Positions 1 to 64,000 of a stretch of DNA of 64,000 nucleotides are shown in pieces (within the stretch, counting starts at the first letter, position 1; the number at the start of each line of letters is the position of its first letter). Both the position numbers and the translations under genes were made by a program. Under the pieces are notes generated by a model that searched no databases, was not told the DNA's origin, and was given only the letters and a program-made list of their open reading frames with translations. Origin of the DNA: Corallococcus sp. AB038B (lineage in GTDB: Bacteria; Myxococcota; Myxococcia; Myxococcales; Myxococcaceae); the NCBI RefSeq assembly GCF_003668955.1, contig NZ_RAWO01000002.1, positions 343,605 through 407,604 on the forward strand. The letters are read 5' to 3'.

Positions 1-2
1 GG

Positions 3-2402
3 CTGCAGCTGGGGCCCGGGGAGATTCGCGCCTACGACTCGCTCTTCACGGCCATCGTGGGCGCGCCGTTCGTGCTGGAGCCGGACGCGGAGCTGTCCGC
101 CTCTCCCGCGCTGTTCGCTCAGGGCGCGGCCCCGCCGTTCCTGGAGGTGGGGCCACTGCCGTATCGGACGCCGGGGACTCCGGAGATTCCTCCGGTGTTG
201 CTCACTGGCGGCCTGCCGCCCCCGGAGACCGTGGACCTGCGGCTGGTTCCGGATGCTGCCATCTCGCGGGCGGCCGTGCCGGTTCCGGGCGATGGTCCTC
301 GCGACCCGCCGCCATTCATTGGCGCGTGGGCTCCGGACGTCGTGCCGGGCTGTGACGTGAGGGATCCGCAGCCGCGCCCGTGGCTCGCGGCCCCGGAGCG
401 TCCGGCGCCTGGCGCGCTGGTGGACTACCAGGCTCGCGATGCGCAGTCGTTGCTGGCGGTGATGCTGGAGCGGGCTCGCACGGTGATGTCGCCGTGGGAG
501 GACCGGGGGCCCGCGGACTTCACGACCATGTTGCTGGAGGCCGTGGCCGCGCAGCTGGACTCGCTGGCGTACCAGCAGGAGCGCGCGGTGGTGGAGGGCT
601 TCCTGGAGGAGGCCCGGTTGCGGCGCTCCGTGGAGGACCACGCGCGCGGACTGGATTACGTGCCGGATCCGGGGCTCTCCGCCACGGTGATGCTGCGGTT
701 CCGATTGGATCCGGAGGCGCTCGCGGCGTTGGTGAAGGCGCGGCTGGAGGAACTGAACCTGTCGGTACTTCCGCCCGGCACCACCGCGCTGGAGTTCCTC
801 ACCGGTGGCGGCGTGCTGGAGATTCCCGCTGAAACGCTGGTGGCGAATGTCTCCACGGACGAGCACTCGCTGGTGTTCGTCACTGAGTCGCCCCTGTCGT
901 ACTTCCCCCGGCTGGAGATCGTGACGCTCGCGGAGTCCGTGCAGTTGGGGGACACGGGCGCCACGCTCGCGGGTCTGTACCCGGAGCTGGAGCCCGGCCG
1001 TTGGCTGATCCTCTACCGGGGCCGCGGCGAGAGCGGGCACGTGGTGCGAGTGACCTCCGTGGCGCTCGCCACCGATACGACCTTTGTCGGGTGGGATCCC
1101 CGCAGGTTCGCGCCGGAGGTGTTCCTGGCGCCGGGAGACCCCGCACCCGGGCCTCGCGCGACGGTTCTGGGCAACGTGATACCCGCGCATCACGGACTAC
1201 CGGTGACGCCGCTTCCAGAGGGCTTCGAGGCGGACTCGGCGGAGCCCTTCGCGCGCAGCCTCGCGCAGTGGCGCGCGTTGCTGTCCCCGGTCGTGGACGG
1301 CAGCGAGGAGCGCGAGTTCGCCCTGCCGTTCCATCCAGTCAGCGTCCAGGCCTCCGGGTATCCACTGCCGGAGGAGACGTCGCGGCGCGGGACGCCCCAG
1401 CTCCAGGTGAGCGTGGAGGATGACCCCTGGACACTGGTGGACGACCTGTCCGTCCAGGGGCCGGGGGATGAGGTGTTCGTGCTGCGTGCGACCCCCACGG
1501 GTGGTGCCAGCCTGCGCTGGGGCGACGGCGTCAACGGCGCCTTGCTTCCGCCCCGGGAGACGGCGCTGGGACTGTCGCTGCGCGTGGGGCTGGGGACGGT
1601 GGCCAACGTGGGGGAGGGCGTGCTCACGCGGTTGCTCCAGGTGCCGTTGGATCCGCAGCGCTCCGCGTCCGCGGGCGAGCTGCTGGCCCAATCGATGGAC
1701 GACTTGCGCGCGTTGGTGCGCGTGGACAATCCGCTGCCCGCGGTGGAGGGACGCGACGCGGAGTCGCTCGACTCCATTCGCTACCGTGCGCCGGCGGGCG
1801 TGTCGCAGCCGCTGTCCGCCGTCACGGTCGACGACTATGTGCGGATGCTCCAGCAGCTGCCGGAGGTTGCGGGAGCTTCGGCGCGCGCCGTGGACCGGGA
1901 CCTGCGCACGGTCATCCGCGTGACGGTGTTGCTGCGCGACGAGGACACGCTCGACCGCGACGAGCTGCTGCGCCGATGGGCGGGGGTGCGCAGTCGCCTG
2001 GAGGAAATACGCCTGCTGGGCGTGGACGTGGAAGCGCTGCCGCCCAAATGGGTGCCGCTCGACTTGGACCTGGAGGTGGATGCCGCGCCGTATGCGCAGG
2101 CCGACCAGGTGCGCGGCGCGGTGGTGGGCGCCATCGCGGGGGACGGCGGCCTGTTGGATCCGGACCGCTCTGGCCTGAACGGCGACGTGCAGCTCGCGGA
2201 CCTGTACCAGGCGGTGCTGCGCGTCCCGGGCGTGACGGCGGTGCGGGTGAAGCGCTTCCGCCGGCTGGAGCCTCAAGCGCAGGAGCGGCTGGAGGCGGGC
2301 GTCATTCCCATTGGACCCGACGAGGTGGCCACTGCTCGGGGTGGTTACTGGCCGGGGTCTGAAGGCGTCCTCACCGTGCAGGTGTGCGGAGGACTGCGAT
2401 GA
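3..2402 (+). CDS. Baseplate J-like protein (phage gp6/gpJ, eCIS Afp11/Pvc11-like); 5' end outside the window
   Basis: The reading frame is open back to base 3, so the gene is 5'-truncated. The motif ...DFTTMLLEAVAAQLDSLAYQQERAVVEGFLEEARLRRSVEDHARGLDY... matches the conserved baseplate-J signature. ORF length is right for the family. The stop overlaps the next start (ATGA at 2399-2402). Confidence 0.7.
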   Translation: MQLGPGEIRAYDSLFTAIVGAPFVLEPDAELSASPALFAQGAAPPFLEVGPLPYRTPGTPEIPPVLLTGGLPPPETVDLRLVPDAAISRAAVPVPGDGPRDPPPFIGAWAPDVVPGCDVRDPQPRPWLAAPERPAPGALVDYQARDAQSLLAVMLERARTVMSPWEDRGPADFTTMLLEAVAAQLDSLAYQQERAVVEGFLEEARLRRSVEDHARGLDYVPDPGLSATVMLRFRLDPEALAALVKARLEELNLSVLPPGTTALEFLTGGGVLEIPAETLVANVSTDEHSLVFVTESPLSYFPRLEIVTLAESVQLGDTGATLAGLYPELEPGRWLILYRGRGESGHVVRVTSVALATDTTFVGWDPRRFAPEVFLAPGDPAPGPRATVLGNVIPAHHGLPVTPLPEGFEADSAEPFARSLAQWRALLSPVVDGSEEREFALPFHPVSVQASGYPLPEETSRRGTPQLQVSVEDDPWTLVDDLSVQGPGDEVFVLRATPTGGASLRWGDGVNGALLPPRETALGLSLRVGLGTVANVGEGVLTRLLQVPLDPQRSASAGELLAQSMDDLRALVRVDNPLPAVEGRDAESLDSIRYRAPAGVSQPLSAVTVDDYVRMLQQLPEVAGASARAVDRDLRTVIRVTVLLRDEDTLDRDELLRRWAGVRSRLEEIRLLGVDVEALPPKWVPLDLDLEVDAAPYAQADQVRGAVVGAIAGDGGLLDPDRSGLNGDVQLADLYQAVLRVPGVTAVRVKRFRRLEPQAQERLEAGVIPIGPDEVATARGGYWPGSEGVLTVQVCGGLR

Positions 2403-4921
2403 GCCGCGTTCCCTCCACGCACCAGGCGCTGACGCATGAGCAGCTCCGCACCCGGCTGGGCGAGTCGGCGCGCATCGTCTTCACCCGGCTGGACGAAGCG
2501 CCCACGTGGAATCCGCTCGCGTACGCGGCGCCCTCCTCGGTGGACCTGGGGCGGGGGCTGCTGGACAGCGTGGCGCTCGCGCTGCACGTGCTGTGGACGT
2601 ATCAGCAGGCGTGGGCGGAGGAGAGCTTCCTCGCCACCGCGCGGCTGGAGGACTCCGTCTCCAAGCTGCTCGGGCACATTGGTTATCGGCCGAGCCCGGG
2701 CACCGCGGCGGTGGGGCTCCAGCACTTCCGCTGCAAGGCGAACGTGCGCGGCACGCTGTCGCCGGGAACGGCGGTGAATTCAGCGGCGGAGGGGGAAGAG
2801 ACCGCCGCTGTGTTCGAGACGCTCGCGGCGCTGCGCCTGCTTCCGGAGCTCAACGAGCTGCGCGCGTTCCTGCCTCCTCTGGTTGGAGTGGGGACAGGAG
2901 CTGGAACCGGGACGGGGACGGAGACAGGTGGGGGAACGGGAACAGGTGGAAGCACGGGGACGGGTGGTGGGACCGGTGCGCCTTCCGGCGAGGCGGGTGA
3001 GCCCGGGGCTCCGGCCCCCACGGGCGGCATCTTCGGGCCCGGCTCGGTGGTCGCGGGGCTTCAGGATCGCATCGAGGTGCAGCGCCACGGCCCGTTGGAG
3101 GAACGGCAGGTGGCTCGAGCGAAGCAGGATGCTCGCAAGCTGGCGTCGTTGATGAAGACGTTGGACCTGGGCGGGGATGCGGCGTGCAAGAGCACTCTGG
3201 ACGCGCTCTGCGAACAACTGTGCGAGGCCCAGAAGGTCGTGGCGCAGGCGGTGCCTCCGCCCGGCCGTCCCGTGGGCGCGTTGTCCGAGTCGCAGGAGAT
3301 CCTCGCCCGCCAGCTCCGCAACTTGCAGAAGCGGCAGGCGGACGCACTGGCCGCGTTGGAGGAGGCGCTGGCCCCGTGCGCGGACGAGGACCCGACCGTG
3401 CACGCGGTCCGGTTGGACAAGATGGTCACGTTCCTGGATGCCTTCGTGAACAGCCTCATCCAGGAGGCGCGGGATCAACTCGTCATCCTCAAGGGCAGTG
3501 AGGCGCTGAACCGGGCGGACCAGGCCTTCGGCGCGGAGGCGGGAGTGGCCCGGCCGTTGGGCGTGGCGGCATCCGGAACGGACACGCTCTACCTGCTGCC
3601 ACTGACGGATGCTTCCGGGCTCACCTCTCAGGATCCGCCGGTGCGGCCAGGAGACTGGTTCGTGCTGGCCGAGGACGTGGAGCGCCTGGGCCCCGGAGGA
3701 GCGAAGGGCACGGAGCGGATCTACCGCGAAGCGCTGCGAGTGCTGCGGGTCCGCACGGAGGTTCCGCCCGGTCAGCGAACGCCGATGACGCAGGTGACGT
3801 TCCAGCCACCGCTGTCGCGCGCGTACGCGTTGGACGGCGTGGTGCTGCTGGGAAACAACACGCTCGTCAGCGAGGGCTCCACGGTGGAGGAGGTCGCCGT
3901 GCCCGCGCTGGATCTGCGCACGGTGTCACTGCTGCACGGGCCGGTGACCTGGTTGCGCGACCCGAGCCGCGCGGGAGGCCGCCGGCCGGAGGTATCCCTG
4001 ACGGTGGGGGGACTCGCGTGGCATCCGGTGGATTCGTTGTTGGACGCGGCGCCGGATGAGCTGGCCTTCGCGGTGGAGTCGCTGCCGGCCGGGGCCGCGC
4101 GGCTGCGCTTCGGAGAAGGGGACCACGGTTCTGCGTTGCCCCTGGGCGCGGAGGTGCGGGTCCGCTACCGCGTGGGCAGAGGGACGGGAGGCAACCGGGC
4201 CGCGCTGCGGCTGCTGGCGATGGCGAGCCCGCATCCCTGCGTGGAGAAGACGTTCAACCCGCTGCCGCTGGCCGGAGGAACGGATCCGGAGGCACCGGAG
4301 TTGGCGCGCGTGCGAGGGCCCGCCACGGTGGGCGCGATGGACCGCGCCGTGTCGCTCTCGGACGTGCAGGCGCTGACGTTGGTGTTCGACGGCGTGCACC
4401 GCGCGAACGTGTTCCGGGATGGCGTGCGCCGCCGTTCGTTGAAGGTGGTGGTGGCCGGGCCGGAAGGAGCAGCCCTGGGCGCAGCCGATCTGGAAGCACT
4501 CCACGCGCATCTGGCGGCACGGGTTGCGCCGAAGGTGGAGCTGAACCTGATCAATCGGCAGCGCGTGGAAGTGCGGCTGCGGGTGCTGCTGCGCGTGGTG
4601 AAGGGCGCGGATCCGGTCGCGGTGCTTCAAGAGACGCGCCTGCGGCTGGGCGTGGACCGCGACCCGGATCGTGAGCCTGGTCTGCTGGATCCGGATCGCG
4701 TGGAGCTGGGACAGGATCTGCAGCTGTCGGACGTGTACGGCGCGCTCGCGGAGATCACGGGCCTGCGCTCGGTGGTGGTGCAGCGGCTGCATCGCGAAGG
4801 CACGCCGCCAGCCCTCTTCGAGCGCATCGTCACCGCGCCCGGCGAGCTGCTCGCGTGGGCCCCGCCGTCCGGAGAAAGCGATGGCGTCGCGCTCACCTAC
4901 GAGGAGGCCCAGGACCTATGA
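2399..4921 (+). CDS. Second baseplate J-like paralog (gp6-like wedge protein) with an internal Gly/Thr-rich low-complexity linker
   Basis: The motif LLDSVALALHVLWTYQQAWAEESFLATARLEDSVSKLLGHIGYRPSPGTAAVGLQHF resembles the baseplate-J family core. The gene is ATGA-coupled to the upstream gene. The 845-aa product contains GTGAGTGTGTETGGGTGTGGSTGTGGGTGAPSGEAGEPGAP. The track start at 2384 is also possible. Confidence 0.6.
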   Translation: MSRVPSTHQALTHEQLRTRLGESARIVFTRLDEAPTWNPLAYAAPSSVDLGRGLLDSVALALHVLWTYQQAWAEESFLATARLEDSVSKLLGHIGYRPSPGTAAVGLQHFRCKANVRGTLSPGTAVNSAAEGEETAAVFETLAALRLLPELNELRAFLPPLVGVGTGAGTGTGTETGGGTGTGGSTGTGGGTGAPSGEAGEPGAPAPTGGIFGPGSVVAGLQDRIEVQRHGPLEERQVARAKQDARKLASLMKTLDLGGDAACKSTLDALCEQLCEAQKVVAQAVPPPGRPVGALSESQEILARQLRNLQKRQADALAALEEALAPCADEDPTVHAVRLDKMVTFLDAFVNSLIQEARDQLVILKGSEALNRADQAFGAEAGVARPLGVAASGTDTLYLLPLTDASGLTSQDPPVRPGDWFVLAEDVERLGPGGAKGTERIYREALRVLRVRTEVPPGQRTPMTQVTFQPPLSRAYALDGVVLLGNNTLVSEGSTVEEVAVPALDLRTVSLLHGPVTWLRDPSRAGGRRPEVSLTVGGLAWHPVDSLLDAAPDELAFAVESLPAGAARLRFGEGDHGSALPLGAEVRVRYRVGRGTGGNRAALRLLAMASPHPCVEKTFNPLPLAGGTDPEAPELARVRGPATVGAMDRAVSLSDVQALTLVFDGVHRANVFRDGVRRRSLKVVVAGPEGAALGAADLEALHAHLAARVAPKVELNLINRQRVEVRLRVLLRVVKGADPVAVLQETRLRLGVDRDPDREPGLLDPDRVELGQDLQLSDVYGALAEITGLRSVVVQRLHREGTPPALFERIVTAPGELLAWAPPSGESDGVALTYEEAQDL
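2880..3010 (+). repeat. Coding (GGN-ACN)n microsatellite producing a Gly-Thr-rich linker inside the second baseplate-J paralog
   Basis: Direct reading of ggagtggggacaggagctggaaccgggacggggacggagacaggtgggggaacgggaacaggtggaagcacggggacgggtggtgggacc. Confidence 0.7.
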
Positions 4922-5014
4922 GCCCCGCCTCGACGCGCCCGACCGGCCCCCGCCCCACGTCTGCGGACATGGGGTCAGTCTCCGTGGCTGAGAAAGAGGG
5001 AACCCTGCGGGGAC

Positions 5015-5225
5015 TCCCGGCTGCGGCGCACCGCATGAACCTGTCCGACAGCCGGACAGGATTGAAGGACCCAGGTCGGGGACCTCAGCGCCCGCCGAGC
5101 TGCGGAAACCTGTCCGACAGTCGGACAGGTTTTGAGGACGCAGGCGGGGGACCTCTGCTCCTGCCGAGCTGCGGAAACCTGTCCGACAGTCGGACAGGTT
5201 GGGACCGTGTCGGGCGGAAGGTGCA
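5015..5225. repeat. Tandem array of three ~69-bp repeats, each centred on a CCTGTCCGACAG(T/C)CGGACAGG palindrome, in a 382-bp gap inside the baseplate operon
   Basis: The palindromes sit at about 5040-5060, 5106-5132 and 5175-5200, with a 69-bp period. Copies 2 and 3 extend to AAACCTGTCCGACAGTCGGACAGGTTT, a perfect 12-bp stem with a 3-nt loop. The flanks are also similar (gagctgcggaaa before, and g(a/g)ggac...gggacct after). No CDS in this gap has plausible codon usage. Confidence 0.8.
5106..5138 (+). terminator. Candidate intra-operon attenuator/terminator hairpin (palindrome copy 2 followed by TTTT)
   Basis: AAACCTGTCCGACAGTCGGACAGGTTTTGAGG has a 12-bp stem, a 3-nt loop and a short T run. 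It lies between the stop of gene 2 (4921) and the start of gene 3 (5304). Confidence 0.3.
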
Positions 5226-5303
5226 CGGCATTGATGTTCGGGCGCTTGGTGCGGCGCGTTACAGCGTGGCCGCGACGCTTCCGGTCGTGGAGGGGCAGGC
5301 CCC

Positions 5304-8300
5304 ATGAGCCCTCCTTCTCAGCGGCTGATCCAGCTCCTTCCGGGGCTCTACCCGGCGCGGGACTCCACGCTCGCGGATCAGCCGCTCCTCAAGCTGCTCG
5401 CCGTGCTGGGCATGGAGCTGGATGCGTTCGCGCGCGCAGTGGATCAACTCTGGGATGATCATTTCGTGGAGCGTGCAGGCCCGCAGGCGCTGCCGTTGCT
5501 CGCGGAGTTGATGGGCGCACGGCTGATCACCGACAACCCTCGCGTGCAGCGCGGAGTGGTGGCTCGCGCGGTGGCGTGGCGACGACGGAAGGGCACGCTC
5601 GCGTCGCTGGAGGAGGTGCTCTCCGTCACCAGCCTCTGGGACGCGGAAGTGGACGAGTCCTTCCGTTCGCTGCTGGAGACCCAGGACCTCAACGACCTGC
5701 TGCCCTGGCGCGGCCGCAGCGCGGTGATGTGGGATCCCATCGGCCTCGCGGATCCGCTCACCCGCCGCTCGCCTGGCATCGAGCGTCCCCGCGACGGTGT
5801 CCCGGAGCGTGGCCTCTTCATTGGCGTCGCGCCCGGCGAGACGCTGGACCAGGCTTTGCGCCGACTGGGGAGCGCGGACGCAGGCCGTGTTGCCGCGACT
5901 CCGCGCACGCTGGACCTGCTGGGCTGGGCACGTCCGGATGTCGCCCTCATCCGCACCGCGCGCCTGACGCCCGTGGAGTTGGAGGAAGTCACCCCGGCCA
6001 CCGTGCTCACGCTGCCCAACGGCTACCGGGGCTTTCGCGTGGATCCACTCGACCGCGATGCTCCCCTGGTGTGGCTCAAGCCCCTGGAGCGCGCGGACCT
6101 CACGGGAGGCCTCACCGCTCGCCATGAGCCCGCGCCTCCGTCGCTCGTCACGGGACGCACGGCGGCGATGCTGCTCACCCCTACCTCGCTGGCCGAGGAC
6201 GCCGACGCCGCTGAACGCGCGGATGCCATCACCGTCTCCGTCGACGGCATTCCGCTGGTGGGACCGGAAGCCCTGCCACTCCTGCGCGGGCCGCTGCCCA
6301 CCGCGCCCGTGGGGCCCTCGCCCACGCTGCGCTTCGCGGACCGGGGCAGGCCTTCGCCCGGAGACACATGGCGACTGACGCTGCTGGCCGCGCGTGAGAA
6401 CTCGGACACGGTGCTCCTGTCCACCGAGCTTGTGGCGGACGCACTGAATGCCGTCACCGTCACGCCGGAAGCGAACCAGCTCCTGGGTGGCACCACGGCG
6501 GCGTTGCTCGTTGAACGGGTGAGCGGTGATCCGCGCCTGCGCGACGCGGACGGCACGTGGCGCACCCTCACCGTGGGGCTTCGCCAGGGGCCTCCTCGCA
6601 GCAACGCCATCCGCGTGGATCTGGCCGGTGCGCCGTGGGTCGCTCGCATCGAGCAACACCTCGCGGATGGCAGCCTGCGCCTTGCCCGCTTCGACGCGAG
6701 CGCTGACGGCGCGCCCTGGCAGGTGACGGAGCTCATCGGCGCGTTGCCTCCAGACGGTCCAGGCATGTCCCTGGCCATTGCTGGTGACTCACTGTTGCTG
6801 GTGGCGCCGGACGGCACGGGGAAGCTGGGCGTGTGGTCGGTGACGGGCCTGGACACCGCGACTCCGACGGGGACGCGGTTGGACACCGCGAGCCCACGGC
6901 AGCCCTCGGCGCGACTGGCTCCCAGCCTGTGCGTGCGCGGCGGCCGGCTCTTCGTCTTCGGCGGTGACCTGGGCGGCGCGCCCACTGGAGACCTCTGGTC
7001 GCTGCCGGTCACGGGCGGACCGTGGCGGCCCCATGCAGTGCGCAACCGCCAGGAGCGCAAGGCCGCGACGCTGCTGAGCACGGCGCAAGGACTGATGCTC
7101 GTGGGCGGCGAGGCCGTGACGGGAGAACTGGCCGTGCCGGTGATGCTCTGTGACCCGGCCTCCGCGAGCCCTGTCTGGCGCCCCCTGGCCCCACTGCCCA
7201 TCACCGCGAACCTGCCAGGCACGCTCGTGGCAACCACCACCGCCGACGGCGTGGAGGCGCTCGTCTGGGCGGACACGACGCGTCCTCAACGGATGACGCT
7301 GAAGGCAGGCGAGGATGCCTGGGTCGCCGGACTGCTGGAGGCCTCGGGCACGAACCCGCCGGTTCCGGGCGAAGCGCTCTACGTCGATGGGCGCGTGCTC
7401 CTCACGGATCCGGCGCCGCTGCCCGCGTCGGAGATCGTCTTCTCACTGGGCGGTCGCGGCTACCTGGCCTTCCTGCCAGAGCTGGCCCTGCTCCCGGATG
7501 AACTCCTGCGCTTCAACGTCGCCAACGACGGCGCCGCGTTCATCGAACCTCGCGAGGGCCAGCCGCTCCCGCTCGATTCCCGGCCCGGCGGTGCGTACCA
7601 CTCGAGGGATGCTTCCGTGGCCGGCGGTGCGCGGCGCTATTCGGTGCCCGGACGGCTGAGTCGCCACCCGTTCCAGCTGCGCCAGCGAAGCCTGGGCCCG
7701 TGGACGAAGCTCGCTCCGAGCATCGCCTCCGGCATCGTCGCGGTGGATCCACGCCTGGGCCGCGTCGTGATCCAGGACGACGCACCCGTGGGCCGTGTCA
7801 CCGTCTCCGCGCGGGTAGGGCGGGGCGCCTCATTGGGAGCGGGGCTGCTTCCTCCGGACCGCCGTCCGCCCGCCGCGTGGGCGGAGCCGGACTTCCCGTT
7901 CATCGATCCGCCGGACCGTCCTGGCGACCGCTCCGGCACCGGCCTTCCTGTCACCGCGTGGATCTCCCCGGAGCGCGCGGGCGGAGTGCTGGCGGCCGGA
8001 GGCCAGGAGCGGCCCATCGTCGCCACCGTCGCGGATGGACTCCAAGCCGGAGCACCTCCGGTGCTGGGCCTCATCGGTTCGCCGCGTCTTGCTCCGGAGC
8101 GTCTGTCACAGGGCCTGGACAACGGGCTGTCCCTCTTCGCCGCGGACACGGGCGCGGCGCCATGCATCGGCGCGGACGAGCACGGCCTCTCGCTGGCGCT
8201 CTACCCGGGCTTCGGAGGCAGCGCGGCCACGCGCGTGTGGCTCGCGGGCTTGTGGCTCGCGGGGCGGCTGGACCTGGTGCTCGCTCGGGGGCAGGCGGAT

Positions 8301-8945
8301 CTGCGCTGGTGCAACCTGGGCGCGCCCGGACAGGTGGGCGTGTGGATGCCGGGCGGTGGGCACCAGGACATCAGCGCGCGGCGTTCGCTGCCTCCCGCCG
8401 ACGTGGAGCTGCGCCTCTACGGCTGCATGGTGGGCGTCATCGAGCTGCCGCCCTGGGTGCACCTCATCGCCGCGGGCTGCACCTTCGACGCCGGAGACCG
8501 CGACGCCGTCGCCATCCGAGCGGCGGGCGCGACCGTGCGACTGCGGCACTGCACGGTGCTCGGGGCCACGGAAGCGGGTGTGCTGGAGGCTTCCTCCTGC
8601 GCCTTCGCGGGCGAGGTGCGCACGGACCGGCCGGACCTGGGCTGGCTGCGCTACAGCCTCTTCGCGCGCGGCGGACAGCCTCCGGTGTCGCACCAGTCGC
8701 GGGTGCACACCGTGTCCTTCCAGTCGAACCGCCAGACGGACCCGGGCTACCTCGTCCTGGGCGACAACAACGGCCCCGAAGCGCTCCACGCCTCCGAGCG
8801 CGGCGGAGTCCCCGGTGCCCACGACGAGCGCTCTGACCACGAGCGCGAACTCTCCGCGCGCACCGACGACAGCATGCCCATTGGCATCACGCCCTTCCAC
8901 GCCGACCGCAGCCAGGACGACCTCGTTCGGATGAGCCGACCATGA
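5304..8945 (+). CDS. Phage P2 gpI-like baseplate wedge protein (tail protein I family; eCIS Pvc12/Afp12-like) with a C-terminal Kelch-type beta-propeller extension
   Basis: The N-terminus LIQLLPGLYP...LLKLLAVLGMELDAFARAVDQLWDDHF...ALPLLAELMGAR...RRRKGTLASLEEVL matches the Tail_P2_I signature (LLP..., LW, LPxLA, KGT). Repeated Kelch-like blades are present (GGRLFVFGGDLGGAPTGDLWSL..., LMLVGGEAVTGEL...). The stop overlaps the next start (ATGA at 8942). Confidence 0.65.
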   Translation: MSPPSQRLIQLLPGLYPARDSTLADQPLLKLLAVLGMELDAFARAVDQLWDDHFVERAGPQALPLLAELMGARLITDNPRVQRGVVARAVAWRRRKGTLASLEEVLSVTSLWDAEVDESFRSLLETQDLNDLLPWRGRSAVMWDPIGLADPLTRRSPGIERPRDGVPERGLFIGVAPGETLDQALRRLGSADAGRVAATPRTLDLLGWARPDVALIRTARLTPVELEEVTPATVLTLPNGYRGFRVDPLDRDAPLVWLKPLERADLTGGLTARHEPAPPSLVTGRTAAMLLTPTSLAEDADAAERADAITVSVDGIPLVGPEALPLLRGPLPTAPVGPSPTLRFADRGRPSPGDTWRLTLLAARENSDTVLLSTELVADALNAVTVTPEANQLLGGTTAALLVERVSGDPRLRDADGTWRTLTVGLRQGPPRSNAIRVDLAGAPWVARIEQHLADGSLRLARFDASADGAPWQVTELIGALPPDGPGMSLAIAGDSLLLVAPDGTGKLGVWSVTGLDTATPTGTRLDTASPRQPSARLAPSLCVRGGRLFVFGGDLGGAPTGDLWSLPVTGGPWRPHAVRNRQERKAATLLSTAQGLMLVGGEAVTGELAVPVMLCDPASASPVWRPLAPLPITANLPGTLVATTTADGVEALVWADTTRPQRMTLKAGEDAWVAGLLEASGTNPPVPGEALYVDGRVLLTDPAPLPASEIVFSLGGRGYLAFLPELALLPDELLRFNVANDGAAFIEPREGQPLPLDSRPGGAYHSRDASVAGGARRYSVPGRLSRHPFQLRQRSLGPWTKLAPSIASGIVAVDPRLGRVVIQDDAPVGRVTVSARVGRGASLGAGLLPPDRRPPAAWAEPDFPFIDPPDRPGDRSGTGLPVTAWISPERAGGVLAAGGQERPIVATVADGLQAGAPPVLGLIGSPRLAPERLSQGLDNGLSLFAADTGAAPCIGADEHGLSLALYPGFGGSAATRVWLAGLWLAGRLDLVLARGQADLRWCNLGAPGQVGVWMPGGGHQDISARRSLPPADVELRLYGCMVGVIELPPWVHLIAAGCTFDAGDRDAVAIRAAGATVRLRHCTVLGATEAGVLEASSCAFAGEVRTDRPDLGWLRYSLFARGGQPPVSHQSRVHTVSFQSNRQTDPGYLVLGDNNGPEALHASERGGVPGAHDERSDHERELSARTDDSMPIGITPFHADRSQDDLVRMSRP

Positions 8946-27451: not shown

Positions 27452-30400
27452 TCATGGAGGAGGCCAGCGGGGCGGCAAGAGATCGATGACGCGGCGGCCG
27501 AAGCTCTCCGCGTCCGTTTCAATGGGCTGCCGGAAGTACCTTGGGTCTCCCGGCCCGTAGTAGTGGCCGCCGGAGCCAGGCAGGTTGCGCCACCACCGGC
27601 GCGAGAACGGATGCGACTGTCGGCCAATCGAATACTGGTAGGCCTGATACGCCTGATAGTAGTGCCGCGACTCGTGGACGGCGGTGCCCACCGCGTCGCC
27701 CACGTCCAGGTTCTCGTTGATGACGATGACGCCACGCCGGCTTACGGGCGCGAGCCGGCCCTGGTGCGTGACGTTGAAGTCCCATTCCATCCATCCGTAG
27801 TCCCCAGCCGGCAGGTTCTGGAATTCGACCCGTGGACGACGCGACTGGGGGACGCCCATGGCATCCATTGCCGCACCCACTGACTTCTTGAGGGCCTGCT
27901 GCCGGTCCCGGAGCGACAGCGTGCCGAACGTCGAGGGGTCCAGCTCCGGGATGTCCTCCAGCCCCGCTTGCAGGTCGCGCATCTGCGCCAGCTCGAAGGG
28001 CTTGAACCGGCGGCTGCTCCAGCTGCGGGAGACGGTGACGTCGAAGTCCCCCCAGCCCAGCACGTTGCCGGTGGGACCTATCGTGCGAATGCGCTTCGCG
28101 GTCTCGAACGGTTCGATGATCCGGGCGATCTCTCCCGGCTTCACGTTCGGGTCCAGGCTGTGGATGAGCCCCTTCAGCTGTTTGGGATCGATGTTGTACT
28201 GGGCCAGCAGGCCTGGCTTGCGCTTCGTGCCCTTGAGCGCCGACTCCACCTTCTTCAGCACCTTCAGCGTGGCCCCGACGCGGCCCTTCTTCAGCTCATC
28301 CCTGAAGACAACCATCAGGGCATCGAGCTCCGCGCGGGGGGCCGAACCGTGGGGCATGACCTCCCGGACCAGCGACATCTTGCGCCACGCGTCCGCGATG
28401 CGTTCGACGCGGTCGACGAGCTCCCAGCCCGGCGGAGGCATGGGGGTAATGGGCCCCACGCGCAGCTCGATGGAGATCCGCCACTCGTCGATGGCCTTGG
28501 TCAGCGCCTCCAGGTGCGCCGGCCCCAGGCCTCTCGCCCGGGTCCAGGCCAGGTCCGACAGCTGCGCTTGCAGGTCGTCCAGGTTCTTGCGGAGGTTCTC
28601 CCCCACCGCCGTGAAGTCCTTGAGCCTGGGGGCGTGCTTGCCGCCCTTCACCTCGACCAGGTGGAGCTTCGCGCTCGTCGGATCCGCGGCGTGGTCGAAC
28701 TCGACGATGATTTCATCGATGCCGCTGCCTTGCTCCGCGCCCCTGGGCTTGAAGTCCAGCCGCCGGAATCGCTCCGTCGGCCCCATCCGTTCGCCGAGCA
28801 GCGCCTCCGTGAACGCCCGGGACTTCTGCTTCTCCACCACCTCGCCCGCCTCGGTGGTGCCGTAGCCGCGCGGCTGCCAGCGGTTGCGGGAGCGCTTGGA
28901 CAGGATGAGCTCGATGTATTCCTTCTCACCGCTGGCGCGAGTCACCTCCACCAGCTTGTAGTAACGGAGCTCCTTGGGGCGGTACATGACCTCCTGCCAC
29001 GCGGGGCCGATCTGCGCCACCGTGTCCGCCGGATCCAGCTCCAGCGTGGTGCGCCCACGCTGGAGGTCGTCGAACACCTGGCGCGGTGCGCTCTTGATGT
29101 ACGGATCATCCAGCTCCGGCCCCCCCTTCGAGAACGGCCCCACCTCCGGGTGGTCGCCGTGGAGCACGGTGTTGGGCCACACGTTGTTGGGCCTGCCTGG
29201 CTCCCGGATGACGGGCTTGGTGTCCGTCACGGTGAGCACCGGGGCCGTCTTCTTCCCACCTCCGCGCGTCTTGACCGCCGGCGGCTTCGTCTCCGGAACG
29301 ACCACCTCCGGTGGCTTCGCCGTGGGAAGCTCCATCTCCAGCTGTTTTGGCGTCGGAACCTCCGGCGCTGACGGCTTCGCCGGGGTGAATTCCAGCTCCA
29401 GCTGTCTGGCCCCCTCCGCCTCCGGTGAAGGGACGGGCGGTTCCTTCTTGCTGAACAGCCGTGGAGGCTCATTCAGGTACTGCGGCTTCGAGCGCACGCC
29501 CTGGCCGAACTCCGCCATGTCGAGGGGTGTGAACGCATCCACCTCCTTCATCCGCTGGCGCAGGTTCTCCAGCGTCTTCTTTCCCTGCCGGATGCGGCGG
29601 GTCGCCTCCTCCGGGTCCATGGACACGCCGCGCTTGCCCTCCAGCGACGTGAGCAGCGACTCCTGCGCGTCGATCTCCAGGAGCAGCTTCTTGCGATAGA
29701 GCTCGAACTGCTTCTCGATGGGCAGCTTGTCCCAGTGCCGCAGCGCCCGTTCGTCCAGGGCCTTGATCAGGTCGCGCGTCGCCTTGTCGTGGCGCTGGAG
29801 CAGGTGCAGGCCCTCCTCGCCCAGGTCGGACAGGTCCGCGCCCGCCTTGACGATGATGGTGGGCTTGCCGCGCCGGAACATCGCGACGGCCTGGGCGGAC
29901 TTGCTGCCGGTGAGGGCTTCGAAGTCCGCCTCGGAGATCAGCTCGATGGGCGTGTTCGCGAACGCCTTTCGCTGCGCGGGCGGGATGTGCTCCAGCAGCT
30001 CCTTGCGCATCGCGCGCTGGAGCTGCTGCCGGTCGAAGTCGCCGGACATCTGCTTGAGCAGGCCCTCGTCGAACTCGCGCAGGAACTCCTTCATGTTCCC
30101 GGCGGGGTTCTCCGCCTTCCACTTCTTGAAGAGGGTCAGCCGCTCCTTGGGCGTGCCCCGGAAGTGGAGCAGGTCCTGGGTGCGCGGCGGGACATGGGGC
30201 TTGGAGATGCCGCCCAGCGCGCCGAAGGCCCCGGCCATCACCGCGCCCGGCGCCGCCTGCATCACGGTGCCGGCCAGCACGTTGAAGAGCGCGTTGCCGC
30301 CCTTGTAGTTCTCGTCGTTGAGGACGTTGCCCAGGAACGCGGAGGGCGCGGACTGCACCAGGCCTTCGGCGCCCTGGGCCAGGCCGTGCGCCGCCACGCG

Positions 30401-33400
30401 GGCCATCACCCCGCCTTCCTCCGCCATGCGCGCCAGGAACCCCAGCTTGAGCAGCTTCGTGCCCATGCCAGCGGTGGCCGCGGCGGTGAGGGCGTCCACG
30501 GCGCCCACGCCCGCGTCGACGGCCGCCTCCTCCCAACCGTAGGCGCTGCCCTTCATGGCGGCCTTGGTCAGCATCGTCACCGCGGCCGTCGCCACCGCCA
30601 TGCCCACCAGCACCGGCGTGCTGGCCATGAACGCGCCGAACGCGGCCCAGAACCCCGCGCCCGCGGGCGGAGCGAAGATGCTGACGATGACGCCGATGAT
30701 GATCACCACCGCCATCACCACCGCGGTGAGGACCATCACCAGCCGGTCGGTGATGAAGTCCACCTGCTCGCGGTGCATCTGCACCGACTCGTCGGCGTAA
30801 TCACCCTGGCGCTGCACGCGATCGGACTTCTTCTCCCAGTCGTCCTGCCACTGGCGCAGCCCGTCGGCGGTGTAGTTCTTGTCCCCGGGCTTGGGGCGCA
30901 TCCGCTCGTGCAGCTCCAGCGCGCTCACCTCGGCGTCGAGCGCGGACGCCTGGTCCAGCACCAGCTGGTACTCCGACGACGCCAGGCTGTTGGTGGAGCG
31001 CGCCTCGAAGTGCACCCGGCGCCAGGCCCGGTCCGCCTTCTCGCGGGGCGTGACGGGCTCGCCGTAGTCCACCATGTCCAGGACGTCGAACTCATCGCGT
31101 CCGCCCAGCTCCTCGTCGATGCGCGCGCGGAAGCGCTCGAAGGGCGTGCGCGTGTCGCCAGGGTCGGCGGGGTGGTCCTTGGCCCACTCCTCGGCCATGG
31201 CCTGGATCTCCGCCTTCGTCTTCCCGGCGAAGACCTCCTTGAGCGCGTCCTCGTCCGTGCCCACGCCCTGCACGGCGTACTGAACGATTTCCGCGTCGGT
31301 GAGGTAGCCCTTCTCCAAGAGCGACGCGACGGCGTCCCGGTCCGCGCCGGACGTGTCCATCAGGACGGCCTGCTCGAAGCTCGCCTGGAGGTGCGTGCCC
31401 TCCACGTAGGCGCTGTCGTACTCGGCCGCCAGCGCCTTCATGTTCGCCATGGCGTCGGCCTGGGCCTGGGCCTTCGCCTTGCCGTCCACCTCCTTGCGTT
31501 CCTTCGCGATGCGGGCCTGGACCTTCTCCGGGCTCCACTTGTCCAGGAACTCCACTTCACTGATGCGGCCCTTGCGGCGGTCCTCCTCCGTGAGCGGGCC
31601 TTCGCTGGCGGGCTTGACCTTCGCCTCGTCCAGCGTGCGCTCGATGTCCATTCGCTCCTGGACGTCCAGGTAGCCGTCACGGCGCGCGTCGGCGATCTGC
31701 CGCTTGCCCTGCGCGGACATGGCGTCGCGGATGACCTTGTCGTCCGCGTAGAAGACGCTGGTGTGCTCGATGCGGATGCGCGCGGCATCCACCTGGAGTC
31801 CCTTGTCGTCGCGCAGGCCCTCGATGAGCTTGAGGTCCTCGCCCTTCATCTCGTCGTGGAACGCGGCGCTGAGCGCGCTCTCACCCGTGGTGCGCTCGGT
31901 CCACTCCGGGCCGTATTGCTTCTCATACGACGCGTCGATGGCCTGGTTGCGCTTGAGCAGCTCCGCGCGGAACGTCTTGGTGTCCCAGCCGTACTGCTGC
32001 GCGTCCGCCTCCGTCTCCTTGCGGATGCGGTCGTAGACGCCCTCCATGGCCTTGCGGTCGGTGCCCAGGCCGAAGAACCACCCGCCGCGCATGGCGCGGT
32101 CCATCTCGATGGCGCGCGCGTCCTCGGTGCGGCCCTCCACCAGGGCGTGCATCTCGTCCACGTCGTGTGTCTTGAGCGCGCCGCTGCGCAGCTCGTCGTC
32201 CATCTGGACGACCAGGTCCTTGCCGTACTTCTGCTGGTAGGCCTTCTTGATGGCTTCGATCTGCTCCGGCGTCTTGCCGCGAAGCAGGGTGAGGATGGCG
32301 GCCTCGTCCGTGCCCCAGCCCAAGCCGAAGAAGGTGCCCTCCATGGCGTCGTTCAGCTCGACAGCGGCGGCCTTGGAGGCGTTGCCGGAGAGCAGCGCTT
32401 CCGCCTTGTCCCAGTCGTGCGTGGTGGTGCTGAAGAAGTCGTCCAGCTCGCTCTTGAGCCGCTCGCGCAGGTTCTCGTTGTGCTCCTGCTGGTAGAGGAG
32501 CTCGATGTAGTGGCCCTGGAGCGGGTTGAGGTTGGCGAGCGCGTCGAAGATCTTCTTCTCGTCCGTGCCCCACTGGTCCACGCCCTCCCAGACCTTGAGG
32601 GAGATGTTGCGAGCGCGGTTGCTGAAGAGGGGCTCCTGCTGGTCGACGACGATCTTGAGCCGCTCCAGGTCTGTGGACGCGAGCAGCTCCTTCTCCAGGG
32701 CCTCCATGAGCGGCTTGCGGCGCTGGCCGATGATGCGCACGGCCAGTCCCTCCGCGAGCGCCTGCACCGCGTCCTTGCCACCCTTGCCGTAGTAGGAGAG
32801 CAGGATGGCCTTCTGCTCCTCGCTGAGGGCGTTGTTCCCCTTGATGGTCTCCGCGTCCAGCTCCTCGCCCTGGCGCAGGCGCACCTCCGCGAGGAACAGC
32901 ATGTTCTGGTCCAGCGACGTCTTGTTCTCCGCCGCGCGAGCGGTCTCCCACGCGCGGCTCTCGTCGTGGGCGGCCGCCAGCCAGTCGATGATCCACCCGA
33001 GCAGCCGGTCCCAGAAGCCGCGCTCGTAGCCGATCTGCTTCGCGTGCCAATCGCGGATGACCTCCCGGGCCTCCTTGCCCGCGTCGCGCAGCTCCTGCTG
33101 ATAGCGCTCCACGCTCTGGTCGATGTCGCGCTTCGCCTTCGAGACGACGGCGCCAATCTCCTTGCGGCGGTCGTCCAACCACTTCTTGGTGGGGCGGTAC
33201 GCCTCCGTGGCGGTCTTGAGCTTCACCGGATCATCGCCGGCGTCCTTCTTGAGCTCCCACTCGTCCTGGAGCGCGGCGAGCTCGTAGGCGTGCATCTGGT
33301 CGCTCGCGGCCTTCGCGAAGGCTTCCTTGAAGCGCTTGCCGTTCTGGTCGTACCGGACGACCCAGTTGCTCACCTTGGTGTCCACGGCCGCGATGAGCGC

Positions 33401-35524
33401 GTCGCGTTTGCGCCGGGCCTCGGTCAGGTCGACGCCGCCCTTGATGGCGGCGGCCTTCGCCTCGGACTGCGCGTCGAGCGAGGCGCGCATGCGCGACAGG
33501 GAATCAGCGAACGACTTGCCGCCCTCCTCCAGGCTCTTCTTCGCGTCCTCGTGCGCCTTGCTGAGCGTGCCGGTGGTGGCGGCGTGCGAGTCCACCAGTT
33601 GCTTGCGGCGGGCCTCCACCTTCGCGTCCAGGTCCTCCTTCTTGATCTGCGCGGCGTCCGCGACGCGCTGGAGCTCCGCGGCGAAGATGGGACGTTCCGC
33701 GGTGATGAGAGCAACGCCCCAGGACGCATCCAGACCGCCCGGGACATAGGCTTCGCGGGCCTTCTGGACGGAGGCGTCCGCGTACTTGTCCGGAGCGACG
33801 AGCAGCCGCGCCAGCACGTCGCCAATGTCCACGCGAGCGAAGTCGGGGACGTTGATGGGCGCGGGGGCGGCCTGTTCGAGGACGGTGATGCCCTTCGCGG
33901 GTTCCTTGGGCTGGACCTTCGCCTTCTTCTGCTTGTCTGCCTCGGCGGTGATCTTCTTCTGGAGGCGCGTCCAGTCCTTGAGCTTCTCCGGGTCGGTGGG
34001 CTTGGGGCCGCCGGGCTTGTAGACGAGGTCGCCGAGCGGGCCCTTGATGAGCATGTGCCCGCCGTCGTCGCGCACGAGCTGCGCGCCAATCTCCGGCACA
34101 TGGCCCAGCGGGCTCTTCCGCAGGTCGGGGAGTTTGGCCTCCTTGACGTCCAGCTTCCGTTCGCACTTCGCATCCACCAGCGAGGAGGCCTTGCCGGTGG
34201 GATCGTCCGGGATGGCCGGAAGGTCCTTCGGCTGCTTCGCCGGGGTGATGGCCTTCTTGCCTTCGTCCTCCAGTTGCTTGAGGCGCGCGGCGCGGACCGC
34301 GTTGGGGTCCACGGCGGCCTGGGTGATCTTGAACGTGTAGCGGGGCGCGGGAGGAAGCTGGGGCTCCGGGACCTGCGCCGTGGTGCTGGAGATGCGGCCC
34401 TTCCATGCGGTGACCGGATCCGCGTCCGCGCCCACCGCTGGCGCAGCGGGGATGGGCCCCGCCGTGACAGGTGCCGCCTGCGCAGGAGGCGGCGCGGGAA
34501 GGCTGGCAGGGGGCTCCACCGCCGCGACGGCACCCGTCGGATCCGGAGCGGTTTCGAGACCGTGCTTGATGCCTTGGGCGCCCTGCGCATGGGCCTCGGC
34601 CAGCTGCTTCTGCCACTCCATCGCGGCCGGAGGCACGGGCACCCTGGGGCCCGTGTCGACCGTGGCCTCCGTCTGGATGGAAGGAGGCTCCTGGGGTCCA
34701 GCGCCAGGGGAGGCCTGACGGACGACGATGTGGACATCGCTCTGGCTCGACAGCGCGGACACCAGCGTGTCGATGCGCGCGGCGTCGTCCATGCCGCCGG
34801 GAGCGGTCCCCGTGGGAATGGAAGCGGGCGCGGGAGCTTGCTCATGCGTTGCCAGCTCGCCGCCCGCGCTGGGCGCATCGACGGTGGTGGCTGTAATGGA
34901 TTCGGGCGCGGGAGAAGTGCTGCCCCCGAGTCCCGCCGCTTCCGACTCCGCGGTGCTCGTGGTGGGTTCGAGGTCTGAAGCACGGGCCTCGGCGAGCCGC
35001 GCGGCGGTGTCTCCGAGTTGCTCAGCGGAGCCCAGAGGCAGGACGGCCATGCGTGCCGCATCACGCCGTCGAGCATCCTCCTCTTGCTGCTCGAGGGTCG
35101 CGGGCTGGGACGCGCCAGCCGCCTGCGCGAGCCCGGTGTTCGGTTGTGGCGCGAGCCCATGGATGCCCAGCTCCGCCTCGACGGCGCCGGGCGTGGAGAG
35201 CAGCGCGACCTCCGGCGGGTGGACCGGGTACGGCTCGAAAAGATGCGAGCGCGGACCGCCCAGTGTCCGCCACGCCGGGTCGCTCCACCGGCGCTCCAGA
35301 TCGCGAGCGGCATCACGAAGCACGGGCCCGTGAAGGGCAGGGGCCGAGCCTTTAAGTGACGCGAGCCGCGCCGCCAGCTCACGCGCGGGATTGGACGAGG
35401 AAGGGCCCCGGGGAACGACACCCGGAGCACGAGGAAGGGCCGCGGAGGACGAGGGAGTGCGCCCGGAGTTCTTCCGGAGCATGGCCTTGGCGGAGGCCTT
35501 CGGGCCCTGGTCACGGATGCGCAC
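27452..35524 (-). CDS. Giant (2690 aa) multidomain protein: disordered Pro/Ala-rich N-terminus, coiled coils, at least four annexin repeats, a hydrophobic transmembrane block, and a C-terminal HExxH (HESRH) zincin-like motif; candidate CIS cargo/toxin
   Basis: Annexin-type endonexin motifs GWGTDEKKIFDALANL, GLGWGTDEAAILTLLRGKTPEQIEAIKKAYQQKYGKDL, GLGTDRKAMEGVYDRIRKE and GVGTDEDALKEVFAGKTKAEIQAMAEEW lie at aa ~980-1460. A TM-like block ITDRLVMVLTAVVMAVVIIIGVIVSIF...GMAVATAAVTMLT lies at aa ~1590-1660. AVHESRHYYQ sits about 74 aa from the C-terminus. Strong GC3 coding bias along the whole ORF. Confidence 0.7.
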   Translation of the reverse strand: MRIRDQGPKASAKAMLRKNSGRTPSSSAALPRAPGVVPRGPSSSNPARELAARLASLKGSAPALHGPVLRDAARDLERRWSDPAWRTLGGPRSHLFEPYPVHPPEVALLSTPGAVEAELGIHGLAPQPNTGLAQAAGASQPATLEQQEEDARRRDAARMAVLPLGSAEQLGDTAARLAEARASDLEPTTSTAESEAAGLGGSTSPAPESITATTVDAPSAGGELATHEQAPAPASIPTGTAPGGMDDAARIDTLVSALSSQSDVHIVVRQASPGAGPQEPPSIQTEATVDTGPRVPVPPAAMEWQKQLAEAHAQGAQGIKHGLETAPDPTGAVAAVEPPASLPAPPPAQAAPVTAGPIPAAPAVGADADPVTAWKGRISSTTAQVPEPQLPPAPRYTFKITQAAVDPNAVRAARLKQLEDEGKKAITPAKQPKDLPAIPDDPTGKASSLVDAKCERKLDVKEAKLPDLRKSPLGHVPEIGAQLVRDDGGHMLIKGPLGDLVYKPGGPKPTDPEKLKDWTRLQKKITAEADKQKKAKVQPKEPAKGITVLEQAAPAPINVPDFARVDIGDVLARLLVAPDKYADASVQKAREAYVPGGLDASWGVALITAERPIFAAELQRVADAAQIKKEDLDAKVEARRKQLVDSHAATTGTLSKAHEDAKKSLEEGGKSFADSLSRMRASLDAQSEAKAAAIKGGVDLTEARRKRDALIAAVDTKVSNWVVRYDQNGKRFKEAFAKAASDQMHAYELAALQDEWELKKDAGDDPVKLKTATEAYRPTKKWLDDRRKEIGAVVSKAKRDIDQSVERYQQELRDAGKEAREVIRDWHAKQIGYERGFWDRLLGWIIDWLAAAHDESRAWETARAAENKTSLDQNMLFLAEVRLRQGEELDAETIKGNNALSEEQKAILLSYYGKGGKDAVQALAEGLAVRIIGQRRKPLMEALEKELLASTDLERLKIVVDQQEPLFSNRARNISLKVWEGVDQWGTDEKKIFDALANLNPLQGHYIELLYQQEHNENLRERLKSELDDFFSTTTHDWDKAEALLSGNASKAAAVELNDAMEGTFFGLGWGTDEAAILTLLRGKTPEQIEAIKKAYQQKYGKDLVVQMDDELRSGALKTHDVDEMHALVEGRTEDARAIEMDRAMRGGWFFGLGTDRKAMEGVYDRIRKETEADAQQYGWDTKTFRAELLKRNQAIDASYEKQYGPEWTERTTGESALSAAFHDEMKGEDLKLIEGLRDDKGLQVDAARIRIEHTSVFYADDKVIRDAMSAQGKRQIADARRDGYLDVQERMDIERTLDEAKVKPASEGPLTEEDRRKGRISEVEFLDKWSPEKVQARIAKERKEVDGKAKAQAQADAMANMKALAAEYDSAYVEGTHLQASFEQAVLMDTSGADRDAVASLLEKGYLTDAEIVQYAVQGVGTDEDALKEVFAGKTKAEIQAMAEEWAKDHPADPGDTRTPFERFRARIDEELGGRDEFDVLDMVDYGEPVTPREKADRAWRRVHFEARSTNSLASSEYQLVLDQASALDAEVSALELHERMRPKPGDKNYTADGLRQWQDDWEKKSDRVQRQGDYADESVQMHREQVDFITDRLVMVLTAVVMAVVIIIGVIVSIFAPPAGAGFWAAFGAFMASTPVLVGMAVATAAVTMLTKAAMKGSAYGWEEAAVDAGVGAVDALTAAATAGMGTKLLKLGFLARMAEEGGVMARVAAHGLAQGAEGLVQSAPSAFLGNVLNDENYKGGNALFNVLAGTVMQAAPGAVMAGAFGALGGISKPHVPPRTQDLLHFRGTPKERLTLFKKWKAENPAGNMKEFLREFDEGLLKQMSGDFDRQQLQRAMRKELLEHIPPAQRKAFANTPIELISEADFEALTGSKSAQAVAMFRRGKPTIIVKAGADLSDLGEEGLHLLQRHDKATRDLIKALDERALRHWDKLPIEKQFELYRKKLLLEIDAQESLLTSLEGKRGVSMDPEEATRRIRQGKKTLENLRQRMKEVDAFTPLDMAEFGQGVRSKPQYLNEPPRLFSKKEPPVPSPEAEGARQLELEFTPAKPSAPEVPTPKQLEMELPTAKPPEVVVPETKPPAVKTRGGGKKTAPVLTVTDTKPVIREPGRPNNVWPNTVLHGDHPEVGPFSKGGPELDDPYIKSAPRQVFDDLQRGRTTLELDPADTVAQIGPAWQEVMYRPKELRYYKLVEVTRASGEKEYIELILSKRSRNRWQPRGYGTTEAGEVVEKQKSRAFTEALLGERMGPTERFRRLDFKPRGAEQGSGIDEIIVEFDHAADPTSAKLHLVEVKGGKHAPRLKDFTAVGENLRKNLDDLQAQLSDLAWTRARGLGPAHLEALTKAIDEWRISIELRVGPITPMPPPGWELVDRVERIADAWRKMSLVREVMPHGSAPRAELDALMVVFRDELKKGRVGATLKVLKKVESALKGTKRKPGLLAQYNIDPKQLKGLIHSLDPNVKPGEIARIIEPFETAKRIRTIGPTGNVLGWGDFDVTVSRSWSSRRFKPFELAQMRDLQAGLEDIPELDPSTFGTLSLRDRQQALKKSVGAAMDAMGVPQSRRPRVEFQNLPAGDYGWMEWDFNVTHQGRLAPVSRRGVIVINENLDVGDAVGTAVHESRHYYQAYQAYQYSIGRQSHPFSRRWWRNLPGSGGHYYGPGDPRYFRQPIETDAESFGRRVIDLLPPRWPPP

Positions 35525-35555
35525 GGTCCCCCCCGCACCATCAGCGCGAGGGACG

Positions 35556-37997
35556 CTAGGTCATCTCCACATCGAGGACCAGCGAGGCCCGGATGGGATG
35601 TCCATGACTGCTCCAGAAGCGATGGAGCAGGTCAAAGTCATAACTCTCCTGGACGCGAGGTGTGAGCTTGCGGCCATCCAGCTCGTGCGGGAGTCCACGG
35701 GAGAGCAACCCATGCAACACGCCAAGCAGCTCATGTTCCTCCTCCGCGCGGTGTGACCACGCGGAGACGATGAGCCCCAACCGCAGCGCACCGTTCTGGG
35801 TGACAGCCAGCCGGTAGAGCGCGAGCGACACAGCGGGCCGCTTCCCCGCGAGCGCCTCCCGGGTGGGGGAGCCGTGGAGGATGTGGACCTCCTTGAGGAA
35901 GTGTTGTCTGAGCTGCGAATCCAGTGCCTCCTGGAACACTTCCGCCACGCGACGAAGGCGTGTGCCCGCGTCCGAGGGAGCCTCCGCCTCCGGGCGCCGC
36001 GAGAGCCGGCCCAGCTCATACAGCTCCAGCGCGACGGCGCGCTCCAGGTGCTCCTGGGCCAGCGGAGCACCCGCCTGTTCGGCGAGGAAGATGGCCTTGA
36101 GCGCGGCGTTGCGGATGTCGCCGCCCGCCAGCCGGTGCCGCTGCGCCAGTCCCGCCAGGTCGAGAGCCCCCGCGCGAGGCACACCCTCCGGAAGCATCAG
36201 CTCCCAGATGCGGCGGCGCTCGTCGACCTCGGGGAAGGGGAACTCGATGCGCGCGTGGAAGCGCCGCAGGAAGGCTTCATCGATGGCCGTCTGCAGGTTG
36301 GTGGCGAGGATGATCAGCCCGTCGTGACGTTCGATGCGCTGGAGGAGGAAGCCGACCTCCAGGTTGGCGAAGCGGTCATTGGCGTTGCTGACCTCCGTGC
36401 GCGCGGAGAACAGCGAGTCCGCCTCGTCGAAGAACAGCACGGCGCCGGAGCGCTCGCCGTGGGACAGCACCTCGTCGATGTTCTTCTCCGTCTCGCCCAC
36501 GTACTTGCTGACGAGCCGGGACAGGTCGATGACATACAGCGGCCGGCCCACCGCATGGGCGATGACCTCCGCGGCCAAGGTCTTGCCAGTGCCGGAGCGT
36601 CCGGAGAAGAGCGCCACCGGCCCCGTGTGCATCCGGAAGCGACGTGACAGGCCACGCTCTTCGGCGACGCGGTCGCGCTGGGCCACGTAGAACAGCAGTC
36701 GCTCCAAGGCCGCGCGAGTGGTGTCACGCACCACGAGGTCCGCGAAGGTCCGCGACGTCTCCAGCCGGTAGCCATGGCGCAAAGGCACCTGGACAAGCCG
36801 CGAGGCCGCGGCACGAAGCGCATCCGCGTCACCGCCCGGAGCCGAGTCGAACACGCGGCGGATCTCCTGAACCCCGCCCCGAAAGCCAGACGCCAGCCGT
36901 CCCGCGTCCACTTCCGTCAATGACAATCCCCGGACCCGGGCCTCCTCCAGCCACAGGGTCCGCCGCTGGACGAAGCCTGGAGCGGGTGCCTCATGGTGCG
37001 GCACGGCGAAGGGCTGCGCGGAGTCCGCGAGCACCAGGGCCCGCCCGCCAAACCGTTGGCACAATCCAGACAGCGTCTCCGTGACGGAGAGTGCCAGCCC
37101 CCGCTCACCCCCGGACATGTCCACGGCCAGCATCGCGCCGCGCACGGAGGCCAGACGCCACAGGGCCCGGGCCATGGAAACCGGCTCTGGAGCCCCTGCC
37201 CACCGAGCGACAACCAGCGGTACACCGGCTTCGTCAGCGAGGCTCATCGCCACGCCCAGCCGCTCTCCTTCGCCATGCACGACAGCGAACGTCCCGAGTG
37301 ACGAAGACGGCAGCACCTCCGGTCCATGCCATTCCAGCGAGAGCTCGCCCAGCACGGAGGGCCTGGGCAGTTCCAGCAGGGCCTCGCGGACCTCCGGAGC
37401 CAGGTCCACGGGCCGGAGCATGGGAGGAAAAGCGCCAGCGCCCGTCTGCAAAAATCCACCGCCCACCAGGAGTCCGCTGTCGGTCAGGGACGCCAGCAAG
37501 CGCTGCGCGCGAGCAGGCGTGCGTCCCAGGACGGTGAGCAGCAACCGCTCCACGTTCCATCCCTGCGCGGTCTCGTCCTGGAGCACGGCGAACAGGCGCG
37601 AGTACCGGGGCTCCAGCCACGTCGCGAGCAGGAGCAGCAGCGCCTCCTCCTCCACGGTGTCGACGCGAAGCGAAGCCCGCAGCCGCGCGAAGGGAAGGGG
37701 AGGCGAAGTCCCCAGGAGCGGCGTCTCCGCGAGCGCCGAGCTGAAGGCGAGCTCGGCGGTGGAAGGGCGCACGGTGGTGCGCACGGCATCCCAGCCATTC
37801 TCCTGTTCCCCCCGGAGCTTCGAAGCGCGGGCCTCCTCCAGGTCACACACCTGGACGAGCAGCGCATCCAGACGCCTCAGCGTCTCCCCCCACAACGGAT
37901 CCATGGGCGCCTCCAGCCGGCCAGCATACGGAGGGCGGGTGGATCCGGCCATGGACGGGCCTGGAGGGCAGGTTCCACTGCGTTGGTATTCCGCCAA
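35556..37997 (-). CDS. AAA+ ATPase with large N-terminal region (eCIS Afp15/Pvc15-like ATPase by context)
   Basis: Walker A LFSGRSGTGKTLAAEVIA, Walker B VLFFDEADSLF and sensor-1 GLIILATNL sit in the C-terminal half of the 813-aa protein. It is immediately upstream (31-bp gap) of the giant effector-like gene. Alternative starts exist at about 37952 and 37904. Confidence 0.7.
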   Translation of the reverse strand: MAEYQRSGTCPPGPSMAGSTRPPYAGRLEAPMDPLWGETLRRLDALLVQVCDLEEARASKLRGEQENGWDAVRTTVRPSTAELAFSSALAETPLLGTSPPLPFARLRASLRVDTVEEEALLLLLATWLEPRYSRLFAVLQDETAQGWNVERLLLTVLGRTPARAQRLLASLTDSGLLVGGGFLQTGAGAFPPMLRPVDLAPEVREALLELPRPSVLGELSLEWHGPEVLPSSSLGTFAVVHGEGERLGVAMSLADEAGVPLVVARWAGAPEPVSMARALWRLASVRGAMLAVDMSGGERGLALSVTETLSGLCQRFGGRALVLADSAQPFAVPHHEAPAPGFVQRRTLWLEEARVRGLSLTEVDAGRLASGFRGGVQEIRRVFDSAPGGDADALRAAASRLVQVPLRHGYRLETSRTFADLVVRDTTRAALERLLFYVAQRDRVAEERGLSRRFRMHTGPVALFSGRSGTGKTLAAEVIAHAVGRPLYVIDLSRLVSKYVGETEKNIDEVLSHGERSGAVLFFDEADSLFSARTEVSNANDRFANLEVGFLLQRIERHDGLIILATNLQTAIDEAFLRRFHARIEFPFPEVDERRRIWELMLPEGVPRAGALDLAGLAQRHRLAGGDIRNAALKAIFLAEQAGAPLAQEHLERAVALELYELGRLSRRPEAEAPSDAGTRLRRVAEVFQEALDSQLRQHFLKEVHILHGSPTREALAGKRPAVSLALYRLAVTQNGALRLGLIVSAWSHRAEEEHELLGVLHGLLSRGLPHELDGRKLTPRVQESYDFDLLHRFWSSHGHPIRASLVLDVEMT

Positions 37998-38050
37998 TGG
38001 ATTGGAGGAAGTGCTGACCGGGTGGCGGGGCGGGTGGTAGAGACCGGCAC

Positions 38051-38551
38051 ATGACTCAGAGTGGTACTGAAGGGGTGTCGGCCCTGGACTTCCGGGAGGC
38101 GATGTCCCGGTGGGCGAGCGGGGTGGCGGTGGTCTCCGTCCGTGATGCGGACGGGATCGCGGCGACGACGGTCAGCTCCTTCAGTTCCCTCTCCCTGACG
38201 CCTCCGCTGATTGCCCTGGCGCTGCAGCAGTCCTCCCGCACGCTCAAGCGCGTGGAGGCCGCCCGCCGCTTCAGTGTGAGCGTGCTGTCCACCATCCAAC
38301 GCGACGTGTCGGTCCGCTGCGCGAAGGGGGAGGCCGAAGGCCGGATGTTCGACGAAGGAGCCTTCGTGCAGGACAGCCTGGTGGGTCTGGCGTGCGCTCT
38401 GTTGGATGTGCACCGTTACGGCGATCACCTGTTGCTGGTGGGCCGCGTGGAGCGCATCCAGCGGGGAGTGGACGAAGAACCGTTGCTCTACTGGAACCGG
38501 GGGTATCGCGCGCTGACGGCGCACCCGGAGCCAGGGCCCGCCCCGAAGTAG
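38051..38551 (+). CDS. Flavin reductase family protein (FMN-binding, HpaC-like)
   Basis: WASGVAVVSVRDADGIAATTVSSFSSLSLTPPLIALAL is the typical flavin-reductase domain signature. Confidence 0.75.
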   Translation: MTQSGTEGVSALDFREAMSRWASGVAVVSVRDADGIAATTVSSFSSLSLTPPLIALALQQSSRTLKRVEAARRFSVSVLSTIQRDVSVRCAKGEAEGRMFDEGAFVQDSLVGLACALLDVHRYGDHLLLVGRVERIQRGVDEEPLLYWNRGYRALTAHPEPGPAPK

Positions 38552-38597
38552 CGAACGAGTAGCTGAAACCTCACTGAACCCGGAAAGGACGCACCCG

Positions 38598-39182
<585 letters not shown>

Positions 39183-39200
39183 TGTGAAGTGAAGTGACGG

Positions 39201-39244
39201 GAACCGCGCGGCCCGGCTCGGCACGGTCCGGAGCGGCGCGGTTC
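39201..39244. terminator. Candidate bidirectional terminator hairpin between sodB (+) and the convergent small lipoprotein gene (-)
   Basis: Inverted repeat GAACCGCGC ... GCGCGGTTC (9-bp GC-rich stem) at a convergent junction. No T tract. Confidence 0.3.
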
Positions 39245-39254
39245 TCGGATGCGT

Positions 39255-39464
39255 TCAGTGCCGCTCGCACCAGTCAATGCGGCACTTGTCGAACTGGACG
39301 TAGCAGGCCTCTTCCTGCGCCGGAGTCGTCGCGTTGCGCATGCACCGGGCGCGCATGTCGATACAGTACGGACAGGGACCTGCCGCCTCGGCCTGGGTGT
39401 TGGTGAATCCCGCCGCGAATCCCAGACATGCCGCTACCGCCGCCAGCGCCATCTTGAGCTTCAT
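39255..39464 (-). CDS. Small secreted Cys-rich lipoprotein (69 aa)
   Basis: Signal peptide MKLKMALAAVAAC has a lipobox-like VAAC. The mature part has six Cys. GGAGG lies 7 nt upstream of the ATG. Confidence 0.5.
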   Translation of the reverse strand: MKLKMALAAVAACLGFAAGFTNTQAEAAGPCPYCIDMRARCMRNATTPAQEEACYVQFDKCRIDWCERH

Positions 39465-39509
39465 CACGACCTCCGGTTGGGTTTGGACCGCAATGGAAGT
39501 CTAGCACCG

Positions 39510-42242
39510 TTATTGCGGGGAAGACCGGGCTCCCACCAATCCTTTCACCAGATACAGCCGGGAAAGCGCTTCGTTGTAACTGTATGTGTAGAACTTTCCG
39601 TCCTCGGAGATCGCCAGCGTCATCACGGAGATGAGGCCCGGCATGACGCCCCCCGCCGGAAGGGTCAGGTGTGGCGTGCTCGCGCCGGTCTTCACGTCGA
39701 CCCTGGAGACGCGCACCGGGAGCGAGACGCTTCGCAGATAGAGCGCCGTTCCGCTCGCGTCCCAGCCCGCCACCCATTGATTCGTGAACCGGCCGGGGAC
39801 GGTGCCTTGCGCCTCACCCGTCTGGGAGAACAGGCGGAGGCTTCCCTCCGCGTCCACGGTCGCGAGGCGGAGGCCATCGGGTGAGATGACCGTGTGGAAG
39901 CCCGTGCCTTCCTCTGTGATGGGCCTGGGGGCTCCGGAGCCGGGTTCGAAGACCCAGAGCCGGGCAGGACGTCCCTCTTCGTGCGCGCGAAGGAGCAACC
40001 GCTTCCCATCCGGGAACCAGCGCGCCGTGAGCACCGTGGTGACAGGAGCGAGCGACAGCGACCGAGGCTCGCCCGCGCCCGTGGGCAGCAGCAGGAACTC
40101 CATCTGTTCGCCGTAGCGCACCAGCAGCACCTGCTTGCCGTCCGGAGACAGCGCCATGGGGATGCCGTCGCCCAGGCGGATCGGTGGTGCGCCATCGGAG
40201 GTGCGCAGATAGGCGCCGTAGGTGGGGCCCTCCACCTCCGCGCCCTCGGTGAAGAGGAAGGTCCGGCCATCGCGGGACATGTCCGTCATGAACGACGAGT
40301 CCGACCACGTCAGGTCCCGCTCCGTGCCCGCGTGCCCGAACGCCAGCCCCGTGCGGATCACCGGGTGATCCACCAGGACGGAGCCGTCCTGGGAGATGTC
40401 ATGCAGCACCATCCGCCCGGCGATCCGATCCACCGGCCGCGTCGTGCCGCGCAGGTCGACCGCGAACAGCTCGGAGTCCGCGCCTGTACGCGAGGCGGTG
40501 AACCACACCTCGCTTCCATCGGGAGACCACGCCAGGCCCCGGATGCTCGCCCAGTCCGACGAAAGCTCGCGGGGCGGACCGTCCTTCTCCAGCACCCAGA
40601 CCCCGCCCCGGTCGTCCTTGGGATGTGCATGGAACAGAAAGGCGATCCGCGCTCCGTCGGGGGAGACGCGTGCGTGGCTGATCCATCCCTGGGATTCGAA
40701 GCGCACCGTGCCGGGGGGCTGCTCCAGCCGGAAGTTCTCGCCCACGCGGCGCACCACCGCGAGCGGTCCATCCGCACGTCCCCAGTCCGCCTCCAGCACG
40801 CCATCGAGCACGGCCCGGGGCGCGCCGCCCGCGAGCGGCATCAAGCCGAGCGTCCCGCTGCCATGCTCGGCGTCGAAGAACCGGGGCTCGAGCAGCACCG
40901 CCAGCTCCCCCTTCGAGGACGCGGCGAGCACATCCGCGTGCTGCCCCAGCGGTTGTGACAGCGGACGCTCCGTGCGCGCGCTGTAGAGCTCCGCGGGTCC
41001 TCCCTCCCACGCCGCGCCATAGAGCAACGTGTGTCCGTCCGCGGAGAACCGGGCGTTGAGCACGTGGCCCCGGCGGAACGTGACGGGGCGGTACGTCGGG
41101 CGTGAGGACTGCGCCGTTGGCACCGCCGCAGTCGCCGGCCTGTGTCCGAACGCCAGGAAGCCACCCACGACAGACAGCAGCACGGCCGCCGCGGCCACCC
41201 ACAGGGCAGGGCGTGGGAACACTCCGCGCCGCAAGGCCAGGGGCGCACCACGAGCCGCGATGGACTCCAGGGCGAAGGCCAGGTCCTGCGCGGACTGGAA
41301 CCGTTCGCCTGGATCCTTCGCCAGACAGCGAGCAATCACCGTCCCCAGCTCTCCCGGCAGCACGGGAGGCGCATCGCGGAGCGCGGCGCTCATCCGCTCC
41401 ACCGGGCTGTCACCGCCAAAGGGACCACGGCCGCTCACGGCCTCGTAGAGCACCGCGCCGAGTGAGAACACATCCGCGCGAGCATCCACGCCCTGGCCGC
41501 GGATCTGCTCCGGAGCCATGTACCCGGCGGTGCCCACCACCGCGCCGCTCTGGGTGAGCGAGGCGTCCCCGGTGTGCTCGACGCGCTCGGTGAGCCGGGC
41601 CAGCCCGAAGTCGAGGATCCGCGCTCCGCCGTTCGAGCACAGGAAGATGTTCGCGGGCTTGAGGTCTCGGTGGATGACACCCCGCGCGTGCGCGGCCGCG
41701 AGCCCCTGGGACAACTGGATGCCCAGCCGCAGCGCCTGCTCTGGTGGAAGCGGCCCACGCATCAGCCGCGCCCGCAGGGTGCCCCCCTCCAGCCACTCGG
41801 TGACGAGGTACGGCACGTCCTCGTGGGTCCCCACGTCGAACAGCGTGAGCAGGTGGGGATGGGACAGCGCGCCCGCCGCGCGGGCCTCCTGTCGGAAACG
41901 GGCCAGGCGCTCCGCGTCCTGCGCGAACCGGAGCGGGAGCACCTTCAAGGCCACGTCCCGTCCCAGCCGCCCATCGCGAGCCCGGTACACGTCCCCCATC
42001 GCGCCACTGCCCGCATGGGCGACGATGACGTACGGCCCCACCCGCTCCCCAGGAGCGAACGAGCGGGGCGGAGCCGCCTCCACGAACCGGCCCTCCGCGT
42101 GCCACGTCGCCGCGACGGCCGCGAGCAGCGACCCGCAGGAATCGCAGCGGGACAGGTGCGCCTCCGCGAGGGCGCGCTGCTCATGCGGCAGGCGGTCCTC
42201 CACGAAGGCGAGAATCGTTTCCTCGGAGGGACATCCCGACAT
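39510..42242 (-). CDS. Serine/threonine protein kinase with C-terminal TolB-like WD40/beta-propeller domain
   Basis: Hanks kinase motifs: GAMGDVYRA (G-loop), VALKVL (VAIK), HRDLKPANIF, DFGLAR, GTAGYMAPE. A single TM segment is followed by repeated propeller blades (SPDG...VL). Confidence 0.9.
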   Translation of the reverse strand: MSGCPSEETILAFVEDRLPHEQRALAEAHLSRCDSCGSLLAAVAATWHAEGRFVEAAPPRSFAPGERVGPYVIVAHAGSGAMGDVYRARDGRLGRDVALKVLPLRFAQDAERLARFRQEARAAGALSHPHLLTLFDVGTHEDVPYLVTEWLEGGTLRARLMRGPLPPEQALRLGIQLSQGLAAAHARGVIHRDLKPANIFLCSNGGARILDFGLARLTERVEHTGDASLTQSGAVVGTAGYMAPEQIRGQGVDARADVFSLGAVLYEAVSGRGPFGGDSPVERMSAALRDAPPVLPGELGTVIARCLAKDPGERFQSAQDLAFALESIAARGAPLALRRGVFPRPALWVAAAAVLLSVVGGFLAFGHRPATAAVPTAQSSRPTYRPVTFRRGHVLNARFSADGHTLLYGAAWEGGPAELYSARTERPLSQPLGQHADVLAASSKGELAVLLEPRFFDAEHGSGTLGLMPLAGGAPRAVLDGVLEADWGRADGPLAVVRRVGENFRLEQPPGTVRFESQGWISHARVSPDGARIAFLFHAHPKDDRGGVWVLEKDGPPRELSSDWASIRGLAWSPDGSEVWFTASRTGADSELFAVDLRGTTRPVDRIAGRMVLHDISQDGSVLVDHPVIRTGLAFGHAGTERDLTWSDSSFMTDMSRDGRTFLFTEGAEVEGPTYGAYLRTSDGAPPIRLGDGIPMALSPDGKQVLLVRYGEQMEFLLLPTGAGEPRSLSLAPVTTVLTARWFPDGKRLLLRAHEEGRPARLWVFEPGSGAPRPITEEGTGFHTVISPDGLRLATVDAEGSLRLFSQTGEAQGTVPGRFTNQWVAGWDASGTALYLRSVSLPVRVSRVDVKTGASTPHLTLPAGGVMPGLISVMTLAISEDGKFYTYSYNEALSRLYLVKGLVGARSSPQ

Positions 42243-42272
42243 GGTGGGACGCGACTCTAGGATTGTTCGCGC

Positions 42273-43235
42273 TCAGGGCAGAAGAGGGGGGACGGCGACC
42301 CGGTACGCGCGGAAGGGCAGGGCCGGGGTCCCCGGCGTGCCGAAGAAGAACCCCATCTGCGACTCCAGCACCCACGCGCCGTCCTTCGTGATCGCGGCGG
42401 CGGTCGGCTCCACGAAGCCGTTGGCGAGCACCTCCTTCGCGCCAGCGCCTTCACCCAGCGTCACCAGCGAAGCCCGCCCCACCGTGTTCTCCACGACGAA
42501 CAGCCGGCCCGAATCCACCCACTCGACCCCGTCCGGCGTCTCCAGCGCCGGCGTCACCGGGATGTTCACGGGCGCCGCCGCGCTGCCATCCGGCTGGATA
42601 TCGATGGAGAACAGCGCGCCCGTGTCGCTCTTCACGACGTAGAGCCGGTTCGCCCCGTCGTAGGCGATGCCGTTGAGCGTGATGAGGCCCGGCTCGGAGG
42701 GCTCGTACGCGGCATCCGAGGACCACGTGTCGAGCGCCGTCCCACCCACGGCCAGCCGGAAGACCGCGTTCCCGAACGAGTCCGTCACGTACACGTTGCC
42801 CGCGGCATCGACGGCGACGTCGTTGCAGAAGCTGACCTGGCTGGGCATGGCATGGCTGGCCTTCAGGGCACCCGTGGAGAGCGCATACCCGTTCAGGTAC
42901 GAGGCCTGCGCGGGCAGCAGCAGGTCGTCGTAGGTGCAGGCCCAGAGCGTGTCGTGGGCCTCATCCACCTCGAGCCCGTAGACGCCGAATGAGGCCCGGC
43001 CCGGGACGAAGACCTCGGCCCCCAGCGAGCCCGGCTTGGCGCGCGCGATGGCGCCGGTGCCCAGGCTGCCCGCGTAGAGCGTGCCGTCCTTCGAGGCCGC
43101 GATGCCCTCTGGAAAGAAGACCTCGCCGGGCCACTGCACCTCGGTGGGGATGGAGGGGGCATCGTCGGGGAACGGCTCGCAGGCGGAGACGGTGGCGGCG
43201 AGGGTGACGACGGACAGCCAGGAAGAGACGCGCAT
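42273..43235 (-). CDS. SMP-30/gluconolactonase/LRE-like (six-bladed beta-propeller) lipoprotein
   Basis: Signal peptide MRVSSWLSVVTLAATVSAC. GAGGAAAG RBS upstream. Propeller-like repeats (NVYVTDSFGNAVFRL, LYVVKSDTGALFSI). The track start at 43469 lies in low-complexity Gly-rich sequence and is rejected. Confidence 0.6.
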   Translation of the reverse strand: MRVSSWLSVVTLAATVSACEPFPDDAPSIPTEVQWPGEVFFPEGIAASKDGTLYAGSLGTGAIARAKPGSLGAEVFVPGRASFGVYGLEVDEAHDTLWACTYDDLLLPAQASYLNGYALSTGALKASHAMPSQVSFCNDVAVDAAGNVYVTDSFGNAVFRLAVGGTALDTWSSDAAYEPSEPGLITLNGIAYDGANRLYVVKSDTGALFSIDIQPDGSAAAPVNIPVTPALETPDGVEWVDSGRLFVVENTVGRASLVTLGEGAGAKEVLANGFVEPTAAAITKDGAWVLESQMGFFFGTPGTPALPFRAYRVAVPPLLP

Positions 43236-43312
43236 GGGGCTTTCCTCGGTGAGGCCCGGAAGGGGCCTTTCGACGCCCTGACACCGGCCGGGAAATCCCT
43301 TGCAGCGAAAGT

Positions 43313-44302
43313 TCAGCCCCCCGGACCGAGCAGCCGCGTCAGGCTGAGGTCCACCTGGCTCACGACCAGCGCCGCGATGCTGTCCACCGAGGACGCGCCC
43401 ACCCCCAGGCGTTCGCAGAGCCGCCGCGTCGTGGCCTCCGCCACCTGCTCCCGCGCGCGGCTGAGCCACCGCGACACCGTGGACATGTGGACGCGGTAGA
43501 GCGCCGCGATGGCGTCCAGCGACAGCGACTCCACGTGGTACAGGCGCATCAGCGTGCGGTCCCGGTCGGACAGTTCACCCAGCGCCGTGCGCACGGCCTC
43601 CGTGAAGGCCTCGCGGTACCGCGAGCGCAGGTGTTCGAGCTCTGGCCCCAGCTGCTCGCCGAACGCGGACTCGACGGAGTCCTGCGCGGCGGAGTCGGCC
43701 CGGGCTTCGGAGCGCTTGATGTTGAGCGCGATGCGCAGCGCCGCCACCCGCACCCAGCCGCCCAGCGCGCCGCCACCGGTGAACTCCGAAATCTTCGGCT
43801 CACCGCCAGCAGCCGCCGTGAACAGCTTCTCCCGGAGCACCTGCCGAACCTCCGCGACGAACGCGGGCGAGCGGTCCACGCCGGACACGAACGCGCCGAC
43901 ATCACGGAGGTAGCCATCCTCGAAGAACTGGAGCGCGGCGCGGTCATGCCGCAGGCACCCGAAGGCCAGGTACAGCTCCGAGAAGGCAGGCGAGGCCCCT
44001 TCGAGCGCCTCCAGGAGCGCCGTCTGGGACGTCAGCCGCTGCGCGACGAACGCCACGAAGGCGAGCGGCTCCAGCTCCACCCCGGGCCAGCGCGACCGGG
44101 CGCGGTCGAGCGACGCACGGAGCAGATCCTCCAGACGCGAGGGCTCCGGAAGCGGAGCGGGCGCGCGGCCAGGAGCCGCGAGAAAGGCGGAGGCCAAAGG
44201 AGTGGGCGCGGGGGACACGCCCGGGACGCTACCACCCCCACCGGGCGGACGAAGGCCACCGTCCGCCCGAGCCCACGTTGCTCGTGACCCCCGGAGTTCC
44301 AC
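43313..44302 (-). CDS. RNA polymerase sigma-70 family factor (ECF-like, extended N-terminus)
   Basis: Region 4 [43 protein letters not shown]. Region 2-like: [19 protein letters not shown]. The true start may be downstream of 44302. Confidence 0.6.
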
Positions 44303-44345
44303 CGGCGAGAATGCCGGAGCGGTTCACTTGCCAGAGGACACTGCC

Positions 44346-45434
44346 ATGCGCGTCATCAACTTCAATCCCGGCCCGGCCGGTCTCCCCACGGCAGCGCTGG
44401 AGCGGGCCCGGGACGAGCTGCTCGACTTCCAGGGCACGGGGATGTCGATCATCGAGCACAGCCACCGGGGCAAGGCGTTCGAGGCTGTCCACAACGAGAC
44501 CATCGCCCTCGTGAAGGAGCTGCTGGCCGTTCCGGACACCCACGAGATCCTCTTCCTCCAGGGCGGCGCCTCGCAGCAGTTCGCGCAGGTGCCCATGAAC
44601 TTCATGCCCCAGGGCGGCTCCGCGGACTACGTGGTGACGGGAGGCTGGAGCGAGAAGGCGGTGGACGAGACGCGCTACTACGGCACGCCGCGCATCGCCG
44701 CGAACACGGTGGACAAGGACAAGCGCTTCACGCGCGTCCCCACCCAGGCCGAGCTCCAGTTGGATCCGAAGGCCGCCTACGTCCACATGACGAGCAACAA
44801 CACGCTCTTCGGGACGCAATGGCACACGTTCCCGGAAGTGGGGCAGGTGCCGCTCGTGGCGGACATGAGCTCCGACATCCTGTGGAAGCCCATCGACGTG
44901 AGCCGCTTCGCGCTCATCTACGCGGGAGCCCAGAAGAACATCGGGCCGTCGGGCATCGTCCTGGTGCTGGTGGAGAAGTCCTTCATGGCGAAGGGCCGCA
45001 AGGACATCCCGAAGATCTTCCGCTACACGACCTACGCGGAGAACAACTCGCTCTACAACACGCCGCCCACCTTCTCCATCTACCTCTGCCGCAACGTGCT
45101 CTCGTGGATCAAGGGCGTGGGCGGCCTGAAGCAGGTGGAGGCCTGGAACCGCGAGAAGGGCGACCTGCTGTACACGGCCATCGACCGCAACGCGGGTTTC
45201 TACCGGGCCCCGGTGGAGAAGGCGTCACGCTCGTACATGAACGTCGTGTTCCGCCTGCCGGACGAAAAGCTGGAAGAGGCCTTCGTGGCCGAAGGCGCCA
45301 AGGCCGGCATGGTGGGCATGAAGGGCCACCGCATCACGGGCGGCATCCGCGTGTCCCTCTACAACGCGGTGACCGTGGATCACGTGAAGACGCTCGTCTC
45401 ATTCATGGACGACTTCGCGAAGCGCAACGGGTAG
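44346..45434 (+). CDS. serC: Phosphoserine aminotransferase
   Basis: [15 protein letters not shown]-terminus and full-length similarity to SerC, including the PLP-lysine region ([17 protein letters not shown]). Confidence 0.9.
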
Positions 45435-45449
45435 CGCGCGCACCGGCCC

Positions 45450-45472
45450 ACGTGTCTCAATTCGAGACACGT
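45450..45472 (+). terminator. Candidate terminator hairpin 16 bp after the serC stop
   Basis: ACGTGTCTC-AATTC-GAGACACGT: 9-bp stem, 5-nt loop. Confidence 0.4.
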
Positions 45473-45517
45473 TCCGGTGAGGTTGCTCCCTGTGGCTGTG
45501 TTTGATTGTATCGCCCA

Positions 45518-46264
45518 ATGACTCCCACAGGGGCGAAGCGACTCTTCCGGGCCGTGGTTCCCGACGGCATCTATCAGTGGCTGGCCCATCACAAACGCCA
45601 GGTCTCCATGGGGCGGGTGCGGTGGGGCAGCCTGGGCCGTCAGACGCCCATCGGCACGCACTGGGGACACGACCGCGGCCAGCCCATTGATCGCTATTAC
45701 ATCGAGCGCTTCCTGGCTCGGCACGCGGCCGACGTCCAGGGCCGAACCCTGGAGGTCGGGGACGCGCGCTACACGCGGCGGTTCGGTGCCAGCCGTGTCA
45801 CCCGCTCCGACATCCTCCACGCGCTTCCTGGGAACCCGGAAGCCACCTTCGTGGGAGACATTGCCCACGCGGTCGACATCCCCTCGGATGCGTTCGACTG
45901 CGTCCTCTTCACCCAGGTGTTGCAGTACGTCTTCGATGTCCAGGCCGCCGTGCGACAGCTGCACCGCATCCTCCAGCCTGGCGGCGTGGCGCTGCTGACC
46001 GTGCCCGGTATCATCAAGGTGGACTGGGGCGCGATGGAGCAGTGGCCGGACTGCTGGCGGTTCACCTCCCGCTCCGTCCACCGCCTCTTTGAGCAGTCCT
46101 TCGGCCCCGGCAACGTGCGGGTGGAGTCCTTCGGGAACGTCCGCGCCGCGGTCGCGACCCTGCACGGCCTGGCCCGGGAGGACCTGCGAACCGCGGACCT
46201 CGACGTGCATGACCCCCACTACGAAGTCGTCATCGGCGTCCGCGCCGTGAAGACCCGGGGCTGA
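45518..46264 (+). CDS. Class I SAM-dependent methyltransferase (first gene of the polysaccharide locus)
   Basis: Methyltransferase-like motifs (LEVGDARYTRRFG, FDCVLFTQVLQYV, LQPGGVALLTVPG). First ATG chosen at 45518. Confidence 0.6.
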   Translation: MTPTGAKRLFRAVVPDGIYQWLAHHKRQVSMGRVRWGSLGRQTPIGTHWGHDRGQPIDRYYIERFLARHAADVQGRTLEVGDARYTRRFGASRVTRSDILHALPGNPEATFVGDIAHAVDIPSDAFDCVLFTQVLQYVFDVQAAVRQLHRILQPGGVALLTVPGIIKVDWGAMEQWPDCWRFTSRSVHRLFEQSFGPGNVRVESFGNVRAAVATLHGLAREDLRTADLDVHDPHYEVVIGVRAVKTRG

Positions 46265-46318
46265 GCTACAGCGTCGGCCCACGCGCTACGGCATGCGGGC
46301 TGCAATGGTCAGGGGTGC

Positions 46319-47821
46319 ATGGCCCCTGAGAGATCGCTCCTGAGGATGAGCGTCGACGTGCTCGCGTCGTGCGCTCGGCACGTGGTGCAGATCGTGACGG
46401 GGCTGGCGACGGTCGCGCTGGTGGTGCGCCTGCTCGGTCCGGAGAGCCTGGGCGCCTGGGGCGTCCTTGGCACGACGGGCTTCCTCCTCGGGTTGTCGGA
46501 CCTCGGCCTCAGCATCGCGGTCCAACGCACGGCGGCCAGACCGGACGAGGCCGCCACGCGCGAGCTCATCCGGCTCACGCTGCTGGTGGTGACGCTCGCC
46601 TGTCCCTGTCTCTGCGTTTGTGCGTACGTGTTCTTCCTCCACCTCCCGTCCGCGTCCGAAGCGCTGCGAGCGGACGTGGCCCGCGCCGCGCTTCCGGTCC
46701 TCGCTGCAGGACTCGCGGGCTCGCTGGCGTCACCGTTGCGTGCGTTCTTGCTGATGCGGGGCGCCAACACCTCGCTCGCCTGGGCGCGCGCCATCGGAGC
46801 CGCGACCCAGATTGCATTGACGGCGGCGGTGCTCGGCACCACGCGCTCGTTGCTGGCGCCGGCGCTGGGGCTGTTCGCGGGCGCCACGCTGGAGCTCCTG
46901 CTCCTCGCGGCGGTGTCCAGGCGCATCGACCCGCATCTCTCGCTCCGTCCTGGATGGCCGGCGGATCCGGCCCAGGTGCGCAGCGCGTTCCGGCAGGGCG
47001 CCGCTGCCCTGGCCATGAACGTGGGCATCGCGGCGGCGGTCCGAGCGGACGTCCTCATCCTGACCCGCTCCGCGTCCCTGAGCTCGGTGGGCGCGTATCA
47101 GGTGGCCTCCCGCGCCGTGGAGCAGATCCTCTCCTTCGCGAAACAGGCGGGCGGATGGCTCATCCATCGCCTTGGAGATGCCCGGCACCGCTCCAGCGCG
47201 CTGCGCCTCGGCACGGCCCTTCTGGGCGGCCTGGCCTCCAGCGGCGTCATCGCGCTGGCCCTGGATGGCACCGCCCTGCTGGAGGCCTGGGTGGGCGCGC
47301 TCGCGCACGACTCCGTCACCATGCTCGCGGTCGTCCTCCTGGGCACCGCGGCGATCATCGCGGCCGCGGAGGAGAGCGCGTCCTCGGCCCTGGCCGTGAG
47401 CGGTGAGACGCCGTGGCACCTGACCCACCCGGTGCTCATCGGCCACGCGCTCAACGTCGCCGTCTCCATGGCTGGGGTGCGGTACGCAGGTGCGTGGGCC
47501 GTCGCCGGAGGCACCGTCCTCGGAAACCTGGTCATCGCCGTGCTCGTCTGGCGGAAGGTCCGCGCCCTGGTCCAGTGGACCGTCCGGGAGGTGCTCTGGG
47601 CACTGGCCCCGGTCGGAGCCGCGGGCCTCGTGTCATTCGTCGTGGGCTGGGGACTCGCTCCCTTCGCCTCGCGAGGCCCGTTCGGAAGCGCCTGCATCTG
47701 CGCGCTCGTCACGCTGCTGGGGACCGGGATGGCGCTGCTCGTCTGGTGGCGGCGGGATGCACGCCTCGCGGCGGCGGCATCCACACCGGTGGGCAGCGCG
47801 GTGCCGACGTACGCACCCTGA
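46319..47821 (+). CDS. Polysaccharide biosynthesis protein / Wzx-like oligosaccharide flippase (multi-TM)
   Basis: About 12 predicted TM helices. The architecture and N-terminal region (LLGPESLGAWGVLGTTGFLLGL) are typical of the Wzx/PST family. Confidence 0.7.
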   Translation: MAPERSLLRMSVDVLASCARHVVQIVTGLATVALVVRLLGPESLGAWGVLGTTGFLLGLSDLGLSIAVQRTAARPDEAATRELIRLTLLVVTLACPCLCVCAYVFFLHLPSASEALRADVARAALPVLAAGLAGSLASPLRAFLLMRGANTSLAWARAIGAATQIALTAAVLGTTRSLLAPALGLFAGATLELLLLAAVSRRIDPHLSLRPGWPADPAQVRSAFRQGAAALAMNVGIAAAVRADVLILTRSASLSSVGAYQVASRAVEQILSFAKQAGGWLIHRLGDARHRSSALRLGTALLGGLASSGVIALALDGTALLEAWVGALAHDSVTMLAVVLLGTAAIIAAAEESASSALAVSGETPWHLTHPVLIGHALNVAVSMAGVRYAGAWAVAGGTVLGNLVIAVLVWRKVRALVQWTVREVLWALAPVGAAGLVSFVVGWGLAPFASRGPFGSACICALVTLLGTGMALLVWWRRDARLAAAASTPVGSAVPTYAP

Positions 47822-47824
47822 GGC

Positions 47825-48817
47825 CTACCGCAGCTTCTGCCAGAGGATGCGGAGCAGGAAGAGTGGATTGCCCAGCAGGTAGCGGACGGCCATCCGGCGG
47901 GGCTCCTGGAGCAGGCGATACATCCACTCCAGTCCCAGCTCGCGCCAGGCAATGGGCGCGCGTTGGATCCGGCCCGAGTAGAAGTCGAACAGCCCTCCCA
48001 CCGTGAGGATGACGGCCTGCGCGGCTCCGGAGAGGTACTCGCGCGCCCACAGCTCCTGCCGGGGGCTGCCCATGCCCACCAGCACCAGGCAGGGGCCCAG
48101 CCTTGAGATGGACTCCGCCAGTGCGCGGGAGCCAGCGGCGGTGAGGAAGCCGTGCGAGACGATGGGGAGCTCCAGGCCCGGGTGGGCCCTTCGCAGGTTC
48201 TCCGCGCACGCCTCCGCCACGCCGGGGGCAGCCCCCACCAGCACCACGGGCCAGCCTCGCGCGGGCGCGTGCTTGCAGAGCAGCGGCAACAGGTCCGTGC
48301 CATTGAGGTTGTGGCGCATGGCCACGCCGAGCAGCGCCGCGCCCACCCGGATGCCAATGCCATCCGGCAGCACCATGTCCGCTTCTGCCAGCGCCCGCGC
48401 GAGCGCCGTGTCGCGCGCCGCCAGGTTCAAGGCGTGCGGATGCACGATGGACACCAGCTTCGCGCGGCCACCTTGTCCTTGCGTGAAGAGCTGCTCCACC
48501 GCCTGTTCGAGCGTGAGGTTGTCCACGCGGGCGGAGACGATGAACGGGCGCACTTCGGGCTGGGCGCTCTCGGGCGGTGCCAACGCGCGAGCCACCGACG
48601 TGCGCAACATCACGCCGAAGTCCGTCGCGGGGGTGCGGCCCTGGAGATAGCGCGCCTCCTCGGCGGCGAGGTCGCCATAGGGCAGGCCGAGCAGCCACCG
48701 CGCCTCCACTGGCGACAGGTAGCCGCGCGGCAGCACCTCGTTGAAGCGCGCGCCCACCAGCGGAGCGCGCCCGCGCAGGACGTCACGCAGCAAGGCTCGG
48801 GGAAGGGGCGCCTTCAT
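47825..48817 (-). CDS. WecB/TagA/CpsF family glycosyltransferase
   Basis: MGSPRQELWA and GGLFDFYSGRIQRAPIAWRELGLEWMYRLLQEPRR are family signatures. The start is adjacent to the upstream GT stop. Confidence 0.85.
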   Translation of the reverse strand: MKAPLPRALLRDVLRGRAPLVGARFNEVLPRGYLSPVEARWLLGLPYGDLAAEEARYLQGRTPATDFGVMLRTSVARALAPPESAQPEVRPFIVSARVDNLTLEQAVEQLFTQGQGGRAKLVSIVHPHALNLAARDTALARALAEADMVLPDGIGIRVGAALLGVAMRHNLNGTDLLPLLCKHAPARGWPVVLVGAAPGVAEACAENLRRAHPGLELPIVSHGFLTAAGSRALAESISRLGPCLVLVGMGSPRQELWAREYLSGAAQAVILTVGGLFDFYSGRIQRAPIAWRELGLEWMYRLLQEPRRMAVRYLLGNPLFLLRILWQKLR

Positions 48818-49956
48818 CGAACGCCTCCCACGGAGCGGCACAGGGCCAGCAGATCATCGCCCGTGCGATCCCAGCTGCGCTGGCGGGCGTGCCCGGGCCC
48901 TTCGCGACGCACCCGCGCGGCCAGTGGCTCGTCCCGCACCACCCGCGTCAGCGCCGCCGCCATGTCCTGCTCATCGAGCGGATCGCACAACACCCCCAGA
49001 TCGCCCACCACCTCTGGAAGCGCTCCCGCCCGGGCCGCCAGCACGGGCTTTCCCGCCGCGATGGCCTCCAGCGCTGGCAGGCCGAAGCCCTCGCACAGCC
49101 CCACCGCGATGAGGGCCTCCGCGCCCGCGACCAGGCCCGGGATGAGGCCATCCTCCAGGTAGCCCAGGATCCTCACGCGCTCCTGGAGCCCCAGCCGCTG
49201 GAGCTCCTCCCGGATGAGCTGCTCGGCGCCCCAATCCGCGCCGGCCAGCACCAGCTGATGGTCCTCCCGCACCGGGGACGCGGCGAACGCCCGCAGCAGC
49301 CGCAGGTGGTTCTTTCCCGGGTGCTCCAGGCGCGACAGGTACAGCAGGTACGGCGCCTTCAAACCCAGCCGCTCGCGGGCCCACGCGGCGCCAGCGCCGT
49401 CCCCGAGCGCGAAGCGGTCCGCGTCCACGCCGTTGGGGATGACGTGGATCCGCTCGGGCGCGCAGGAGAGGAAGCTCACCATGTCCCCGCGCGTGGCCTG
49501 GCTGACGGCGGCCAGCGCCTCGAAGGACCTCAGCGCCTTGGGCAGAAGCCATCTCACGTAGGTGGTGCGCAGCCGGTCGTACTTGTCCGGCACGTTGAAC
49601 TGGGCCAGGTCGTGCACCACGCCCACCGTGGGCAGGCCGGGCCGCAGCGCGACGCGGCGATTGGCTGCGGGCAGCAGCAGCACGTCCGCTCCGGCCCCGC
49701 GCGCATGCGCTCCGCAGCGGGCGAGGTACCAAGATGCACCCAGCGCGGGCGTGTCGACGACGGCCGGTGCCACGGCCCGCTCCGCGCCCACGAGCTCCGG
49801 GTCATACGCGGCGAAGTCCCGAGCCGTGCCGAGCGCCACCAGCCGGCCCCCGGTTCGCGCGAGCCCCCGTGTCAGCCGGGGCAGCATCGCGCGCACGTAC
49901 GTGCCAATGCCCGAGCGCCCCCAATCCGTTCCCCCCAGCGCGACGGCCAGCCTCAC
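48814..49956 (-). CDS. Glycosyltransferase family 1 (GT4-type)
   Basis: C-terminal GT1 motifs (LLYLSRLEHPGKNHLRLLRAFA, GLCEGFGLPALEAIAAGKPVLA). GTG start at 49956 is coupled to the acetyltransferase stop at 49953. The track N-terminus is Gly/Arg junk. Confidence 0.8.
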   Translation of the reverse strand: MRLAVALGGTDWGRSGIGTYVRAMLPRLTRGLARTGGRLVALGTARDFAAYDPELVGAERAVAPAVVDTPALGASWYLARCGAHARGAGADVLLLPAANRRVALRPGLPTVGVVHDLAQFNVPDKYDRLRTTYVRWLLPKALRSFEALAAVSQATRGDMVSFLSCAPERIHVIPNGVDADRFALGDGAGAAWARERLGLKAPYLLYLSRLEHPGKNHLRLLRAFAASPVREDHQLVLAGADWGAEQLIREELQRLGLQERVRILGYLEDGLIPGLVAGAEALIAVGLCEGFGLPALEAIAAGKPVLAARAGALPEVVGDLGVLCDPLDEQDMAAALTRVVRDEPLAARVRREGPGHARQRSWDRTGDDLLALCRSVGGVR

Positions 49957-50507
49957 GGCGCGGCCTCCCCGGGACGGGACGCTCGCACCACACGCGCGGG
50001 TACGCCCACCGCCACGGACGCAGGGGGAATGGCTCCGCGCACCACGCTGGCCGCGCCCACCAGGCACCCGTCGCCCACGGACGCTCCCGCCAGCACCGTC
50101 GTGCCGTTGGCCAGCACCACGCCCCGGCCAATGCGTGTGCCCGCGCCCCGCTGGACGGTGACGCCGTGGAGCAGGGTGCACTCCGGGCCAATCTCCACCC
50201 CATCGCCAATGACGATGTTGAAGGGGTGCGGCAGCCTCAAGCCGGGGCCGATATCATCCGTCCACACATCGATGTGGAAGCCCACGCGCAACAGCGTGGA
50301 CAGGCCCAGTGAAGTGCCCAGTCCGCGCCGGAGCACCGCCCCCCACCGCAGCAGGCCCACCGCCCATAAGGACGGATCCGCCAGGGCCGCGGCTCTGGGA
50401 AAGCGCGCCCCCCGGTCCCTGACCGCATCCACCACCCGGGCCCTGTCCGAACGCAGGGCGCGCAACGGCTCCATGCAGGCATGGATTGACTTCGCTGACG
50501 CACGCAT
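49953..50507 (-). CDS. Hexapeptide-repeat acetyltransferase (serine O-acetyltransferase/CysE-like left-handed beta-helix)
   Basis: IVIGDGVEIGPECTLLHGVTVQRGAGTRIGRGVVLANGTTVLAGASVGDGCLVGAASVV are hexapeptide repeats. Alternative start at 50474. Confidence 0.75.
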   Translation of the reverse strand: MRASAKSIHACMEPLRALRSDRARVVDAVRDRGARFPRAAALADPSLWAVGLLRWGAVLRRGLGTSLGLSTLLRVGFHIDVWTDDIGPGLRLPHPFNIVIGDGVEIGPECTLLHGVTVQRGAGTRIGRGVVLANGTTVLAGASVGDGCLVGAASVVRGAIPPASVAVGVPARVVRASRPGEAAP

Positions 50508-50521
50508 GGGCGGCTGCCGCT

Positions 50522-50537
50522 TGCAAGGCAGGAACCA
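50522..50537 (-). promoter_or_regulatory. Candidate sigma-54 (-24/-12) promoter for the acetyltransferase-GT1-WecB operon
   Basis: The reverse strand reads TGGTTCCTGCCTTGCA, with GG-N10-GC spacing and a TTGCA -12 element. It sits 15-48 nt upstream of the candidate start codons. Confidence 0.35.
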
Positions 50538-50857
50538 TGGCGTCGCACGCGCTGCCGGTGCGTGTCAGGTCGCCGCGGGCCTGTCTGCGTCCCGAACCGG
50601 GATGTCTCATCTGGGGACGCCGGGATGTCTCAAACGTAGACAACGCCGGGATTTGTCAAACAGGCCAGAGGACAAGTCGTTGGCCGAGCGCATCCGGATC
50701 AACCAGAGGGGATGTCTCGACATGCGGGAATGGTCTGTGCAAACGGATGCGTTTGCTGTCCCGCGTACTCCGATGTGCGAGTGCCCGGCCTCGCGCATCA
50801 CCGGGACCGGAGGCGTGCTCCCGTCAAGCGCATCCCCCTGTCAGGAGACCCGAAACC

Positions 50858-52273
<1,416 letters not shown>

Positions 52274-52299
52274 CACGCTTCCCGGTGCGCGTGGCTCCG

Positions 52300-53232
52300 T
52301 CATCGGGAGAGCCCCAGCAGACGTAACGCCGCTCGCGACAGGAGCCGGCGCCGCGCAAGCAACAGGGGATCTCCCAGCGGGAGCAGGGGACCGGTGCCCT
52401 CCAGCGAGGCCAATCCGTCGGGTGTGGCGATGGCATCGCGCACCTCCAGGCCCTCGCCCACCACGGTCTCCTCCTCCACCACGGCGTTCACCAGACGGGT
52501 GCCGCGCTCGATGATGGCGCGCGCTCCAATGAGGGCTCCCGGGCCGATCCGCGCTCCGGCGCACACGAGCGCCTGGGGACCGATGAGCACGGGAGGGTTC
52601 ACCTCGGCGCCGCGCTGGAGGAGGGCGCCGCGCGCCACCCAGACCCCCGGTGCCCGTTCGGCCGCGTGGATCAGGAGCCGTGAGGTTCCTTCCGCTCGCG
52701 GCAGCCGCCCCAGCAGCGCCTTGCAGGCCAGCCGCAGGGCCGCGCCCGGAGTCTCCAGGCGCGCGCCCCACCCGGGCAGGTCCTCCTCAGTGACGGGACC
52801 GGTGGCCGCGGTGATCAGGTGCACCTCGGCTGGCGCGAAGGGCTCCACGGCGGGTGGTGGTGTCAGTCGGCCCACGCGCACGCCCCGCTCTGGCGCCCGT
52901 CGGTAGAAGGCCGCGAGGTCCGCGTTGCCCAGGACGGTGTCCGGCACCACGAGGAAGGGCGCGTGGGCGGGAAAGCCCGCCGAGTCCGCGATGACGCCCG
53001 GCGGGAACAGCGAGGCCGTGGGGACGAAGATGACGTTGCGGGCCAGCGCCTCCTGCTGCGAGACGAGGCTGCGCAGTTCCTCTCCATGGGCGTCCGCGCC
53101 GATGTCGATGGCCACCTTCTCGAAGCCCGACGCGCGCAGCCACTGCAACTGGCGGGTGACGAGCGGGGGCCCGGCCACGGACAGGAACCCGGCGCCAGGA
53201 GCCGCGGCGCTGCGATGGATGACGGCGAACAT
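52300..53232 (-). CDS. Sugar nucleotidyltransferase with C-terminal left-handed beta-helix (GlmU/RmlA-like)
   Basis: MFAVIHRSAAAPGAGFLSVAGPPLVTRQLQWL has an NTP-transferase-like N-terminus. Hexapeptide repeats at the C-terminus (LIGPQALVCAGARIGPGALIGARAII). The track N-terminus upstream of this Met is Arg/Cys-rich noise. Confidence 0.65.
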   Translation of the reverse strand: MFAVIHRSAAAPGAGFLSVAGPPLVTRQLQWLRASGFEKVAIDIGADAHGEELRSLVSQQEALARNVIFVPTASLFPPGVIADSAGFPAHAPFLVVPDTVLGNADLAAFYRRAPERGVRVGRLTPPPAVEPFAPAEVHLITAATGPVTEEDLPGWGARLETPGAALRLACKALLGRLPRAEGTSRLLIHAAERAPGVWVARGALLQRGAEVNPPVLIGPQALVCAGARIGPGALIGARAIIERGTRLVNAVVEEETVVGEGLEVRDAIATPDGLASLEGTGPLLPLGDPLLLARRRLLSRAALRLLGLSR

Positions 53233-53311
53233 GGTGTCGTCGGTTCCGTTCCTGGGGGGCCCGCCGGACGGAGGGCTGCCCTGTGATGACGCGCGCGAAG
53301 GCGTCTTCCTC

Positions 53312-55171
53312 TCAGCGCGGCTCCTTTCGCGGGAAGGGCCCTTCCATGCCCCTCGACGCTCCGGAGCCGGACCAGAAGCCCATGACGTCGCCCACGCGAT
53401 CCGGATGGGTAGCAAGGTCGGTGCCGAGCCCCACCACCACGAAACCGACGCACGCCTCGCTCCCGAGCAGCCGCCGCAGCGCCCACACCTCGAACACGGA
53501 GTGAGCGCCGGAGCTGGCGACGACAAGCACGCGGGCACCCTTGCGGACCGCGAGTCGCAGCGCTTGCGGACGCCGCGCCTCCTCCCAAGACACGAGCATC
53601 GCGCCTCGTCCCGGGACGTCATCCCGGGCTGGGACGTCCGTTGCCCCAAGCCGGGACAGCAGCTCCCGGGTCCGCTCTTGCTGCGCTTCCCCGAGCGGCA
53701 ACACCCGAGTCACGCCGCTCGCCTCGTCCAGCGCGGCCCGGAGCTCCACGACGAGCTCCTCCAGGCCTTCAGCGGTGGCGGGCCAGGGAGTGGAGGCCAC
53801 CACCGGGCCGCGTCCCCAGAACGAGAACTCGGCCGGCGTCCACAGCTTGAAGCCGCGCAGCGAGGAGGCGGTGAGGGCCACCACGGCCAGCAGCGCGAAG
53901 AAGGGAGGCAGCAGCAGGGCCACCGCGCGGCGGTAGGACTTCGAGGGACGCGTCGGCGGCGTGGCGGAGGTGAGCACGCGCAGCTCCATCGCGGGCTGGC
54001 GCACCTCGCCCTCCACCACCTTCTGACGCTGCTGGAGTTCGGTGAGGCGCGTCTCGGTGATGTGGATCCGCGCGAGCAGCGCGCTGGCTTGGCCCTCCAG
54101 TGCGGACAGCCGTGTGATGCGCTCCTTCGCGGCCTCCTCCGCTTCGGCGTAGGCGCGCCACTTCTTCTGGGCCAGCTCCCGCTGTGAGCCGGCGTCCAGC
54201 AGGCTGTTCTGGAGGAAGGTCCAGGAGGGGTTGGTCCCCACGACGCGGTCGGAGACGGTGCCACCTGCCGGCCGTGACTCCAGGGCCCGCACTGCGGCGG
54301 TGAGCTGCACCACCTCGGGATGTTCCATGGAGAGATTGGCTCCGCGGGCGGCGAGCTCCGCGCGCAGCTCGGCCAGCTTGCGCAGCTCGAAATAGCTCTC
54401 GGTCTCCGACAGCACCATCCGGCTGGGCTGCTCGCGAGCCGCCTGCTTCAGCAACAGCGCCCTGGCGTCCGAGGACTCCGCTTCGATCCGGAAGCGGTTC
54501 TTCTCGGTGCGCAGCCGCGCCGCCTCCTCGATGAAAGACTGCCGGTCGAGCGTGAGCTCCGCGATGCCGTTCTCCTGGCGGAAGCCGTCGTAGCGCGTCC
54601 GGGCCTCCTCCAGTTGCGCCTGGACCTTGAGCACCTCCTCGCCCAGCGCCTTCAGCTGCGCCTCGGCCCGGGTCCGCTCCGAGTCCCGCTGATGGTCCAG
54701 GAACACCTGGGTCATGCCGTCGGAGAGCCGGACGGCCTCCTCGGGGCTCGCTGCGGTCGCGGAGAGGGTGAGGATGTTGGAGCCGCGGGCCACTGCGATG
54801 TCCACCCGCCGGGCCAGCGCCTCCAGCGTCACCGGCAGGCCCGTGCGCATACGCAGCGCCTCCAGGTTGTTGGGGAGCTTGAGCGTGTCCATCAGCGTCT
54901 GGATCTCCCGCTCGGGGTTCGCGGCCGCGCGCGAGCCCGTGGGCTCCCAGACGAGAATGGTGCGAGCGGTGAACTCGCGGGGCATCACGGTCTTGGCCAG
55001 CAGCACGCCCAGGACGATGCCCGCGACGAAGCACCCGGCGATGATCCGCCAGCGGCGCCGCAGCACCCGCGCGATGCGCAGGGGATCGACGGGATACCCA
55101 GAGCGCACCGACTCCTGTCGCACGAGCGCCGTCTGCGTTTCGGGCTCCGGGCCCTCTTCCAGCGAGAACAT
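53312..55171 (-). CDS. Polysaccharide chain-length determinant / polysaccharide co-polymerase (Wzz/GumC-like)
   Basis: TM1 is RRRWRIIAGCFVAGIVLGVLLAKTV. A long coiled-coil periplasmic region follows. A second TM segment is LLLPPFFALLAVVALTA. An alternative start at 55249 would overlap the divergent candidate sigma-54 promoter. Confidence 0.6.
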   Translation of the reverse strand: MFSLEEGPEPETQTALVRQESVRSGYPVDPLRIARVLRRRWRIIAGCFVAGIVLGVLLAKTVMPREFTARTILVWEPTGSRAAANPEREIQTLMDTLKLPNNLEALRMRTGLPVTLEALARRVDIAVARGSNILTLSATAASPEEAVRLSDGMTQVFLDHQRDSERTRAEAQLKALGEEVLKVQAQLEEARTRYDGFRQENGIAELTLDRQSFIEEAARLRTEKNRFRIEAESSDARALLLKQAAREQPSRMVLSETESYFELRKLAELRAELAARGANLSMEHPEVVQLTAAVRALESRPAGGTVSDRVVGTNPSWTFLQNSLLDAGSQRELAQKKWRAYAEAEEAAKERITRLSALEGQASALLARIHITETRLTELQQRQKVVEGEVRQPAMELRVLTSATPPTRPSKSYRRAVALLLPPFFALLAVVALTASSLRGFKLWTPAEFSFWGRGPVVASTPWPATAEGLEELVVELRAALDEASGVTRVLPLGEAQQERTRELLSRLGATDVPARDDVPGRGAMLVSWEEARRPQALRLAVRKGARVLVVASSGAHSVFEVWALRRLLGSEACVGFVVVGLGTDLATHPDRVGDVMGFWSGSGASRGMEGPFPRKEPR

Positions 55172-55218
55172 CCGGTGCGGACCGGCTGCACGGTGGATGC
55201 CAGCCTGGATGGGCGCGG

Positions 55219-55235
55219 ATGGCGGAGCTCTTGCA
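55219..55235 (+). promoter_or_regulatory. Candidate sigma-54 promoter upstream of the alkaline-phosphatase-family/GT operon
   Basis: TGGCGGAGCTCTTGCA matches TGGC-N8-TTGCA (GG-N10-GC). It sits about 60 nt upstream of the ATG at 55297. An NtrC-family activator is encoded 3 kb away. Confidence 0.45.
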
Positions 55236-55296
55236 ATGTCAGACACCATCGCGGACGGCGGGAGCGCTCGGAGCCGTCTCACATTGAGACAGAACC

Positions 55297-56520
55297 ATGT
55301 CCCAGGAAGAGATGACACCAAGAGGAGACAGCGCCGGAGCACGGCCCGTCCAGCCGCGTCGTGTGCTCGTGGTCTTCGTCGATGCGCTGGGCCCGTCCCA
55401 GCTGGAGACCTTCGAAGGGCTGAGTGGGTTGCCGCACCGGGGCCGCCTGCGCGGCATCCTCGGCTATTCATGTGGCGCCCTGCCGACGATCCTCACCGGC
55501 GCGCCGCCGGAGCGACATGGGCGGATGTGCCTCTTCGCGCACGCGGAGCGTGAGGACGAAGGCGTGCTGTCACCGCTGAGGTGGCTGGGGCTGTTGCCGC
55601 GCCAGGTGCATGAGCGGGGAATGCTGAGGCGCGCCGCGGCGCGGGTGCTGAAGAGGACGGAGGGGCTGACCGGGTACGTGGACCTGTACCGCGTCCCTCC
55701 GGAGCTGTTCCGCTGGCTCGACCTGCCGGAGCGTGAGGACCTGTTCAACGCCGAGCGCATCGGCGGGGTGGAGACGTTCCTCACGAAGGCACGGCGCGCG
55801 GGCCTGCGCGTGTTCGCCGCGCCCTGGCAGTTGCCTGAGGAGGAGCGCTGGGCGCACACCTGCGCGGTGCTGCGGGCGAGCAAACCGGACCTGGCCTTCG
55901 CGTACGCCACCGCCCTGGACGGCGCCCTGCACCGTACAGGCAACGGCAGCCGGGACGCGTTGGCGACGGCCCGGCGGCTCACCGAGCGGATCGAGCAGAC
56001 GGTGGACGCGATGCGCGCGGGCGGAGGTGACGTGACGACGGTGATGGTGGGGGACCACGGGATGGCGGACATCCACGAGGTGGTGGATCCACGGCGGATG
56101 CTCGGGGAGCTGCGAGGCACGCGGCTGTTCGTGGACAGCACGATGCTGCGGGTCTGGGGTGATGAGCGGACGCGCGAGAAGGCCCGCGAGCGGATGGTGG
56201 CGCACGGGCTCCCGGGACGATGGCTGGACGCGGATGCGCTGGTGGAGCGCCAGGCGCCGGTGCGGGGTGCGCCTTACGGACAAGCCCTCTTCGTGCTGCG
56301 GGAAGGAGCCCTGTTCGCCCCCAGCTTCGTGGGGGGCAACGTGCGAGGCATGCACGGCTACGACGTGGACAGCCCCTCGGCGTATTCCGCCATCGCCTCG
56401 GATGCGCCGCTGCCCCGGGACCGAGGCGCGTTGATGGACGTGGCCGGATGGGTGTGCGCGATGCTGGGTCTGGAAGGGGAGACGAACCCGGACGGGAGAC
56501 CGCCATGGGCCGCGGCTTGA
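55297..56520 (+). CDS. Alkaline phosphatase superfamily protein (nucleotide pyrophosphatase/phosphodiesterase-like)
   Basis: The N-terminal metal-site region RVLVVFVDALGPSQL and the overall fold signature fit the AlkP/NPP/sulfatase superfamily. Confidence 0.6.
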   Translation: MSQEEMTPRGDSAGARPVQPRRVLVVFVDALGPSQLETFEGLSGLPHRGRLRGILGYSCGALPTILTGAPPERHGRMCLFAHAEREDEGVLSPLRWLGLLPRQVHERGMLRRAAARVLKRTEGLTGYVDLYRVPPELFRWLDLPEREDLFNAERIGGVETFLTKARRAGLRVFAAPWQLPEEERWAHTCAVLRASKPDLAFAYATALDGALHRTGNGSRDALATARRLTERIEQTVDAMRAGGGDVTTVMVGDHGMADIHEVVDPRRMLGELRGTRLFVDSTMLRVWGDERTREKARERMVAHGLPGRWLDADALVERQAPVRGAPYGQALFVLREGALFAPSFVGGNVRGMHGYDVDSPSAYSAIASDAPLPRDRGALMDVAGWVCAMLGLEGETNPDGRPPWAAA

Positions 56521-57692
56521 GGGTCGCATGGCTCAACGACGCCGCCACCCCCGTGGGCGGCGCCGAGCGCTACGTGCGAGAGACCGCGCGGGAGTTGGGC
56601 AGGCGGGGAGTGACGTCGCTGCTCTTCTACGACGTGAACGTCTCGTCGGATCCGCACCCGGTGATGCGGGAGCCGTTCGAGGGCATCTTCCCCATCGTCG
56701 ACCTGGCGCGGCAGCTGAGGGAGCTGGCGCCGGACGTCGTCTACGTGCACCAGCTCGCGAGCCTGAAGGCGCAGCGCGCGCTGGTGGATTCGCCAGCGCC
56801 GGTGGTCCGCTTCTTCCACGACCACCGGCTGTTCTGCCTGCGCGAGCACAAGTACACGACGCTGGGAAAGGAGCCCTGCACGAAGCCGGTGGGCGCGGCC
56901 TGCTACCCATGTCTCGGCTTCGTGGGCCGTTCGGAGGACTGGCCCGGGCTGAAGTGGGCCTCGCTGGGGAGGCTGCGGGAGGAGCAGGCTCTGGCCCGGA
57001 GTCATCACGCCTTCGTGGTGGGCTCGCGGTACATGGCGGACCACGTGGCGGCGCATGGCTTCGCACGCGAGCGGACGCACGTCATCCCGCTGTACGCGCA
57101 AGCCCCGCACCAGTCGCGGGTGCAGGTGGATCGAGAGGAGGACCTGCTCCTGTTCGTAGGGCAGCTGACGACGGGCAAGGGCCTGGACGTGCTGTTCCAC
57201 GCGCTGACACGCACCACGCAGCCGTGCCGCCTGGCGGTGGTGGGAAGGGGCCGGCAGGAGGAGGAGCTGCGTGCGAAGGTGGACGAGCTGGGGTTGTCGA
57301 AGCGAGTGGCCTTCCTGGGCCCGATGGCGCCCGACGCGCTCTCCGCGCAGTACCGGCGTGCCGCATGCGTCGTCTTCCCCAGCCGAGCGCCGGAGACGTC
57401 CGGCCTGGTGGGCATCGAAGCACTGGCGCACGGGACGCCAGTCATCGCCAGCCGAGTGGGCGGAGTGGGGGAGTGGCTGACGGAAGGCGAGACGGGGCTG
57501 GGTGTGCCGCCAAATGATCCGGAGGCACTCGCGAAGGCGATCGACAGGCTGATGGCGGCGCCGGGCCTGAGGAGGACGATGGAGGCGCACGCGCGAAGGA
57601 CCTACGAGGAGCGCTTCGTCCCCGAGCGGCACGTGACGCGACTGCTGGCGCTGCTGGAGTCGGTGGCGGGAGCGGGAGGGAGGGCGGCGTGA
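56505..57692 (+). CDS. Glycosyltransferase family 1 (GT4-type)
   Basis: LLFVGQLTTGKGLDVLFHAL ... CVVFPSRAPETSGLVGIEALAHGTPVIASRVGG are GT1 motifs. 16-bp overlap with the upstream gene. Confidence 0.85.
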   Translation: MGRGLRVAWLNDAATPVGGAERYVRETARELGRRGVTSLLFYDVNVSSDPHPVMREPFEGIFPIVDLARQLRELAPDVVYVHQLASLKAQRALVDSPAPVVRFFHDHRLFCLREHKYTTLGKEPCTKPVGAACYPCLGFVGRSEDWPGLKWASLGRLREEQALARSHHAFVVGSRYMADHVAAHGFARERTHVIPLYAQAPHQSRVQVDREEDLLLFVGQLTTGKGLDVLFHALTRTTQPCRLAVVGRGRQEEELRAKVDELGLSKRVAFLGPMAPDALSAQYRRAACVVFPSRAPETSGLVGIEALAHGTPVIASRVGGVGEWLTEGETGLGVPPNDPEALAKAIDRLMAAPGLRRTMEAHARRTYEERFVPERHVTRLLALLESVAGAGGRAA

Positions 57693-58897
57693 GGGGCGGA
57701 CACTTCACGTTGAAGGGCTCGCCCGAGGTGGAGGCGAGGATCTCCCAGGTGGTGGCCGAAGCGGCGGCCGTCATCCACGCGCATGTGCGCCCGGACGAAC
57801 TGCGGACGCTGGCCCTCATTGGCGGCTACGGGCGCGGTGAGGGAGGAGTGGAGAAGAGAGACGGAGTCGAGCGGCCGCACAACAACCTCGACTTCCTCCT
57901 GGTGCTGGAGCGAGCCCCGCGAGAGGGGCTGAAGGCGCGGCTGGACCTGGTGCTGGAGCCGCTGCGCGAGCGGCACGGGCTGGGGTTGGACCTGGGCGTG
58001 ACGACGGTGCGGGCGCTGCGAAGGTCCCCGTGTCAGGTCATCTGGTACGACATGCGGTTCGGCCACAAGACGGTGGCGGGGGATGCGTCGTTCCTCCCGG
58101 GGCTCGAGCACTTCACGCGCGAAGGCATCCCACCCGACGACGTACGGAACCTGGCGGTGAACCGGGGCACGCTGCTGATCATCAACCAGGTGCTGCGAGA
58201 CCAGGGCGCACCGGATGAGGACGCGCGCCGCACCATCCTCCGGCACACGGCGAAGGCCATCATCGGCTACGGCGACGCGCTGCTGTACTTCCTGGGGGCA
58301 TACGACTGGAGCTACGCGGAGAAGCGGCGGCGGATGGCGCTGCGGCACGACGTGCCGGCCGGGTTCCGGAAGCTGTACGACGAGGCGAGCGCCTTCCGCC
58401 TGGAGCCGGACTACGCGCGCTTCGCCCCAAGCGAGCTGGGGCCATGGATGGACGAGGGGAGGGCGAGGCTCGCGGAGGTCCACCTCACGTGTGAGGCCGC
58501 GAGGCTGTCGGTGCCCGGGCTGAAGTGGTCCGGATACGTGGAGCGGGCGTTGAAGCACTCCCTCAAGGAGGGCGGCCTCCAACCGAAGGTCTGGCTGCGA
58601 CGGGTGCGCAACGGCGTGAGGTTCCGGCCAAAGGCTTCACCCGAACTGGGGCTCCGAGCGCGATTGGGGCTGAGGCTCGGAGGGCCGCGAGGGGTGCTGG
58701 CGGCGGCGTTCCCGTTCGTGGCGTTCGAGGTGGGCGGGCCCCGGGACGCAGAGTTCGCGCGACAGCTGCTGGGAGCCGCGAGCCGCGAGCCAGCGGACTT
58801 ACGGCGCGCATATCTGAGGTACTGGGGCGAGTCGGGAGACCCCAACTTCGCGCACGTGGCGAGGAAGCTCGGCCTGCGCCTGGGAGACCATCCATGA
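57689..58897 (+). CDS. Hypothetical protein with possible nucleotidyltransferase (Pol-beta-like) fold
   Basis: LALIGGYGRGEGGVEKRDGVERPHNNLDFLLVL resembles the NTase GS...D.D motif. GTGA overlap upstream and ATGA overlap downstream. Confidence 0.45.
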   Translation: MRGGHFTLKGSPEVEARISQVVAEAAAVIHAHVRPDELRTLALIGGYGRGEGGVEKRDGVERPHNNLDFLLVLERAPREGLKARLDLVLEPLRERHGLGLDLGVTTVRALRRSPCQVIWYDMRFGHKTVAGDASFLPGLEHFTREGIPPDDVRNLAVNRGTLLIINQVLRDQGAPDEDARRTILRHTAKAIIGYGDALLYFLGAYDWSYAEKRRRMALRHDVPAGFRKLYDEASAFRLEPDYARFAPSELGPWMDEGRARLAEVHLTCEAARLSVPGLKWSGYVERALKHSLKEGGLQPKVWLRRVRNGVRFRPKASPELGLRARLGLRLGGPRGVLAAAFPFVAFEVGGPRDAEFARQLLGAASREPADLRRAYLRYWGESGDPNFAHVARKLGLRLGDHP

Positions 58898-59787
58898 GTC
58901 GCAAGGTCACCGTCATCATGCGCTCGAAGGACTCGGCCTGGGTCATAGGCCAGGCGCTCTCCGGCCTGTTCTCGCAGGCGCGCAAGGACTTCGAGTTGCT
59001 CGTGGTGGACTCGGGCTCCAGGGACGCGACGTTGGACATCGTCTCGCGCTTCCCCTGCAAACTGATCCGCATCGACGCCGGGGCGTACTTCCCGGGCGTG
59101 GTGCTCAATCGAGCCATCCGCGAAGCGCAAGGCGACATCATCGTCTTCCAGAACTCCGACGTGGTGCCGCTGACGCCGCAGGCGCTGGACCGGTTGCTGG
59201 AGCCCATCGAGCGCACCGATGCGGACGCGACCTTCGCGCGACAGCTGCCGAGGCCCGAAGCGCACACGTGGGTGCGAAGGGATTACGAAGTGGCATTCCC
59301 AGCGCAGGGAGCGCCGCCGCCCTGGATGACGTACTCGCTGCCATTCGCGGCGATGACGCGGGATGCGTGGCTCAAGCAACCGTTCTACGAGGACGCATGG
59401 GGCTCCGAGGACACGGAGTGGGGACACCGGGCGCGAGGCCACGGGCTCCGGGTGCGCTACGTGCCGGACGCGTGGGTGATGCATTCGCACAACTACACGT
59501 TGAAACAGTTGTACGGGCGCCGCTTCATCGAAGGCGAGGCGGATGCCTTCATCCGGGAGGAGCCCGCATCGCTGACGGGACTGGCCCGGAAGCTGGGCGC
59601 GTCATGGGCAAGGGATGCGGTCGCGCACATCCGGGCGCGAGATGCCGCAGGCCTGGCGCTCTCCGTTCCCCGGCGGCTCGTGTACCACTGGGCTTATTGG
59701 AAGGGACACCAGTGGGGAGAGCAGCGCCTGCGGAGCGGGAACGCGGACGCGAGCGTGGGTCAGCGGGTGGTGCTGCGGCGGCAGTGA
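58894..59787 (+). CDS. Glycosyltransferase family 2
   Basis: VTVIMRSKDSAWVIGQALSGLFSQARKDFELLVVDSGSRDATLDIV is the GT2 N-terminal signature, with a DxD-like region. Confidence 0.75.
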   Translation: MSRKVTVIMRSKDSAWVIGQALSGLFSQARKDFELLVVDSGSRDATLDIVSRFPCKLIRIDAGAYFPGVVLNRAIREAQGDIIVFQNSDVVPLTPQALDRLLEPIERTDADATFARQLPRPEAHTWVRRDYEVAFPAQGAPPPWMTYSLPFAAMTRDAWLKQPFYEDAWGSEDTEWGHRARGHGLRVRYVPDAWVMHSHNYTLKQLYGRRFIEGEADAFIREEPASLTGLARKLGASWARDAVAHIRARDAAGLALSVPRRLVYHWAYWKGHQWGEQRLRSGNADASVGQRVVLRRQ

Positions 59788-59886
59788 GTTTGAGCGCGCA
59801 CCGCGCAGACGTTCCCTATGTCGAGGCCGCGCCTGCGCATCGGGCATGCGGATGCGAGCGTGGGTCAGCGGGTGGTGCTGCGACGG
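59741..59886. repeat. Direct repeat (~46 bp, 2 copies about 98 bp apart) duplicating the 3' end of the GT2 gene at the convergent junction with the downstream GT1 gene
   Basis: gcgga(c/t)gcgagcgtgggtcagcgggtggtgctgcg(g/a)cggcagtg occurs at 59741-59787 and again at 59838-59886. The second copy overlaps the 3' end of the reverse-strand GT1 gene. Confidence 0.6.
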
Positions 59887-61070
59887 CAGTGCGCTTGCTC
59901 CGCACCACGCAGCATCTCCTCGATGCCGAGGACGTAGGCGTCGAGTGAGGCGTGTTCCCTCACGATGTCGAGCGCTCGCTGGACAAGCGACGCCTGTGCC
60001 GCCGCGTCCCGGTGGAGGGCCGCCAGCGCCTCGGCGAAAGCCTCACCCGTGCACGCCTTCACCAGCCGCGACGCGTCGTGCCGCTCGAGAAAGTCGCGAG
60101 CCCCGCCGCTGGGGGACGCCGCCACCGGCAGGCCGCAGGCCATGGCCTCCAGATACGTGAGGCCCTGGCCCTCGTGCTCCAGCTTCGACGCGAACAGAAG
60201 CGCATCCGCGTCCTGATACAGCGGAAGCAACTGCTCGCGGGGCAACTGTCCGGCCCATGCCACGCGTCCGCCCACTCGCAGCGCCCGCGCCCGTTGCCGC
60301 AAGGACGTGAGGTACGCCGGATCGTCCGCCGCGCCCGCCAGCGTGAGGGTGGCCTGGACGCCGCGCTTCTCCAAAGCCGCCAGGGCGTCGATGGCCGCAT
60401 CGGGCGCCTTGCTCGGATGGAGCCGGCCGACGAAGAGCAGCCGAGGCTCTGCGCGCATGGGCCGGAAGGGACGTGGGGTGAAGCGCGACAGGTCCACGCC
60501 CTGCGACCGCACGACACCGAAGCCCAGCGGTACACCCGCCGCGAGGCACGTGCGCCGGACCGCGTCCGAAAGCCACGCGACCCCCGCGGGTTGGATGCCG
60601 GTCCACGTTCGTGAAGGCACCAGCAGCGAGTCGATGACGCCGCCCAGCCGGGCCCAGGGCCGCGCGTCGAGCCCCACGCTGAACGCCACCGGCCAGTCAT
60701 CGTTCACCGTGACGATCGCAGGGACGCCGGCCTCCTGGAGCACCCGCAGCGGCGCGAGCCCCAGTCTCCGCAGGCTCATGACCAGCACCGCGTCCGGCCT
60801 GCCACGGACCTTCAGGTAGCGGCGCACCGCCGCCGTGTTTCGCGCACCGGCCGCGAAGTGTCGGAGGCGATCCCGCCCCGCGGGCTGGCCGAAGCGGCGA
60901 GCCAGGCAAAGGGTCCGCAGCACGCGCCCGTTCTCGGAGCCATCGCCGCTGGTGAGGACATCGACCACGTGGCCGCGCCGCTCCAACCCCTCCACCACAT
61001 CCCGCGCGAGCAGTTCGTAGCCGCCGAGGACGTCGGGCGGGTACAGGTTGGTAAGGACGGTGACTCTCAC
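59865..61070 (-). CDS. Glycosyltransferase family 1 (GT4-type)
   Basis: MRVTVLTNLYPPDVLGGYELLARD N-terminus. C-terminal GT1 motifs (LLFVGRLHPSKAPDAAIDAL, LFASKLEHEGQGLTYLEAMACGLPVAAS). Confidence 0.85.
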   Translation of the reverse strand: MRVTVLTNLYPPDVLGGYELLARDVVEGLERRGHVVDVLTSGDGSENGRVLRTLCLARRFGQPAGRDRLRHFAAGARNTAAVRRYLKVRGRPDAVLVMSLRRLGLAPLRVLQEAGVPAIVTVNDDWPVAFSVGLDARPWARLGGVIDSLLVPSRTWTGIQPAGVAWLSDAVRRTCLAAGVPLGFGVVRSQGVDLSRFTPRPFRPMRAEPRLLFVGRLHPSKAPDAAIDALAALEKRGVQATLTLAGAADDPAYLTSLRQRARALRVGGRVAWAGQLPREQLLPLYQDADALLFASKLEHEGQGLTYLEAMACGLPVAASPSGGARDFLERHDASRLVKACTGEAFAEALAALHRDAAAQASLVQRALDIVREHASLDAYVLGIEEMLRGAEQAHCRRSTTR

Positions 61071-61214
61071 GGGCAGGCCCAGCAGCTTGCAGGGGACATG
61101 CCTCCCGCGAGCGGCTTCCTTGCTGATTCACCGCCCGGATGTCTCGCATTGAGACGTCTCGGAATGGGAATGGGGAAGGAGGGACGCCGCGGGTGGGCGC
61201 GGAGTGTCTGGTCC

Positions 61215-62492
61215 ATGAATTGCGTCTTGCCCGTGCATATGACGGCTGTGGAGCGCCCCGGGCGGCGCGTGGTGCATGTCCTTCGCAAGTACGACCCGCG
61301 CGAGTGGGGCGGGACGGAGACGCACGTCGTGGAGGTGACGCGGCGGCTGGCGGCGTTGGGCTGGGGGCCAGAGGTGCACGCACCGGCGGGGCCCTCGGAG
61401 CCGGATCGAGCGCTGGGCCCCGAGGTCCCGCTGCTGCGCTATCAGGCCTTCTGTCCGTTCCTGGGCCCGGCCGAGAAGCGAAGGGCGCTCATCGCCAATG
61501 CCGGCAACCTGGCCACCTTCGATGAGCCGCTCCGGCTCGCGAAGGACGCAGGCCTCGCCCTGGCGCACCTGCACACGGCGGGGCGAATCGGCGGAGCCGT
61601 GCGGACGGCCATGAGGCTCACGAGGCGCCCCTACGTCATCTCGGTGCATGGGCCCCTGCTGGCGCGGAAGTCCTGGCTGGAGCAGGACACCGCGCGGCGG
61701 CTGTCGGGGCTCATGGATATGGGCCGGCCCATCGGGTGGCTGTTCGGTGCCCGGCGCGTCATCCAGGACGCCGCGCGAGTCATCACCTTCAACGAAGAGG
61801 AGCGTCGCGCCCTGTCCGAGGTGATCGGGGACCGGGCGGTGAGGCTCGATCAGGGCGTGGACCTGGAGCGGATGGCCAAGGGAAGCGCGCAGCGGGCGAG
61901 AGAGCGGTGGCCCCGGTTCGCGCGCGCACGCGTTGTCACCCTGGTGGGGCGCATCTCGCCGCAGAAGAACCAGGTGTTGGCCGTGAGGGCCTTCGCCGCA
62001 GGGGCGCCCGAGGATCACCACCTGGTCCTCGCGGGCGCGACGGTGGACGCCGCCTATGGGGAAAAGCTGAAGCGAGAGATACAGGCACTGGGGCTCGGCG
62101 AGCGCGTCCATGTCCTGGGCAATCTTGACGCGGCCCGCGAGGTTCCGGATCTGCTGGCGCTCTCCAGGCTCGTGCTGGTGCCCTCGGCGCACGAGGCCTT
62201 CGGACTGGCGGTGTTGGAGGCGTGGGCGGCGGGGAGACCGGCCTTGCTCGCGGATCACTCGGGGCTGGCGGATCTCGCCGGAGCCATTGGTCCAGAAGGG
62301 CTGAGCGTGCCGACCCTGGAGGTGGAGGACTGGGCCCAGGCGCTGCGAAAGGCACTCGCCAACCCCGTGCGGCTGGACGTGGCGGCGCGAGCGGGCGCCG
62401 GGCAGGTGCGCCAGCGCTTCAGCTGGGACGTGGTGGCAAGCAAGGTCGCGGAGCTCTACCAAGCGGTCCTCGAGGAAGGAGCGCGGCGATGA
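61215..62492 (+). CDS. Glycosyltransferase family 1 (GT4-type)
   Basis: RVVHVLRKYDPREWGGTETHVVEV ... VTLVGRISPQKNQVLAV ... LVLVPSAHEAFGLAVLEAWAAGRPALLA. Alternative start at 61239. Confidence 0.8.
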   Translation: MNCVLPVHMTAVERPGRRVVHVLRKYDPREWGGTETHVVEVTRRLAALGWGPEVHAPAGPSEPDRALGPEVPLLRYQAFCPFLGPAEKRRALIANAGNLATFDEPLRLAKDAGLALAHLHTAGRIGGAVRTAMRLTRRPYVISVHGPLLARKSWLEQDTARRLSGLMDMGRPIGWLFGARRVIQDAARVITFNEEERRALSEVIGDRAVRLDQGVDLERMAKGSAQRARERWPRFARARVVTLVGRISPQKNQVLAVRAFAAGAPEDHHLVLAGATVDAAYGEKLKREIQALGLGERVHVLGNLDAAREVPDLLALSRLVLVPSAHEAFGLAVLEAWAAGRPALLADHSGLADLAGAIGPEGLSVPTLEVEDWAQALRKALANPVRLDVAARAGAGQVRQRFSWDVVASKVAELYQAVLEEGARR

Positions 62493-63322
62493 TGGACGGA
62501 AGCCCGGTGAGGAGAGGACTCCGTCGCTTGCAGCGGCTGGCGCTGGGACGGCGAGCCCGCACGTTCAACGAGGACGAGCTCCGGTGTCCCGCGATGGTGT
62601 TCGCGCCGCACCCGGATGACGAGACGCTGGGGTGTGGGGGCGCCATCCTCCAGAAGCGGCGCGCGGGAGCAGCGGTGCGGATCGTTCTCCTGACGGACGG
62701 CGCCAGCTCACACGCGCACCTGATCTCACGCGACGAACTGAAGGCGCAGAGGGCGCAAGAGGCGCTGGGCGCGGCGAAGGTCCTGGGAGTGGAGGAGGCG
62801 GACGTCTTCCTGCTGGGCTTTCCCGACGGAGCGCTGGACGCGAACCGGGAGGCGGCAGTGGCCAGGGTGGAGGACCTGCTGCGGAGGCACCGGCCGGAGC
62901 AACTCTTCGTCCCGTACGCTCGGGGCGAACACGCGGACCACGTGAGCACGAACCACCTCGTGCATGAGGCAGTGGCAAGGGTAGGGCGGCCCGTCACGGT
63001 GTTCGAGTACGCGGTATGGGCCTGGAGGCACTGGCCCATGGTGGGCTTCGGAAGGACACGAAGGCAGCAGCGGTCGGTGCTGGCGGGGACGGTGTCGACG
63101 AGGCTGGGACTGCGGATGCTCAAGGACTTCCGGACGAAGGTGTCCCTCCGGGGCGTGGTGGAGCAGAAGCGCGCCGCGCTGGCGCTGCACGCCTCGCAGA
63201 TGGAGCGCCGAGACGCGGAGCCGCGCTGGCACACGCTGCACGACGTGGACGGAGGCGAGTTCCTCCCGTGCTTCTTCGAGGAAGACGAGCTCTACCGGCG
63301 CATCGACATCGCGGCGCGCTGA
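62489..63322 (+). CDS. PIG-L family deacetylase (LmbE-like)
   Basis: MVFAPHPDDETLGCGGAIL and HADH motifs. ATGA-coupled upstream. Confidence 0.85.
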   Translation: MMDGSPVRRGLRRLQRLALGRRARTFNEDELRCPAMVFAPHPDDETLGCGGAILQKRRAGAAVRIVLLTDGASSHAHLISRDELKAQRAQEALGAAKVLGVEEADVFLLGFPDGALDANREAAVARVEDLLRRHRPEQLFVPYARGEHADHVSTNHLVHEAVARVGRPVTVFEYAVWAWRHWPMVGFGRTRRQQRSVLAGTVSTRLGLRMLKDFRTKVSLRGVVEQKRAALALHASQMERRDAEPRWHTLHDVDGGEFLPCFFEEDELYRRIDIAAR

Positions 63323-64000
63323 TGGAGACGAAGTCCCTCCTCTTCCTGGGCCTGTGCGCGGTCGTCATTCCCGCCGGGATACACGCCGTCGGGAGGTCCG
63401 AACGCCTGAAGCACCTCTGCGTCATCCTGCTCGTCTGGGGCACCACCCACGCCTCGGCGGTGTCCCTCAACTTCTTCAGCCGAGCCTGGTACCGCGGCAC
63501 CACGCGTGGCTTCGAGTTCAGCTGGCTCGACTTCCTATGGATCTTCCTGTGGGTGGACGAGCTGCGGCACCGCAAGCCAGTCCAGCGGCGCGAGTGGCCC
63601 CACGGGCTGGCCATCATGGGAGTGTTCCTCGCCTACAACGCGGTGAACGTCCTGCTCTCCGATCCCCGGTTGTTCGGCCTGTTCGAGCTGTCGAAGATGT
63701 TCCGCGCCGTCATGGTGTACGTGACGATCGCGGCCTGCGTGAAGAACGAGCGGGACCTCCGGCGCCTCGTCGCGGCGCTGGCCATCACGGTCATCTACGA
63801 GTGCTTCTGGGTGATTCACTCCCGGGTCGTGTTGGGGCACAGCCGGGCGGACGGGACGCTGTTCCACCCGAACACCGTGTCGATGTTCAACCTCATCGCG
63901 GTCCCGGTGCTGCTCGCGGTGGCGCTCTCGGACGTAGAGCCACGCCTCAAACGTCTGTGCGGCGTGGCCACCTTCCTGGGCTCCATCTCGGTGCTGTGCA
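63322..64000 (+). CDS. O-antigen ligase / Wzy-like polysaccharide polymerase family membrane protein (3' end outside the window)
   Basis: Open frame from ATG 63322 to the window end. Multi-TM sequence METKSLLFLGLCAVVIPAGIHA...VMVYVTIAACVKNERDLRRLVAALAITVIYECFW is typical of the O-antigen ligase/Wzy family. Not in the ORF track because it has no stop. Confidence 0.55.
   Translation, partial: METKSLLFLGLCAVVIPAGIHAVGRSERLKHLCVILLVWGTTHASAVSLNFFSRAWYRGTTRGFEFSWLDFLWIFLWVDELRHRKPVQRREWPHGLAIMGVFLAYNAVNVLLSDPRLFGLFELSKMFRAVMVYVTIAACVKNERDLRRLVAALAITVIYECFWVIHSRVVLGHSRADGTLFHPNTVSMFNLIAVPVLLAVALSDVEPRLKRLCGVATFLGSISVLC

Follow-up and report, generated by a model that had tools for sequence, protein, structure and literature searches.

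A modular interspersed repeat with candidate FadR/GntR operator palindromes at a gene junction of a Corallococcus baseplate operon

REP sequences are imperfect palindromes preceded by a conserved GT(A/G)G head. They are characteristically associated with a protein-coding gene, and this RAYT gene encodes a Y1 transposase and lies between two inverted REPs (PMC2817692). BOX elements of Streptococcus have the structure boxA-(boxB)n-boxC, and their large copies form ORFs on both strands (PMC3049150). The binding motif of the FadR subfamily of regulators is the palindrome NyGT-N3-ACNy, with GT and AC 3 nt apart, and the sites often have an adjacent extra box 7-12 nt away (PMC4494728). The MIRUs of mycobacteria are tandem units of tens of nucleotides between operon genes, with strain-variable copy number and an internal ORF whose ends overlap the flanking stop and start codons (-4 nt).

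The window analyzed here is a 64-kb stretch of the Corallococcus sp. AB038B genome, in which a palindrome array lies between genes 2 and 3 of a tail-like, eCIS-type baseplate operon. Like REP/BIME, the Corallococcus repeat family is abundant, clustered, mostly extragenic and associated with a protein-coding gene. REP/BIME clusters alternate in orientation, whereas the Corallococcus arrays are direct. The REP/RAYT gene is a single-copy Y1 transposase, whereas here the associated gene encodes a FadR/GntR regulator, occurs in multiple copies and has the palindrome both upstream of it and in its 3' coding tail. Like BOX, the element is composite, with an internal module repeated in tandem a variable number of times between a head and a tail, and its size varies between strains. 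Unlike BOX, it has an unrelated GC-rich sequence and an associated regulator gene family. BOX and MITE elements have terminal inverted repeats, short target duplications and a related autonomous IS. Here neither terminal inverted repeats nor a short target duplication was identified, and this junction appears to carry a duplication of 50-70 nt instead.

The likeness to MIRUs crosses phyla and is one of description. It covers the tandem units (69-nt period), the internal ORF (ATGA overlaps at both ends) and the strain-variable copy number, and would represent MIRU-type behavior outside mycobacteria, in Myxococcota. Unlike MIRUs, the Corallococcus element has a strong perfect palindrome and head and tail modules, and lies mostly outside operons. 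MIRU-like bridging is well supported at the gene 2/gene 3 junction only and is seen at few others. As with FadR operators, the regulator's own gene has the palindrome upstream of it. FadR operators are A/T-rich, whereas the Corallococcus palindrome is GC-rich, spans 27 nt and contains two overlapping boxes. Unlike FadR operators, it has well over a hundred copies, which stand in arrays and within repeat elements. The favored reading, with a probability of roughly 60%, is that one modular repeat inserted at the junction and is tolerated there, that the ORF bridging it is kept for translational coupling, and that its palindrome is likely a FadR/GntR operator.

The array and its repeat family

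Genes overlap by ATGA at the gene 1/gene 2 (2399-2402) and gene 3/gene 4 (8942-8945) junctions, whereas 382 nt separate the gene 2 stop (4919-4921) from the gene 3 ATG (5304), as the first-pass annotation had described. Tandem Repeats Finder located a repeat of period 69 at 5038-5200 (2.4 copies, 89% matches, score 256), which bears out the three tandem 69-bp units reported earlier. The palindromes had been called perfect; this is true of copies 2 and 3, but copy 1 is degenerate. The TTTT noted after copy 2 is present at 5130-5133, where the palindrome is followed by one further T. Folding of the region, which had been proposed as a check, predicts three RNA hairpins of -14.7, -19.9 and -18.0 kcal/mol. 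The 21-nt palindrome core with ≤3 mismatches occurs at 4 sites in the window, versus 0.00 expected from 100 shuffles. One of these is a solitary fourth copy, which was missed when three copies were noted. The array reported at 5015-5225 is real, but the repeated element exceeds these coordinates because a head and a tail module belong to it (Table 1). The earlier statement that the array is not CRISPR-like holds. Spacers share homology both within one array and between arrays and are not unique, and no cas domains were found among the scanned neighbors.

Table 1. Features of the gene 2/gene 3 junction and related sites in the window.
Feature	Coordinates	Strand	Evidence or remarks
Gene 2 (tail-like, eCIS-type baseplate operon)	2399-4921	+	ORF and codon statistics
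Bridging ORF, 129 codons	4918-5307	+	ATGA on gene 2 stop to ATGA on gene 3 start
Putative left copy of duplicated junction	4918-4947	+	ATGA plus ~26 nt homologous to the ancestral gene 3 5' end
Head module	4959-5037	+	BLAST and nhmmer; recurs across loci
Palindrome copy 1	5038-5062	.	Degenerate (GTC to GCC), 8-bp stem; one of two GT-N3-AC boxes broken
Spacer 1	5063-5105	+	Homologous to spacer 2
Palindrome copy 2	5106-5132	.	Perfect, 13+1+13 (AAACCTGTCCGAC A GTCGGACAGGTTT)
Spacer 2	5133-5175	+	Fold no more stable than shuffles
Palindrome copy 3	5176-5200	.	Perfect, 12+1+12
Tail module	5201-5258	+	BLAST matches in 6 other loci
Putative right copy of duplicated junction	5261-5303	+	Relic of the last ~45 nt of gene 2
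Gene 3, Tail_P2_I (gpI-like) baseplate domain and kelch repeats	5304-8945	+	Pfam
Solitary fourth copy of 27-nt palindrome	24481-24507	.	Between the ends of convergent ORFs

The palindrome was found in at least 120 8-kb blocks, nearly all from Corallococcus, and at least 38 of these come from one genome. Among the matches listed, 121 sequences contain 293 copies, single or in arrays of up to 13, with copy spacing peaks at 69-73, 92 and 138-141 nt. Tandem, convergent and divergent intergenic regions all hold copies, and elements that bear a head were convergent in 11 cases and divergent in 1. The element consists of a ~75-nt head, n units of a 27-nt palindrome plus a ~42-nt spacer, and a ~55-nt tail. 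Arrays are direct repeats of the palindrome and its homologous spacer. BLAST and nhmmer gave 39 head matches in 36 loci, one per array and directly 5' of the first palindrome. A complete element with a head, one palindrome and a tail is found at another locus (L054, 4083-4240).

The array belongs to a modular interspersed repeat family, abundant in Corallococcus, of which it is a single copy, here at ~4938-5260, and is not a device specific to the operon. A REP/MITE-like dispersed element was among the options first offered, and a genus-wide intergenic repeat agrees with it. A motif scattered across genomes had been set against a locus-specific device, and scatter of that kind is what the search of these blocks returned. 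The family is apparently undescribed. No published description of such repeats in Myxococcus or Corallococcus, and no printed form of the palindrome, was found in the literature searched. Viral contigs gave 0 matches, and RNAalifold on 15 copies of the head module found no supported structure beyond the palindrome. Arrays differ between strains like VNTRs, and they create spurious or extended ORF calls in genome annotation.

Insertion history and the bridging ORF

Comparison of the orthologous junction, also proposed at first pass, separated filled from empty sites. The junction is filled in AB038B, AB011P, CA049B, AB049A and C. interemptor, with inserts of 185-572 nt, and these five strains form one clade by flanking-gene DNA. 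In sister lineages the genes meet in an empty ATGA overlap (C. llansteffanensis, C. soli, a Myxococcaceae MAG, a Logan assembly and a JGI contig). By the evidence of these junctions, the ATGA overlap is the ancestral state, and a single insertion occurred in the ancestor of one Corallococcus clade.

The insert appears to be flanked by a junction duplication of ~50-70 nt, observed at one locus with an empty site. The left copy reads MSPAS.R against MS.PSQR at the ancestral gene 3 start. Its anchored identity to empty sites is 14-15/26 in the window and 17-18/26 in loci L121/L122 (binomial P ~1e-4). The right copy aligns collinearly to empty sites in an alignment that ends at the ATG, with an anchored identity of 14/24 in the window and 16/24 in L121/L122. 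It includes the Shine-Dalgarno sequence GGAGG (5289-5293) that serves gene 3. The duplication is statistically modest in the window (anchored P ~2e-3 to 7e-3). No duplication can be seen in the C. interemptor/AB049A lineage or at four other bridging-ORF loci checked, L087 among them.

The first-pass annotation called the insert non-coding. This is misleading because an ORF crosses the gap with ATGA overlaps at both ends, and the ATG at 4918 overlaps the gene 2 stop TGA. The ORF is open with both ATGA overlaps in 5/5 filled strains, at lengths of 129, 154, 164, 191 and 61 codons. Each of the other two frames has at least one additional stop in the four longer inserts; in the 185-nt insert of AB049A, all three frames are open. 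Among the four aligned inserts, any two are separated by 2-4 indels whose lengths are not divisible by 3, yet their net length change always is. In shuffled versions, a frame is open with a probability of 0.055-0.118 per sequence. The frame in which the palindromes are read changes from strain to strain. Since the ORF is uninterrupted despite frame-shifting indels, what appears to be conserved is translation and not the peptide.

Stop codons are intrinsically scarce in this family's arrays, so part of this openness comes free. Among arrays of at least 3 family copies, 105/192 frames are open. Selection for translatability across the family was considered and rejected. Stop codons in arrays number 145 versus 330 ± 15 before de-replication, and in de-replicated spacers the depletion is gone (90 versus 102.5 ± 7.9, or 23 versus 25), which makes it mainly an artefact of repeated units. 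Family-wide, bridging ORFs occur in 7-8/106 contexts with the element versus 17/497 without, a weak, approximately two-fold enrichment. ATGA-bridging ORFs are also found at loci L050, L090 (- strand) and L101. The candidate at L087 was discarded, as it is the upstream region of a regulator paralog.

In the proposed course of events, the repeat would have entered the ancestral ATGA overlap of two baseplate genes once, and ~50-70 nt of the junction would have been duplicated at insertion. The end of gene 2 would thereby be preserved, as would the ribosome-binding site and start that belong to gene 3. The left copy would supply the old gene 3 start and the right copy the old gene 2 stop, and the two together would form a chimeric ORF through the whole insert. 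Selection would hold this ORF open and in phase, so that ribosomes may end gene 2, re-initiate, cross the hairpins and terminate on the gene 3 start. Such a relay would preserve translational coupling and prevent termination or polarity that the hairpins and the long gap might otherwise cause. The default reading is that the insertion is tolerated, its cost neutralized. The locus may show how translational coupling in an operon can survive the arrival of a 200-600-nt repeat, through junction duplication and a throw-away relay ORF.

The palindrome and FadR/GntR regulators

One expanded FadR/GntR paralog family is encoded in 23/120 palindrome blocks among the matches listed, including 11/38 blocks of one genome. 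The palindrome lies upstream of all 23 sampled paralogs, whose loci were sampled for containing it, ~78 nt from the start codon (range 49-84). Its center is at -77 to -84 in 17 genes, -65 in 1 and -49 to -52 in 5. One further paralog was chosen by protein alone. Its only 12+1+12 palindrome is at -79, with two changes that are matched on both arms. C. macrosporus has a variant of the palindrome, CTGGTCC...GGACCAG. Many paralogs have a second palindrome copy inside their own 3' coding tail. Both domains of the regulator protein align to FadR and NanR. It has 442 homologues, the best 120 of which are all from Corallococcus. Within the best 120 of 442, at least 15 come from one chromosome, and AB038B itself has one.

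No regulator gene of this family is encoded within the window, and promoter and terminator scans found nothing upstream of a regulator paralog. The first metagenome scan with the regulator returned no matches and the second only generic GntR helix-turn-helix matches, which provide no unbiased set of paralogs. Pfam searches of 92 neighboring genes identified no transposase and no dominant family. GntR had only 3 members among them because most paralogs were classed as containing the palindrome and left out.

Within the 27-mer of palindrome copy 2, two FadR-type boxes overlap, TGTCCGACA and its mirror AGTCGGACA (motif comparison with PMC4494728). With two GT-N3-AC boxes, the palindrome is probably the operator of a Corallococcus-specific FadR/GntR expansion. 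A repeated operator for a dimeric DNA-binding protein, another option first offered, thus gains support from the motif match and from the position upstream of the 23 sampled paralogs and the protein-chosen one. With a likely operator inside the repeat, the family would thus spread a regulator binding site around the genome.

A tentative extension, held with low confidence, joins these points. The REP-like repeat would disperse, to well over a hundred places that include operon interiors, the operator of a Corallococcus-specific burst of at least 15 FadR/GntR paralogs per genome, which often have the site again, in frame, in their coding tails. Its cognate protein would be a transcription factor and not a transposase, and the array would be a regulator-dependent roadblock tolerated via the relay ORF. 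If true, repeats may spread a transcription-factor site through a 10-Mb genome and could rewire regulation.

It is doubtful that the array is adaptive at this junction, with FadR/GntR paralogs bound to two or three palindromes as a regulated roadblock or looping anchor that tunes or switches gene 3, the giant gene 4 and the distal genes against the baseplate genes. The fixed palindrome position upstream of every sampled paralog and the FadR-type match would suit such an operator array, and the second copy in many coding tails suggests two-site binding. Palindrome columns at the junction are 91-94% identical between strains versus 64% for the insert remainder. This strong conservation could mean function at the junction, which a merely tolerated insertion does not predict, but it could also stem from gene conversion by other copies. 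Filled strains have 1 to 3 copies at the junction, AB049A lost two copies recently, copy 1 is degenerate, and the 69-nt spacing lacks helical phasing. The family lands in every kind of intergenic region. Sister species run the same operon without the insert.

RNA, transposase and small-protein readings

An RNA attenuator or stability element that sets stoichiometry, also suggested at first pass, is less likely. Hairpins in the mRNA would act as attenuators, terminators or 3'-exonuclease barriers that set the product ratio, as in REP/BIME. The predicted hairpin energies (-15 to -20 kcal/mol), the A-tract/T-tract flanks and the TTTT after copy 2 agree with this. The region folds better than shuffles (z = -5), and head-bearing elements favor convergent 3' ends. 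However, the intrinsic terminator scan found no + strand site in 4000-6500, with tails of only TTT or TTTT, and the promoter scan found nothing on the + strand at the junction. Rfam gave no match in the window at gathering score, and miRNA-hairpin noise was all that relaxed E-values on 4850-5350 returned. Among family variants, one-sided pair breaks number 57 and 44 versus 3 and 2 double changes. With breaks one-sided and compensation nearly absent, sequence rather than RNA structure is common to the family. An apparent signal of compensatory covariation in the palindrome was rejected, as it came from identical one-sided variants counted on both strands. The conserved bridging ORF implies that ribosomes melt the hairpins, and relatives run the same operon without them. 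Taken together, an RNA role at this junction is improbable.

A REP/RAYT (REPIN) system, in which a single-copy REP-associated tyrosine transposase disperses and maintains the palindromes, is very unlikely. It would account for a high-copy, mostly extragenic and often clustered palindrome with sequence-level conservation. The GT(A/G)G head is absent, however; the consensus flank is ...CGCACG/GCGGA-AAACCTGTCCGAC..., and the palindrome is perfect. Orientations do not alternate in these direct arrays with homologous spacers. The recurrent neighbor is a transcription factor, and no transposase family recurs among the 92 neighboring genes. When 7041 six-frame ORFs, drawn from ~1 Mb of palindrome-bearing loci, were searched by phmmer with E. 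coli RayT, no match was obtained at E <= 10.

A gene for a 129-aa small protein with 23-residue repeats (NLSDSRTG...) is hardly credible: despite ATGA coupling at both ends and an open frame in 5 strains, GC3 is 0.73 versus 0.84-0.94 in neighboring genes, codon bias and periodicity are absent, the ORF is missing from sister species, and the same DNA is read in differing frames between strains, so the bridging peptide is not conserved.

Exact-sequence look-up returned no record for the gene 3 protein of the window or for P0194, the AB038B paralog. An 840-aa protein of Corallococcus sp. AB038B matches the gene 2 product at 100% identity, and distant homologues of the gene 2 protein carry the name baseplate J/gp47. 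In three relatives, the gene 3 annotation is 25-68 residues too long.

Repeat array in the baseplate operon

Genes 1–4 form a co-directional cluster (Table), with a Phage_base_V spike gene and an AAA+/Pvc16_N gene downstream, and the locus is extracellular-contractile-injection-system-like. The window has 70.4% G+C. The gene 1/gene 2 and gene 3/gene 4 junctions are ATGA overlaps, and 382 nt separate the gene 2 stop (4919-4921) from the gene 3 ATG (5304). The gene 2 product matches a protein of Corallococcus sp. AB038B with 100% identity. The hairpin-repeat array that the first-pass annotation placed in this gap is real: Tandem Repeats Finder recovers it with a period of 69, and the 21-nt palindrome core occurs at four sites in the window versus 0.00 expected by chance. 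The feature is a lineage-specific insertion of a genus-wide, modular repeat that is apparently undescribed.

Features of the window and of compared loci (L numbers)
Feature	Position	Strand	Details
Genes 1–4	57-2402, 2399-4921, 5304-8945, 8942-16549	+	Baseplate_J, Tail_P2_I plus kelch, beta-helix/DUF6519 domains
Bridging ORF	4918-5307		129 codons; ATG overlaps gene 2 stop, TGA overlaps gene 3 ATG
Head module	4959-5037		~75 nt; consensus ...CGGACATG.A.TC.GTCCCC..GGATGAGAA.G.GAGAACCCTGC.GGGAC...
Array	5038-5200		2.4 copies, 89% matches
Palindrome copy 1	5038-5062		degenerate; RNA hairpin -14.7 kcal/mol
Palindrome copy 2	5106-5132		perfect 13+1+13, then one extra T; RNA hairpin -19.9 kcal/mol
Palindrome copy 3	5176-5200		perfect 12+1+12; RNA hairpin -18.0 kcal/mol
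Tail module	5201-5258		~55 nt
Palindrome copy 4	24481-24507		solitary, perfect 27 nt
Coupled ORFs	22249-23460, 23457-24185	+	region 22249-24188
Small ORF	24185-24406	+	
Convergent gene	24615-26129	-	
Annexin-repeat gene	27452-35524	-	2690 aa; PF00191, E = 1.9e-20; DUF6782 metallopeptidase-like match
Unrelated tandem repeat	59724-59912		period 105, 1.8 copies, 85% matches, score 292
Complete element	L054 4083-4240		head, one palindrome, tail
Third junction copy	L121:5386-5406 and L122 equivalent		degenerate; GGGACCTCTGAGCCATGCCTCG
Further bridging ORF	L050		6 copies; 192 codons; ATGA at both ends
Further bridging ORF	L090	-	2 copies; 125 codons
Further bridging ORF	L101		3 copies; 86 codons
Paralog	L053:4424-5584	-	
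Paralog	L068:6457-7749	-	
Paralog	L090:4651-5922	+	
Paralogs	L036, L100, L002		17 more loci
Long-unit arrays	L036:2716-3234, L004, L056		5-7 palindromes, spacing ~140-150 nt

Copy 4 lies ~75 nt past the stop of the small ORF and ~110 nt past the end of the convergent gene. The coupled ORFs are joined to the preceding gene by ATGA, and their codon composition (GC3 0.67) resembles non-coding DNA; they could represent recent gene acquisitions or a further translated spacer. The annexin-repeat gene adjoins the injection-system genes and might encode a cargo or effector protein. Annexin domains are seldom seen in bacteria.

Dispersed repeat family with a modular structure

An exact scan for CCTGTCCGACNGTCGGACAGG, with one genome per species, gave at least 120 8-kb blocks. 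Nearly all are from Corallococcus (at least 38 from C. exercitus SDU142 and at least 15 from C. coralloides KYC2213), and a few of the matches listed are from Hyalangium, Archangium, and Myxococcaceae MAGs. The listed blocks and the window hold 293 palindrome copies (≤4 mismatches), of which 86 are solitary; the largest array has 13, and copy spacing peaks at 69–73, 92, and 138–141 nt. A and T are equally frequent as the center base. Variants are one-sided, and no compensatory evolution was found across family copies. By a crude GC3-based gene caller, clusters among the matches listed are intergenic between tandem (41), convergent (26), or divergent (15) genes.

Head and tail modules were recovered by BLAST and an nhmmer profile. 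One head precedes each array, immediately 5′ of the first palindrome (36 loci); the tail was found at six loci besides the window. With respect to the genes on either side, elements that carry a head are oriented without bias (7 sense, 11 antisense), and they favor convergent intergenic regions (11) over divergent ones (1). The head-array-tail architecture resembles pneumococcal BOX elements, boxA-(boxB)n-boxC (PMC3049150).

The array is not a device particular to this operon, and the suggested attenuator or stability element is less likely. No canonical terminator was detected at the junction, and Rfam gave no match for the repeat. The repeat is unlikely to be a REP/RAYT element, a class defined in part by a GTAG head (PMC2817692): it lacks this head and alternating orientation, and a RayT query found no match in ~1 Mb of palindrome-bearing DNA. 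Three features set it apart from a generic REP: junctions that are clearly either filled or empty, together with an apparent junction duplication; a bridging ORF that stays open through extensive divergence; and a palindrome linked to an expanded FadR/GntR family. CRISPR was rejected, as it had been from the first, since the spacers are mutually homologous and the neighborhood has no cas genes. Viral contigs gave no matches. In a literature search, no paper printed the palindrome or described such repeats in myxobacteria.

History and probable translation of the gene 2/gene 3 junction

The comparison covered nine orthologous junctions at the sequence level and a tenth through its gene calls. 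The junction is empty, with the ancestral 4-nt ATGA overlap, in C. llansteffanensis, C. soli, Myxococcaceae MAG PMG_225, a Logan assembly, and a JGI contig. It is filled in AB038B (386 nt), C. interemptor (461), AB011P (491), CA049B (572), and AB049A (185). Over 3 kb of coding DNA on the flanks, all five filled strains group as a single clade (divergence ≤11.5%) with empty strains outside, so one insertion in the clade ancestor is the simplest history. The empty-site MAG nonetheless has the palindrome at another locus (L097). AB049A has a recent 276-nt deletion relative to C. interemptor that removed two palindromes in frame.

Homology to empty sites ends at ~4938 and ~5261, the outer bounds of head and tail. 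The ~26 nt after the first ATGA resemble the gene 3 5′ end (17–18/26 in AB011P and CA049B, P ~1e-4; 14–15/26 in the window). The ~24–45 nt before the true gene 3 ATG resemble the gene 2 3′ end, including GGAGG (16/24 and 14/24, respectively). This modest signal suggests that the junction was duplicated around the insert. The C. interemptor/AB049A lineage lacks the signal, and it was not seen at four other bridging-ORF loci checked; one of these four turned out to be the region upstream of a regulator gene. AB011P and CA049B (L121 and L122) carry a third junction copy within the insert, preceded by a half palindrome (GAGCTGTCCGACAGG), which suggests a second insertion or duplication at the same junction.

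All five filled strains have the bridging ORF (129, 154, 164, 191, and 61 codons). In the window it lacks codon bias, with GC3 of 0.73 versus 0.84–0.94 in its neighbors. The two remaining sense frames each contain at least one additional stop in every insert except that of AB049A, whose 185 nt are open in all three frames. Pairs among the four aligned inserts differ by 2–4 indels of length not a multiple of three, and net length differences are always multiples of three (75, 105, 186, 30, 111, 81). The frame through the palindromes reads NLSDSRTG in one strain and, in another, (E/K)PVR(L/Q)SDRF, so translatability is conserved and the peptide is not. Dinucleotide shuffles left the frame open in 5.5–11.8% of trials for each sequence, not counting the further one-in-three requirement for correct phase. 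We read this pattern as probable selection for translation across the insert. The repeat family is intrinsically stop-poor, for which the repeated stop-free palindrome and composition largely account. Bridging ORFs are only weakly enriched across the family, with clear additional cases at L050, L090, and L101.

Termination-reinitiation at ATGA would deliver ribosomes into the insert and then to gene 3. Such translation would melt the hairpins and avoid polarity over the 380-nt gap. Termination-reinitiation of this kind is described for mycobacterial MIRUs (PMC12548453).

Public annotation starts gene 3 inside the insert, 5′ of the conserved ATG, at L121, L122, and L128 (1263, 1238, and 1281 aa versus 1213), and the repeat therefore distorts gene calls.

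Palindromes and the FadR/GntR paralog family

Six of eight scanned genes that the gene caller classed as "containing" the palindrome encode GntR-type regulators. By tblastn with one regulator, a single paralog family was found in 23 of the 120 blocks listed (65–100% identity), including 11 of 38 listed from SDU142. Similarity to FadR extends across both domains of the protein (PDB FadR, residues 23–224; NCBIfam NanR, residues 14–208). A database search gave 442 homologs at E ≤1e-10. The best 120 of these are all from Corallococcus, and include at least 15 distinct 90%-identity clusters on the SDU142 chromosome and one paralog from AB038B, the window's own strain. The expansion is Corallococcus-specific, and one genome has at least 15 paralogs.

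In all 23 paralogs, a perfect or near-perfect 27-mer precedes the ATG (MSDPSGW...) by ~78 nt, centered at -77 to -84 (17 genes), -65 (1), or -49 to -52 (5). It is the best-conserved upstream stretch, within a repeated DNA unit spanning ~-250 to +880. A second palindrome lies 940–1360 nt into the ORF in 11 of 23, in the variable, low-complexity C-terminal tail. It is read in the same frame, (A/V)LGNLSD(C/S)RTG, in 6/6 examined despite tail indels. C. macrosporus P0116 is a single paralog picked by protein alone. Just one 12+1+12 palindrome occurs within 7 kb, at -79; it is a variant (AACTGGTCCAAC A GTCGGACCAGTT) with two positions altered on both arms.

In the palindromic sites of the FadR subfamily, 3 nt separate GT from AC, and an adjacent extra box is frequent (PMC4494728). 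The 27-mer consists of two such boxes, TGTCCGACA and AGTCGGACA, with the central A in common. Probably (about 0.6), the palindrome serves as the operator of the FadR/GntR paralog family and is dispersed by the repeat elements. The regulator link revives the earlier idea of an operator for a dimeric DNA-binding protein and carries no claim that binding at this junction matters.

The long-unit arrays lie directly upstream of some paralogs, and their unit is homologous to the paralog -200 to -50 region, not to the 69-nt unit.

Follow-up and report, generated by a model that had tools for sequence, protein, structure and literature searches.

A probable gpI/Tri2-type baseplate wedge protein with an inserted Kelch propeller in a Tail_P2_I/DUF6519-type injection system locus of Corallococcus

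Baseplate wedge proteins govern how fibres are mounted and how contact with a target is converted into sheath contraction. The gene at positions 5304-8945 of the window analysed here (the whole 64,000-nucleotide stretch from Corallococcus sp. AB038B) is predicted to encode such a protein with a built-in Kelch propeller. The original prediction was of an open reading frame of 1213 aa, and the ORF scan and translation reproduced it exactly in coordinates, length, ATG start and in-frame stop codon. With a third-position GC of 0.84, typical of coding sequence in DNA of approximately 70% GC such as surrounds it, the frame can be taken as coding. The start is supported by the homologues, which begin at the same residue, and in several species the stop of the upstream gene coincides with the start of this one. 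Full-length homologues were found in 39 species, at 37-95% identity. The gene and its recognisable neighbours in the window are:

3..2402, forward strand: Baseplate_J-like wedge protein J1, truncated by the window start (Pfam Baseplate_J, 24.2 bits, cut-off 21.1)
2384..4921, forward strand: J2, a second J-like wedge paralogue of 845 aa (29% identity to J1 over 335 aa, E 3e-13)
5304..8945, forward strand: gpI/Tri2-type wedge protein with an inserted Kelch propeller and a C-terminal beta-helix, hereafter Kelch-gpI (ORF, translation, homologues)
8942..16549, forward strand: giant 2535-aa protein with DUF6519 (eBAP5-type anchor, Pfam 36.5 bits) and Beta_helix, the presumed fibre
17128..18315, forward strand: gp5-like needle/spike of 395 aa (Phage_base_V 84.6 bits, Gp5_trimer_C, PHROG baseplate hub, synteny)
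35556..37997, reverse strand: AAA+ ATPase of 813 aa (Pfam AAA, E 1e-24)

The J1 homologue in C. coralloides (locus L001) has 1255 aa, while J2 matched chain 9gtp_1K of Streptomyces coelicolor Cis11 (E 9.7e-8) and a PHROG baseplate wedge subunit (E 8e-15). The ATPase, which also matched Pvc16_N weakly (19.6 vs 27 bits), probably serves the locus as its assembly ATPase of the Afp15/Pvc15 type. A 150-aa ORF at 4855-5307, between J2 and the Kelch-gpI gene, was rejected as a gene, as it consists of palindromic repeats and lacks a coding GC3 bias. All related loci share the order gp25-J1-J2-Kelch-gpI-DUF6519 with the window, Kelch-gpI lying directly after the Baseplate_J genes and upstream of the fibre gene, the start of which (8942) overlaps the Kelch-gpI stop (8945).

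Baseplate_J, Phage_base_V, DUF6519 and AAA genes are present inside the window, and CIS_tube, GPW_gp25 and Phage_GPD in the related loci L001, L004 and L006. This clustering of tube, gp25, Baseplate_J, spike, ATPase and DUF6519 markers identifies the locus as an extracellular contractile injection system (eCIS); sheath genes were found neither within the window nor within the 10-kb flanks of the related loci. Its baseplate is of the Tail_P2_I/DUF6519 ('eBAP5') type, which was described in 2026 (Nat Commun, PMC12923769). That work equates DUF6519 with the eBAP5 anchor of the fibre and proposes that the Tail_P2_I proteins are its TssG-like adaptors with loop-mediated attachment, while baseplates of the Afp/PVC type have no Tail_P2_I genes at all; the Afp/PVC systems, with which the protein had originally been compared, are thus the wrong type. 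A reading of the lineage as having two spikes was dropped, since Kelch-less loci carry adjacent Phage_GPD and Phage_base_V genes, which points to a split hub and needle.

Combining profile searches, an AlphaFold2 (AF2) model and alignment to Kelch-less relatives, the protein was divided as follows (all on the forward strand):

5304..5663: residues 1-120, helical Tail_P2_I (gpI/Tri2/TssG-like) domain
5664..6209: residues 121-302, conserved stretch that also aligns with the Kelch-less class
6210..7694: residues 303-797, lineage-specific insertion of approximately 495 aa (HHalign gap, hmmsearch)
6294..6635: residues 331-444, beta-sandwich domain inside the insertion (AF2 strands, pLDDT ~85-93)
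6636..7553: residues 445-750, six-bladed Kelch beta-propeller (GGRLFVFGG...W blade at 6933-7004)
7695..7973: residues 798-890, neck with a conserved DPRLGRV motif, common to Kelch-less relatives
7974..8723: residues 891-1140, right-handed parallel beta-helix (pectin-lyase-like fold), common to Kelch-less relatives
8724..8945: residues 1141-1213, conserved helical C-terminal tail with a PGY...PGAH...REL motif, aligned to the Kelch-less relatives P0061 and P0066

Pfam Tail_P2_I (PF09684) matched residues 26-118 at 30.6 bits (gathering cut-off 20.6, E 3.6e-7; profile positions 6-96 of 139), and precomputed PF09684 matches exist for many of the homologues. The assignment to the gpI type therefore stands, as does the Tail_P2_I domain itself, which occupies about 120 residues instead of the first ~180 proposed. 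Cis12-like, Tri2 and phage wedge chains were the nearest structures in a fold search with this domain. The NCBIfam model TIGR02242 (phage tail protein domain) scored below its cut-off (20.6 bits, E 3.6e-4; cut-off 51.85), and a PHROGs search with the protein returned no match. Within the stretch that follows, the AF2 monomer model has pLDDT < 50 at residues 119-172 and 189-211 (119-211 predicted disordered), and the block 181-210 shows the highest conservation of the whole protein (0.80). Such a combination of high conservation and disorder in the monomer is typical of an interface that folds on binding, and residues 121-302 are a candidate for the surface that contacts the wedge partners or the anchor of the fibre.

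The Kelch repeats had been predicted to form a C-terminal extension. A propeller is indeed present, as seen from both the family profile and the predicted fold, but it is inserted at residues ~303-797, and the survey of relatives showed that the gpI-type family is already long (~700 aa). When the Kelch class was compared with this ~700-aa Kelch-less class by HHalign, the two were collinear over residues 1-1200 (probability 100%, E 2.5e-55) apart from one large gap of approximately 495 aa covering the insertion. Similarly, 76 of the 89 mid-size Kelch-less proteins aligned by hmmsearch to the N- and C-terminal parts only. The beta-sandwich gave only weak Ig/C2-like matches in Foldseek. In the predicted fold, residues 445-750 form a closed six-bladed propeller of four-stranded blades, and the blade motif originally quoted, VRGGRLFVFGGDLGGAPTGDLWSL, was recovered at residues 544-567.

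As a single sequence, the protein scored below the cut-offs of the Pfam Kelch families (Kelch_KLHDC2_KLHL20_DRC7, 27.2 vs 50 bits; Kelch_6, 15 vs 25.3 bits) and gave one marginal Kelch match in the PDB. The 41-member family profile, however, retrieved solved Kelch proteins over residues ~460-690 at E 2.4e-15 to 1e-5, including the Kelch region of dynein heavy chain alpha (2.4e-15), LZTR1 (7.2e-12) and KLHDC10 (3.2e-10), a similarity far above chance. Repeating the PDB profile search with alignment A3, which still contained full-length homologues, yielded nothing further. The repeats are thus predicted to fold as a propeller and the N-terminus matches a gpI-family profile, the two points on which the original prediction had been staked.

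The last ~420 residues, absent from the original prediction, comprise the neck, the beta-helix and the helical tail, all of which are present in Kelch-less relatives. Residues D815, P816, R817 and R820 of the neck are invariant, and the beta-helix matched solved beta-helix proteins structurally. A PDB search with the Kelch-less relative P0066 as a single sequence gave no match.

The Kelch-bearing form of gpI was present in 39 of 185,579 species genomes, distributed over Myxococcota, Actinobacteria, Alphaproteobacteria, Planctomycetes and Chloroflexi. Across these five phyla a cassette is kept in which J1, J2, Kelch-gpI and the giant DUF6519 protein are followed by a protein of ~69 aa and gp5. 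Every Kelch-gpI gene with an available flank has a DUF6519 homologue immediately downstream, and these partners measure 2450-2705 aa, compared to 474-1118 aa for the DUF6519 proteins paired with Kelch-less relatives at three loci. In two Micromonospora loci tblastn did not report the giant fibre, a false negative: L043 encodes a full-length homologue (38.6% identity by BLASTP and phmmer), and L035 has a long ORF with a partial fibre match only.

Compared with the eBAP3/eBAP5-type Tail_P2_I (TssG-like) adaptors (PMC12923769), Kelch-gpI has the same N-terminal domain and the same gene position between Baseplate_J and DUF6519 genes, and no Afp12 homologue was detected. The ~700-aa relatives from Streptomyces and metagenomic loci share both its N- and C-terminal modules. 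It differs in the ~495-aa insertion of a beta-sandwich and a six-bladed Kelch propeller and in its constant pairing with a ~2500-aa DUF6519 protein; furthermore, the gp5-like needle gene has moved downstream of the fibre gene. The main text of PMC12923769 and the supplementary passages covered do not mention such an insertion, and in the part of the contractile-injection and baseplate literature that was covered, 'Kelch' occurs only as the author name B. A. Kelch in references. Neither the PDB matches nor the literature searched included a structure of a Tail_P2_I/DUF6519-type system. Kelch-gpI is a real, previously undescribed variant of a known wedge component.

Like Kelch-gpI, Cis12 of the S. 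coelicolor CIS, Tri2 (PA0619) of the R2 pyocin and P2 gpI are encoded after J-like genes, but as proteins or modelled chains they have only ~150-180 residues, and neither the single sequence nor the family profile matched them at the sequence level in the PDB. The S. coelicolor wedge consists of two Cis11 and one Cis12, as in pyocin R2 (PMC12237407), and Kelch-gpI would be expected to take the single-copy place in such a 2:1 wedge triplex. Unlike in the Cis12/Tri2 systems, different paralogues, J1 and J2, probably occupy the two J positions. Afp12 and Pvc12 resemble Kelch-gpI as large peripheral wedge proteins with presumed fibre attachment and an analogous operon position. The family profile retrieved no Afp/PVC chain at E values up to 10 from the PDB sequence set used, in which the solved AFP/PVC baseplates are presumably included, and no Kelch domain in Afp12/Pvc12 is reported in the literature searched. 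The propeller has just 14-16% identity to the eukaryotic-type Kelch propellers of KLHDC2, KLHDC3 and LZTR1 and to bacterial YjhT; whereas those are joined to BTB, BACK or enzymatic domains, this one sits inside a phage-tail-like structural protein.

What the additions do is a matter of weighing. We put at about even chances a reading in which Kelch-gpI is the single gpI/Tri2/TssG-type wedge subunit of this system, its insertion and beta-helix serve mainly to dock and brace the giant fibre, and the distal half of that fibre recognises the target. Together with J1 and J2, the N-terminal domain and the segment 121-302 would build a triplex of the 2:1 type, like those of pyocin R2 and the S. coelicolor CIS, and may in addition retain the DUF6519 anchor by way of loops, in the manner of TssG and TssK. 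At the wedge periphery, the protruding insertion and beta-helix would offer a platform mainly to the proximal, conserved ~1300 residues of the fibre, leaving recognition to its variable distal half. Docking is favoured on sequence-level grounds, namely that Kelch-gpI and the giant DUF6519 protein are inherited together and that the propeller conservation is moderate and untypical of a receptor-binding domain, although the co-inheritance could merely reflect horizontal transfer of the cassette as a unit.

The propeller may instead be a receptor-binding module, lectin-like or protein-binding, providing a second, short-range recognition site on the wedge that helps to trigger firing in the manner of short tail fibres. 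In the part of the eCIS catalogue covered, Kelch propellers are found as distal domains in DUF6519 fibres, and such Kelch repeats in a fibre gene are a precedent for a binding role of the fold in these systems; the putative peripheral position on the wedge would also be compatible with surface exposure. The pattern of conservation speaks against it. Across the five phyla the propeller retains 32-42% identity with few indels, comparable to the core domains, while the distal half of the giant fibre is far more variable (19-35%), so that the variability expected of a receptor-binding domain resides in the fibre rather than the propeller. Moreover, the invariant residues of the propeller are the structural Kelch GG/W positions, and no binding-site signature was identified. 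We therefore regard a receptor-binding propeller as possible but on the unlikely side. A conserved sensor of a widespread surface ligand, e.g. a glycan, coupled to firing at the baseplate, is a somewhat more doubtful proposal; if true, recognition would be two-tiered (giant fibre and wedge lectin), unlike in any structurally described contractile injection system.

It is rather improbable that the insertion is a passive enlargement, acting as spacer, cage or stabiliser of a very large baseplate with no specific partner, comparable to the extra domains at the periphery of T4 gp7 or to the cage that extends Cis11 in AlgoCIS (mentioned in PMC12237407). All baseplate proteins of the lineage are enlarged (J1 measures 1227-1502 aa across related Kelch-gpI loci, the fibre about 2500 aa), and the moderate, uniform conservation of Kelch-gpI would fit. 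A complete six-bladed propeller with conserved sequence would, however, be a costly spacer, and its invariable association with the giant DUF6519 protein suggests that the relationship is a specific one.

Kelch-gpI could reveal how an adaptor is expanded for very large fibres, or how a second recognition site is added, and either outcome would help in giving engineered injection systems new targets. Current understanding is not overturned, but within an injection system type that has only recently been recognised, a Kelch domain in the adaptor, a terminal beta-helix and a conserved 2500-aa fibre define a sub-lineage, a horizontally spread cassette whose hosts include predatory myxobacteria and actinomycetes.

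Very little speaks for the C-terminal beta-helix being a polysaccharide-degrading enzyme (pectate/alginate-lyase- or esterase-like), with the Kelch propeller aiding substrate binding and the wedge digesting capsule or matrix on contact: its fold is the pectin-lyase-like one, but this is also common as a purely structural element, identity to such enzymes is just 5-14%, Kelch-gpI has no Pfam lyase, esterase or Beta_helix match and no catalytic residues were identified, and the beta-helix is older than the Kelch insertion. Finally, long spurious ORFs are numerous in high-GC DNA, but the notion that the frame is a chance ORF, or two genes fused by a sequencing or frameshift error, retains practically no probability given its coding-type GC3 and the confident single-chain structure model of the 1213-aa protein, and is already refuted by collinear full-length homologues of 1186-1415 aa from dozens of independent assemblies in five phyla.

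The ORF at 5304–8945 (+) agreed exactly with the original description: it opens with an ATG and runs for 1213 codons plus a stop. With GC3 at 0.84 and second-position GC at 0.57, it bears a coding signature in surrounding DNA of approximately 70% GC, and an artefactual ORF was excluded. Tail_P2_I (Pfam) was detected at residues 26–118 with 30.6 bits, above the gathering cut-off of 20.6, while the match to TIGR02242 (NCBIfam) fell below its cut-off. In a model of residues 1–470 (a weaker model, pLDDT 69), residues 1–119 form a helical domain, residues 119–211 are predicted to be disordered, and a beta-sandwich at residues ~331–444 is confident. The most conserved block of the protein (residues 181–210, top-residue frequency 0.80) lies inside the segment left disordered by AlphaFold. 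The nearest structural neighbours of the model had weak scores, yet were consistently wedge or triplex proteins: phiCD508 gp66 ('Triplex 2'), wedge proteins of the phages Bas63, A-1(L), Milano and XM1, and pyocin R2 Tri2 (PA0619).

In the single sequence, Kelch remained sub-threshold (27.2 vs 50 bits, Pfam). A family profile built from 41 homologues matched solved Kelch proteins at residues ~460–690 (E 2.4e-15, 7.2e-12 and 3.2e-10), and the predicted structure contains ~25 beta-strands at residues 443–750, compatible with six four-stranded blades. At the family level, the Kelch signal is unambiguous.

The blades had been described as a C-terminal extension, and here the prediction held for their presence but not for their place. 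An exhaustive HMMER search with residues 1–150 against 1.84 billion representatives returned 2078 relatives at E ≤ 1e-3, in which the ~30 closest (1186–1415 aa) are followed by a far larger class of ~650–770 aa. By local hmmsearch, 18 of 18 long proteins scored (P0061–P0206) matched the family profile end to end, while 76 of 89 mid-size proteins matched the N-domain and profile positions ~805–1210, leaving the Kelch region unmatched; the same pattern was seen by BLASTP for P0066 (Streptomyces, 725 aa) and P0061 (850 aa). HHalign placed the two classes in collinear register over residues 1–1200 (probability 100%, E 2.5e-55, 642 columns), with one ~495-aa gap at target residues ~303–797. It follows that the ancestral protein was long to begin with, comprising a gpI-like N-domain, conserved linker, neck, beta-helix and C-terminal tail, and that the Kelch lineage gained the beta-sandwich and propeller mid-protein. 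The feature is real and its domain content was rightly spotted; its architecture is refined to an insertion plus beta-helix, and the system is reassigned to the Tail_P2_I/eBAP5 type. The same N-domain also occurs in other architectures, such as P0204 (3433 aa) and P0181 (727 aa); in the latter it is found at residues 411–552 and is not N-terminal.

The nearest homologues of the target are from Corallococcus (92–95% identity). The window starts within the cluster, and ordinary housekeeping genes follow beyond ~38 kb. The surrounding features are:

8942–16549 (+): DUF6519 giant, a presumed fibre of 2535 aa
17128–18315 (+): gp5-like needle
18483–20093 and 20090–22252 (+): conserved 536-aa and 720-aa genes without Pfam assignment
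24615–26129 (−): 504-aa protein combining HEAT repeats with an FGE-sulfatase-like domain
27452–35524 (−): 2690-aa protein, adjoining an AAA+ ATPase, that carries Annexin repeats (E 1.9e-20) and whose C-terminus gives a weak DUF6782 (metallopeptidase-like) match

The gene order in C. coralloides DSM 2259 is:

Upstream side: CIS_tube, 92 aa, 395 aa, GPW_gp25, 1255-aa J-like, 837 aa, then the target
After the target: 2537-aa DUF6519/Beta_helix, 113 aa, 69 aa, 395-aa Phage_base_V/gp5, 64 aa, 536 aa

The second upstream wedge gene, J2 (845 aa), shares 29% identity over 335 aa (E 3e-13) with the J-like gene, of which it is a paralogue, and matches S. coelicolor Cis11 (E 9.7e-8) and PHROG baseplate-wedge families. 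In this lineage the spike is divided between two genes: a Phage_GPD hub, encoded upstream of gp25, and a distinct needle of the Phage_base_V/gp5-like kind. Where the locus is of the Kelch type (compared with L003 and L007, two related loci), the needle gene is enlarged to 395–406 aa and has moved downstream of the giant fibre, from which a pair of small conserved genes (~110 and ~69 aa) separates it. Homologues of the 536-aa gene follow the needle in several related loci.

In PMC12923769 (Nat Commun 2026), DUF6519 is defined as eBAP5, a baseplate-anchor domain of eCIS fibres, and Tail_P2_I adaptors are likened to TssG, attachment being through loops and the fibre mounted in a pyocin-like manner. 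The S. coelicolor CIS wedge comprises two Cis11 and one Cis12, as in pyocin R2 (PMC12237407). On this basis, the target is the Tail_P2_I adaptor of an eBAP5-type system, and the locus is of this type rather than Afp/PVC. The original contrast with Afp/PVC wedge proteins was technically right, but drew on the wrong baseplate type. The main text of PMC12923769 and the examined part of its supplement make no mention of Kelch in the adaptor; Kelch repeats do occur in one DUF6519 fibre gene of its catalogue. In the literature searched, DUF6519 had no further mention outside this paper, and Tail_P2_I together with eCIS was mentioned only by its group.

A scan of 185,579 species, each represented by a single genome, identified 39 Kelch-gpI loci, all matching at full length where the contig allows, in the following hosts:

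Myxococcota: Corallococcus, Haliangiales, Kofleriaceae, Byssovorax, Polyangiaceae, Minicystis, Archangium
Actinobacteria: Micromonospora, Cellulomonas, Acidimicrobiales
Alphaproteobacteria: Mesorhizobium, Rhodospirillaceae
Others: Gemmataceae; Anaerolineae

Where flanks exist, the cassette is kept: J1 and J2 (the two wedge paralogues), Kelch-gpI, a giant DUF6519 homologue beginning within a few to ~45 nt, and, about 8 kb further on, the ~69-aa gene and gp5-like needle. Two Micromonospora loci first looked like exceptions. The miss in L043 was a tblastn false negative, as its DUF6519 homologue is 38.6% identical over the full length; in L035, only a long ORF and a partial match were seen. Gene order is the same in three loci that lack Kelch, but there the DUF6519 proteins measure 474, 537 and 1118 aa.

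Across phyla, the propeller is 32–42% identical, like the other target domains, with almost no indels. The first ~1300 residues of the giant DUF6519 protein are 40–63% identical, dropping to 19–35% at residues ~1300–2500, with indels near the end. Its length stays within 2450–2705 aa, and homologues from five phyla can be aligned over the whole protein, the extreme C-terminus also being conserved; such conservation is unusually high for a protein classed as a tail fibre. The domain architecture, insertion, locus type and co-inheritance of the target are established by these results. Its N-domain and linker may form a wedge triplex with J1 and J2 and keep the DUF6519 anchor in place. The insertion and beta-helix would sit at the periphery, as a brace or docking site for the proximal, conserved half of the giant fibre, and target recognition would fall to the variable distal half. 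Alternatively, the propeller could be a direct receptor-binding module, or the insertion a passive enlargement of the baseplate; the beta-helix could instead be enzymatic.

The AAA+ ATPase and 2690-aa protein lie on the opposite strand to the target, in a minus-strand operon ended by the 504-aa gene. Annexin repeats are unusual in bacteria, and the 2690-aa protein may serve the injection system as cargo or toxin.

The J2–target gap (4922–5303) displays no coding bias. It carries three copies of a near-perfect 25–26-nt palindrome, AACCTGTCCGAC-A-GTCGGACAGGTT, at 5038–5063, 5106–5132 and 5175–5200, spaced exactly 69 nt apart, and a fourth copy lies between convergent operons at 24482–24506 (24.5 kb); by chance, zero copies would be expected. 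Among Corallococcus species the gap varies from about 230 to 815 bp, and it is missing in others, where J2 abuts the target. The array looks like a REP/MITE-like element inserted in the operon.

Follow-up and report, generated by a model that had tools for sequence, protein, structure and literature searches.

Among the five baseplate-anchor domains of eCIS tail fibres, DUF6519 is the one termed eBAP5 (Nachmias et al., Nat Commun 2026, PMC12923769). For fibres of this class, 658 eBAP5 genes were catalogued; the typical gene location is downstream of Tail_P2_I, and pectin-lyase-type beta-helices often form the end of the protein. Docking of eBAP5 onto the Tail_P2_I protein was proposed in the same study. 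The 'mega pectin lyase' fibre of Rhizobium grahamii, also eBAP5-anchored, has 1079 aa. Afp13 and Pvc13, by published description, instead combine an eBAP1 anchor of about 50 aa with adenovirus-type shaft repeats and bind Afp12 and Pvc12 (PMC12923769).

Here we describe a protein of 2535 aa, referred to below as the giant, from a CIS (contractile, phage-tail-like injection system) locus of Corallococcus sp. AB038B. The window analysed is a stretch of 64,000 nucleotides (contig NZ_RAWO01000002.1). In our view, the giant is probably a baseplate-anchored, glycan-binding and possibly glycan-cleaving tailspike-like fibre of a distinct CIS lineage that occurs in Myxococcota (including Corallococcus) as well as in Actinomycetota and Alphaproteobacteria. 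It would then be an outsized, unusually conserved variant of the fibre class catalogued in 2026, and not a new kind of system.

The gene and its neighbourhood

The open reading frame runs from ATG to stop with exactly the coordinates given in an initial annotation of this DNA. It is a real coding gene and not a high-GC artefact, because GC3 reaches 0.93 (0.75/0.48/0.93 over the three codon positions), about 85 full-length homologues exist, and comparison with the C. coralloides orthologue gives a dN/dS of 0.28. An antisense reading frame of 1397 aa (9749-13942, minus strand) is the usual high-GC shadow. Neither the sequence nor its Kyte-Doolittle profile revealed a signal peptide-like or transmembrane segment, the sole peak above 2 sitting in a beta-helix strand, as expected for a particle component.

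The fibre position assigned by the initial annotation holds: the gene follows the Baseplate_J, gp6-like wedge, and Tail_P2_I/Kelch genes (Table 1), and thus lies, as is characteristic of the fibre class, downstream of Baseplate_J and Tail_P2_I genes in a CIS locus. Its start overlaps the stop codon of the Tail_P2_I/Kelch gene by 4 bp (ATGA), and translational coupling to this baseplate gene is shown at the level of sequence; the Tail_P2_I/Kelch protein is presumed to be the docking partner of the DUF6519 anchor. The context upstream of the window was read from the sister species C. exercitus, where sheath, gp19 tube, CIS_tube, LysM, and gpD hub genes are found, and an AAA+/Pvc16_N ATPase gene lies within the window. 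Gene order around the giant is kept in four loci from three phyla. Across the lineage, the baseplate genes are oversized, encoding Baseplate_J proteins of 1250-1550 aa and Tail_P2_I/Kelch proteins of 1213-1284 aa.

Table 1. Features of the giant gene and its neighbours; nucleotide positions count from the first letter of the window.
Feature	Position (nt)	Strand	Basis
Whole gene, 2535 aa	8942..16549	+	ATG overlaps TGA of Tail_P2_I/Kelch gene (ATGA 8942-8945)
aa 1-620, divergent DUF6519 (eBAP5) baseplate-anchor region, mostly beta	8942..10801	+	Pfam, hhalign, AlphaFold2, conservation
aa 7-53, N-terminal DUF6519 signature (TSRSRFDE...QQMGR..LDADWNEE)	8960..9100	+	Pfam, AlphaFold2
aa ~60-260, all-beta insertion	9119..9721	+	hhalign, AlphaFold2, Foldseek
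aa 626-1270, first right-handed parallel beta-helix	10817..12751	+	Pfam Beta_helix, AlphaFold2, Foldseek, PHROG
aa 738-843, excursion out of first beta-helix	11153..11470	+	conservation, AlphaFold2
aa 1336-1885, family-specific helical domain	12947..14596	+	AlphaFold2
aa 1908-2533, second beta-helix	14663..16540	+	rungs aa 1908-2062, 2186-2274, 2503-2533
aa 2068-2185, Pro-rich variable excursion from second beta-helix, low confidence	15143..15496	+	conservation, AlphaFold2
aa 2314-2472, helical excursion from second beta-helix	15881..16357	+	conservation, AlphaFold2
Baseplate_J gene, 3' part (protein ~1256 aa)	57-2402	+	domain match
gp6-like baseplate wedge gene, 840 aa	2399-4921	+	domain match
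Upstream Tail_P2_I (N-terminal) + Kelch-type beta-propeller gene, 1213 aa	5304..8945	+	domain match, conserved adjacency
Conserved downstream gene, 113 aa	16581-16922	+	conserved neighbourhood
Conserved downstream gene, 70 aa	16919-17131	+	conserved neighbourhood
gp5/VgrG-like spike gene, 395 aa	17128-18315	+	Phage_base_V + Gp5_trimer_C

Domain architecture

Pfam DUF6519 (PF20129) matches the whole protein with 36.5 bits and aa 1-620 with 42.4 bits (cut-off 22.4), the domain being so divergent that Pfam aligns mainly the N-terminal signature; in the AlphaFold2 model, this signature leads into a long helix (aa 31-54). Compared with ordinary DUF6519 proteins by hhalign, aa 262-700 align with a probability of 100% and an E of 1e-46, and the DUF6519 core spans about aa 262-600. 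The all-beta insertion comprises about 208 aa versus about 115 in ordinary DUF6519 proteins, and we infer that it is probably the source of the CBM4/CBM22-like Foldseek matches (1k42, E 4e-4, TMt 0.56). With 50-68% identity across phyla and many invariant charged residues, aa 1-620 are the most conserved part of the giant. The initial annotation had assigned the N-terminal ~1100 aa to a beta-helix; this is correct from aa 626 onwards, whereas aa 1-620 form the multi-beta DUF6519 domain.

The first beta-helix opens with a pectate-lyase-type N-terminal cap (VVVGDG..FGD..Q..EG.TGDEALQAA) and is modelled with pLDDT values of mostly 85-97; its rungs at aa 1201-1270, outside the AlphaFold2 model, are presumed from GN motifs. 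Foldseek matches it to GH87, PfbA, RbmB, and the tailspikes of HK620, Sf6, and P22, and its PHROG match to tail spike has an E of 1.5e-5. Its excursion starts with a disordered and variable part (aa 738-784), followed by three conserved helices. The rungs of the second beta-helix jointly align over about 256 residues to solved beta-helices and carry an invariant Asn ladder (N1922, N1957, N2015, N2045, N2195, N2221, N2245, N2270, N2516). The helical excursion is variable, with large indels between relatives and a low-confidence model; the last rung after it (aa 2501-2535) is highly conserved, with 56% identity across phyla. The giant thus contains the right-handed parallel beta-helix by which tailspike and pectate-lyase-fold enzymes are recognized, and both stretches match tailspikes, polysaccharide lyases, epimerases, and glycosidases at the level of fold.

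But does the giant cleave glycans? As an active depolymerase (lyase, hydrolase or epimerase), it would mainly serve to clear the baseplate's way to the membrane by digesting capsule, exopolysaccharide or cell-wall glycan. The top structural neighbours point in this direction (GH87 alpha-1,3-glucanase, RbmB lyase, AlgE4 epimerase, GH110, PL6, and phage depolymerases), as do the nearly invariant polar residues H2030, R2048, H2049, Y2233, R2235, and D2238 of the second beta-helix and the invariant D851 of the first. However, the non-enzymatic adhesins PfbA, Vag8, UpaB, and EtpA share the fold and score equally well, sequence identity to all fold matches is 7-17%, and most of the invariant residues are Gly and Asn at rung turns. 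No CAZy-type GH/PL signature or catalytic motif was detected in Pfam, NCBIfam or PDB sequence searches, and we consider an enzymatic role of this kind unlikely. More generally, PDB sequence searches with the giant and with its family profile returned nothing significant, NCBIfam gave no match, and Pfam, run on separate segments with E values of up to 5 allowed, gave none besides DUF6519 and Beta_helix.

Between the two beta-helix stretches, the AlphaFold2 model places 24 helices of 5-30 residues (pLDDT 85-93), so that the helical part of about 550-600 aa is, in the model, a compact inserted bundle. Residues 1271-1900 are rich in Ala (13.5%), Leu (13.2%), and Gln (7.5%). This domain is the fastest-evolving part of the giant (20-30% identity across phyla) and is confined to the giant's family among the 1.84 billion representatives searched; Foldseek against the PDB gave no match with E<0.1, and PDB sequence searches returned no relatives. 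Internal repeats are limited to a weak signal at an offset of ~105 aa (probability 39%). The initial annotation had described the remaining ~1400 aa as Ala/Leu/Gln-rich helices, which fits aa ~1336-1885 and aa 2314-2472 but overlooks the rungs of the second beta-helix. Its long coiled-coil shaft can be discarded: no modelled helix exceeds 30 residues.

Great length and a helical stretch of ~550 aa could also suggest a tape-measure-like or cargo (toxin) protein and not an external appendage. Genes for large cargo proteins are often found close to CIS loci; the window itself encodes an annexin protein of 2690 aa, and eCIS_core proteins occur in loci L012 and L013. However, only about a quarter of the giant is helical, in short helices, and about three quarters are non-helical. 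The gene comes after the baseplate genes and not between tube and hub, the protein carries a fibre anchor domain, Pfam detected no toxin domain, and, whereas cargo genes are variable, this gene keeps its syntenic place in all relatives. The tape-measure and the cargo readings both appear highly improbable, and we reject them for reasons of structure and gene position.

Conservation and function

The ~85 relatives, of 2400-2840 aa, are collinear with the giant over 90-100% of its length and keep its architecture across Myxococcota, Actinomycetota, and Alphaproteobacteria. Cross-phyla identity is ~41% for the giant and 38-46% for the neighbouring baseplate genes; in these sequence comparisons, it diverges no faster than the genes that adjoin it. 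Values of dN/dS between 0.12 and 0.55 along the gene indicate purifying selection, with no swapped or hypervariable module, and the modular, fast-evolving C-terminal receptor-binding part that is typical of eBAP5 fibres, although not strictly defining, is absent. Since ordinary fibres are modular and fast-evolving, we count this pattern against the fibre reading, along with the lack of a detected carbohydrate-active family signature or catalytic motif and a helical domain whose function the fibre model leaves unexplained. The earlier proposal that the protein, if the system is extracellular, likely determines target specificity is weakened by the same pattern.

Could the giant be a fixed structural part of an enlarged baseplate, such as a skirt, cage or anchoring arm that co-assembles with the other oversized baseplate proteins? 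Collinearity of the full architecture across three phyla, divergence matching that of the adjoining genes, selection without module exchange, and the unusual size of the lineage's other baseplate genes all speak for this possibility. In a variant, the giant might tether the particle to a conserved producer structure (for example the cell's own envelope or peptidoglycan), as membrane-bound fibres do in the thylakoid-anchored CIS; both intracellular and anchored CIS have been described (cited in PMC12923769). However, catalogued fibres have this same anchor, DUF6519, and this same gene position, a beta-helix is a typical fold for proteins that bind or depolymerize surface glycans, and the giant has no membrane segment. 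A tether to the producer's own surface is further at odds with the very different envelopes of the Gram-negative and Gram-positive producers, unless the ligand is peptidoglycan. We regard a purely structural role as possible but distinctly less likely than that of a fibre.

The fibre or tailspike reading, already put forward in the initial annotation, fits because the N terminus is a DUF6519 (eBAP5) domain and the beta-helices have tailspike-type fold matches. It is supported by the DUF6519 match, the CIS context, the ATGA overlap, the conserved gene order, and the absence of a membrane segment. As a fibre, the giant, probably trimeric, would use its DUF6519 domain to dock at the baseplate rim on the Tail_P2_I protein, and its beta-helices would bind, and perhaps cleave, surface polysaccharide. 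Binding could orient the baseplate on the target and relay a signal for sheath contraction, upon which the spike encoded just downstream would drive cargo into the target. Given that the entire architecture is kept from phylum to phylum, the ligand would likely be a widespread, conserved glycan and not a strain-specific receptor.

A more far-reaching proposal, which we advance only tentatively and consider rather doubtful, is that the giant is not an exchangeable fibre but a part that co-evolves with, and is obligatory for, a structurally undescribed CIS baseplate common to Gram-negative and Gram-positive soil bacteria. The traits of such a baseplate would be oversized J/I proteins, hub and spike encoded by split genes, a proline-rich gene that is hidden, and a DUF6519 protein of 2500 aa in which the unique helical domain serves a new function, for example in trigger sensing or gating, or in cargo holding.

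eCIS fibres decide which targets a particle attacks and are the part that is re-engineered for targeted protein delivery. As the subfamily described here shows, a fibre with a DUF6519 anchor need not be a swappable module but can form a fixed, very large part of the machine, built from several domains; the subfamily also offers a well-predicted helical domain of ~550 aa without structural precedent. If the ligand is a widespread glycan, it would hint at which prey or hosts the injection systems of myxobacteria and actinobacteria can attack; if the giant is a structural baseplate element, the equation of DUF6519 with fibres needs qualifying.

Comparison with described systems

Finally, we would like to place the giant among described fibres. 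It resembles eBAP5 fibres in its N-terminal DUF6519 anchor followed by a right-handed beta-helix, in its gene position within a CIS locus, immediately after a baseplate gene of Tail_P2_I type, and in its occurrence in Actinomycetota, Pseudomonadota, and Myxococcota. Unlike in these fibres, the DUF6519 domain is highly divergent and its beta insertion enlarged, the ~550-600-aa helical domain divides the beta-helix in two, three further excursions leave the beta-helix, and the architecture is fixed across phyla and not modular; the giant is about 2.4 times longer than the R. grahamii fibre. In its locus, hub and spike are split and the spike gene comes after the fibre gene, whereas in an ordinary DUF6519 locus (L014) the spike precedes the wedge genes.

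Phage tailspikes (P22, Sf6, HK620, Klebsiella phage K64-1 S2-4, and CBA120 TSPs) likewise combine an N-terminal particle anchor with a right-handed parallel beta-helix, and the giant matches the PHROG 'tail spike protein' family. However, sequence identity is 7-16%, the N-terminal anchor is different, the giant has two beta-helix segments and a giant helical insert, and the IMG/VR viral contigs scanned contained no relatives. With respect to the fibres of P2 (gpH) and R-type pyocins, attached via gpI (Tail_P2_I), the likeness is one of position: the giant occupies the place of gpH after the J- and I-type genes, and the small conserved gene behind it corresponds, by position only, to the fibre-assembly gene of P2, but the Tail_P2_I protein of the giant's locus, at about 1200 aa, includes a Kelch propeller, and the spike gene order differs. 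Tail tape-measure proteins are set apart by the mostly non-helical structure of the giant and by the location of its gene after the baseplate genes.

With Afp13 of the Serratia Afp and Pvc13 of the Photorhabdus PVC, with which the initial annotation had suggested comparing it, the giant shares the presumed role of a peripheral eCIS fibre and the general position after the baseplate genes. The likeness does not extend to build: no shaft-repeat family was detected by Pfam in the whole protein or its segments, and, in contrast to the published description of Afp13 and Pvc13 with their different anchor class, the giant combines a DUF6519 anchor, a beta-helix body, and a Tail_P2_I adaptor.

The giant gene and its locus

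Chance long open frames are expected in DNA with a G+C content of 72%, and the giant gene indeed contains an antisense ORF of 1397 aa. The plus-strand frame (ATG at 8942, stop at 16549; 2535 aa) is a real gene, as indicated by its GC by codon position (0.75/0.48/0.93, as in a true reading frame), its ~85 full-length homologues, of which the closest is from Corallococcus exiguus (99% identical), and a dN/dS of 0.28 against the C. coralloides orthologue. Its start codon is correct, since the homologues start at the same MxxKAYTSRSRFDE motif. It overlaps the TGA of the upstream Tail_P2_I/Kelch gene (ATGA), which suggests translational coupling of the two genes.

Table. Features of the locus (window positions) and of the giant protein (aa).
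Feature	Position	Strand	Remarks
Baseplate_J gene	57-2402		window opens within gene
gp6-like wedge protein, 840 aa	2399-4921		PHROG baseplate wedge E 8e-15; TIGR02243 E 3e-43
Tail_P2_I (N-terminal domain) + Kelch propeller protein, 1213 aa	5304-8945	+	
Giant gene	8942-16549	+	
Small genes, 113 and 70 aa	16581-16922; 16919-17131	+	
gp5/VgrG-like spike	17128-18315	+	Phage_base_V E 6e-24; Gp5_trimer_C
536-aa protein	18483-20093	+	
Apparently uncalled gene, ~403 aa	22249-23460	+	
Annexin-repeat protein, 2690 aa	27452-35524	-	
AAA+ ATPase	35556-38171	-	Pvc16_N-like end
Ser/Thr kinase	39510-42272	-	WD40/PD40 repeats
Polysaccharide cluster	43900-63999		
Mostly beta domains	aa 1-600		AlphaFold2
Helix	aa 605-617		AlphaFold2
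Beta-helix rungs	aa 626-728, 844-1138		AlphaFold2
Beta-helix excursion	aa 738-843		AlphaFold2
Helices	aa 1152-1199		AlphaFold2
GN rung motifs	aa 1205-1270		read from sequence; Pro-rich linker follows; aa 1201-1335 outside both models
Helical domain, 24 helices of 5-30 residues	aa ~1336-1885 (12947-14596)	+	AlphaFold2, helices modelled at aa 1338-1884, pLDDT 85-93
Beta-helix rungs	aa 1908-2062		AlphaFold2
Pro-rich excursion	aa 2068-2185		AlphaFold2, low confidence
Beta-helix rungs	aa 2186-2274		AlphaFold2
Hairpin	aa 2296-2312		AlphaFold2
Helical excursion	aa 2314-2472		AlphaFold2, pLDDT 40-70
Last rungs	aa 2503-2533		AlphaFold2

The genes run in the order Baseplate_J, 840-aa wedge, Tail_P2_I/Kelch, giant, 113 aa, 70 aa and spike, with conserved genes of 64, 536 and 720 aa further downstream. 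A sheath, a gp19-type tube, CIS_tube, LysM/tail-X and a gpD-type hub are encoded in C. exercitus within the 10 kb that precede the Baseplate_J gene; combined with the baseplate, spike and ATPase genes of the window, this makes the locus, by its gene content, a complete contractile injection system (CIS). The fibre position proposed by the initial annotation holds: the giant gene follows J- and I-type baseplate genes, in the place of gpH in phage P2.

Several neighbouring genes deserve mention. In each of the four loci examined, the 113-aa and 70-aa genes lie directly 3' of the giant gene; neither protein has a significant family match, and the position of the 113-aa gene is that of the fibre-assembly gene in P2-like tails. 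The Kelch-type beta-propeller could be a ligand-binding baseplate module. Hub (Phage_GPD; 6644-8116 in the comparison stretch L011) and spike are separate genes that flank the baseplate and fibre genes, one on each side. The conserved 536-aa protein weakly matches PHROG tail length tape-measure proteins (E 2e-4) and may be the tape measure of the locus, encoded after the spike. The 1.2-kb gap that follows the 720-aa gene is filled by an apparently uncalled gene, which has an ATGA overlap at either end; its Pro/Arg-rich, presumably disordered product carries a conserved N-terminal motif (LLxELDRVLHPL...PPLPP), and open frames with this motif and a Pro-rich composition also lie over the matching gaps, likewise uncalled, of C. 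coralloides, Micromonospora, a Rhodospirillaceae MAG and Mesorhizobium. At the DNA level, synteny with C. coralloides stops at 24407, so the annexin and ATPase genes may form a variable cargo region. Adjoining the ATPase, the 2690-aa protein is a candidate CIS cargo; it weakly matches the metallopeptidase-like DUF6782 close to its C terminus and has three annexin repeats (E 2e-20), which are best known in eukaryotic proteins. Bordering the CIS locus, a polysaccharide biosynthesis/export cluster encodes several GT4 glycosyltransferases, WecG/TagA, a Wzx-like flippase, a Wzz-like protein and a sigma-54 activator; together with the kinase just upstream of it, it is consistent with a myxobacterial chromosome.

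Domain architecture

The giant protein was modelled by AlphaFold2 with 30 homologues in two parts (aa 1-1200, pLDDT 83; aa 1336-2535, pLDDT 77), which revealed two beta-helix stretches in a layout different from that first envisaged. Of the ~1100 N-terminal residues initially read as beta-helix, rungs of this fold are modelled from aa 626 onwards (Pfam Beta_helix around aa 851-966), whereas the first ~620 are mostly other beta domains. Here, Pfam detects DUF6519 (36.5 bits, cut-off 22.4), and a family profile of aa 262-700 aligns to ordinary DUF6519 proteins (probability 100%, E 1e-46; core ~aa 262-600). We therefore assign these residues to a divergent DUF6519 anchor region with a predicted enlarged all-beta insertion at ~aa 60-260. 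The remaining ~1400 aa, thought to be helical, instead comprise a helical bundle of ~550-600 aa and a second beta-helix with inserts, and the short helices do not form the long coiled-coil shaft that had been suggested.

Foldseek matches of the aa 1-1200 model (E 1e-6 to 1e-4) include GH87 alpha-1,3-glucanase, PfbA adhesin, RbmB lyase and K64-1 depolymerase as well as the HK620, Sf6 and P22 tailspikes; weaker matches to CBM4/CBM22 modules probably stem from the N-terminal beta insertion. For the helical domain, Foldseek found no PDB fold match, and the PDB contains no sequence relative. An exhaustive comparison with 1.84 billion representative proteins returned 24 clusters, all within the giant-protein family; the domain always lies at ~residues 1280-1920 of proteins of ~2400-2840 aa, or in fragments. 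Aligning the domain profile to itself yields a weak off-diagonal match, shifted by ~105 residues (probability 39%, E 3e-4), which hints at tandem helical-bundle repeats.

Conservation and proposed function

The homologues form two sharply separate groups, between which the bit score drops from 937 to 71. The first comprises ~85 proteins of 2400-2840 aa (a few of them fragments) that are 37-99% identical over 90-100% of the query, and its named members span three phyla: Myxococcota (Corallococcus, Sorangium, Minicystis), Actinomycetota (Micromonospora, Cryptosporangium, Cellulomonas) and Alphaproteobacteria (Rhodospirillaceae, Mesorhizobium). The second consists of ordinary DUF6519 proteins (1400-1800 aa) sharing only the N-terminal 12-18%. 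A scan of viral contigs yielded no relatives. Across phyla, identity is 50-68% in the DUF6519 region, 36-58% in the beta-helices, 56% in the last 35 residues and 20-30% in the helical domain, and lowest, with indels, in the excursions. Invariant beta-helix residues are mostly Gly, along with an Asn ladder; in the DUF6519 region, dozens of charged positions are invariant, which would be expected of an interface with several partners.

The genes around the giant gene are arranged identically in C. coralloides, Micromonospora, the Rhodospirillaceae MAG and Mesorhizobium. Against these four loci, identity is ~41% for the giant protein, 38-46% for the wedge protein, 39-45% each for the Tail_P2_I/Kelch and 536-aa proteins, and 55-64% for the spike. 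Within Corallococcus, the giant protein has no hypervariable block; dN/dS per 250-codon segment ranges from 0.12 to 0.55 against C. coralloides and is higher in the C-terminal half. Judged from these comparisons, the protein acts like a co-evolving core component, unlike the modular, horizontally shuffled fibres of extracellular CIS (eCIS; PMC12923769), and the initial proposal of a target-specificity determinant is doubtful.

Domain identities, CIS context, the overlap with the Tail_P2_I gene and the conservation pattern are firm, and on them we build the following model. The DUF6519 region would anchor the protein, probably in trimeric form, on the Tail_P2_I/Kelch protein at the periphery of the baseplate. 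Surface polysaccharide would be engaged by the beta-helices, through binding only or also through cleavage: no catalytic family signature was found in the protein, and enzymes and adhesins score alike as fold matches. Engagement would then orient the baseplate and trigger contraction. The main alternative, that the protein is a structural or anchoring part of an enlarged baseplate and has no role in target recognition, would suit a core component but seems less likely to us; the DUF6519 anchor, the CIS context and the resemblance of the beta-helix to tailspikes support a fibre or tailspike, as initially suggested. For such a fibre, the conservation of the architecture points to a ligand that is likewise conserved.

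Comparison with known fibres

Nachmias et al. (Nat Commun 2026, PMC12923769) distinguish five N-terminal domains that anchor eCIS tail fibres to the baseplate; DUF6519 is the one named eBAP5, which is present in 658 fibre genes and correlates with Actinomycetota. These genes sit after Tail_P2_I-type genes, on whose products the fibres are predicted to dock, and pectin-lyase beta-helices are frequent at the fibre ends, one 'mega pectin lyase' example measuring 1079 aa (PMC12923769). Since both its anchor and its gene context agree with this class, we place the giant protein, on sequence grounds, among the eBAP5 fibres; an Afp13/Pvc13-like fibre, set apart by description, and a tape measure were rejected. 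While the DUF6519 fibre class itself was already catalogued in 2026, the text available to us contains no description of a giant, fixed subfamily that spans three phyla and has a unique helical domain. The giant protein differs from other eBAP5 fibres in its larger size, in the strong divergence of its anchor, in the unique helical domain that splits its beta-helix, in its fixed architecture and in the organisation of its locus. The Nocardioides locus L014, with an ordinary DUF6519 protein, follows the P2-like order spike, gp25, J, ..., fibre, in which the spike precedes the gp25 and wedge genes; in the locus of the giant gene, by contrast, the spike gene comes after the fibre gene, and the hub is encoded upstream by a gene of its own.

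Follow-up and report, generated by a model that had tools for sequence, protein, structure and literature searches.

Afp of Serratia and PVC of Photorhabdus encode an AAA+ ATPase together with their CIS genes, followed by a very large payload with a disordered N-terminus; Pvc15 is built from an N domain, a degenerate D1 and an active D2 (PMC11495950). Tme of Streptomyces davawensis is a CIS-associated, membrane-localised effector related to tape-measure proteins, 2247 aa long and largely disordered, with coiled coils, transmembrane helices and a C-terminal endonuclease (PMC11126660). The Sle1-type effectors of actinobacterial CIS have a coiled coil at the N-terminus, a hairpin of transmembrane helices and, at the C-terminus, a functional domain that varies between members; in Micromonospora eburnea, one of them and the next gene downstream make up a toxin-immunity pair (PMC13277306). 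In Streptomyces there are cytoplasmic CIS that require a membrane protein (PMC12237407). In the part of Geller et al. 2021 used here (PMC8213781), annexin (PF00191) is listed as enriched in eCIS loci and DUF4157 is given as an eCIS toxin marker, and the part of PMC3894181 used here catalogues bacterial proteins, some of them from C. coralloides, in which annexin is joined to toxin domains and membrane segments. Those parts of the two papers do not describe the giant family, its ExxHxxQ domain, its fixed pairing with a CIS ATPase or its HEAT/FGE and 256-aa partners, which are the subject of this report.

The module described here is closest to Afp18, Tme and Sle1. It lies in a 64-kb stretch of Corallococcus DNA, the whole of which we refer to as the window, and consists of a minus-strand operon that begins with the ATPase and a very large protein (the giant) and runs on past the giant through three further genes:

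35556–37997, minus strand: ATPase open reading frame, 813 aa, TTG start
27452–35524, minus strand: gene of the giant protein, 2690 aa, GTG start
26915–27439, minus strand: 174-aa protein with an N-terminal CxxC...CxxC zinc ribbon, 12 bp after the stop of the giant
26129–26899, minus strand: 256-aa helical protein, picked out by co-occurrence and co-variation
24615–26129, minus strand: 504-aa protein with a HEAT-like N-domain and an FGE-sulfatase-like C-domain (Pfam)

The ATPase and giant frames are real genes. A gap of 31 bp separates them, a G-rich Shine-Dalgarno-like run stands just 5' of the giant's GTG, and codon-position composition shows the coding pattern expected at 70% GC (GC3 of 0.82 for the ATPase and 0.91 for the giant). 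A 1747-aa frame on the opposite strand was rejected as a shadow ORF. An initial sequence-only reading of this DNA had both frames, their coordinates and the gap right. Its length of 813 aa for the ATPase holds for the open reading frame but probably not for the protein: because the orthologs at NCBI are 782 aa long, the true start is probably Met32 at nt 37904, which would give 782 aa.

Facing this operon is a set of CIS structural genes on the plus strand, as the sequence-only reading had proposed and as Pfam and NCBIfam matches confirm:

57–24406, plus strand: CIS structural operon, convergent with the module (Pfam, NCBIfam)
57–2402, plus strand: Baseplate_J
2399–4921, plus strand: TIGR02243 baseplate protein
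5304–8945, plus strand: Tail_P2_I protein with kelch
8942–16549, plus strand: 2535-aa beta-helix fibre
17128–18315, plus strand: gp5/VgrG spike
18483–20093, 20090–22252, 22249–23460, 23457–24188 and 24185–24406, plus strand: unknowns

The genes of this operon are joined by ATGA start/stop overlaps, and the region is syntenic with a Micromonospora locus (L001) in which VgrG corresponds at 59% and the 536-aa and 720-aa proteins at 36-38%. The assignment to a CIS is made here from the baseplate, fibre and spike genes, the sheath and tube genes lying outside the 64-kb window. That the module runs convergently to the structural genes was correctly described for the window, but this does not extend to the module as such. 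Two other loci (L004 and L053) read baseplate, fibre, ATPase and giant in a single co-directional operon with the pair at its end. Because the pair closes a co-directional CIS operon in several other loci, the convergent layout is, on this comparison of gene orders, a local rearrangement specific to the Corallococcus lineage.

Sequence and modelling support the assignment of the ATPase to the Afp15/Pvc15-type CIS AAA+ ATPases. Pfam gives a single AAA match (PF00004, E 1e-24) and a winged-helix domain (PF22977) in the large N-terminal region. The AlphaFold model (pLDDT 87.5) comprises an N domain of helical and winged-helix parts (residues 1-180), a D1-like domain (185-370), D2 (380-630) and an extra C-terminal alpha/beta domain, and Foldseek aligns it with the tandem-AAA proteins p97/Cdc48/Rix7 over 500-560 columns across D1-D2 (E 2e-18). 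D1 is degenerate, without a GK[ST] motif; D2 carries the active-site set of Walker A GxxGxGKT, Walker B DEAD, sensor 1 Asn, two arginine fingers and a KY pore loop. Across 62 ATPase homologs, G438, G440, K441, T442, K467, Y468, D493, E494, N536, R547 and R548 are invariant or nearly so, and the catalytic residues of D2 match those listed for Pvc15 (PMC11495950). The likeness to Afp15/Pvc15 thus comprises the order of N domain, degenerate D1 and active D2, the DEAD Walker B, the KY pore loop and the double arginine finger; identity to PVC-type ATPases is only ~37% and confined to D2. Matches among plasmids found by tblastn include the ATPase of PVC/Afp-type loci, and PVC-type plasmid ATPases score ~200-230 bits against ~100 bits for p97/VCP. 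IteA, FtsH, CbbX and proteasomal ATPases were rejected as identities, all scoring far under the curated cutoffs. The Afp15/Pvc15 architecture with a large N-terminal region, as first suggested, is borne out by the winged helix, the degenerate D1 and the active D2, and the layout, the invariant motifs and the CIS-linked homologs speak against membership of an unrelated AAA family.

At its C-terminus the Corallococcus ATPase differs from Afp15/Pvc15 in carrying a fused domain:

35559–35969, minus strand: Pvc16_N-like C-terminal domain of the ATPase, residues ~677-813

This domain resembles, at the sequence level, the N-terminal domain of the tail terminator Pvc16/Afp16. Searched alone against PF14065 (formerly DUF4255) it reaches 25.9 bits (E 9.7e-6), under the cutoff of 27, and 23 of the 62 ATPase homologs match the family individually, with a best E of 7.9e-7. 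At a Serratia PVC-like locus, the tblastn match does not stop at the ATPase but continues into the gene annotated as Pvc16.

The giant combines, in order from its N-terminus, a Pro/Ala-rich region, a coiled coil, four annexin repeats, a transmembrane hairpin, an ExxHxxQ domain, a PD-(D/E)xK-like domain and an HExxH domain:

33845–35524, minus strand: Pro/Ala-rich low-complexity region, residues 1-560, 13% Pro and 17% Ala, presumed disordered
31025–33847, minus strand: charged helical/coiled-coil region, residues 560-970, then annexin region, residues 970-1500 (Pfam, structure matches)
30155–30757, minus strand: transmembrane hairpin and Gly/Ala-rich amphipathic helices, residues 1590-1790 (sequence)
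29405–30157, minus strand: family-defining post-membrane domain, residues 1790-2040 (alignments A1 and A2)
28325–29137, minus strand: PD-(D/E)xK-like (restriction-endonuclease-like) domain, residues 2130-2400, with the D in GIDEII and the E-x-K in LVEVKG
27455–28207, minus strand: C-terminal zincin-like domain with HESRHYYQ, residues 2440-2690 (motif, model, Pfam)

All the features initially claimed for the giant are present: the disordered-type Pro/Ala N-terminus, the coiled coil, four annexin repeats, the hydrophobic block and HESRH. Domain annotation confirmed PF00191 at E 1.9e-20 (73 bits against a cutoff of 25, in three stretches), residues 560-1500 alone gave E 1.2e-22 against Pfam Annexin, solved annexin structures were matched at ~980-1140 and 1396-1483, and the annexin region contains four G-T-D endonexin motifs. 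Inspection of the sequence revealed no signal peptide. Residues 1-560 are the least conserved between species (61-85% identity versus 84-95% in adjoining regions), with a conserved block near residues 80-115 in the consensus of alignment A3; relatives of the giant likewise have Pro/Ala-rich N-termini, and comparison across loci found no N-terminal motif common to giants of different phyla. The hairpin is a pair of neighbouring hydrophobic helices at an equivalent position in every family member examined, and together with the domain that follows it forms the conserved core of the family. That post-membrane domain bears, in order, the motifs [E/D/Q]E[G/A]xHxxQ (invariant), LDE..L..W, ExDxQ and PxYLxxPxRLFSK, and a structure model places ExxHxxQ on a helix after a three-stranded sheet. 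The idea that this is a degenerate DUF4157 was unsupported (hhalign probability 0.3 against two DUF4157 sequences from L041). HESRH occupies residues 2617-2621 of a C-terminal domain that scores just under the cutoff of 27 against DUF6782, a putative metallopeptidase (26.1 bits, E 6e-6). The model of this domain has a sheet followed by a helix bearing HExxH, a predicted topology compatible with a zincin, and a Foldseek search with it gave no significant PDB neighbour (best E 0.9). Among the family members compared, the HExxH domain occurs only in Corallococcus, P0020 and L046.

The pair shares with Afp and PVC the ATPase followed by a very large payload, and differs from Afp18 and the PVC payloads in the annexin repeats, the transmembrane hairpin and three conserved partner genes, and from the Afp/PVC loci in its convergence with the structural genes. 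Compared by description and not by sequence, Tme resembles the giant in its great size, coiled coil, transmembrane helices and C-terminal nuclease domain, the last being putative in the giant. Unlike Tme, the giant has annexin repeats and a second, HExxH, domain, and its nuclease-like domain appears to be of the PD-(D/E)xK and not the EndA-like type. The Tme gene lies immediately upstream of baseplate genes, whereas the gene of the giant follows the ATPase and converges on the baseplate operon; and Tme-like genes are defined by an N-terminal DUF4157, which is present in a distant relative of the giant (L041) but absent from the Corallococcus giant by Pfam. Sle1 shares the coiled coil, the transmembrane hairpin, the variable C-terminus and the downstream toxin-immunity pairing. 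Sle1 differs in its far smaller size, in its pairing with Sle2 (a small DUF4157 protein), in a gene position 5' of the sheath gene, and in having no annexin repeats, ExxHxxQ domain or adjacent ATPase.

Both Tme and Sle1 are described as tape-measure relatives (PMC11126660, PMC13277306), and the giant could accordingly be the CIS tape-measure protein with extra domains, not a dedicated toxin. Phage tape-measure proteins typically have, as the giant does, a coiled coil, transmembrane helices and enzymatic-type domains at the C-terminus, and no profile library identified another candidate: Pfam and NCBIfam detected no tape-measure protein at this locus, nor did NCBIfam among the genes preceding the ATPase. 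We nevertheless think this identity very improbable indeed. At ~1.5 Å per residue, a general-knowledge estimate, 2690 residues would imply a tube of ~400 nm, the NCBIfam CIS models do not match the giant, and annexin and disordered regions are not helical rulers. Moreover, the canonical tape-measure gene precedes the ATPase, a slot that conserved proteins of 586-650 aa hold in related loci and that the 536-aa and 720-aa proteins hold in Corallococcus.

Orthologs of the giant are found in ~20 Corallococcus genomes at 66-94% identity, and distant homologs are 2200-3150 aa long. The family as a whole comprises 308 cluster representatives from many phyla, nearly all full-length members having 2000-3300 aa. 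A genome scan, for which a subset alignment was used as the first alignment was too diverse, located the post-membrane ExxHxxQ domain at 41 loci. Every giant locus with enough upstream DNA has an AAA ATPase of the same family upstream on the same strand, and such pairs occur in Myxococcota, Acidobacteriota, Alpha-, Beta- and Gammaproteobacteria, Anaerolineae and Actinomycetes. When other genomes were searched for co-occurrence of the ATPase with CIS loci, homologs were found within or beside CIS clusters at five loci (L001, L004, L047, L049 and L053), the neighbouring CIS genes across loci being sheath, tube, gp25, Tail_P2_I and VgrG; the genes immediately 5' of the ATPase in L049 and L053 are also found in L017-20, L031 and L040. 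The available flanks of L046 and L050 contain no CIS genes, only one side of L046 being visible. An annexin giant beside a T3SS with Imm49 (L003) has no ATPase, and its likeness is limited to the annexin region. The sequence-only reading had named occurrence of the giant away from CIS loci as evidence against itself; what we find is the ATPase upstream wherever the DNA suffices, and pairs inside CIS operons at L004 and L053.

These distributions bear on whether the ATPase, the giant and its partners might form a self-contained polymorphic-toxin system, independent of the CIS and next to it only through mobile islands, in which the ATPase helps, for example, with membrane extraction or export of the toxin. 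At L046 the full module (ATPase, annexin giant, 254-aa, 138-aa and FGE genes) has housekeeping genes in the 10 kb upstream, the ATPase of a Sorangium locus (L050) stands without CIS genes nearby in the available flanks, and the window has the module as a transcription unit of its own, convergent with the structural genes. On the other side, the ATPase family is that of CIS ATPases and bears a tail-terminator-like domain, and at L047 a copy lies directly beside sheath, gp19 tube and gp25 genes with the giant absent. The pair is inside the CIS operon at L004 and L053, the same synteny links a myxobacterium and Micromonospora, and L046 is seen from one side only while in the window the CIS lies on the module's other side. 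An arrangement unconnected with the CIS therefore strikes us as improbable.

C-terminal of the family domain, the giants carry tails of 365-1321 aa whose sequences are mutually unrelated among members, and relatives end in Ntox4, Gln_deamidase_2 (deamidase) or PT-HINT domains. In nine distant tails Pfam recognised no known toxin domain, giving only a weak DUF4123 match in L022. The downstream genes follow the domains of the tail. Homologs of the 174-aa protein occur only where the HExxH domain occurs (Corallococcus and L046), and within the genus this gene varies in step with the C-terminus of the giant (46-49% identity versus 85-95% for the flanks), which makes its product a candidate cognate immunity partner of the HExxH domain. 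Outside Corallococcus, homologs of the 256-aa protein are present at seven of eight loci with the nuclease-like domain and at none of 14 without it (raw locus counts that ignore kinship), and within the genus the gene diverges together with the C-terminal cassette; its product is a candidate cognate immunity partner of the nuclease-like domain. The 504-aa protein (FGE-sulfatase, E 6.8e-8; HEAT_2, weak) has homologs of its HEAT-like N-domain at almost all giant loci, either 3' of the giant or between ATPase and giant, and this near-universal module partner is possibly an adaptor or chaperone. With the C-termini varying among Ntox4, deamidase and PT-HINT, and the 256-aa and 174-aa genes tracking the nuclease-like and HExxH domains respectively, the giant has the marks of a polymorphic toxin with immunity genes; the likeness to eCIS and polymorphic toxins lies in a conserved delivery part, interchangeable C-terminal toxin domains and downstream cognate genes.

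The reading that we consider likely is that the locus is the payload module of an extracellular-type CIS, the giant being an injected toxin encoded with its antidotes. It agrees with the earlier proposal of an effector module, which CIS linkage, variable toxin C-termini and domain-tracking downstream genes support. [quoted passage not shown] The ATPase would form a Pvc15-like hexameric unfoldase that recognises the giant, probably via the long N-terminal region presumed to be disordered, and feeds it into the lumen of the tube as the particle is assembled; the fused Pvc16_N-like domain may dock the ATPase on the distal end of the tube or sheath. Contraction would expel the giant, the annexin repeats would bind acidic phospholipids with Ca2+, the hairpin and Gly/Ala-rich helices would insert into the target membrane, and the C-terminal PD-(D/E)xK-like and HExxH domains would be the toxic activities. 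In the producer cell, the 256-aa protein would neutralise the nuclease-like domain and the 174-aa protein the HExxH domain, with the HEAT/FGE protein perhaps serving as chaperone or adaptor for a membrane-prone cargo.

Some of the same features would also fit a component of the machine. The nuclease-like and post-membrane domains and the HEAT-like partner are conserved, not variable, and a hairpin flanked by large cytoplasmic domains would suit an anchor in the producer's membrane. The giant might then be a membrane-embedded anchor or firing platform with a role like that of CisA of Streptomyces coelicolor, and not cargo: a cytoplasmic CIS would be tethered to the inner membrane, with the annexin repeats on the membrane and the ATPase used for assembly or recycling. 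The two-helix hairpin of every member would put both large parts on the cytoplasmic side, the giant has no signal peptide, the post-membrane domain and HEAT-like partner are conserved as structural parts are, and the membrane-protein-dependent cytoplasmic CIS of Streptomyces provide a precedent (PMC12237407). An anchor would not, however, be expected to have variable C-termini with recognised toxin domains or partner genes that track those domains. The 2535-aa fibre-like beta-helix protein suggests binding of an outside target, the gene occupies the payload position after the ATPase, and Tme and Sle1 are CIS cargo despite their transmembrane helices (PMC11126660, PMC13277306). We regard an anchoring role as rather unlikely.

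If the giant is cargo, it may be more than a passenger toxin. In a possible though doubtful version, it would be kin to tape-measure proteins and translocate itself. Once ejected, it would attach to the target membrane through its annexin repeats, with Ca2+ required, and its hairpin, Gly/Ala-rich helices and ExxHxxQ domain would build a conduit for its own nuclease-like and protease-like domains; the ATPase with its tail-terminator-like domain would be the port through which cargo enters the tube at its distal end. As a variant of this version, firing would take place inside Corallococcus cells, as in Streptomyces, and add to the programmed lysis and DNA release of development.

Few CIS payloads are known beyond a handful of model systems, and the loading of very large or membrane-prone cargo is poorly understood. 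The family spans ~300 clusters and many phyla and comes with a constant gene set (the ATPase, the giant, the HEAT-like protein and the domain-tracking partner genes), so that loading, chaperoning and immunity could be dissected together; the terminator-like domain fused to the ATPase suggests the site of loading. The annexin repeats are a membrane binder of eukaryotic type that bacteria seldom use, and the modular C-terminus could serve engineered protein delivery. For Corallococcus, a predatory soil myxobacterium, the system may help to kill prey or drive developmental lysis.

The 813-aa ATPase and the 2690-aa giant protein that the sequence-only reading had proposed as a contractile injection system (CIS) effector module are both present at the coordinates it gave, and they head a minus-strand unit that extends past the giant into three more genes and converges on a plus-strand structural operon across a 208-bp spacer:

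to 24406, plus: CIS structural operon, with Baseplate_J, TIGR02243 baseplate, Tail_P2_I, 2535-aa beta-helix fibre and gp5/VgrG spike in that order, then five genes whose start and stop codons overlap
24615-26129, minus: 504-aa protein with HEAT-like and FGE-sulfatase-like domains (Pfam), last gene of its unit
26129-26899, minus: 256-aa protein
26915-27439, minus: 174-aa protein
27452-35524, minus: giant
35556-37997, minus: ATPase
38051-44302: flanking housekeeping-type genes (flavin reductase; Fe/Mn superoxide dismutase; 910-aa Ser/Thr kinase with WD40/PD40 repeats; NHL/SGL beta-propeller protein)

The window is ~70% G+C and its proteins have their closest relatives in Corallococcus, the giant sharing 94% identity with one from C. 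exiguus. Codon-position G+C in ATPase and giant is typical of genuine genes in this genome (GC3 0.82 and 0.91), and the 31-bp spacer between them ends in a G-rich ribosome-binding-like run ahead of the giant's GTG start. Because ATPase orthologs at NCBI are 782 aa long, translation is likely to start at Met32 (nt 37904). Downstream, gaps of 12 bp (giant/174-aa) and 15 bp (174/256-aa) precede a 1-bp overlap (256/504-aa). No module-specific regulator was recognised among the flanking genes at 38051-44302.

For a CIS, the structural operon has an unusual gene order at 8942-18315, where the gp5/VgrG spike gene lies 3' of the baseplate and DUF6519/beta-helix fibre genes and is itself succeeded by five unknown genes; this order also occurs in Micromonospora pattaloongensis (locus L001; VgrG 59% identical). 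Genes for 403-aa (Pro-rich), 243-aa and 73-aa proteins at 22249-24406 (plus), overlooked by a GC3 filter, are linked through ATGA overlaps where the operon ends, and a homolog of the 243-aa protein lies directly ahead of the giant in Micromonospora (L001 9519-10004).

In Pfam the ATPase matches AAA once (E 1e-24) as well as a variant winged-helix domain, and its C-terminal part hits Pvc16_N weakly. Its confident AlphaFold model (pLDDT 87.5) divides into four parts: the N domain leads into a Rossmann-like D1 that lacks the P-loop lysine, and behind this come a canonical D2 and an extra alpha/beta domain. In Foldseek 500-560 columns align with tandem-AAA unfoldases including p97, Cdc48 and Rix7. 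All 62 homologs compared keep Walker A, a DEAD-type Walker B, sensor 1, a pair of arginine fingers and a Lys-Tyr pore loop unchanged. Passages of PMC11495950 report the same layout and residue set for Pvc15, which bears out the Afp15/Pvc15 architecture suggested earlier. The C-terminal domain (35559-35969, minus) resembles the N-terminal domain of the tail terminator Pvc16/Afp16: alone it scores 25.9 bits against Pvc16_N, 23 of the 62 homologs match Pvc16_N individually, and in tblastn the match on a Serratia PVC-like plasmid begins in the ATPase and carries on into the gene annotated as Pvc16. From these matches we read the protein as a putative loading ATPase fused to a tail-terminator-like domain; passages of the Pvc15 and extracellular CIS (eCIS) papers, not selected for this point, make no mention of such a fusion. 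The domain is common to ~50 homologs of ~780 aa, and ATPases of ~640-730 aa are without it.

The giant contains the Pro/Ala-rich N-terminus, annexin repeats, hydrophobic block and C-terminal HESRH previously described:

N-terminal ~560 residues: Pro/Ala-rich
then: charged helical region
then: four annexin repeats
then: hydrophobic two-helix hairpin, followed by Gly/Ala-rich helices
1790-2040: 250-residue domain with a [E/D/Q]E[G/A]xHxxQ motif invariant in alignments (ExxHxxQ domain)
then: Pro-rich linker
2130-2400: nuclease-like domain with an invariant E...D...ExK triad, followed by a helical region
C-terminus: domain with HESRHYYQ, scoring slightly below the DUF6782 threshold

Among Corallococcus orthologs the N-terminus is variable except for a block at residues ~80-115 (DPAWR...GPRSHLF.P.P.HPPEV.LLS.PG), a candidate motif for docking or loading.

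Family membership is set by the ExxHxxQ domain. Among 1.84 billion representative proteins searched, 308 belong to it, the full-length ones nearly all 2000-3300 aa with the domain near residue 1500-2300, and a genome scan found 41 loci in many phyla. Some members carry two or three copies (loci L022 and L037, with the motif DEGPHL[VM]Q; protein P0023).

C-terminal of this domain, relatives vary in length and sequence, and those sharing annexin or membrane parts with the giant end in Ntox4, glutamine deamidase or pretoxin-HINT cassettes. Between Corallococcus species, identity is 45-53% over the giant's final 560 residues and over the genes for the 174-aa and 256-aa proteins, against 85-95% for both flanks. 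Outside Corallococcus, a 256-aa gene homolog accompanies the nuclease-like domain at 7 of 8 loci and is found at none of 14 loci lacking it (one-sided Fisher p ~5e-5 by our own arithmetic, uncorrected for phylogeny), and the 174-aa gene is confined to loci with the HExxH domain. This is the pattern expected of putative toxin domains with cognate immunity proteins.

The main uncertainty is functional, the giant being probably cargo but possibly a membrane-anchored accessory or part of an independent system. ATPase homologs adjoin sheath, tube and gp25 genes (L047), close operons with Tail_P2_I (L049, L053) or lie inside the Micromonospora CIS cluster (L001), and wherever the upstream DNA available is long enough, a same-strand ATPase of this family precedes the giant. 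L053 has the canonical arrangement, a single operon running from Tail_P2_I through fibre-like genes and the ATPase to a 2474-aa annexin giant and two further genes; L004 is similar, and the genes directly 5' of the ATPase at L049 and L053 are found again in L017-20, L031 and L040. Nearly all loci have a counterpart of the 504-aa protein's HEAT-like N-domain. In one subgroup (L026, L032, L034, L035, L042-L044) the HEAT-like partner gene lies between ATPase and giant rather than 3' of the giant. The convergent layout noticed earlier holds for the window but not module-wide: since the Micromonospora giant runs in the direction of the structural genes, the ATPase alone being inverted, this layout is a local rearrangement.

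Annexin is among the eCIS-enriched domains in passages of PMC8213781, and passages of PMC3894181 catalogue annexin-toxin fusions with membrane segments, C. coralloides proteins included. At L003 (10001-17805) lies a 2303-aa annexin protein whose similarity to the giant is confined to the annexin region. Next comes a gene for an Imm49 immunity protein, a type III secretion cluster adjoins, and no CIS ATPase lies close by, so fusions of annexin to toxins also occur outside CIS. Two CIS effectors are comparable: Tme, a giant with transmembrane helices that ends in an endonuclease (PMC11126660), and Sle1, a protein with transmembrane helices whose C-termini vary and which has an immunity partner (PMC13277306). 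Tme-like genes are defined by an N-terminal DUF4157 and a position upstream of the baseplate, neither of which the Corallococcus giant has, and Sle1 differs in size, partners and position. Our literature search found no paper describing the giant family, its fixed ATPase pairing, the partner genes or the ATPase terminator-like domain. An actinomycete relative of ~1490 aa (L041 6995-11455) has a canonical N-terminal DUF4157 (HELAHVAQQ), with a second DUF4157 protein nearby on the opposite strand (6652-8010 of the reverse strand); as DUF4157 is the eCIS toxin marker in passages of PMC8213781, this relative links the giant family to DUF4157-marked eCIS toxins. Taken as a module, ATPase and giant find support in the comparative evidence as a probable CIS loading ATPase and its cargo toxin.

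Follow-up and report, generated by a model that had tools for sequence, protein, structure and literature searches.

A 64,000-nucleotide window of the genome of Corallococcus sp. AB038B, a soil predator, contains a giant gene whose product we read, with a probability of roughly 60%, as a polymorphic toxin tied to an eCIS, a phage-tail-like nanosyringe; once injected, its annexin repeats and transmembrane module would mediate membrane binding and translocation. As the initial annotation had stated, the protein is very large for a bacterial one (2690 aa, 295 kDa). Its gene starts with a GTG codon, an assignment supported by the conservation of the N-terminus MRIR(D/E)QG among orthologues, and its frame has a GC3 of 0.91, compared with 0.70 for an overlapping ORF of 1747 aa on the plus strand (29735..34978) that we rejected as a high-GC artefact.

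The giant protein is 94% identical to a protein from C. exiguus, and COCOR_03294 of C. coralloides, to which it is 81% identical over 100% of its length, is its orthologue. NCBIfam and PHROGs searches with the protein returned no match. The N-terminal Ala/Pro-rich region has no match in a Pfam scan and no Sec-type hydrophobic signal, and is a possible packaging region. The helical region that follows is well conserved, with 85-98% identity across Corallococcus orthologues and 54% identity to the more distant relative P0020. The features of the locus are collected in Table 1.

Table 1. Features of the giant gene and its surroundings, in window coordinates
Feature	Position	Strand	Basis or remark
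Contractile-injection structural operon, convergent	57..24188	plus	family matches and synteny
504-aa HEAT / FGE-sulfatase-like protein, last operon gene	24615..26129	minus	Pfam FGE-sulfatase E=6.8e-8
ORF256, 256 aa	26129..26899	minus	candidate immunity or partner protein for module 2
ORF174, 174 aa, two CxxC pairs	26915..27439	minus	candidate immunity protein; 12 nt downstream of giant gene
Giant gene	27452..35524	minus	ORF call and GC3; stop codon included
Module 3, putative HExxH zincin-like metallopeptidase toxin domain, C-terminal, aa 2470-2690	27455..28117	minus	HESRH, aa 2617-2621
Module 2, predicted PD-(D/E)xK nuclease-like toxin domain, aa 2160-2400	28325..29047	minus	motif and model secondary structure
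Module 1, conserved "pre-toxin" module, aa 1780-2027	29444..30187	minus	invariant columns in family
Ala/Gly/Val-rich region with small-residue repeats, aa 1654-1775	30200..30565	minus	A 23%, G 14%, V 12%
Two transmembrane-type segments, aa 1595-1617 (strong) and aa 1625-1653 (weaker)	30566..30742	minus	Kyte-Doolittle maxima 3.25 and 1.78
Annexin repeat R4, aa 1410-1490, GVGTDE	31055..31297	minus	Pfam Annexin 25.2 bits scored alone
Helical insertion R3-R4, ~170 aa, aa 1241-1409	31298..31804	minus	model pLDDT ~85-95, long helices
Divergent annexin repeat R3, aa 1143-1240	31805..32098	minus	profile from the family's own repeats, two pieces, 36.1 and 18.9 bits
Annexin repeat R2, aa 1059-1130	32135..32350	minus	Pfam Annexin 41.2 bits, E=1.8e-10 scored alone
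Annexin repeat R1, aa 978-1045	32390..32593	minus	Pfam Annexin 25.7 bits, E=1.2e-5 scored alone; family profile 63.7 bits
Conserved helical region, aa 561-959	32648..33844	minus	weak coiled-coil-type Pfam matches only
N-terminal Ala/Pro-rich low-complexity region, aa 1-560	33845..35524	minus	A 17%, P 13%
AAA+ ATPase (WHD and AAA, weak Pvc16_N), eCIS Afp15/Pvc15 type	35556..37997	minus	Pfam AAA E=1e-24, WHD 1.4e-7, Pvc16_N 7.9e-4

The giant gene adjoins a contractile injection system

The gene immediately upstream, separated from the giant gene by 31 nt, encodes the AAA+ ATPase, whose AAA domain is Cdc48/VCP-like. The order of ATPase followed by giant gene recurs in four metagenomic or genomic loci (L001, L003, L005 and L006) and in the locus of P0020, distant relatives among them. 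The convergent structural operon encodes Baseplate_J, a TIGR02243 baseplate protein, Tail_P2_I, a 2535-aa beta-helix fibre-like protein and a VgrG/gp5-like spike, among others, and is syntenic, gene by gene, with a locus of Micromonospora pattaloongensis in which the relative P0033 is found inside the eCIS operon. The giant gene thus lies within the distance from core genes, about 10 genes or fewer, by which eCIS adjacency is defined. No Pfam match to eCIS_core/DUF4157 (PVC-metallopeptidase) was found in the giant protein or its operon neighbours.

A long protein encoded in an injection-system locus could also be a tape measure or tube-lumen protein with a lytic C-terminal domain, on the model of phage T5 Pb2, in which a coiled coil is joined to membrane-inserting segments and to a metallopeptidase at the C-terminus. 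The giant protein has extended helical stretches, hydrophobic segments and, near its C-terminal end, an HExxH domain. However, at ~1.5 Å per residue its 2690 aa would span a tube of ~400 nm, against ~100-120 nm for known eCIS, and a separate candidate of 536 aa, with a weak tape-measure match, is encoded just past the spike gene and is kept in the syntenic Micromonospora locus. The giant gene is moreover downstream of the ATPase gene, the usual position of a toxin, where a tape measure gene would be expected upstream of it and beside tube or spike genes, and the C-terminus of its product is polymorphic, unlike those of tape measures. On size, position and polymorphism we rejected this identity, which we regard as very improbable.

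Four annexin repeats precede a transmembrane block

The initial annotation had placed tandem annexin repeats at window positions 31140-32590, equivalent to aa 979-1462 of the giant protein, and three lines of evidence agree with it. First, Pfam Annexin (PF00191), a profile of ~66 residues with a curated cut-off of 25 bits, scored 73.1 bits against the whole protein (E=1.9e-20). Second, phmmer against PDB sequences retrieved annexins VI and V (E ~1e-17 to 1e-13). Third, annexins are the best structural match to the confident AlphaFold model of the region, in which the repeats display the five-helix (A-E) right-handed superhelix of the annexin fold. In all, aa 978-1490 hold four repeats, of which R1, R2 and R4 exceed the Pfam cut-off when scored alone; R3 scored alone has no match to Pfam Annexin, and was recognised by the family profile and the model. 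R2 aligns with repeats of annexins VI and V, and R4, the membrane-proximal repeat that is kept family-wide, has repeat 6 of annexin VI as its best PDB match. The canonical four-repeat disc (I/IV and II/III modules), however, is not reproduced in the model, where at most 125 residues superpose on an annexin.

The endonexin signature that had been proposed for each copy largely stands. Its motifs begin at aa 984 (QWGTD), 1069 (GWGTD), 1152 (GLGTD) and 1420 (GVGTD); the first had been read as GWGTD, and the AB loop of R1 is thus Q-W-G-T rather than G-x-G-T. The acidic residue 39 positions past the Thr of G-x-G-T is D or E in all 12 aligned homologues for R1 (E1026) and R2 (E1111), as is its equivalent in R4 (E1472), which is shifted by a 9-residue insert; in R3 the equivalent residue, E1225, is shifted by a longer insert and is acidic in 11 of the 12. 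At the level of sequence, this is the pattern of an endonexin or type II Ca2+ site, with G-x-G-T in R2, R3 and R4. The model shows five helices in both R1 and R3, and in the latter helices B and C are elongated and G-x-G-T is invariant. Aromatic inserts of 6 residues extend the AB loops of R2 (GTFFGLGWGTDE) and R3 (GGWFFGLGTDR).

A strict 70-aa periodicity was not borne out: the motifs are spaced by 85, 83 and 268 aa, and the helical insertion parts R3 from R4. The same layout of three repeats, an insert and one repeat is found in relatives P0020, P0022 and P0024 (Georgenia). There are no tandem repeats at the DNA level in the annexin-coding region, and the repeats are therefore old. The module is strongly acidic, with a net charge of -37, and its repeats most likely help the toxin to grip its target membrane.

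The transmembrane-type segments start ~105 aa past R4 and are followed by the Ala/Gly/Val-rich region, which is possibly membrane-active. Next in order is module 1, which has no match in a Pfam scan. Residues E1904, H1907 and Q1910 of module 1 are invariant in the motif EEGLHLLQ, and the module terminates in PQYLNEPPRLFSK (aa 2014-2026), which carries the PRLFSK motif and marks the start of the variable tail. The x-E-x-x-H-x-x-Q motif, placed after beta strands, recalls HExxH..Q, a resemblance only, seen in the sequence and the model.

Two predicted toxin domains lie in the tail. Module 2 carries G-x-D (GIDEII, aa 2268) and E-V-K (aa 2291-2293) motifs, whose D and E-x-K do not vary among 10 aligned homologues, and its modelled secondary structure runs alpha-beta-beta-beta-alpha-beta; neither Pfam nor a fold search returned a match for the PD-(D/E)xK assignment. 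Module 3 scored just under the DUF6782 cut-off. Its profile had no meaningful match among PDB sequences, and Foldseek of the C-terminal model against the PDB gave nothing at E <= 0.001. A homologue search with aa 1780-2420 yielded a single match and missed the orthologues, and is thus uninformative; we suspect that the Pro-rich linker swamped the word index.

A conserved scaffold carries interchangeable toxin tails

The scaffold of the giant protein defines a family of 569 clusters at 50% identity which, to our knowledge, has had no prior description as a family. Nearly all full-length members have an annexin-like repeat, and since the repeats of the orthologue were also published in 2014, the earlier remark that annexins are rare in bacteria was overstated. 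The family layout is fixed: annexin repeat(s), a transmembrane segment, a module ending in PRLFSK and a variable toxin tail. An annexin repeat lies 130-180 aa ahead of the transmembrane segment, with module 1 following, in 85 of 87 long representatives; 47 of these 85 membrane-proximal repeats match Pfam Annexin, and the strong transmembrane segment occupies the same relative position in the family representatives. When 104 members were compared with one another (104 x 104), all pairs were similar in module 1, compared with 17% in the tails past PRLFSK. Among the relatives, the tails include PT-HINT, Gln_deamidase_2, Ntox4, WHH and Colicin-DNase domains, and an Imm49 gene lies next downstream of relative P0032. 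A conserved scaffold with interchangeable C-terminal toxin domains is a trait of eCIS-associated (PVC-type) polymorphic toxins. An eCIS_core domain was detected in 1 of 20 representatives (E=1e-30).

The fixed position and family-wide presence of the strong transmembrane segment could also be those of a component of the producer's own membrane. The transmembrane hairpin would then fix the protein in the inner membrane and, for want of a Sec signal, leave the N-terminus and the annexins on the cytoplasmic side, where they would tether or regulate the particle, or set off lysis and release; a parallel would be the membrane adaptors that have been proposed for the cytoplasmic CIS of Streptomyces. 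Retention of the scaffold with the ATPase across phyla is likewise reminiscent of a core component, and a Burkholderiales annexin toxin was predicted to be cytosolic and membrane-anchored (Kodavali et al. 2014, PLoS One 9:e85428). However, swappable toxin tails (Ntox4, WHH, Colicin-DNase, deamidase, PT-HINT), diversification together with downstream ORFs and proximity to an Imm49 gene are not what a structural anchor would lead one to expect. We consider this explanation unlikely. The free Ca2+ of the bacterial cytoplasm, furthermore, is too low for classical annexin binding, which also speaks against a role in the producer's membrane. The two readings are compatible, in that the protein could be kept in the membrane until the ATPase pulls it out.

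The tail and two downstream ORFs diverge together

We compared the window with L003, a locus of the C. coralloides type. The giant protein is 90-96% identical to its counterpart through module 1, past aa 2028 identity drops abruptly to 30-57% across the tail (the C-terminal 660 aa), and it remains low in ORF174 (43%) and ORF256 (53%) before returning to 94-96% in the flanking genes. The 504-aa protein, for example, is 94% identical to that of L003, and its N-terminal 150 aa are kept in loci L001 and L006. The tail has thus diverged together with ORF174 and ORF256, as in toxin-immunity cassettes. In the 10 kb past this cassette, L003 contains PKS and lanthipeptide genes and no eCIS structural genes.

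Neither ORF174 nor ORF256 has a family match in Pfam, NCBIfam or PHROGs, and a homologue search with ORF256 returned only hypothetical Corallococcus proteins. Homologues of ORF256 with 27-39% identity are encoded downstream of relatives P0026, P0033 and P0025. ORF256 is conserved beside relatives whose extreme C-termini differ, and it may for this reason act as a partner or chaperone and not in immunity.

These downstream genes also bear on the nature of the target. Annexin figures in a list of eukaryote-like eCIS domains for which an anti-eukaryotic role is predicted (Geller et al. 2021, Nat Commun 12:3743; PMC8213781), and animal annexins V and VI are the best sequence matches to the repeats, as would be expected of an effector against eukaryotic prey or grazers (amoebae, fungi, nematodes) whose annexin module mimics host annexins and binds phosphatidylserine or PIP2. 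The co-diversifying ORFs, together with the Imm49 gene beside a relative, instead point to protection of the producer from a toxin that acts in bacteria, and tails of the nuclease type (WHH, Colicin-DNase, PD-(D/E)xK-like) are characteristic of toxins deployed between bacteria. Corallococcus, moreover, preys on bacteria. On the sequence evidence we judge a eukaryotic target to be unlikely.

Proposed mechanism

If the giant protein is an injected polymorphic toxin, the Cdc48-like ATPase encoded just upstream may assist in loading the protein, in a largely unfolded state, into the particle or onto it. After injection, the acidic annexin module would meet millimolar Ca2+; its type II Ca2+ sites, together with the aromatic loops in R2 and R3, would bind anionic phospholipids, positioning the neighbouring hydrophobic and Gly/Ala-rich segments for membrane insertion. 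The C-terminal toxin domains would thereby be carried across or released, perhaps with the participation of module 1 in processing, while ORF174 and ORF256 would protect the producer and its kin. The membrane-targeting effector suggested by the initial annotation fits this context, as the gene adjoins the ATPase of a contractile injection system and the tail is polymorphic. Strong transmembrane segments would be awkward for cargo inside a 4-nm tube, and we know of none in characterised eCIS cargo. Also counted against this reading are the lack of an eCIS_core match, the score of module 3 relative to the DUF6782 cut-off, the gene content of the 10 kb in L003, the lack of a canonical disc and the conservation of ORF256 beside relatives with different extreme C-termini.

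A broader proposal is possible, although we put less trust in it: that a family of several hundred sequence clusters extends across Myxococcota, Actinomycetota and uncultured phyla, and that its annexin, transmembrane and module 1 block is no occasional embellishment but the defining, ancient translocation device of an entire CIS lineage, a Ca2+-switched membrane-insertion machine that, after injection, moves toxin tails of diverse kinds across the membrane of the target. Bacterial annexins might then be mainly toxin-delivery modules, and PRLFSK might mark a boundary of processing or recombination, much as VENN does in CdiA. Ca2+-switched membrane insertion, if true, would help to account for the passage of injected nuclease-type toxins through the last membrane, and the annexin-transmembrane block could be a portable module for engineered eCIS delivery.

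Relation to known annexin proteins

The annexin repeats of the giant protein are already known from its sister-species orthologue: COCOR_03294 of C. coralloides DSM 2259 (gi|380729140) was described as a "bacterial annexin" by Kodavali et al. (2014), with annexin domains at 970-1040, 1045-1125 and 1415-1480 that correspond to R1, R2 and R4, and it shares the same flanking genes. That description did not include the divergent third repeat, drew no functional clue from the surrounding genes and made no reference to injection systems, and between the two species identity is only 30-57% in the C-terminal 660 aa and in the pair of downstream ORFs. What we add, at moderate value, is the connection of a "bacterial annexin", whose function had lacked an explanation, to a specific machine and a putative toxin-immunity cassette, along with the near-universal succession of a membrane-proximal annexin repeat and a transmembrane segment in a large family of 2000-3300-aa proteins.

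Annexin domains in PVC/eCIS toxins are likewise known. Annexin was described as a membrane-breaching accessory domain in PVC-delivered toxins of Haliangium and Microscilla (Zhang et al. 2012, Biol Direct 7:18; PMC3482391) and was later listed among eCIS-enriched domains (Geller et al. 2021). Those toxins resemble the giant protein in the order of annexin and enzymatic C-terminal toxin domain, in their linkage to phage-tail-like injection genes and in the membrane-breaching role proposed for them. However, each has just one annexin domain, with a PVC-metallopeptidase (DUF4157/eCIS_core) at the N-terminus, whereas the giant protein combines four repeats with a transmembrane hairpin and a different conserved pre-toxin module, and has no detectable eCIS_core.

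A further parallel is Afp18, the toxin of the antifeeding prophage of Serratia entomophila, which an eCIS injects (bioRxiv 10.1101/2023.11.13.566157); at 264 kDa it is also giant, and it is partly unstructured, encoded past an eCIS ATPase gene and particle-borne. Afp18, in contrast, acts on insects, and homology searches revealed no sequence similarity between it and the giant protein. Compared with eukaryotic annexins (A5, A6, A2 and giardins), the repeats described here sit inside a 2690-aa multidomain protein with R3 and R4 ~170 aa apart, depart from the four-repeat disc in the model, and carry aromatic inserts in the AB loops of R2 and R3.

The giant gene encodes four annexin repeats

At a G+C content of ~70%, spurious long ORFs are common in the window. 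The real gene around the annexin motifs is the minus-strand ORF 27452..35524 (GC3 0.91, GC2 0.46), which encodes a 295-kDa protein of 2690 aa; its GTG start is supported by the N-terminus MRIR[D/E]QG, which is kept in all orthologues. An overlapping plus-strand ORF (29735..34978, GC3 0.70), whose translation is Arg/Leu/Gly-rich nonsense, was rejected.

The initial annotation had claimed at least four endonexin motifs within a feature that corresponds to aa 979-1462 of this giant protein. Four were found, at aa 984, 1069, 1152 and 1420, with GWGTD, GLGTD and GVGTD at the last three sites as spelled there and QWGTD, not GWGTD, at the first. The Pfam scan that it had proposed matched Annexin (PF00191) at 73 bits over the whole protein (E=1.9e-20; cut-off 25 bits), and phmmer comparison with PDB sequences matched annexins VI, V and IV (E=1e-17 to 1e-12). 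These are annexin repeats, designated R1 to R4 (see table). R3 scored alone had no match in Pfam; it was detected with a profile built iteratively from the family's own annexin repeats. The acidic residue of the predicted type II Ca2+ site (E1026, E1111, E1225 and E1472) is D or E in 11-12 of 12 homologues. Aromatic inserts in the AB loops of R2 (GTFFGLGWGTD) and R3 (GGWFFGLGTD) are absent from distant relatives. The annexin module carries a net charge of -37, and no tandem repeat was found across the region at the DNA level.

An AlphaFold2 model of aa 960-1500, calculated from an alignment of 12 homologues (mean pLDDT 85, pTM 0.77), has one helix before and four helices after each G-x-G-T loop, which is the annexin A-E pattern, with helices B and C of R3 elongated and a helical insertion of ~170 aa between R3 and R4. 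Only 102-125 residues align with full-length annexins, and the canonical four-repeat disc is therefore absent from the model.

The nearest proteins are from Corallococcus exiguus (94% identity) and C. coralloides DSM 2259 (COCOR_03294, 81% across its whole length). Kodavali et al. 2014 (PMC3894181) reported annexin domains in C. coralloides gi|380729140 at 970-1040, 1045-1125 and 1415-1480, the positions of R1, R2 and R4, considered that further repeats might be hidden in the gaps, and obtained no general functional clue from gene neighbourhoods. Annexin domains were described in toxins delivered by PVC secretion systems, with annexin proposed as an accessory domain aiding breach of the target membrane (Zhang et al. 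2012, PMC3482391), and Annexin is one of the domains enriched in loci of extracellular contractile injection systems (eCIS; Geller et al. 2021, PMC8213781). Given these precedents, the annexin repeats, though confirmed, are a correct rediscovery of what was already known, and the view that annexins are rare in bacteria is outdated. What may be new is a fixed scaffold of annexin repeats, transmembrane (TM) segment and module 1, shared by a large family with links to eCIS ATPases, together with the delimitation of a variable cassette in Corallococcus.

Features of the giant protein (aa) and of its neighbourhood (nt)
Feature	Position	Strand	Remarks
Ala/Pro-rich region	aa 1-560		no domains detected
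Conserved helical region	aa 561-959
R1	aa 978-1045		PF00191 alone, 25.7 bits
R2	aa 1059-1130		PF00191 alone, 41.2 bits
R3	aa 1143-1240		family-repeat profile, two pieces, 36 + 19 bits
R4	aa 1410-1490		PF00191 alone, 25.2 bits
Strong TM helix	aa 1595-1617		C-terminal to annexin repeats
Weaker TM helix	aa 1625-1653
Ala/Gly/Val-rich stretch	after TM helices to ~aa 1775
Module 1	aa 1780-2027
Module 2	aa 2160-2400
Module 3	aa 2470-2690
AAA ATPase, 813 aa	31 nt upstream of giant gene	-	winged-helix domain, weak Pvc16_N match
ORF174, 174 aa	26915..27439	-	downstream; two CxxC pairs (zinc-ribbon-like)
ORF256, 256 aa	26129..26899	-	downstream
HEAT/FGE-sulfatase-like ORF, 504 aa	downstream	-
Contractile-injection structural operon	57..24188	+	convergent with giant gene
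Operon members			Baseplate_J; TIGR02243 baseplate protein; Tail_P2_I fused to Kelch repeats (1213 aa); DUF6519/right-handed beta-helix protein (2535 aa); gp5/VgrG-like spike; 536-aa protein (weak tape-measure match)

A conserved scaffold precedes polymorphic tails

A search of 1.84 billion representative proteins with a profile built on aa 1780-2690 matched 569 clusters (E<=1e-3), of which 261 reach E<=1e-30; most of the proteins have 2000-3300 aa. From the best 150 matches we retrieved 87 new representatives of at least 1900 aa, and in 85 of these the family profile detects one or more annexin-like repeats. The membrane-proximal repeat matches Pfam Annexin independently in 47 of the 85 (best E=1.9e-15), and no Pfam family competes with Annexin for these repeats. 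In the 40 representatives listed, one of which lacks a repeat, a strongly hydrophobic segment follows the end of the last repeat at a distance of 130-180 aa, and module 1 lies a few hundred aa C-terminal to that segment. Among 20 diverse full-length members, Annexin was matched in 11, and eCIS_core (DUF4157), WHH nuclease and Colicin-DNase in one each.

Module 1, present in up to five copies in some relatives, ends in a PRLFSK-type motif. In the giant protein PQYLNEPPRLFSK (aa 2014-2026; window 29447..29485, minus strand) closes the family's conserved part and the variable tail follows; [PEA][PAE]RLF[SGATN][KR] occurs in 111 of 158 relatives, 14 of which have more than one copy. Across 104 family members, every pair is similar over the 250 aa preceding the motif, and only 17% of pairs are similar in the tails that follow it. 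The C-terminal domains of relatives are PT-HINT, Gln_deamidase_2 or Ntox4, with one weak Tox-REase-7 match. The main alternative to a toxin is a membrane-anchored protein of the producer itself; the TM segment, universal in the family, would suit such a role, but the polymorphic tails would be left unexplained.

In module 2, G-x-D and E-x-K are invariant on consecutive strands, in the order alpha-beta-beta-beta-alpha-beta, which is a predicted PD-(D/E)xK nuclease signature; a fold search gave no confirmation of this assignment. Against the C. coralloides-type protein, 90-96% of residues are identical up to the end of module 1; C-terminal to it, identity is 49% for the linker, 46% for module 2, 30% for aa 2400-2470 and 57% for module 3. 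The small ORFs are likewise divergent (ORF174 43%, ORF256 53%), while the flanking ATPase and FGE-like genes are 96% and 94% identical. This is the pattern of a toxin tail and candidate immunity cassette that was swapped or has diversified between flanks that stayed conserved.

The family is linked to contractile injection loci

The AAA domain of the upstream ATPase is of the Cdc48/VCP type. The structural operon, which holds further ORFs besides those tabulated, is partial and eCIS-like, and its sheath and tube genes must lie outside the window, past the left edge. Its 2535-aa protein is probably a fibre or receptor-binding protein. That the giant protein is the tape measure is unlikely: its size, gene position and polymorphism are all contrary, and the 536-aa protein is a separate candidate.

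Distant relatives (24-52% identity) are likewise large, at 1700-3150 aa. Those of L001, L005 and L006, which are metagenomic or genomic loci, and the relative P0020 are encoded directly after an AAA(+WHD) ATPase. In L004, from Micromonospora pattaloongensis, the relative is encoded within an operon with proteins matching those of the window (spike 59%, 536-aa protein 38%, 720-aa protein 36%, 244-aa protein 34%, ATPase 50%). ORF256 homologues lie downstream of relatives in L001, L004 and L006; ORF256 is kept beside distant relatives that share module 2. P0032, on metagenome contig Ga0394872_0000890 (L002), has five tandem regular 72-aa annexin repeats and adjoins a type III secretion cluster, not an eCIS ATPase; an Imm49 immunity gene then follows. 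In L003, the C. coralloides-type locus, conservation covers the ATPase-giant-175-254-505 block and its other flank, but PKS and lanthipeptide genes occupy the 10 kb past the block in place of eCIS structural genes. At L003 21093..28127, in the place taken by the structural operon in the window, are PP-binding/AMP-binding and lanthipeptide (LanC, Lant_dehydr) genes. The toxin cassette and structural genes are thus not always adjacent in the genus.

Collectively, the evidence supports an eCIS-associated polymorphic toxin and, with it, the earlier interpretation as a membrane-targeting effector. Size is no obstacle to injection, since Afp18 is an injected eCIS toxin of 264 kDa (bioRxiv 10.1101/2023.11.13.566157). 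In the mechanism that we favour, and infer at every step, the protein would leave the low-Ca2+ cytoplasm of the producer and its acidic annexin module would dock Ca2+-dependently on anionic lipids; insertion of the neighbouring hydrophobic segments would follow, with translocation or release of the variable toxin domains. This agrees with what Zhang et al. 2012 (PMC3482391) proposed.

Other genes in the window

At the end of the structural operon lies a Pro/Arg-rich ORF of ~400 aa (22255..23460, plus strand) that matches no family. A 390-aa gene of L004, with no assigned family, has the same relative position; no sequence similarity between the two was detected. The remainder of the window comprises housekeeping genes and a polysaccharide cluster. 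A 910-aa Ser/Thr protein kinase (39510..42242, minus strand) has a zf-HC2-like motif at its N-terminus and WD40/PD40 beta-propeller repeats at its C-terminus; it is conserved in the C. coralloides-type locus, and a kinase-NtrC fusion lies near the L001 cassette. The cluster at 44202..62492 is an ordinary polysaccharide biosynthesis cluster encoding several GT4 glycosyltransferases, WecG, a Wzz-like protein, Polysacc_synt_3, an aminotransferase, a methyltransferase and an NtrC-type response regulator.
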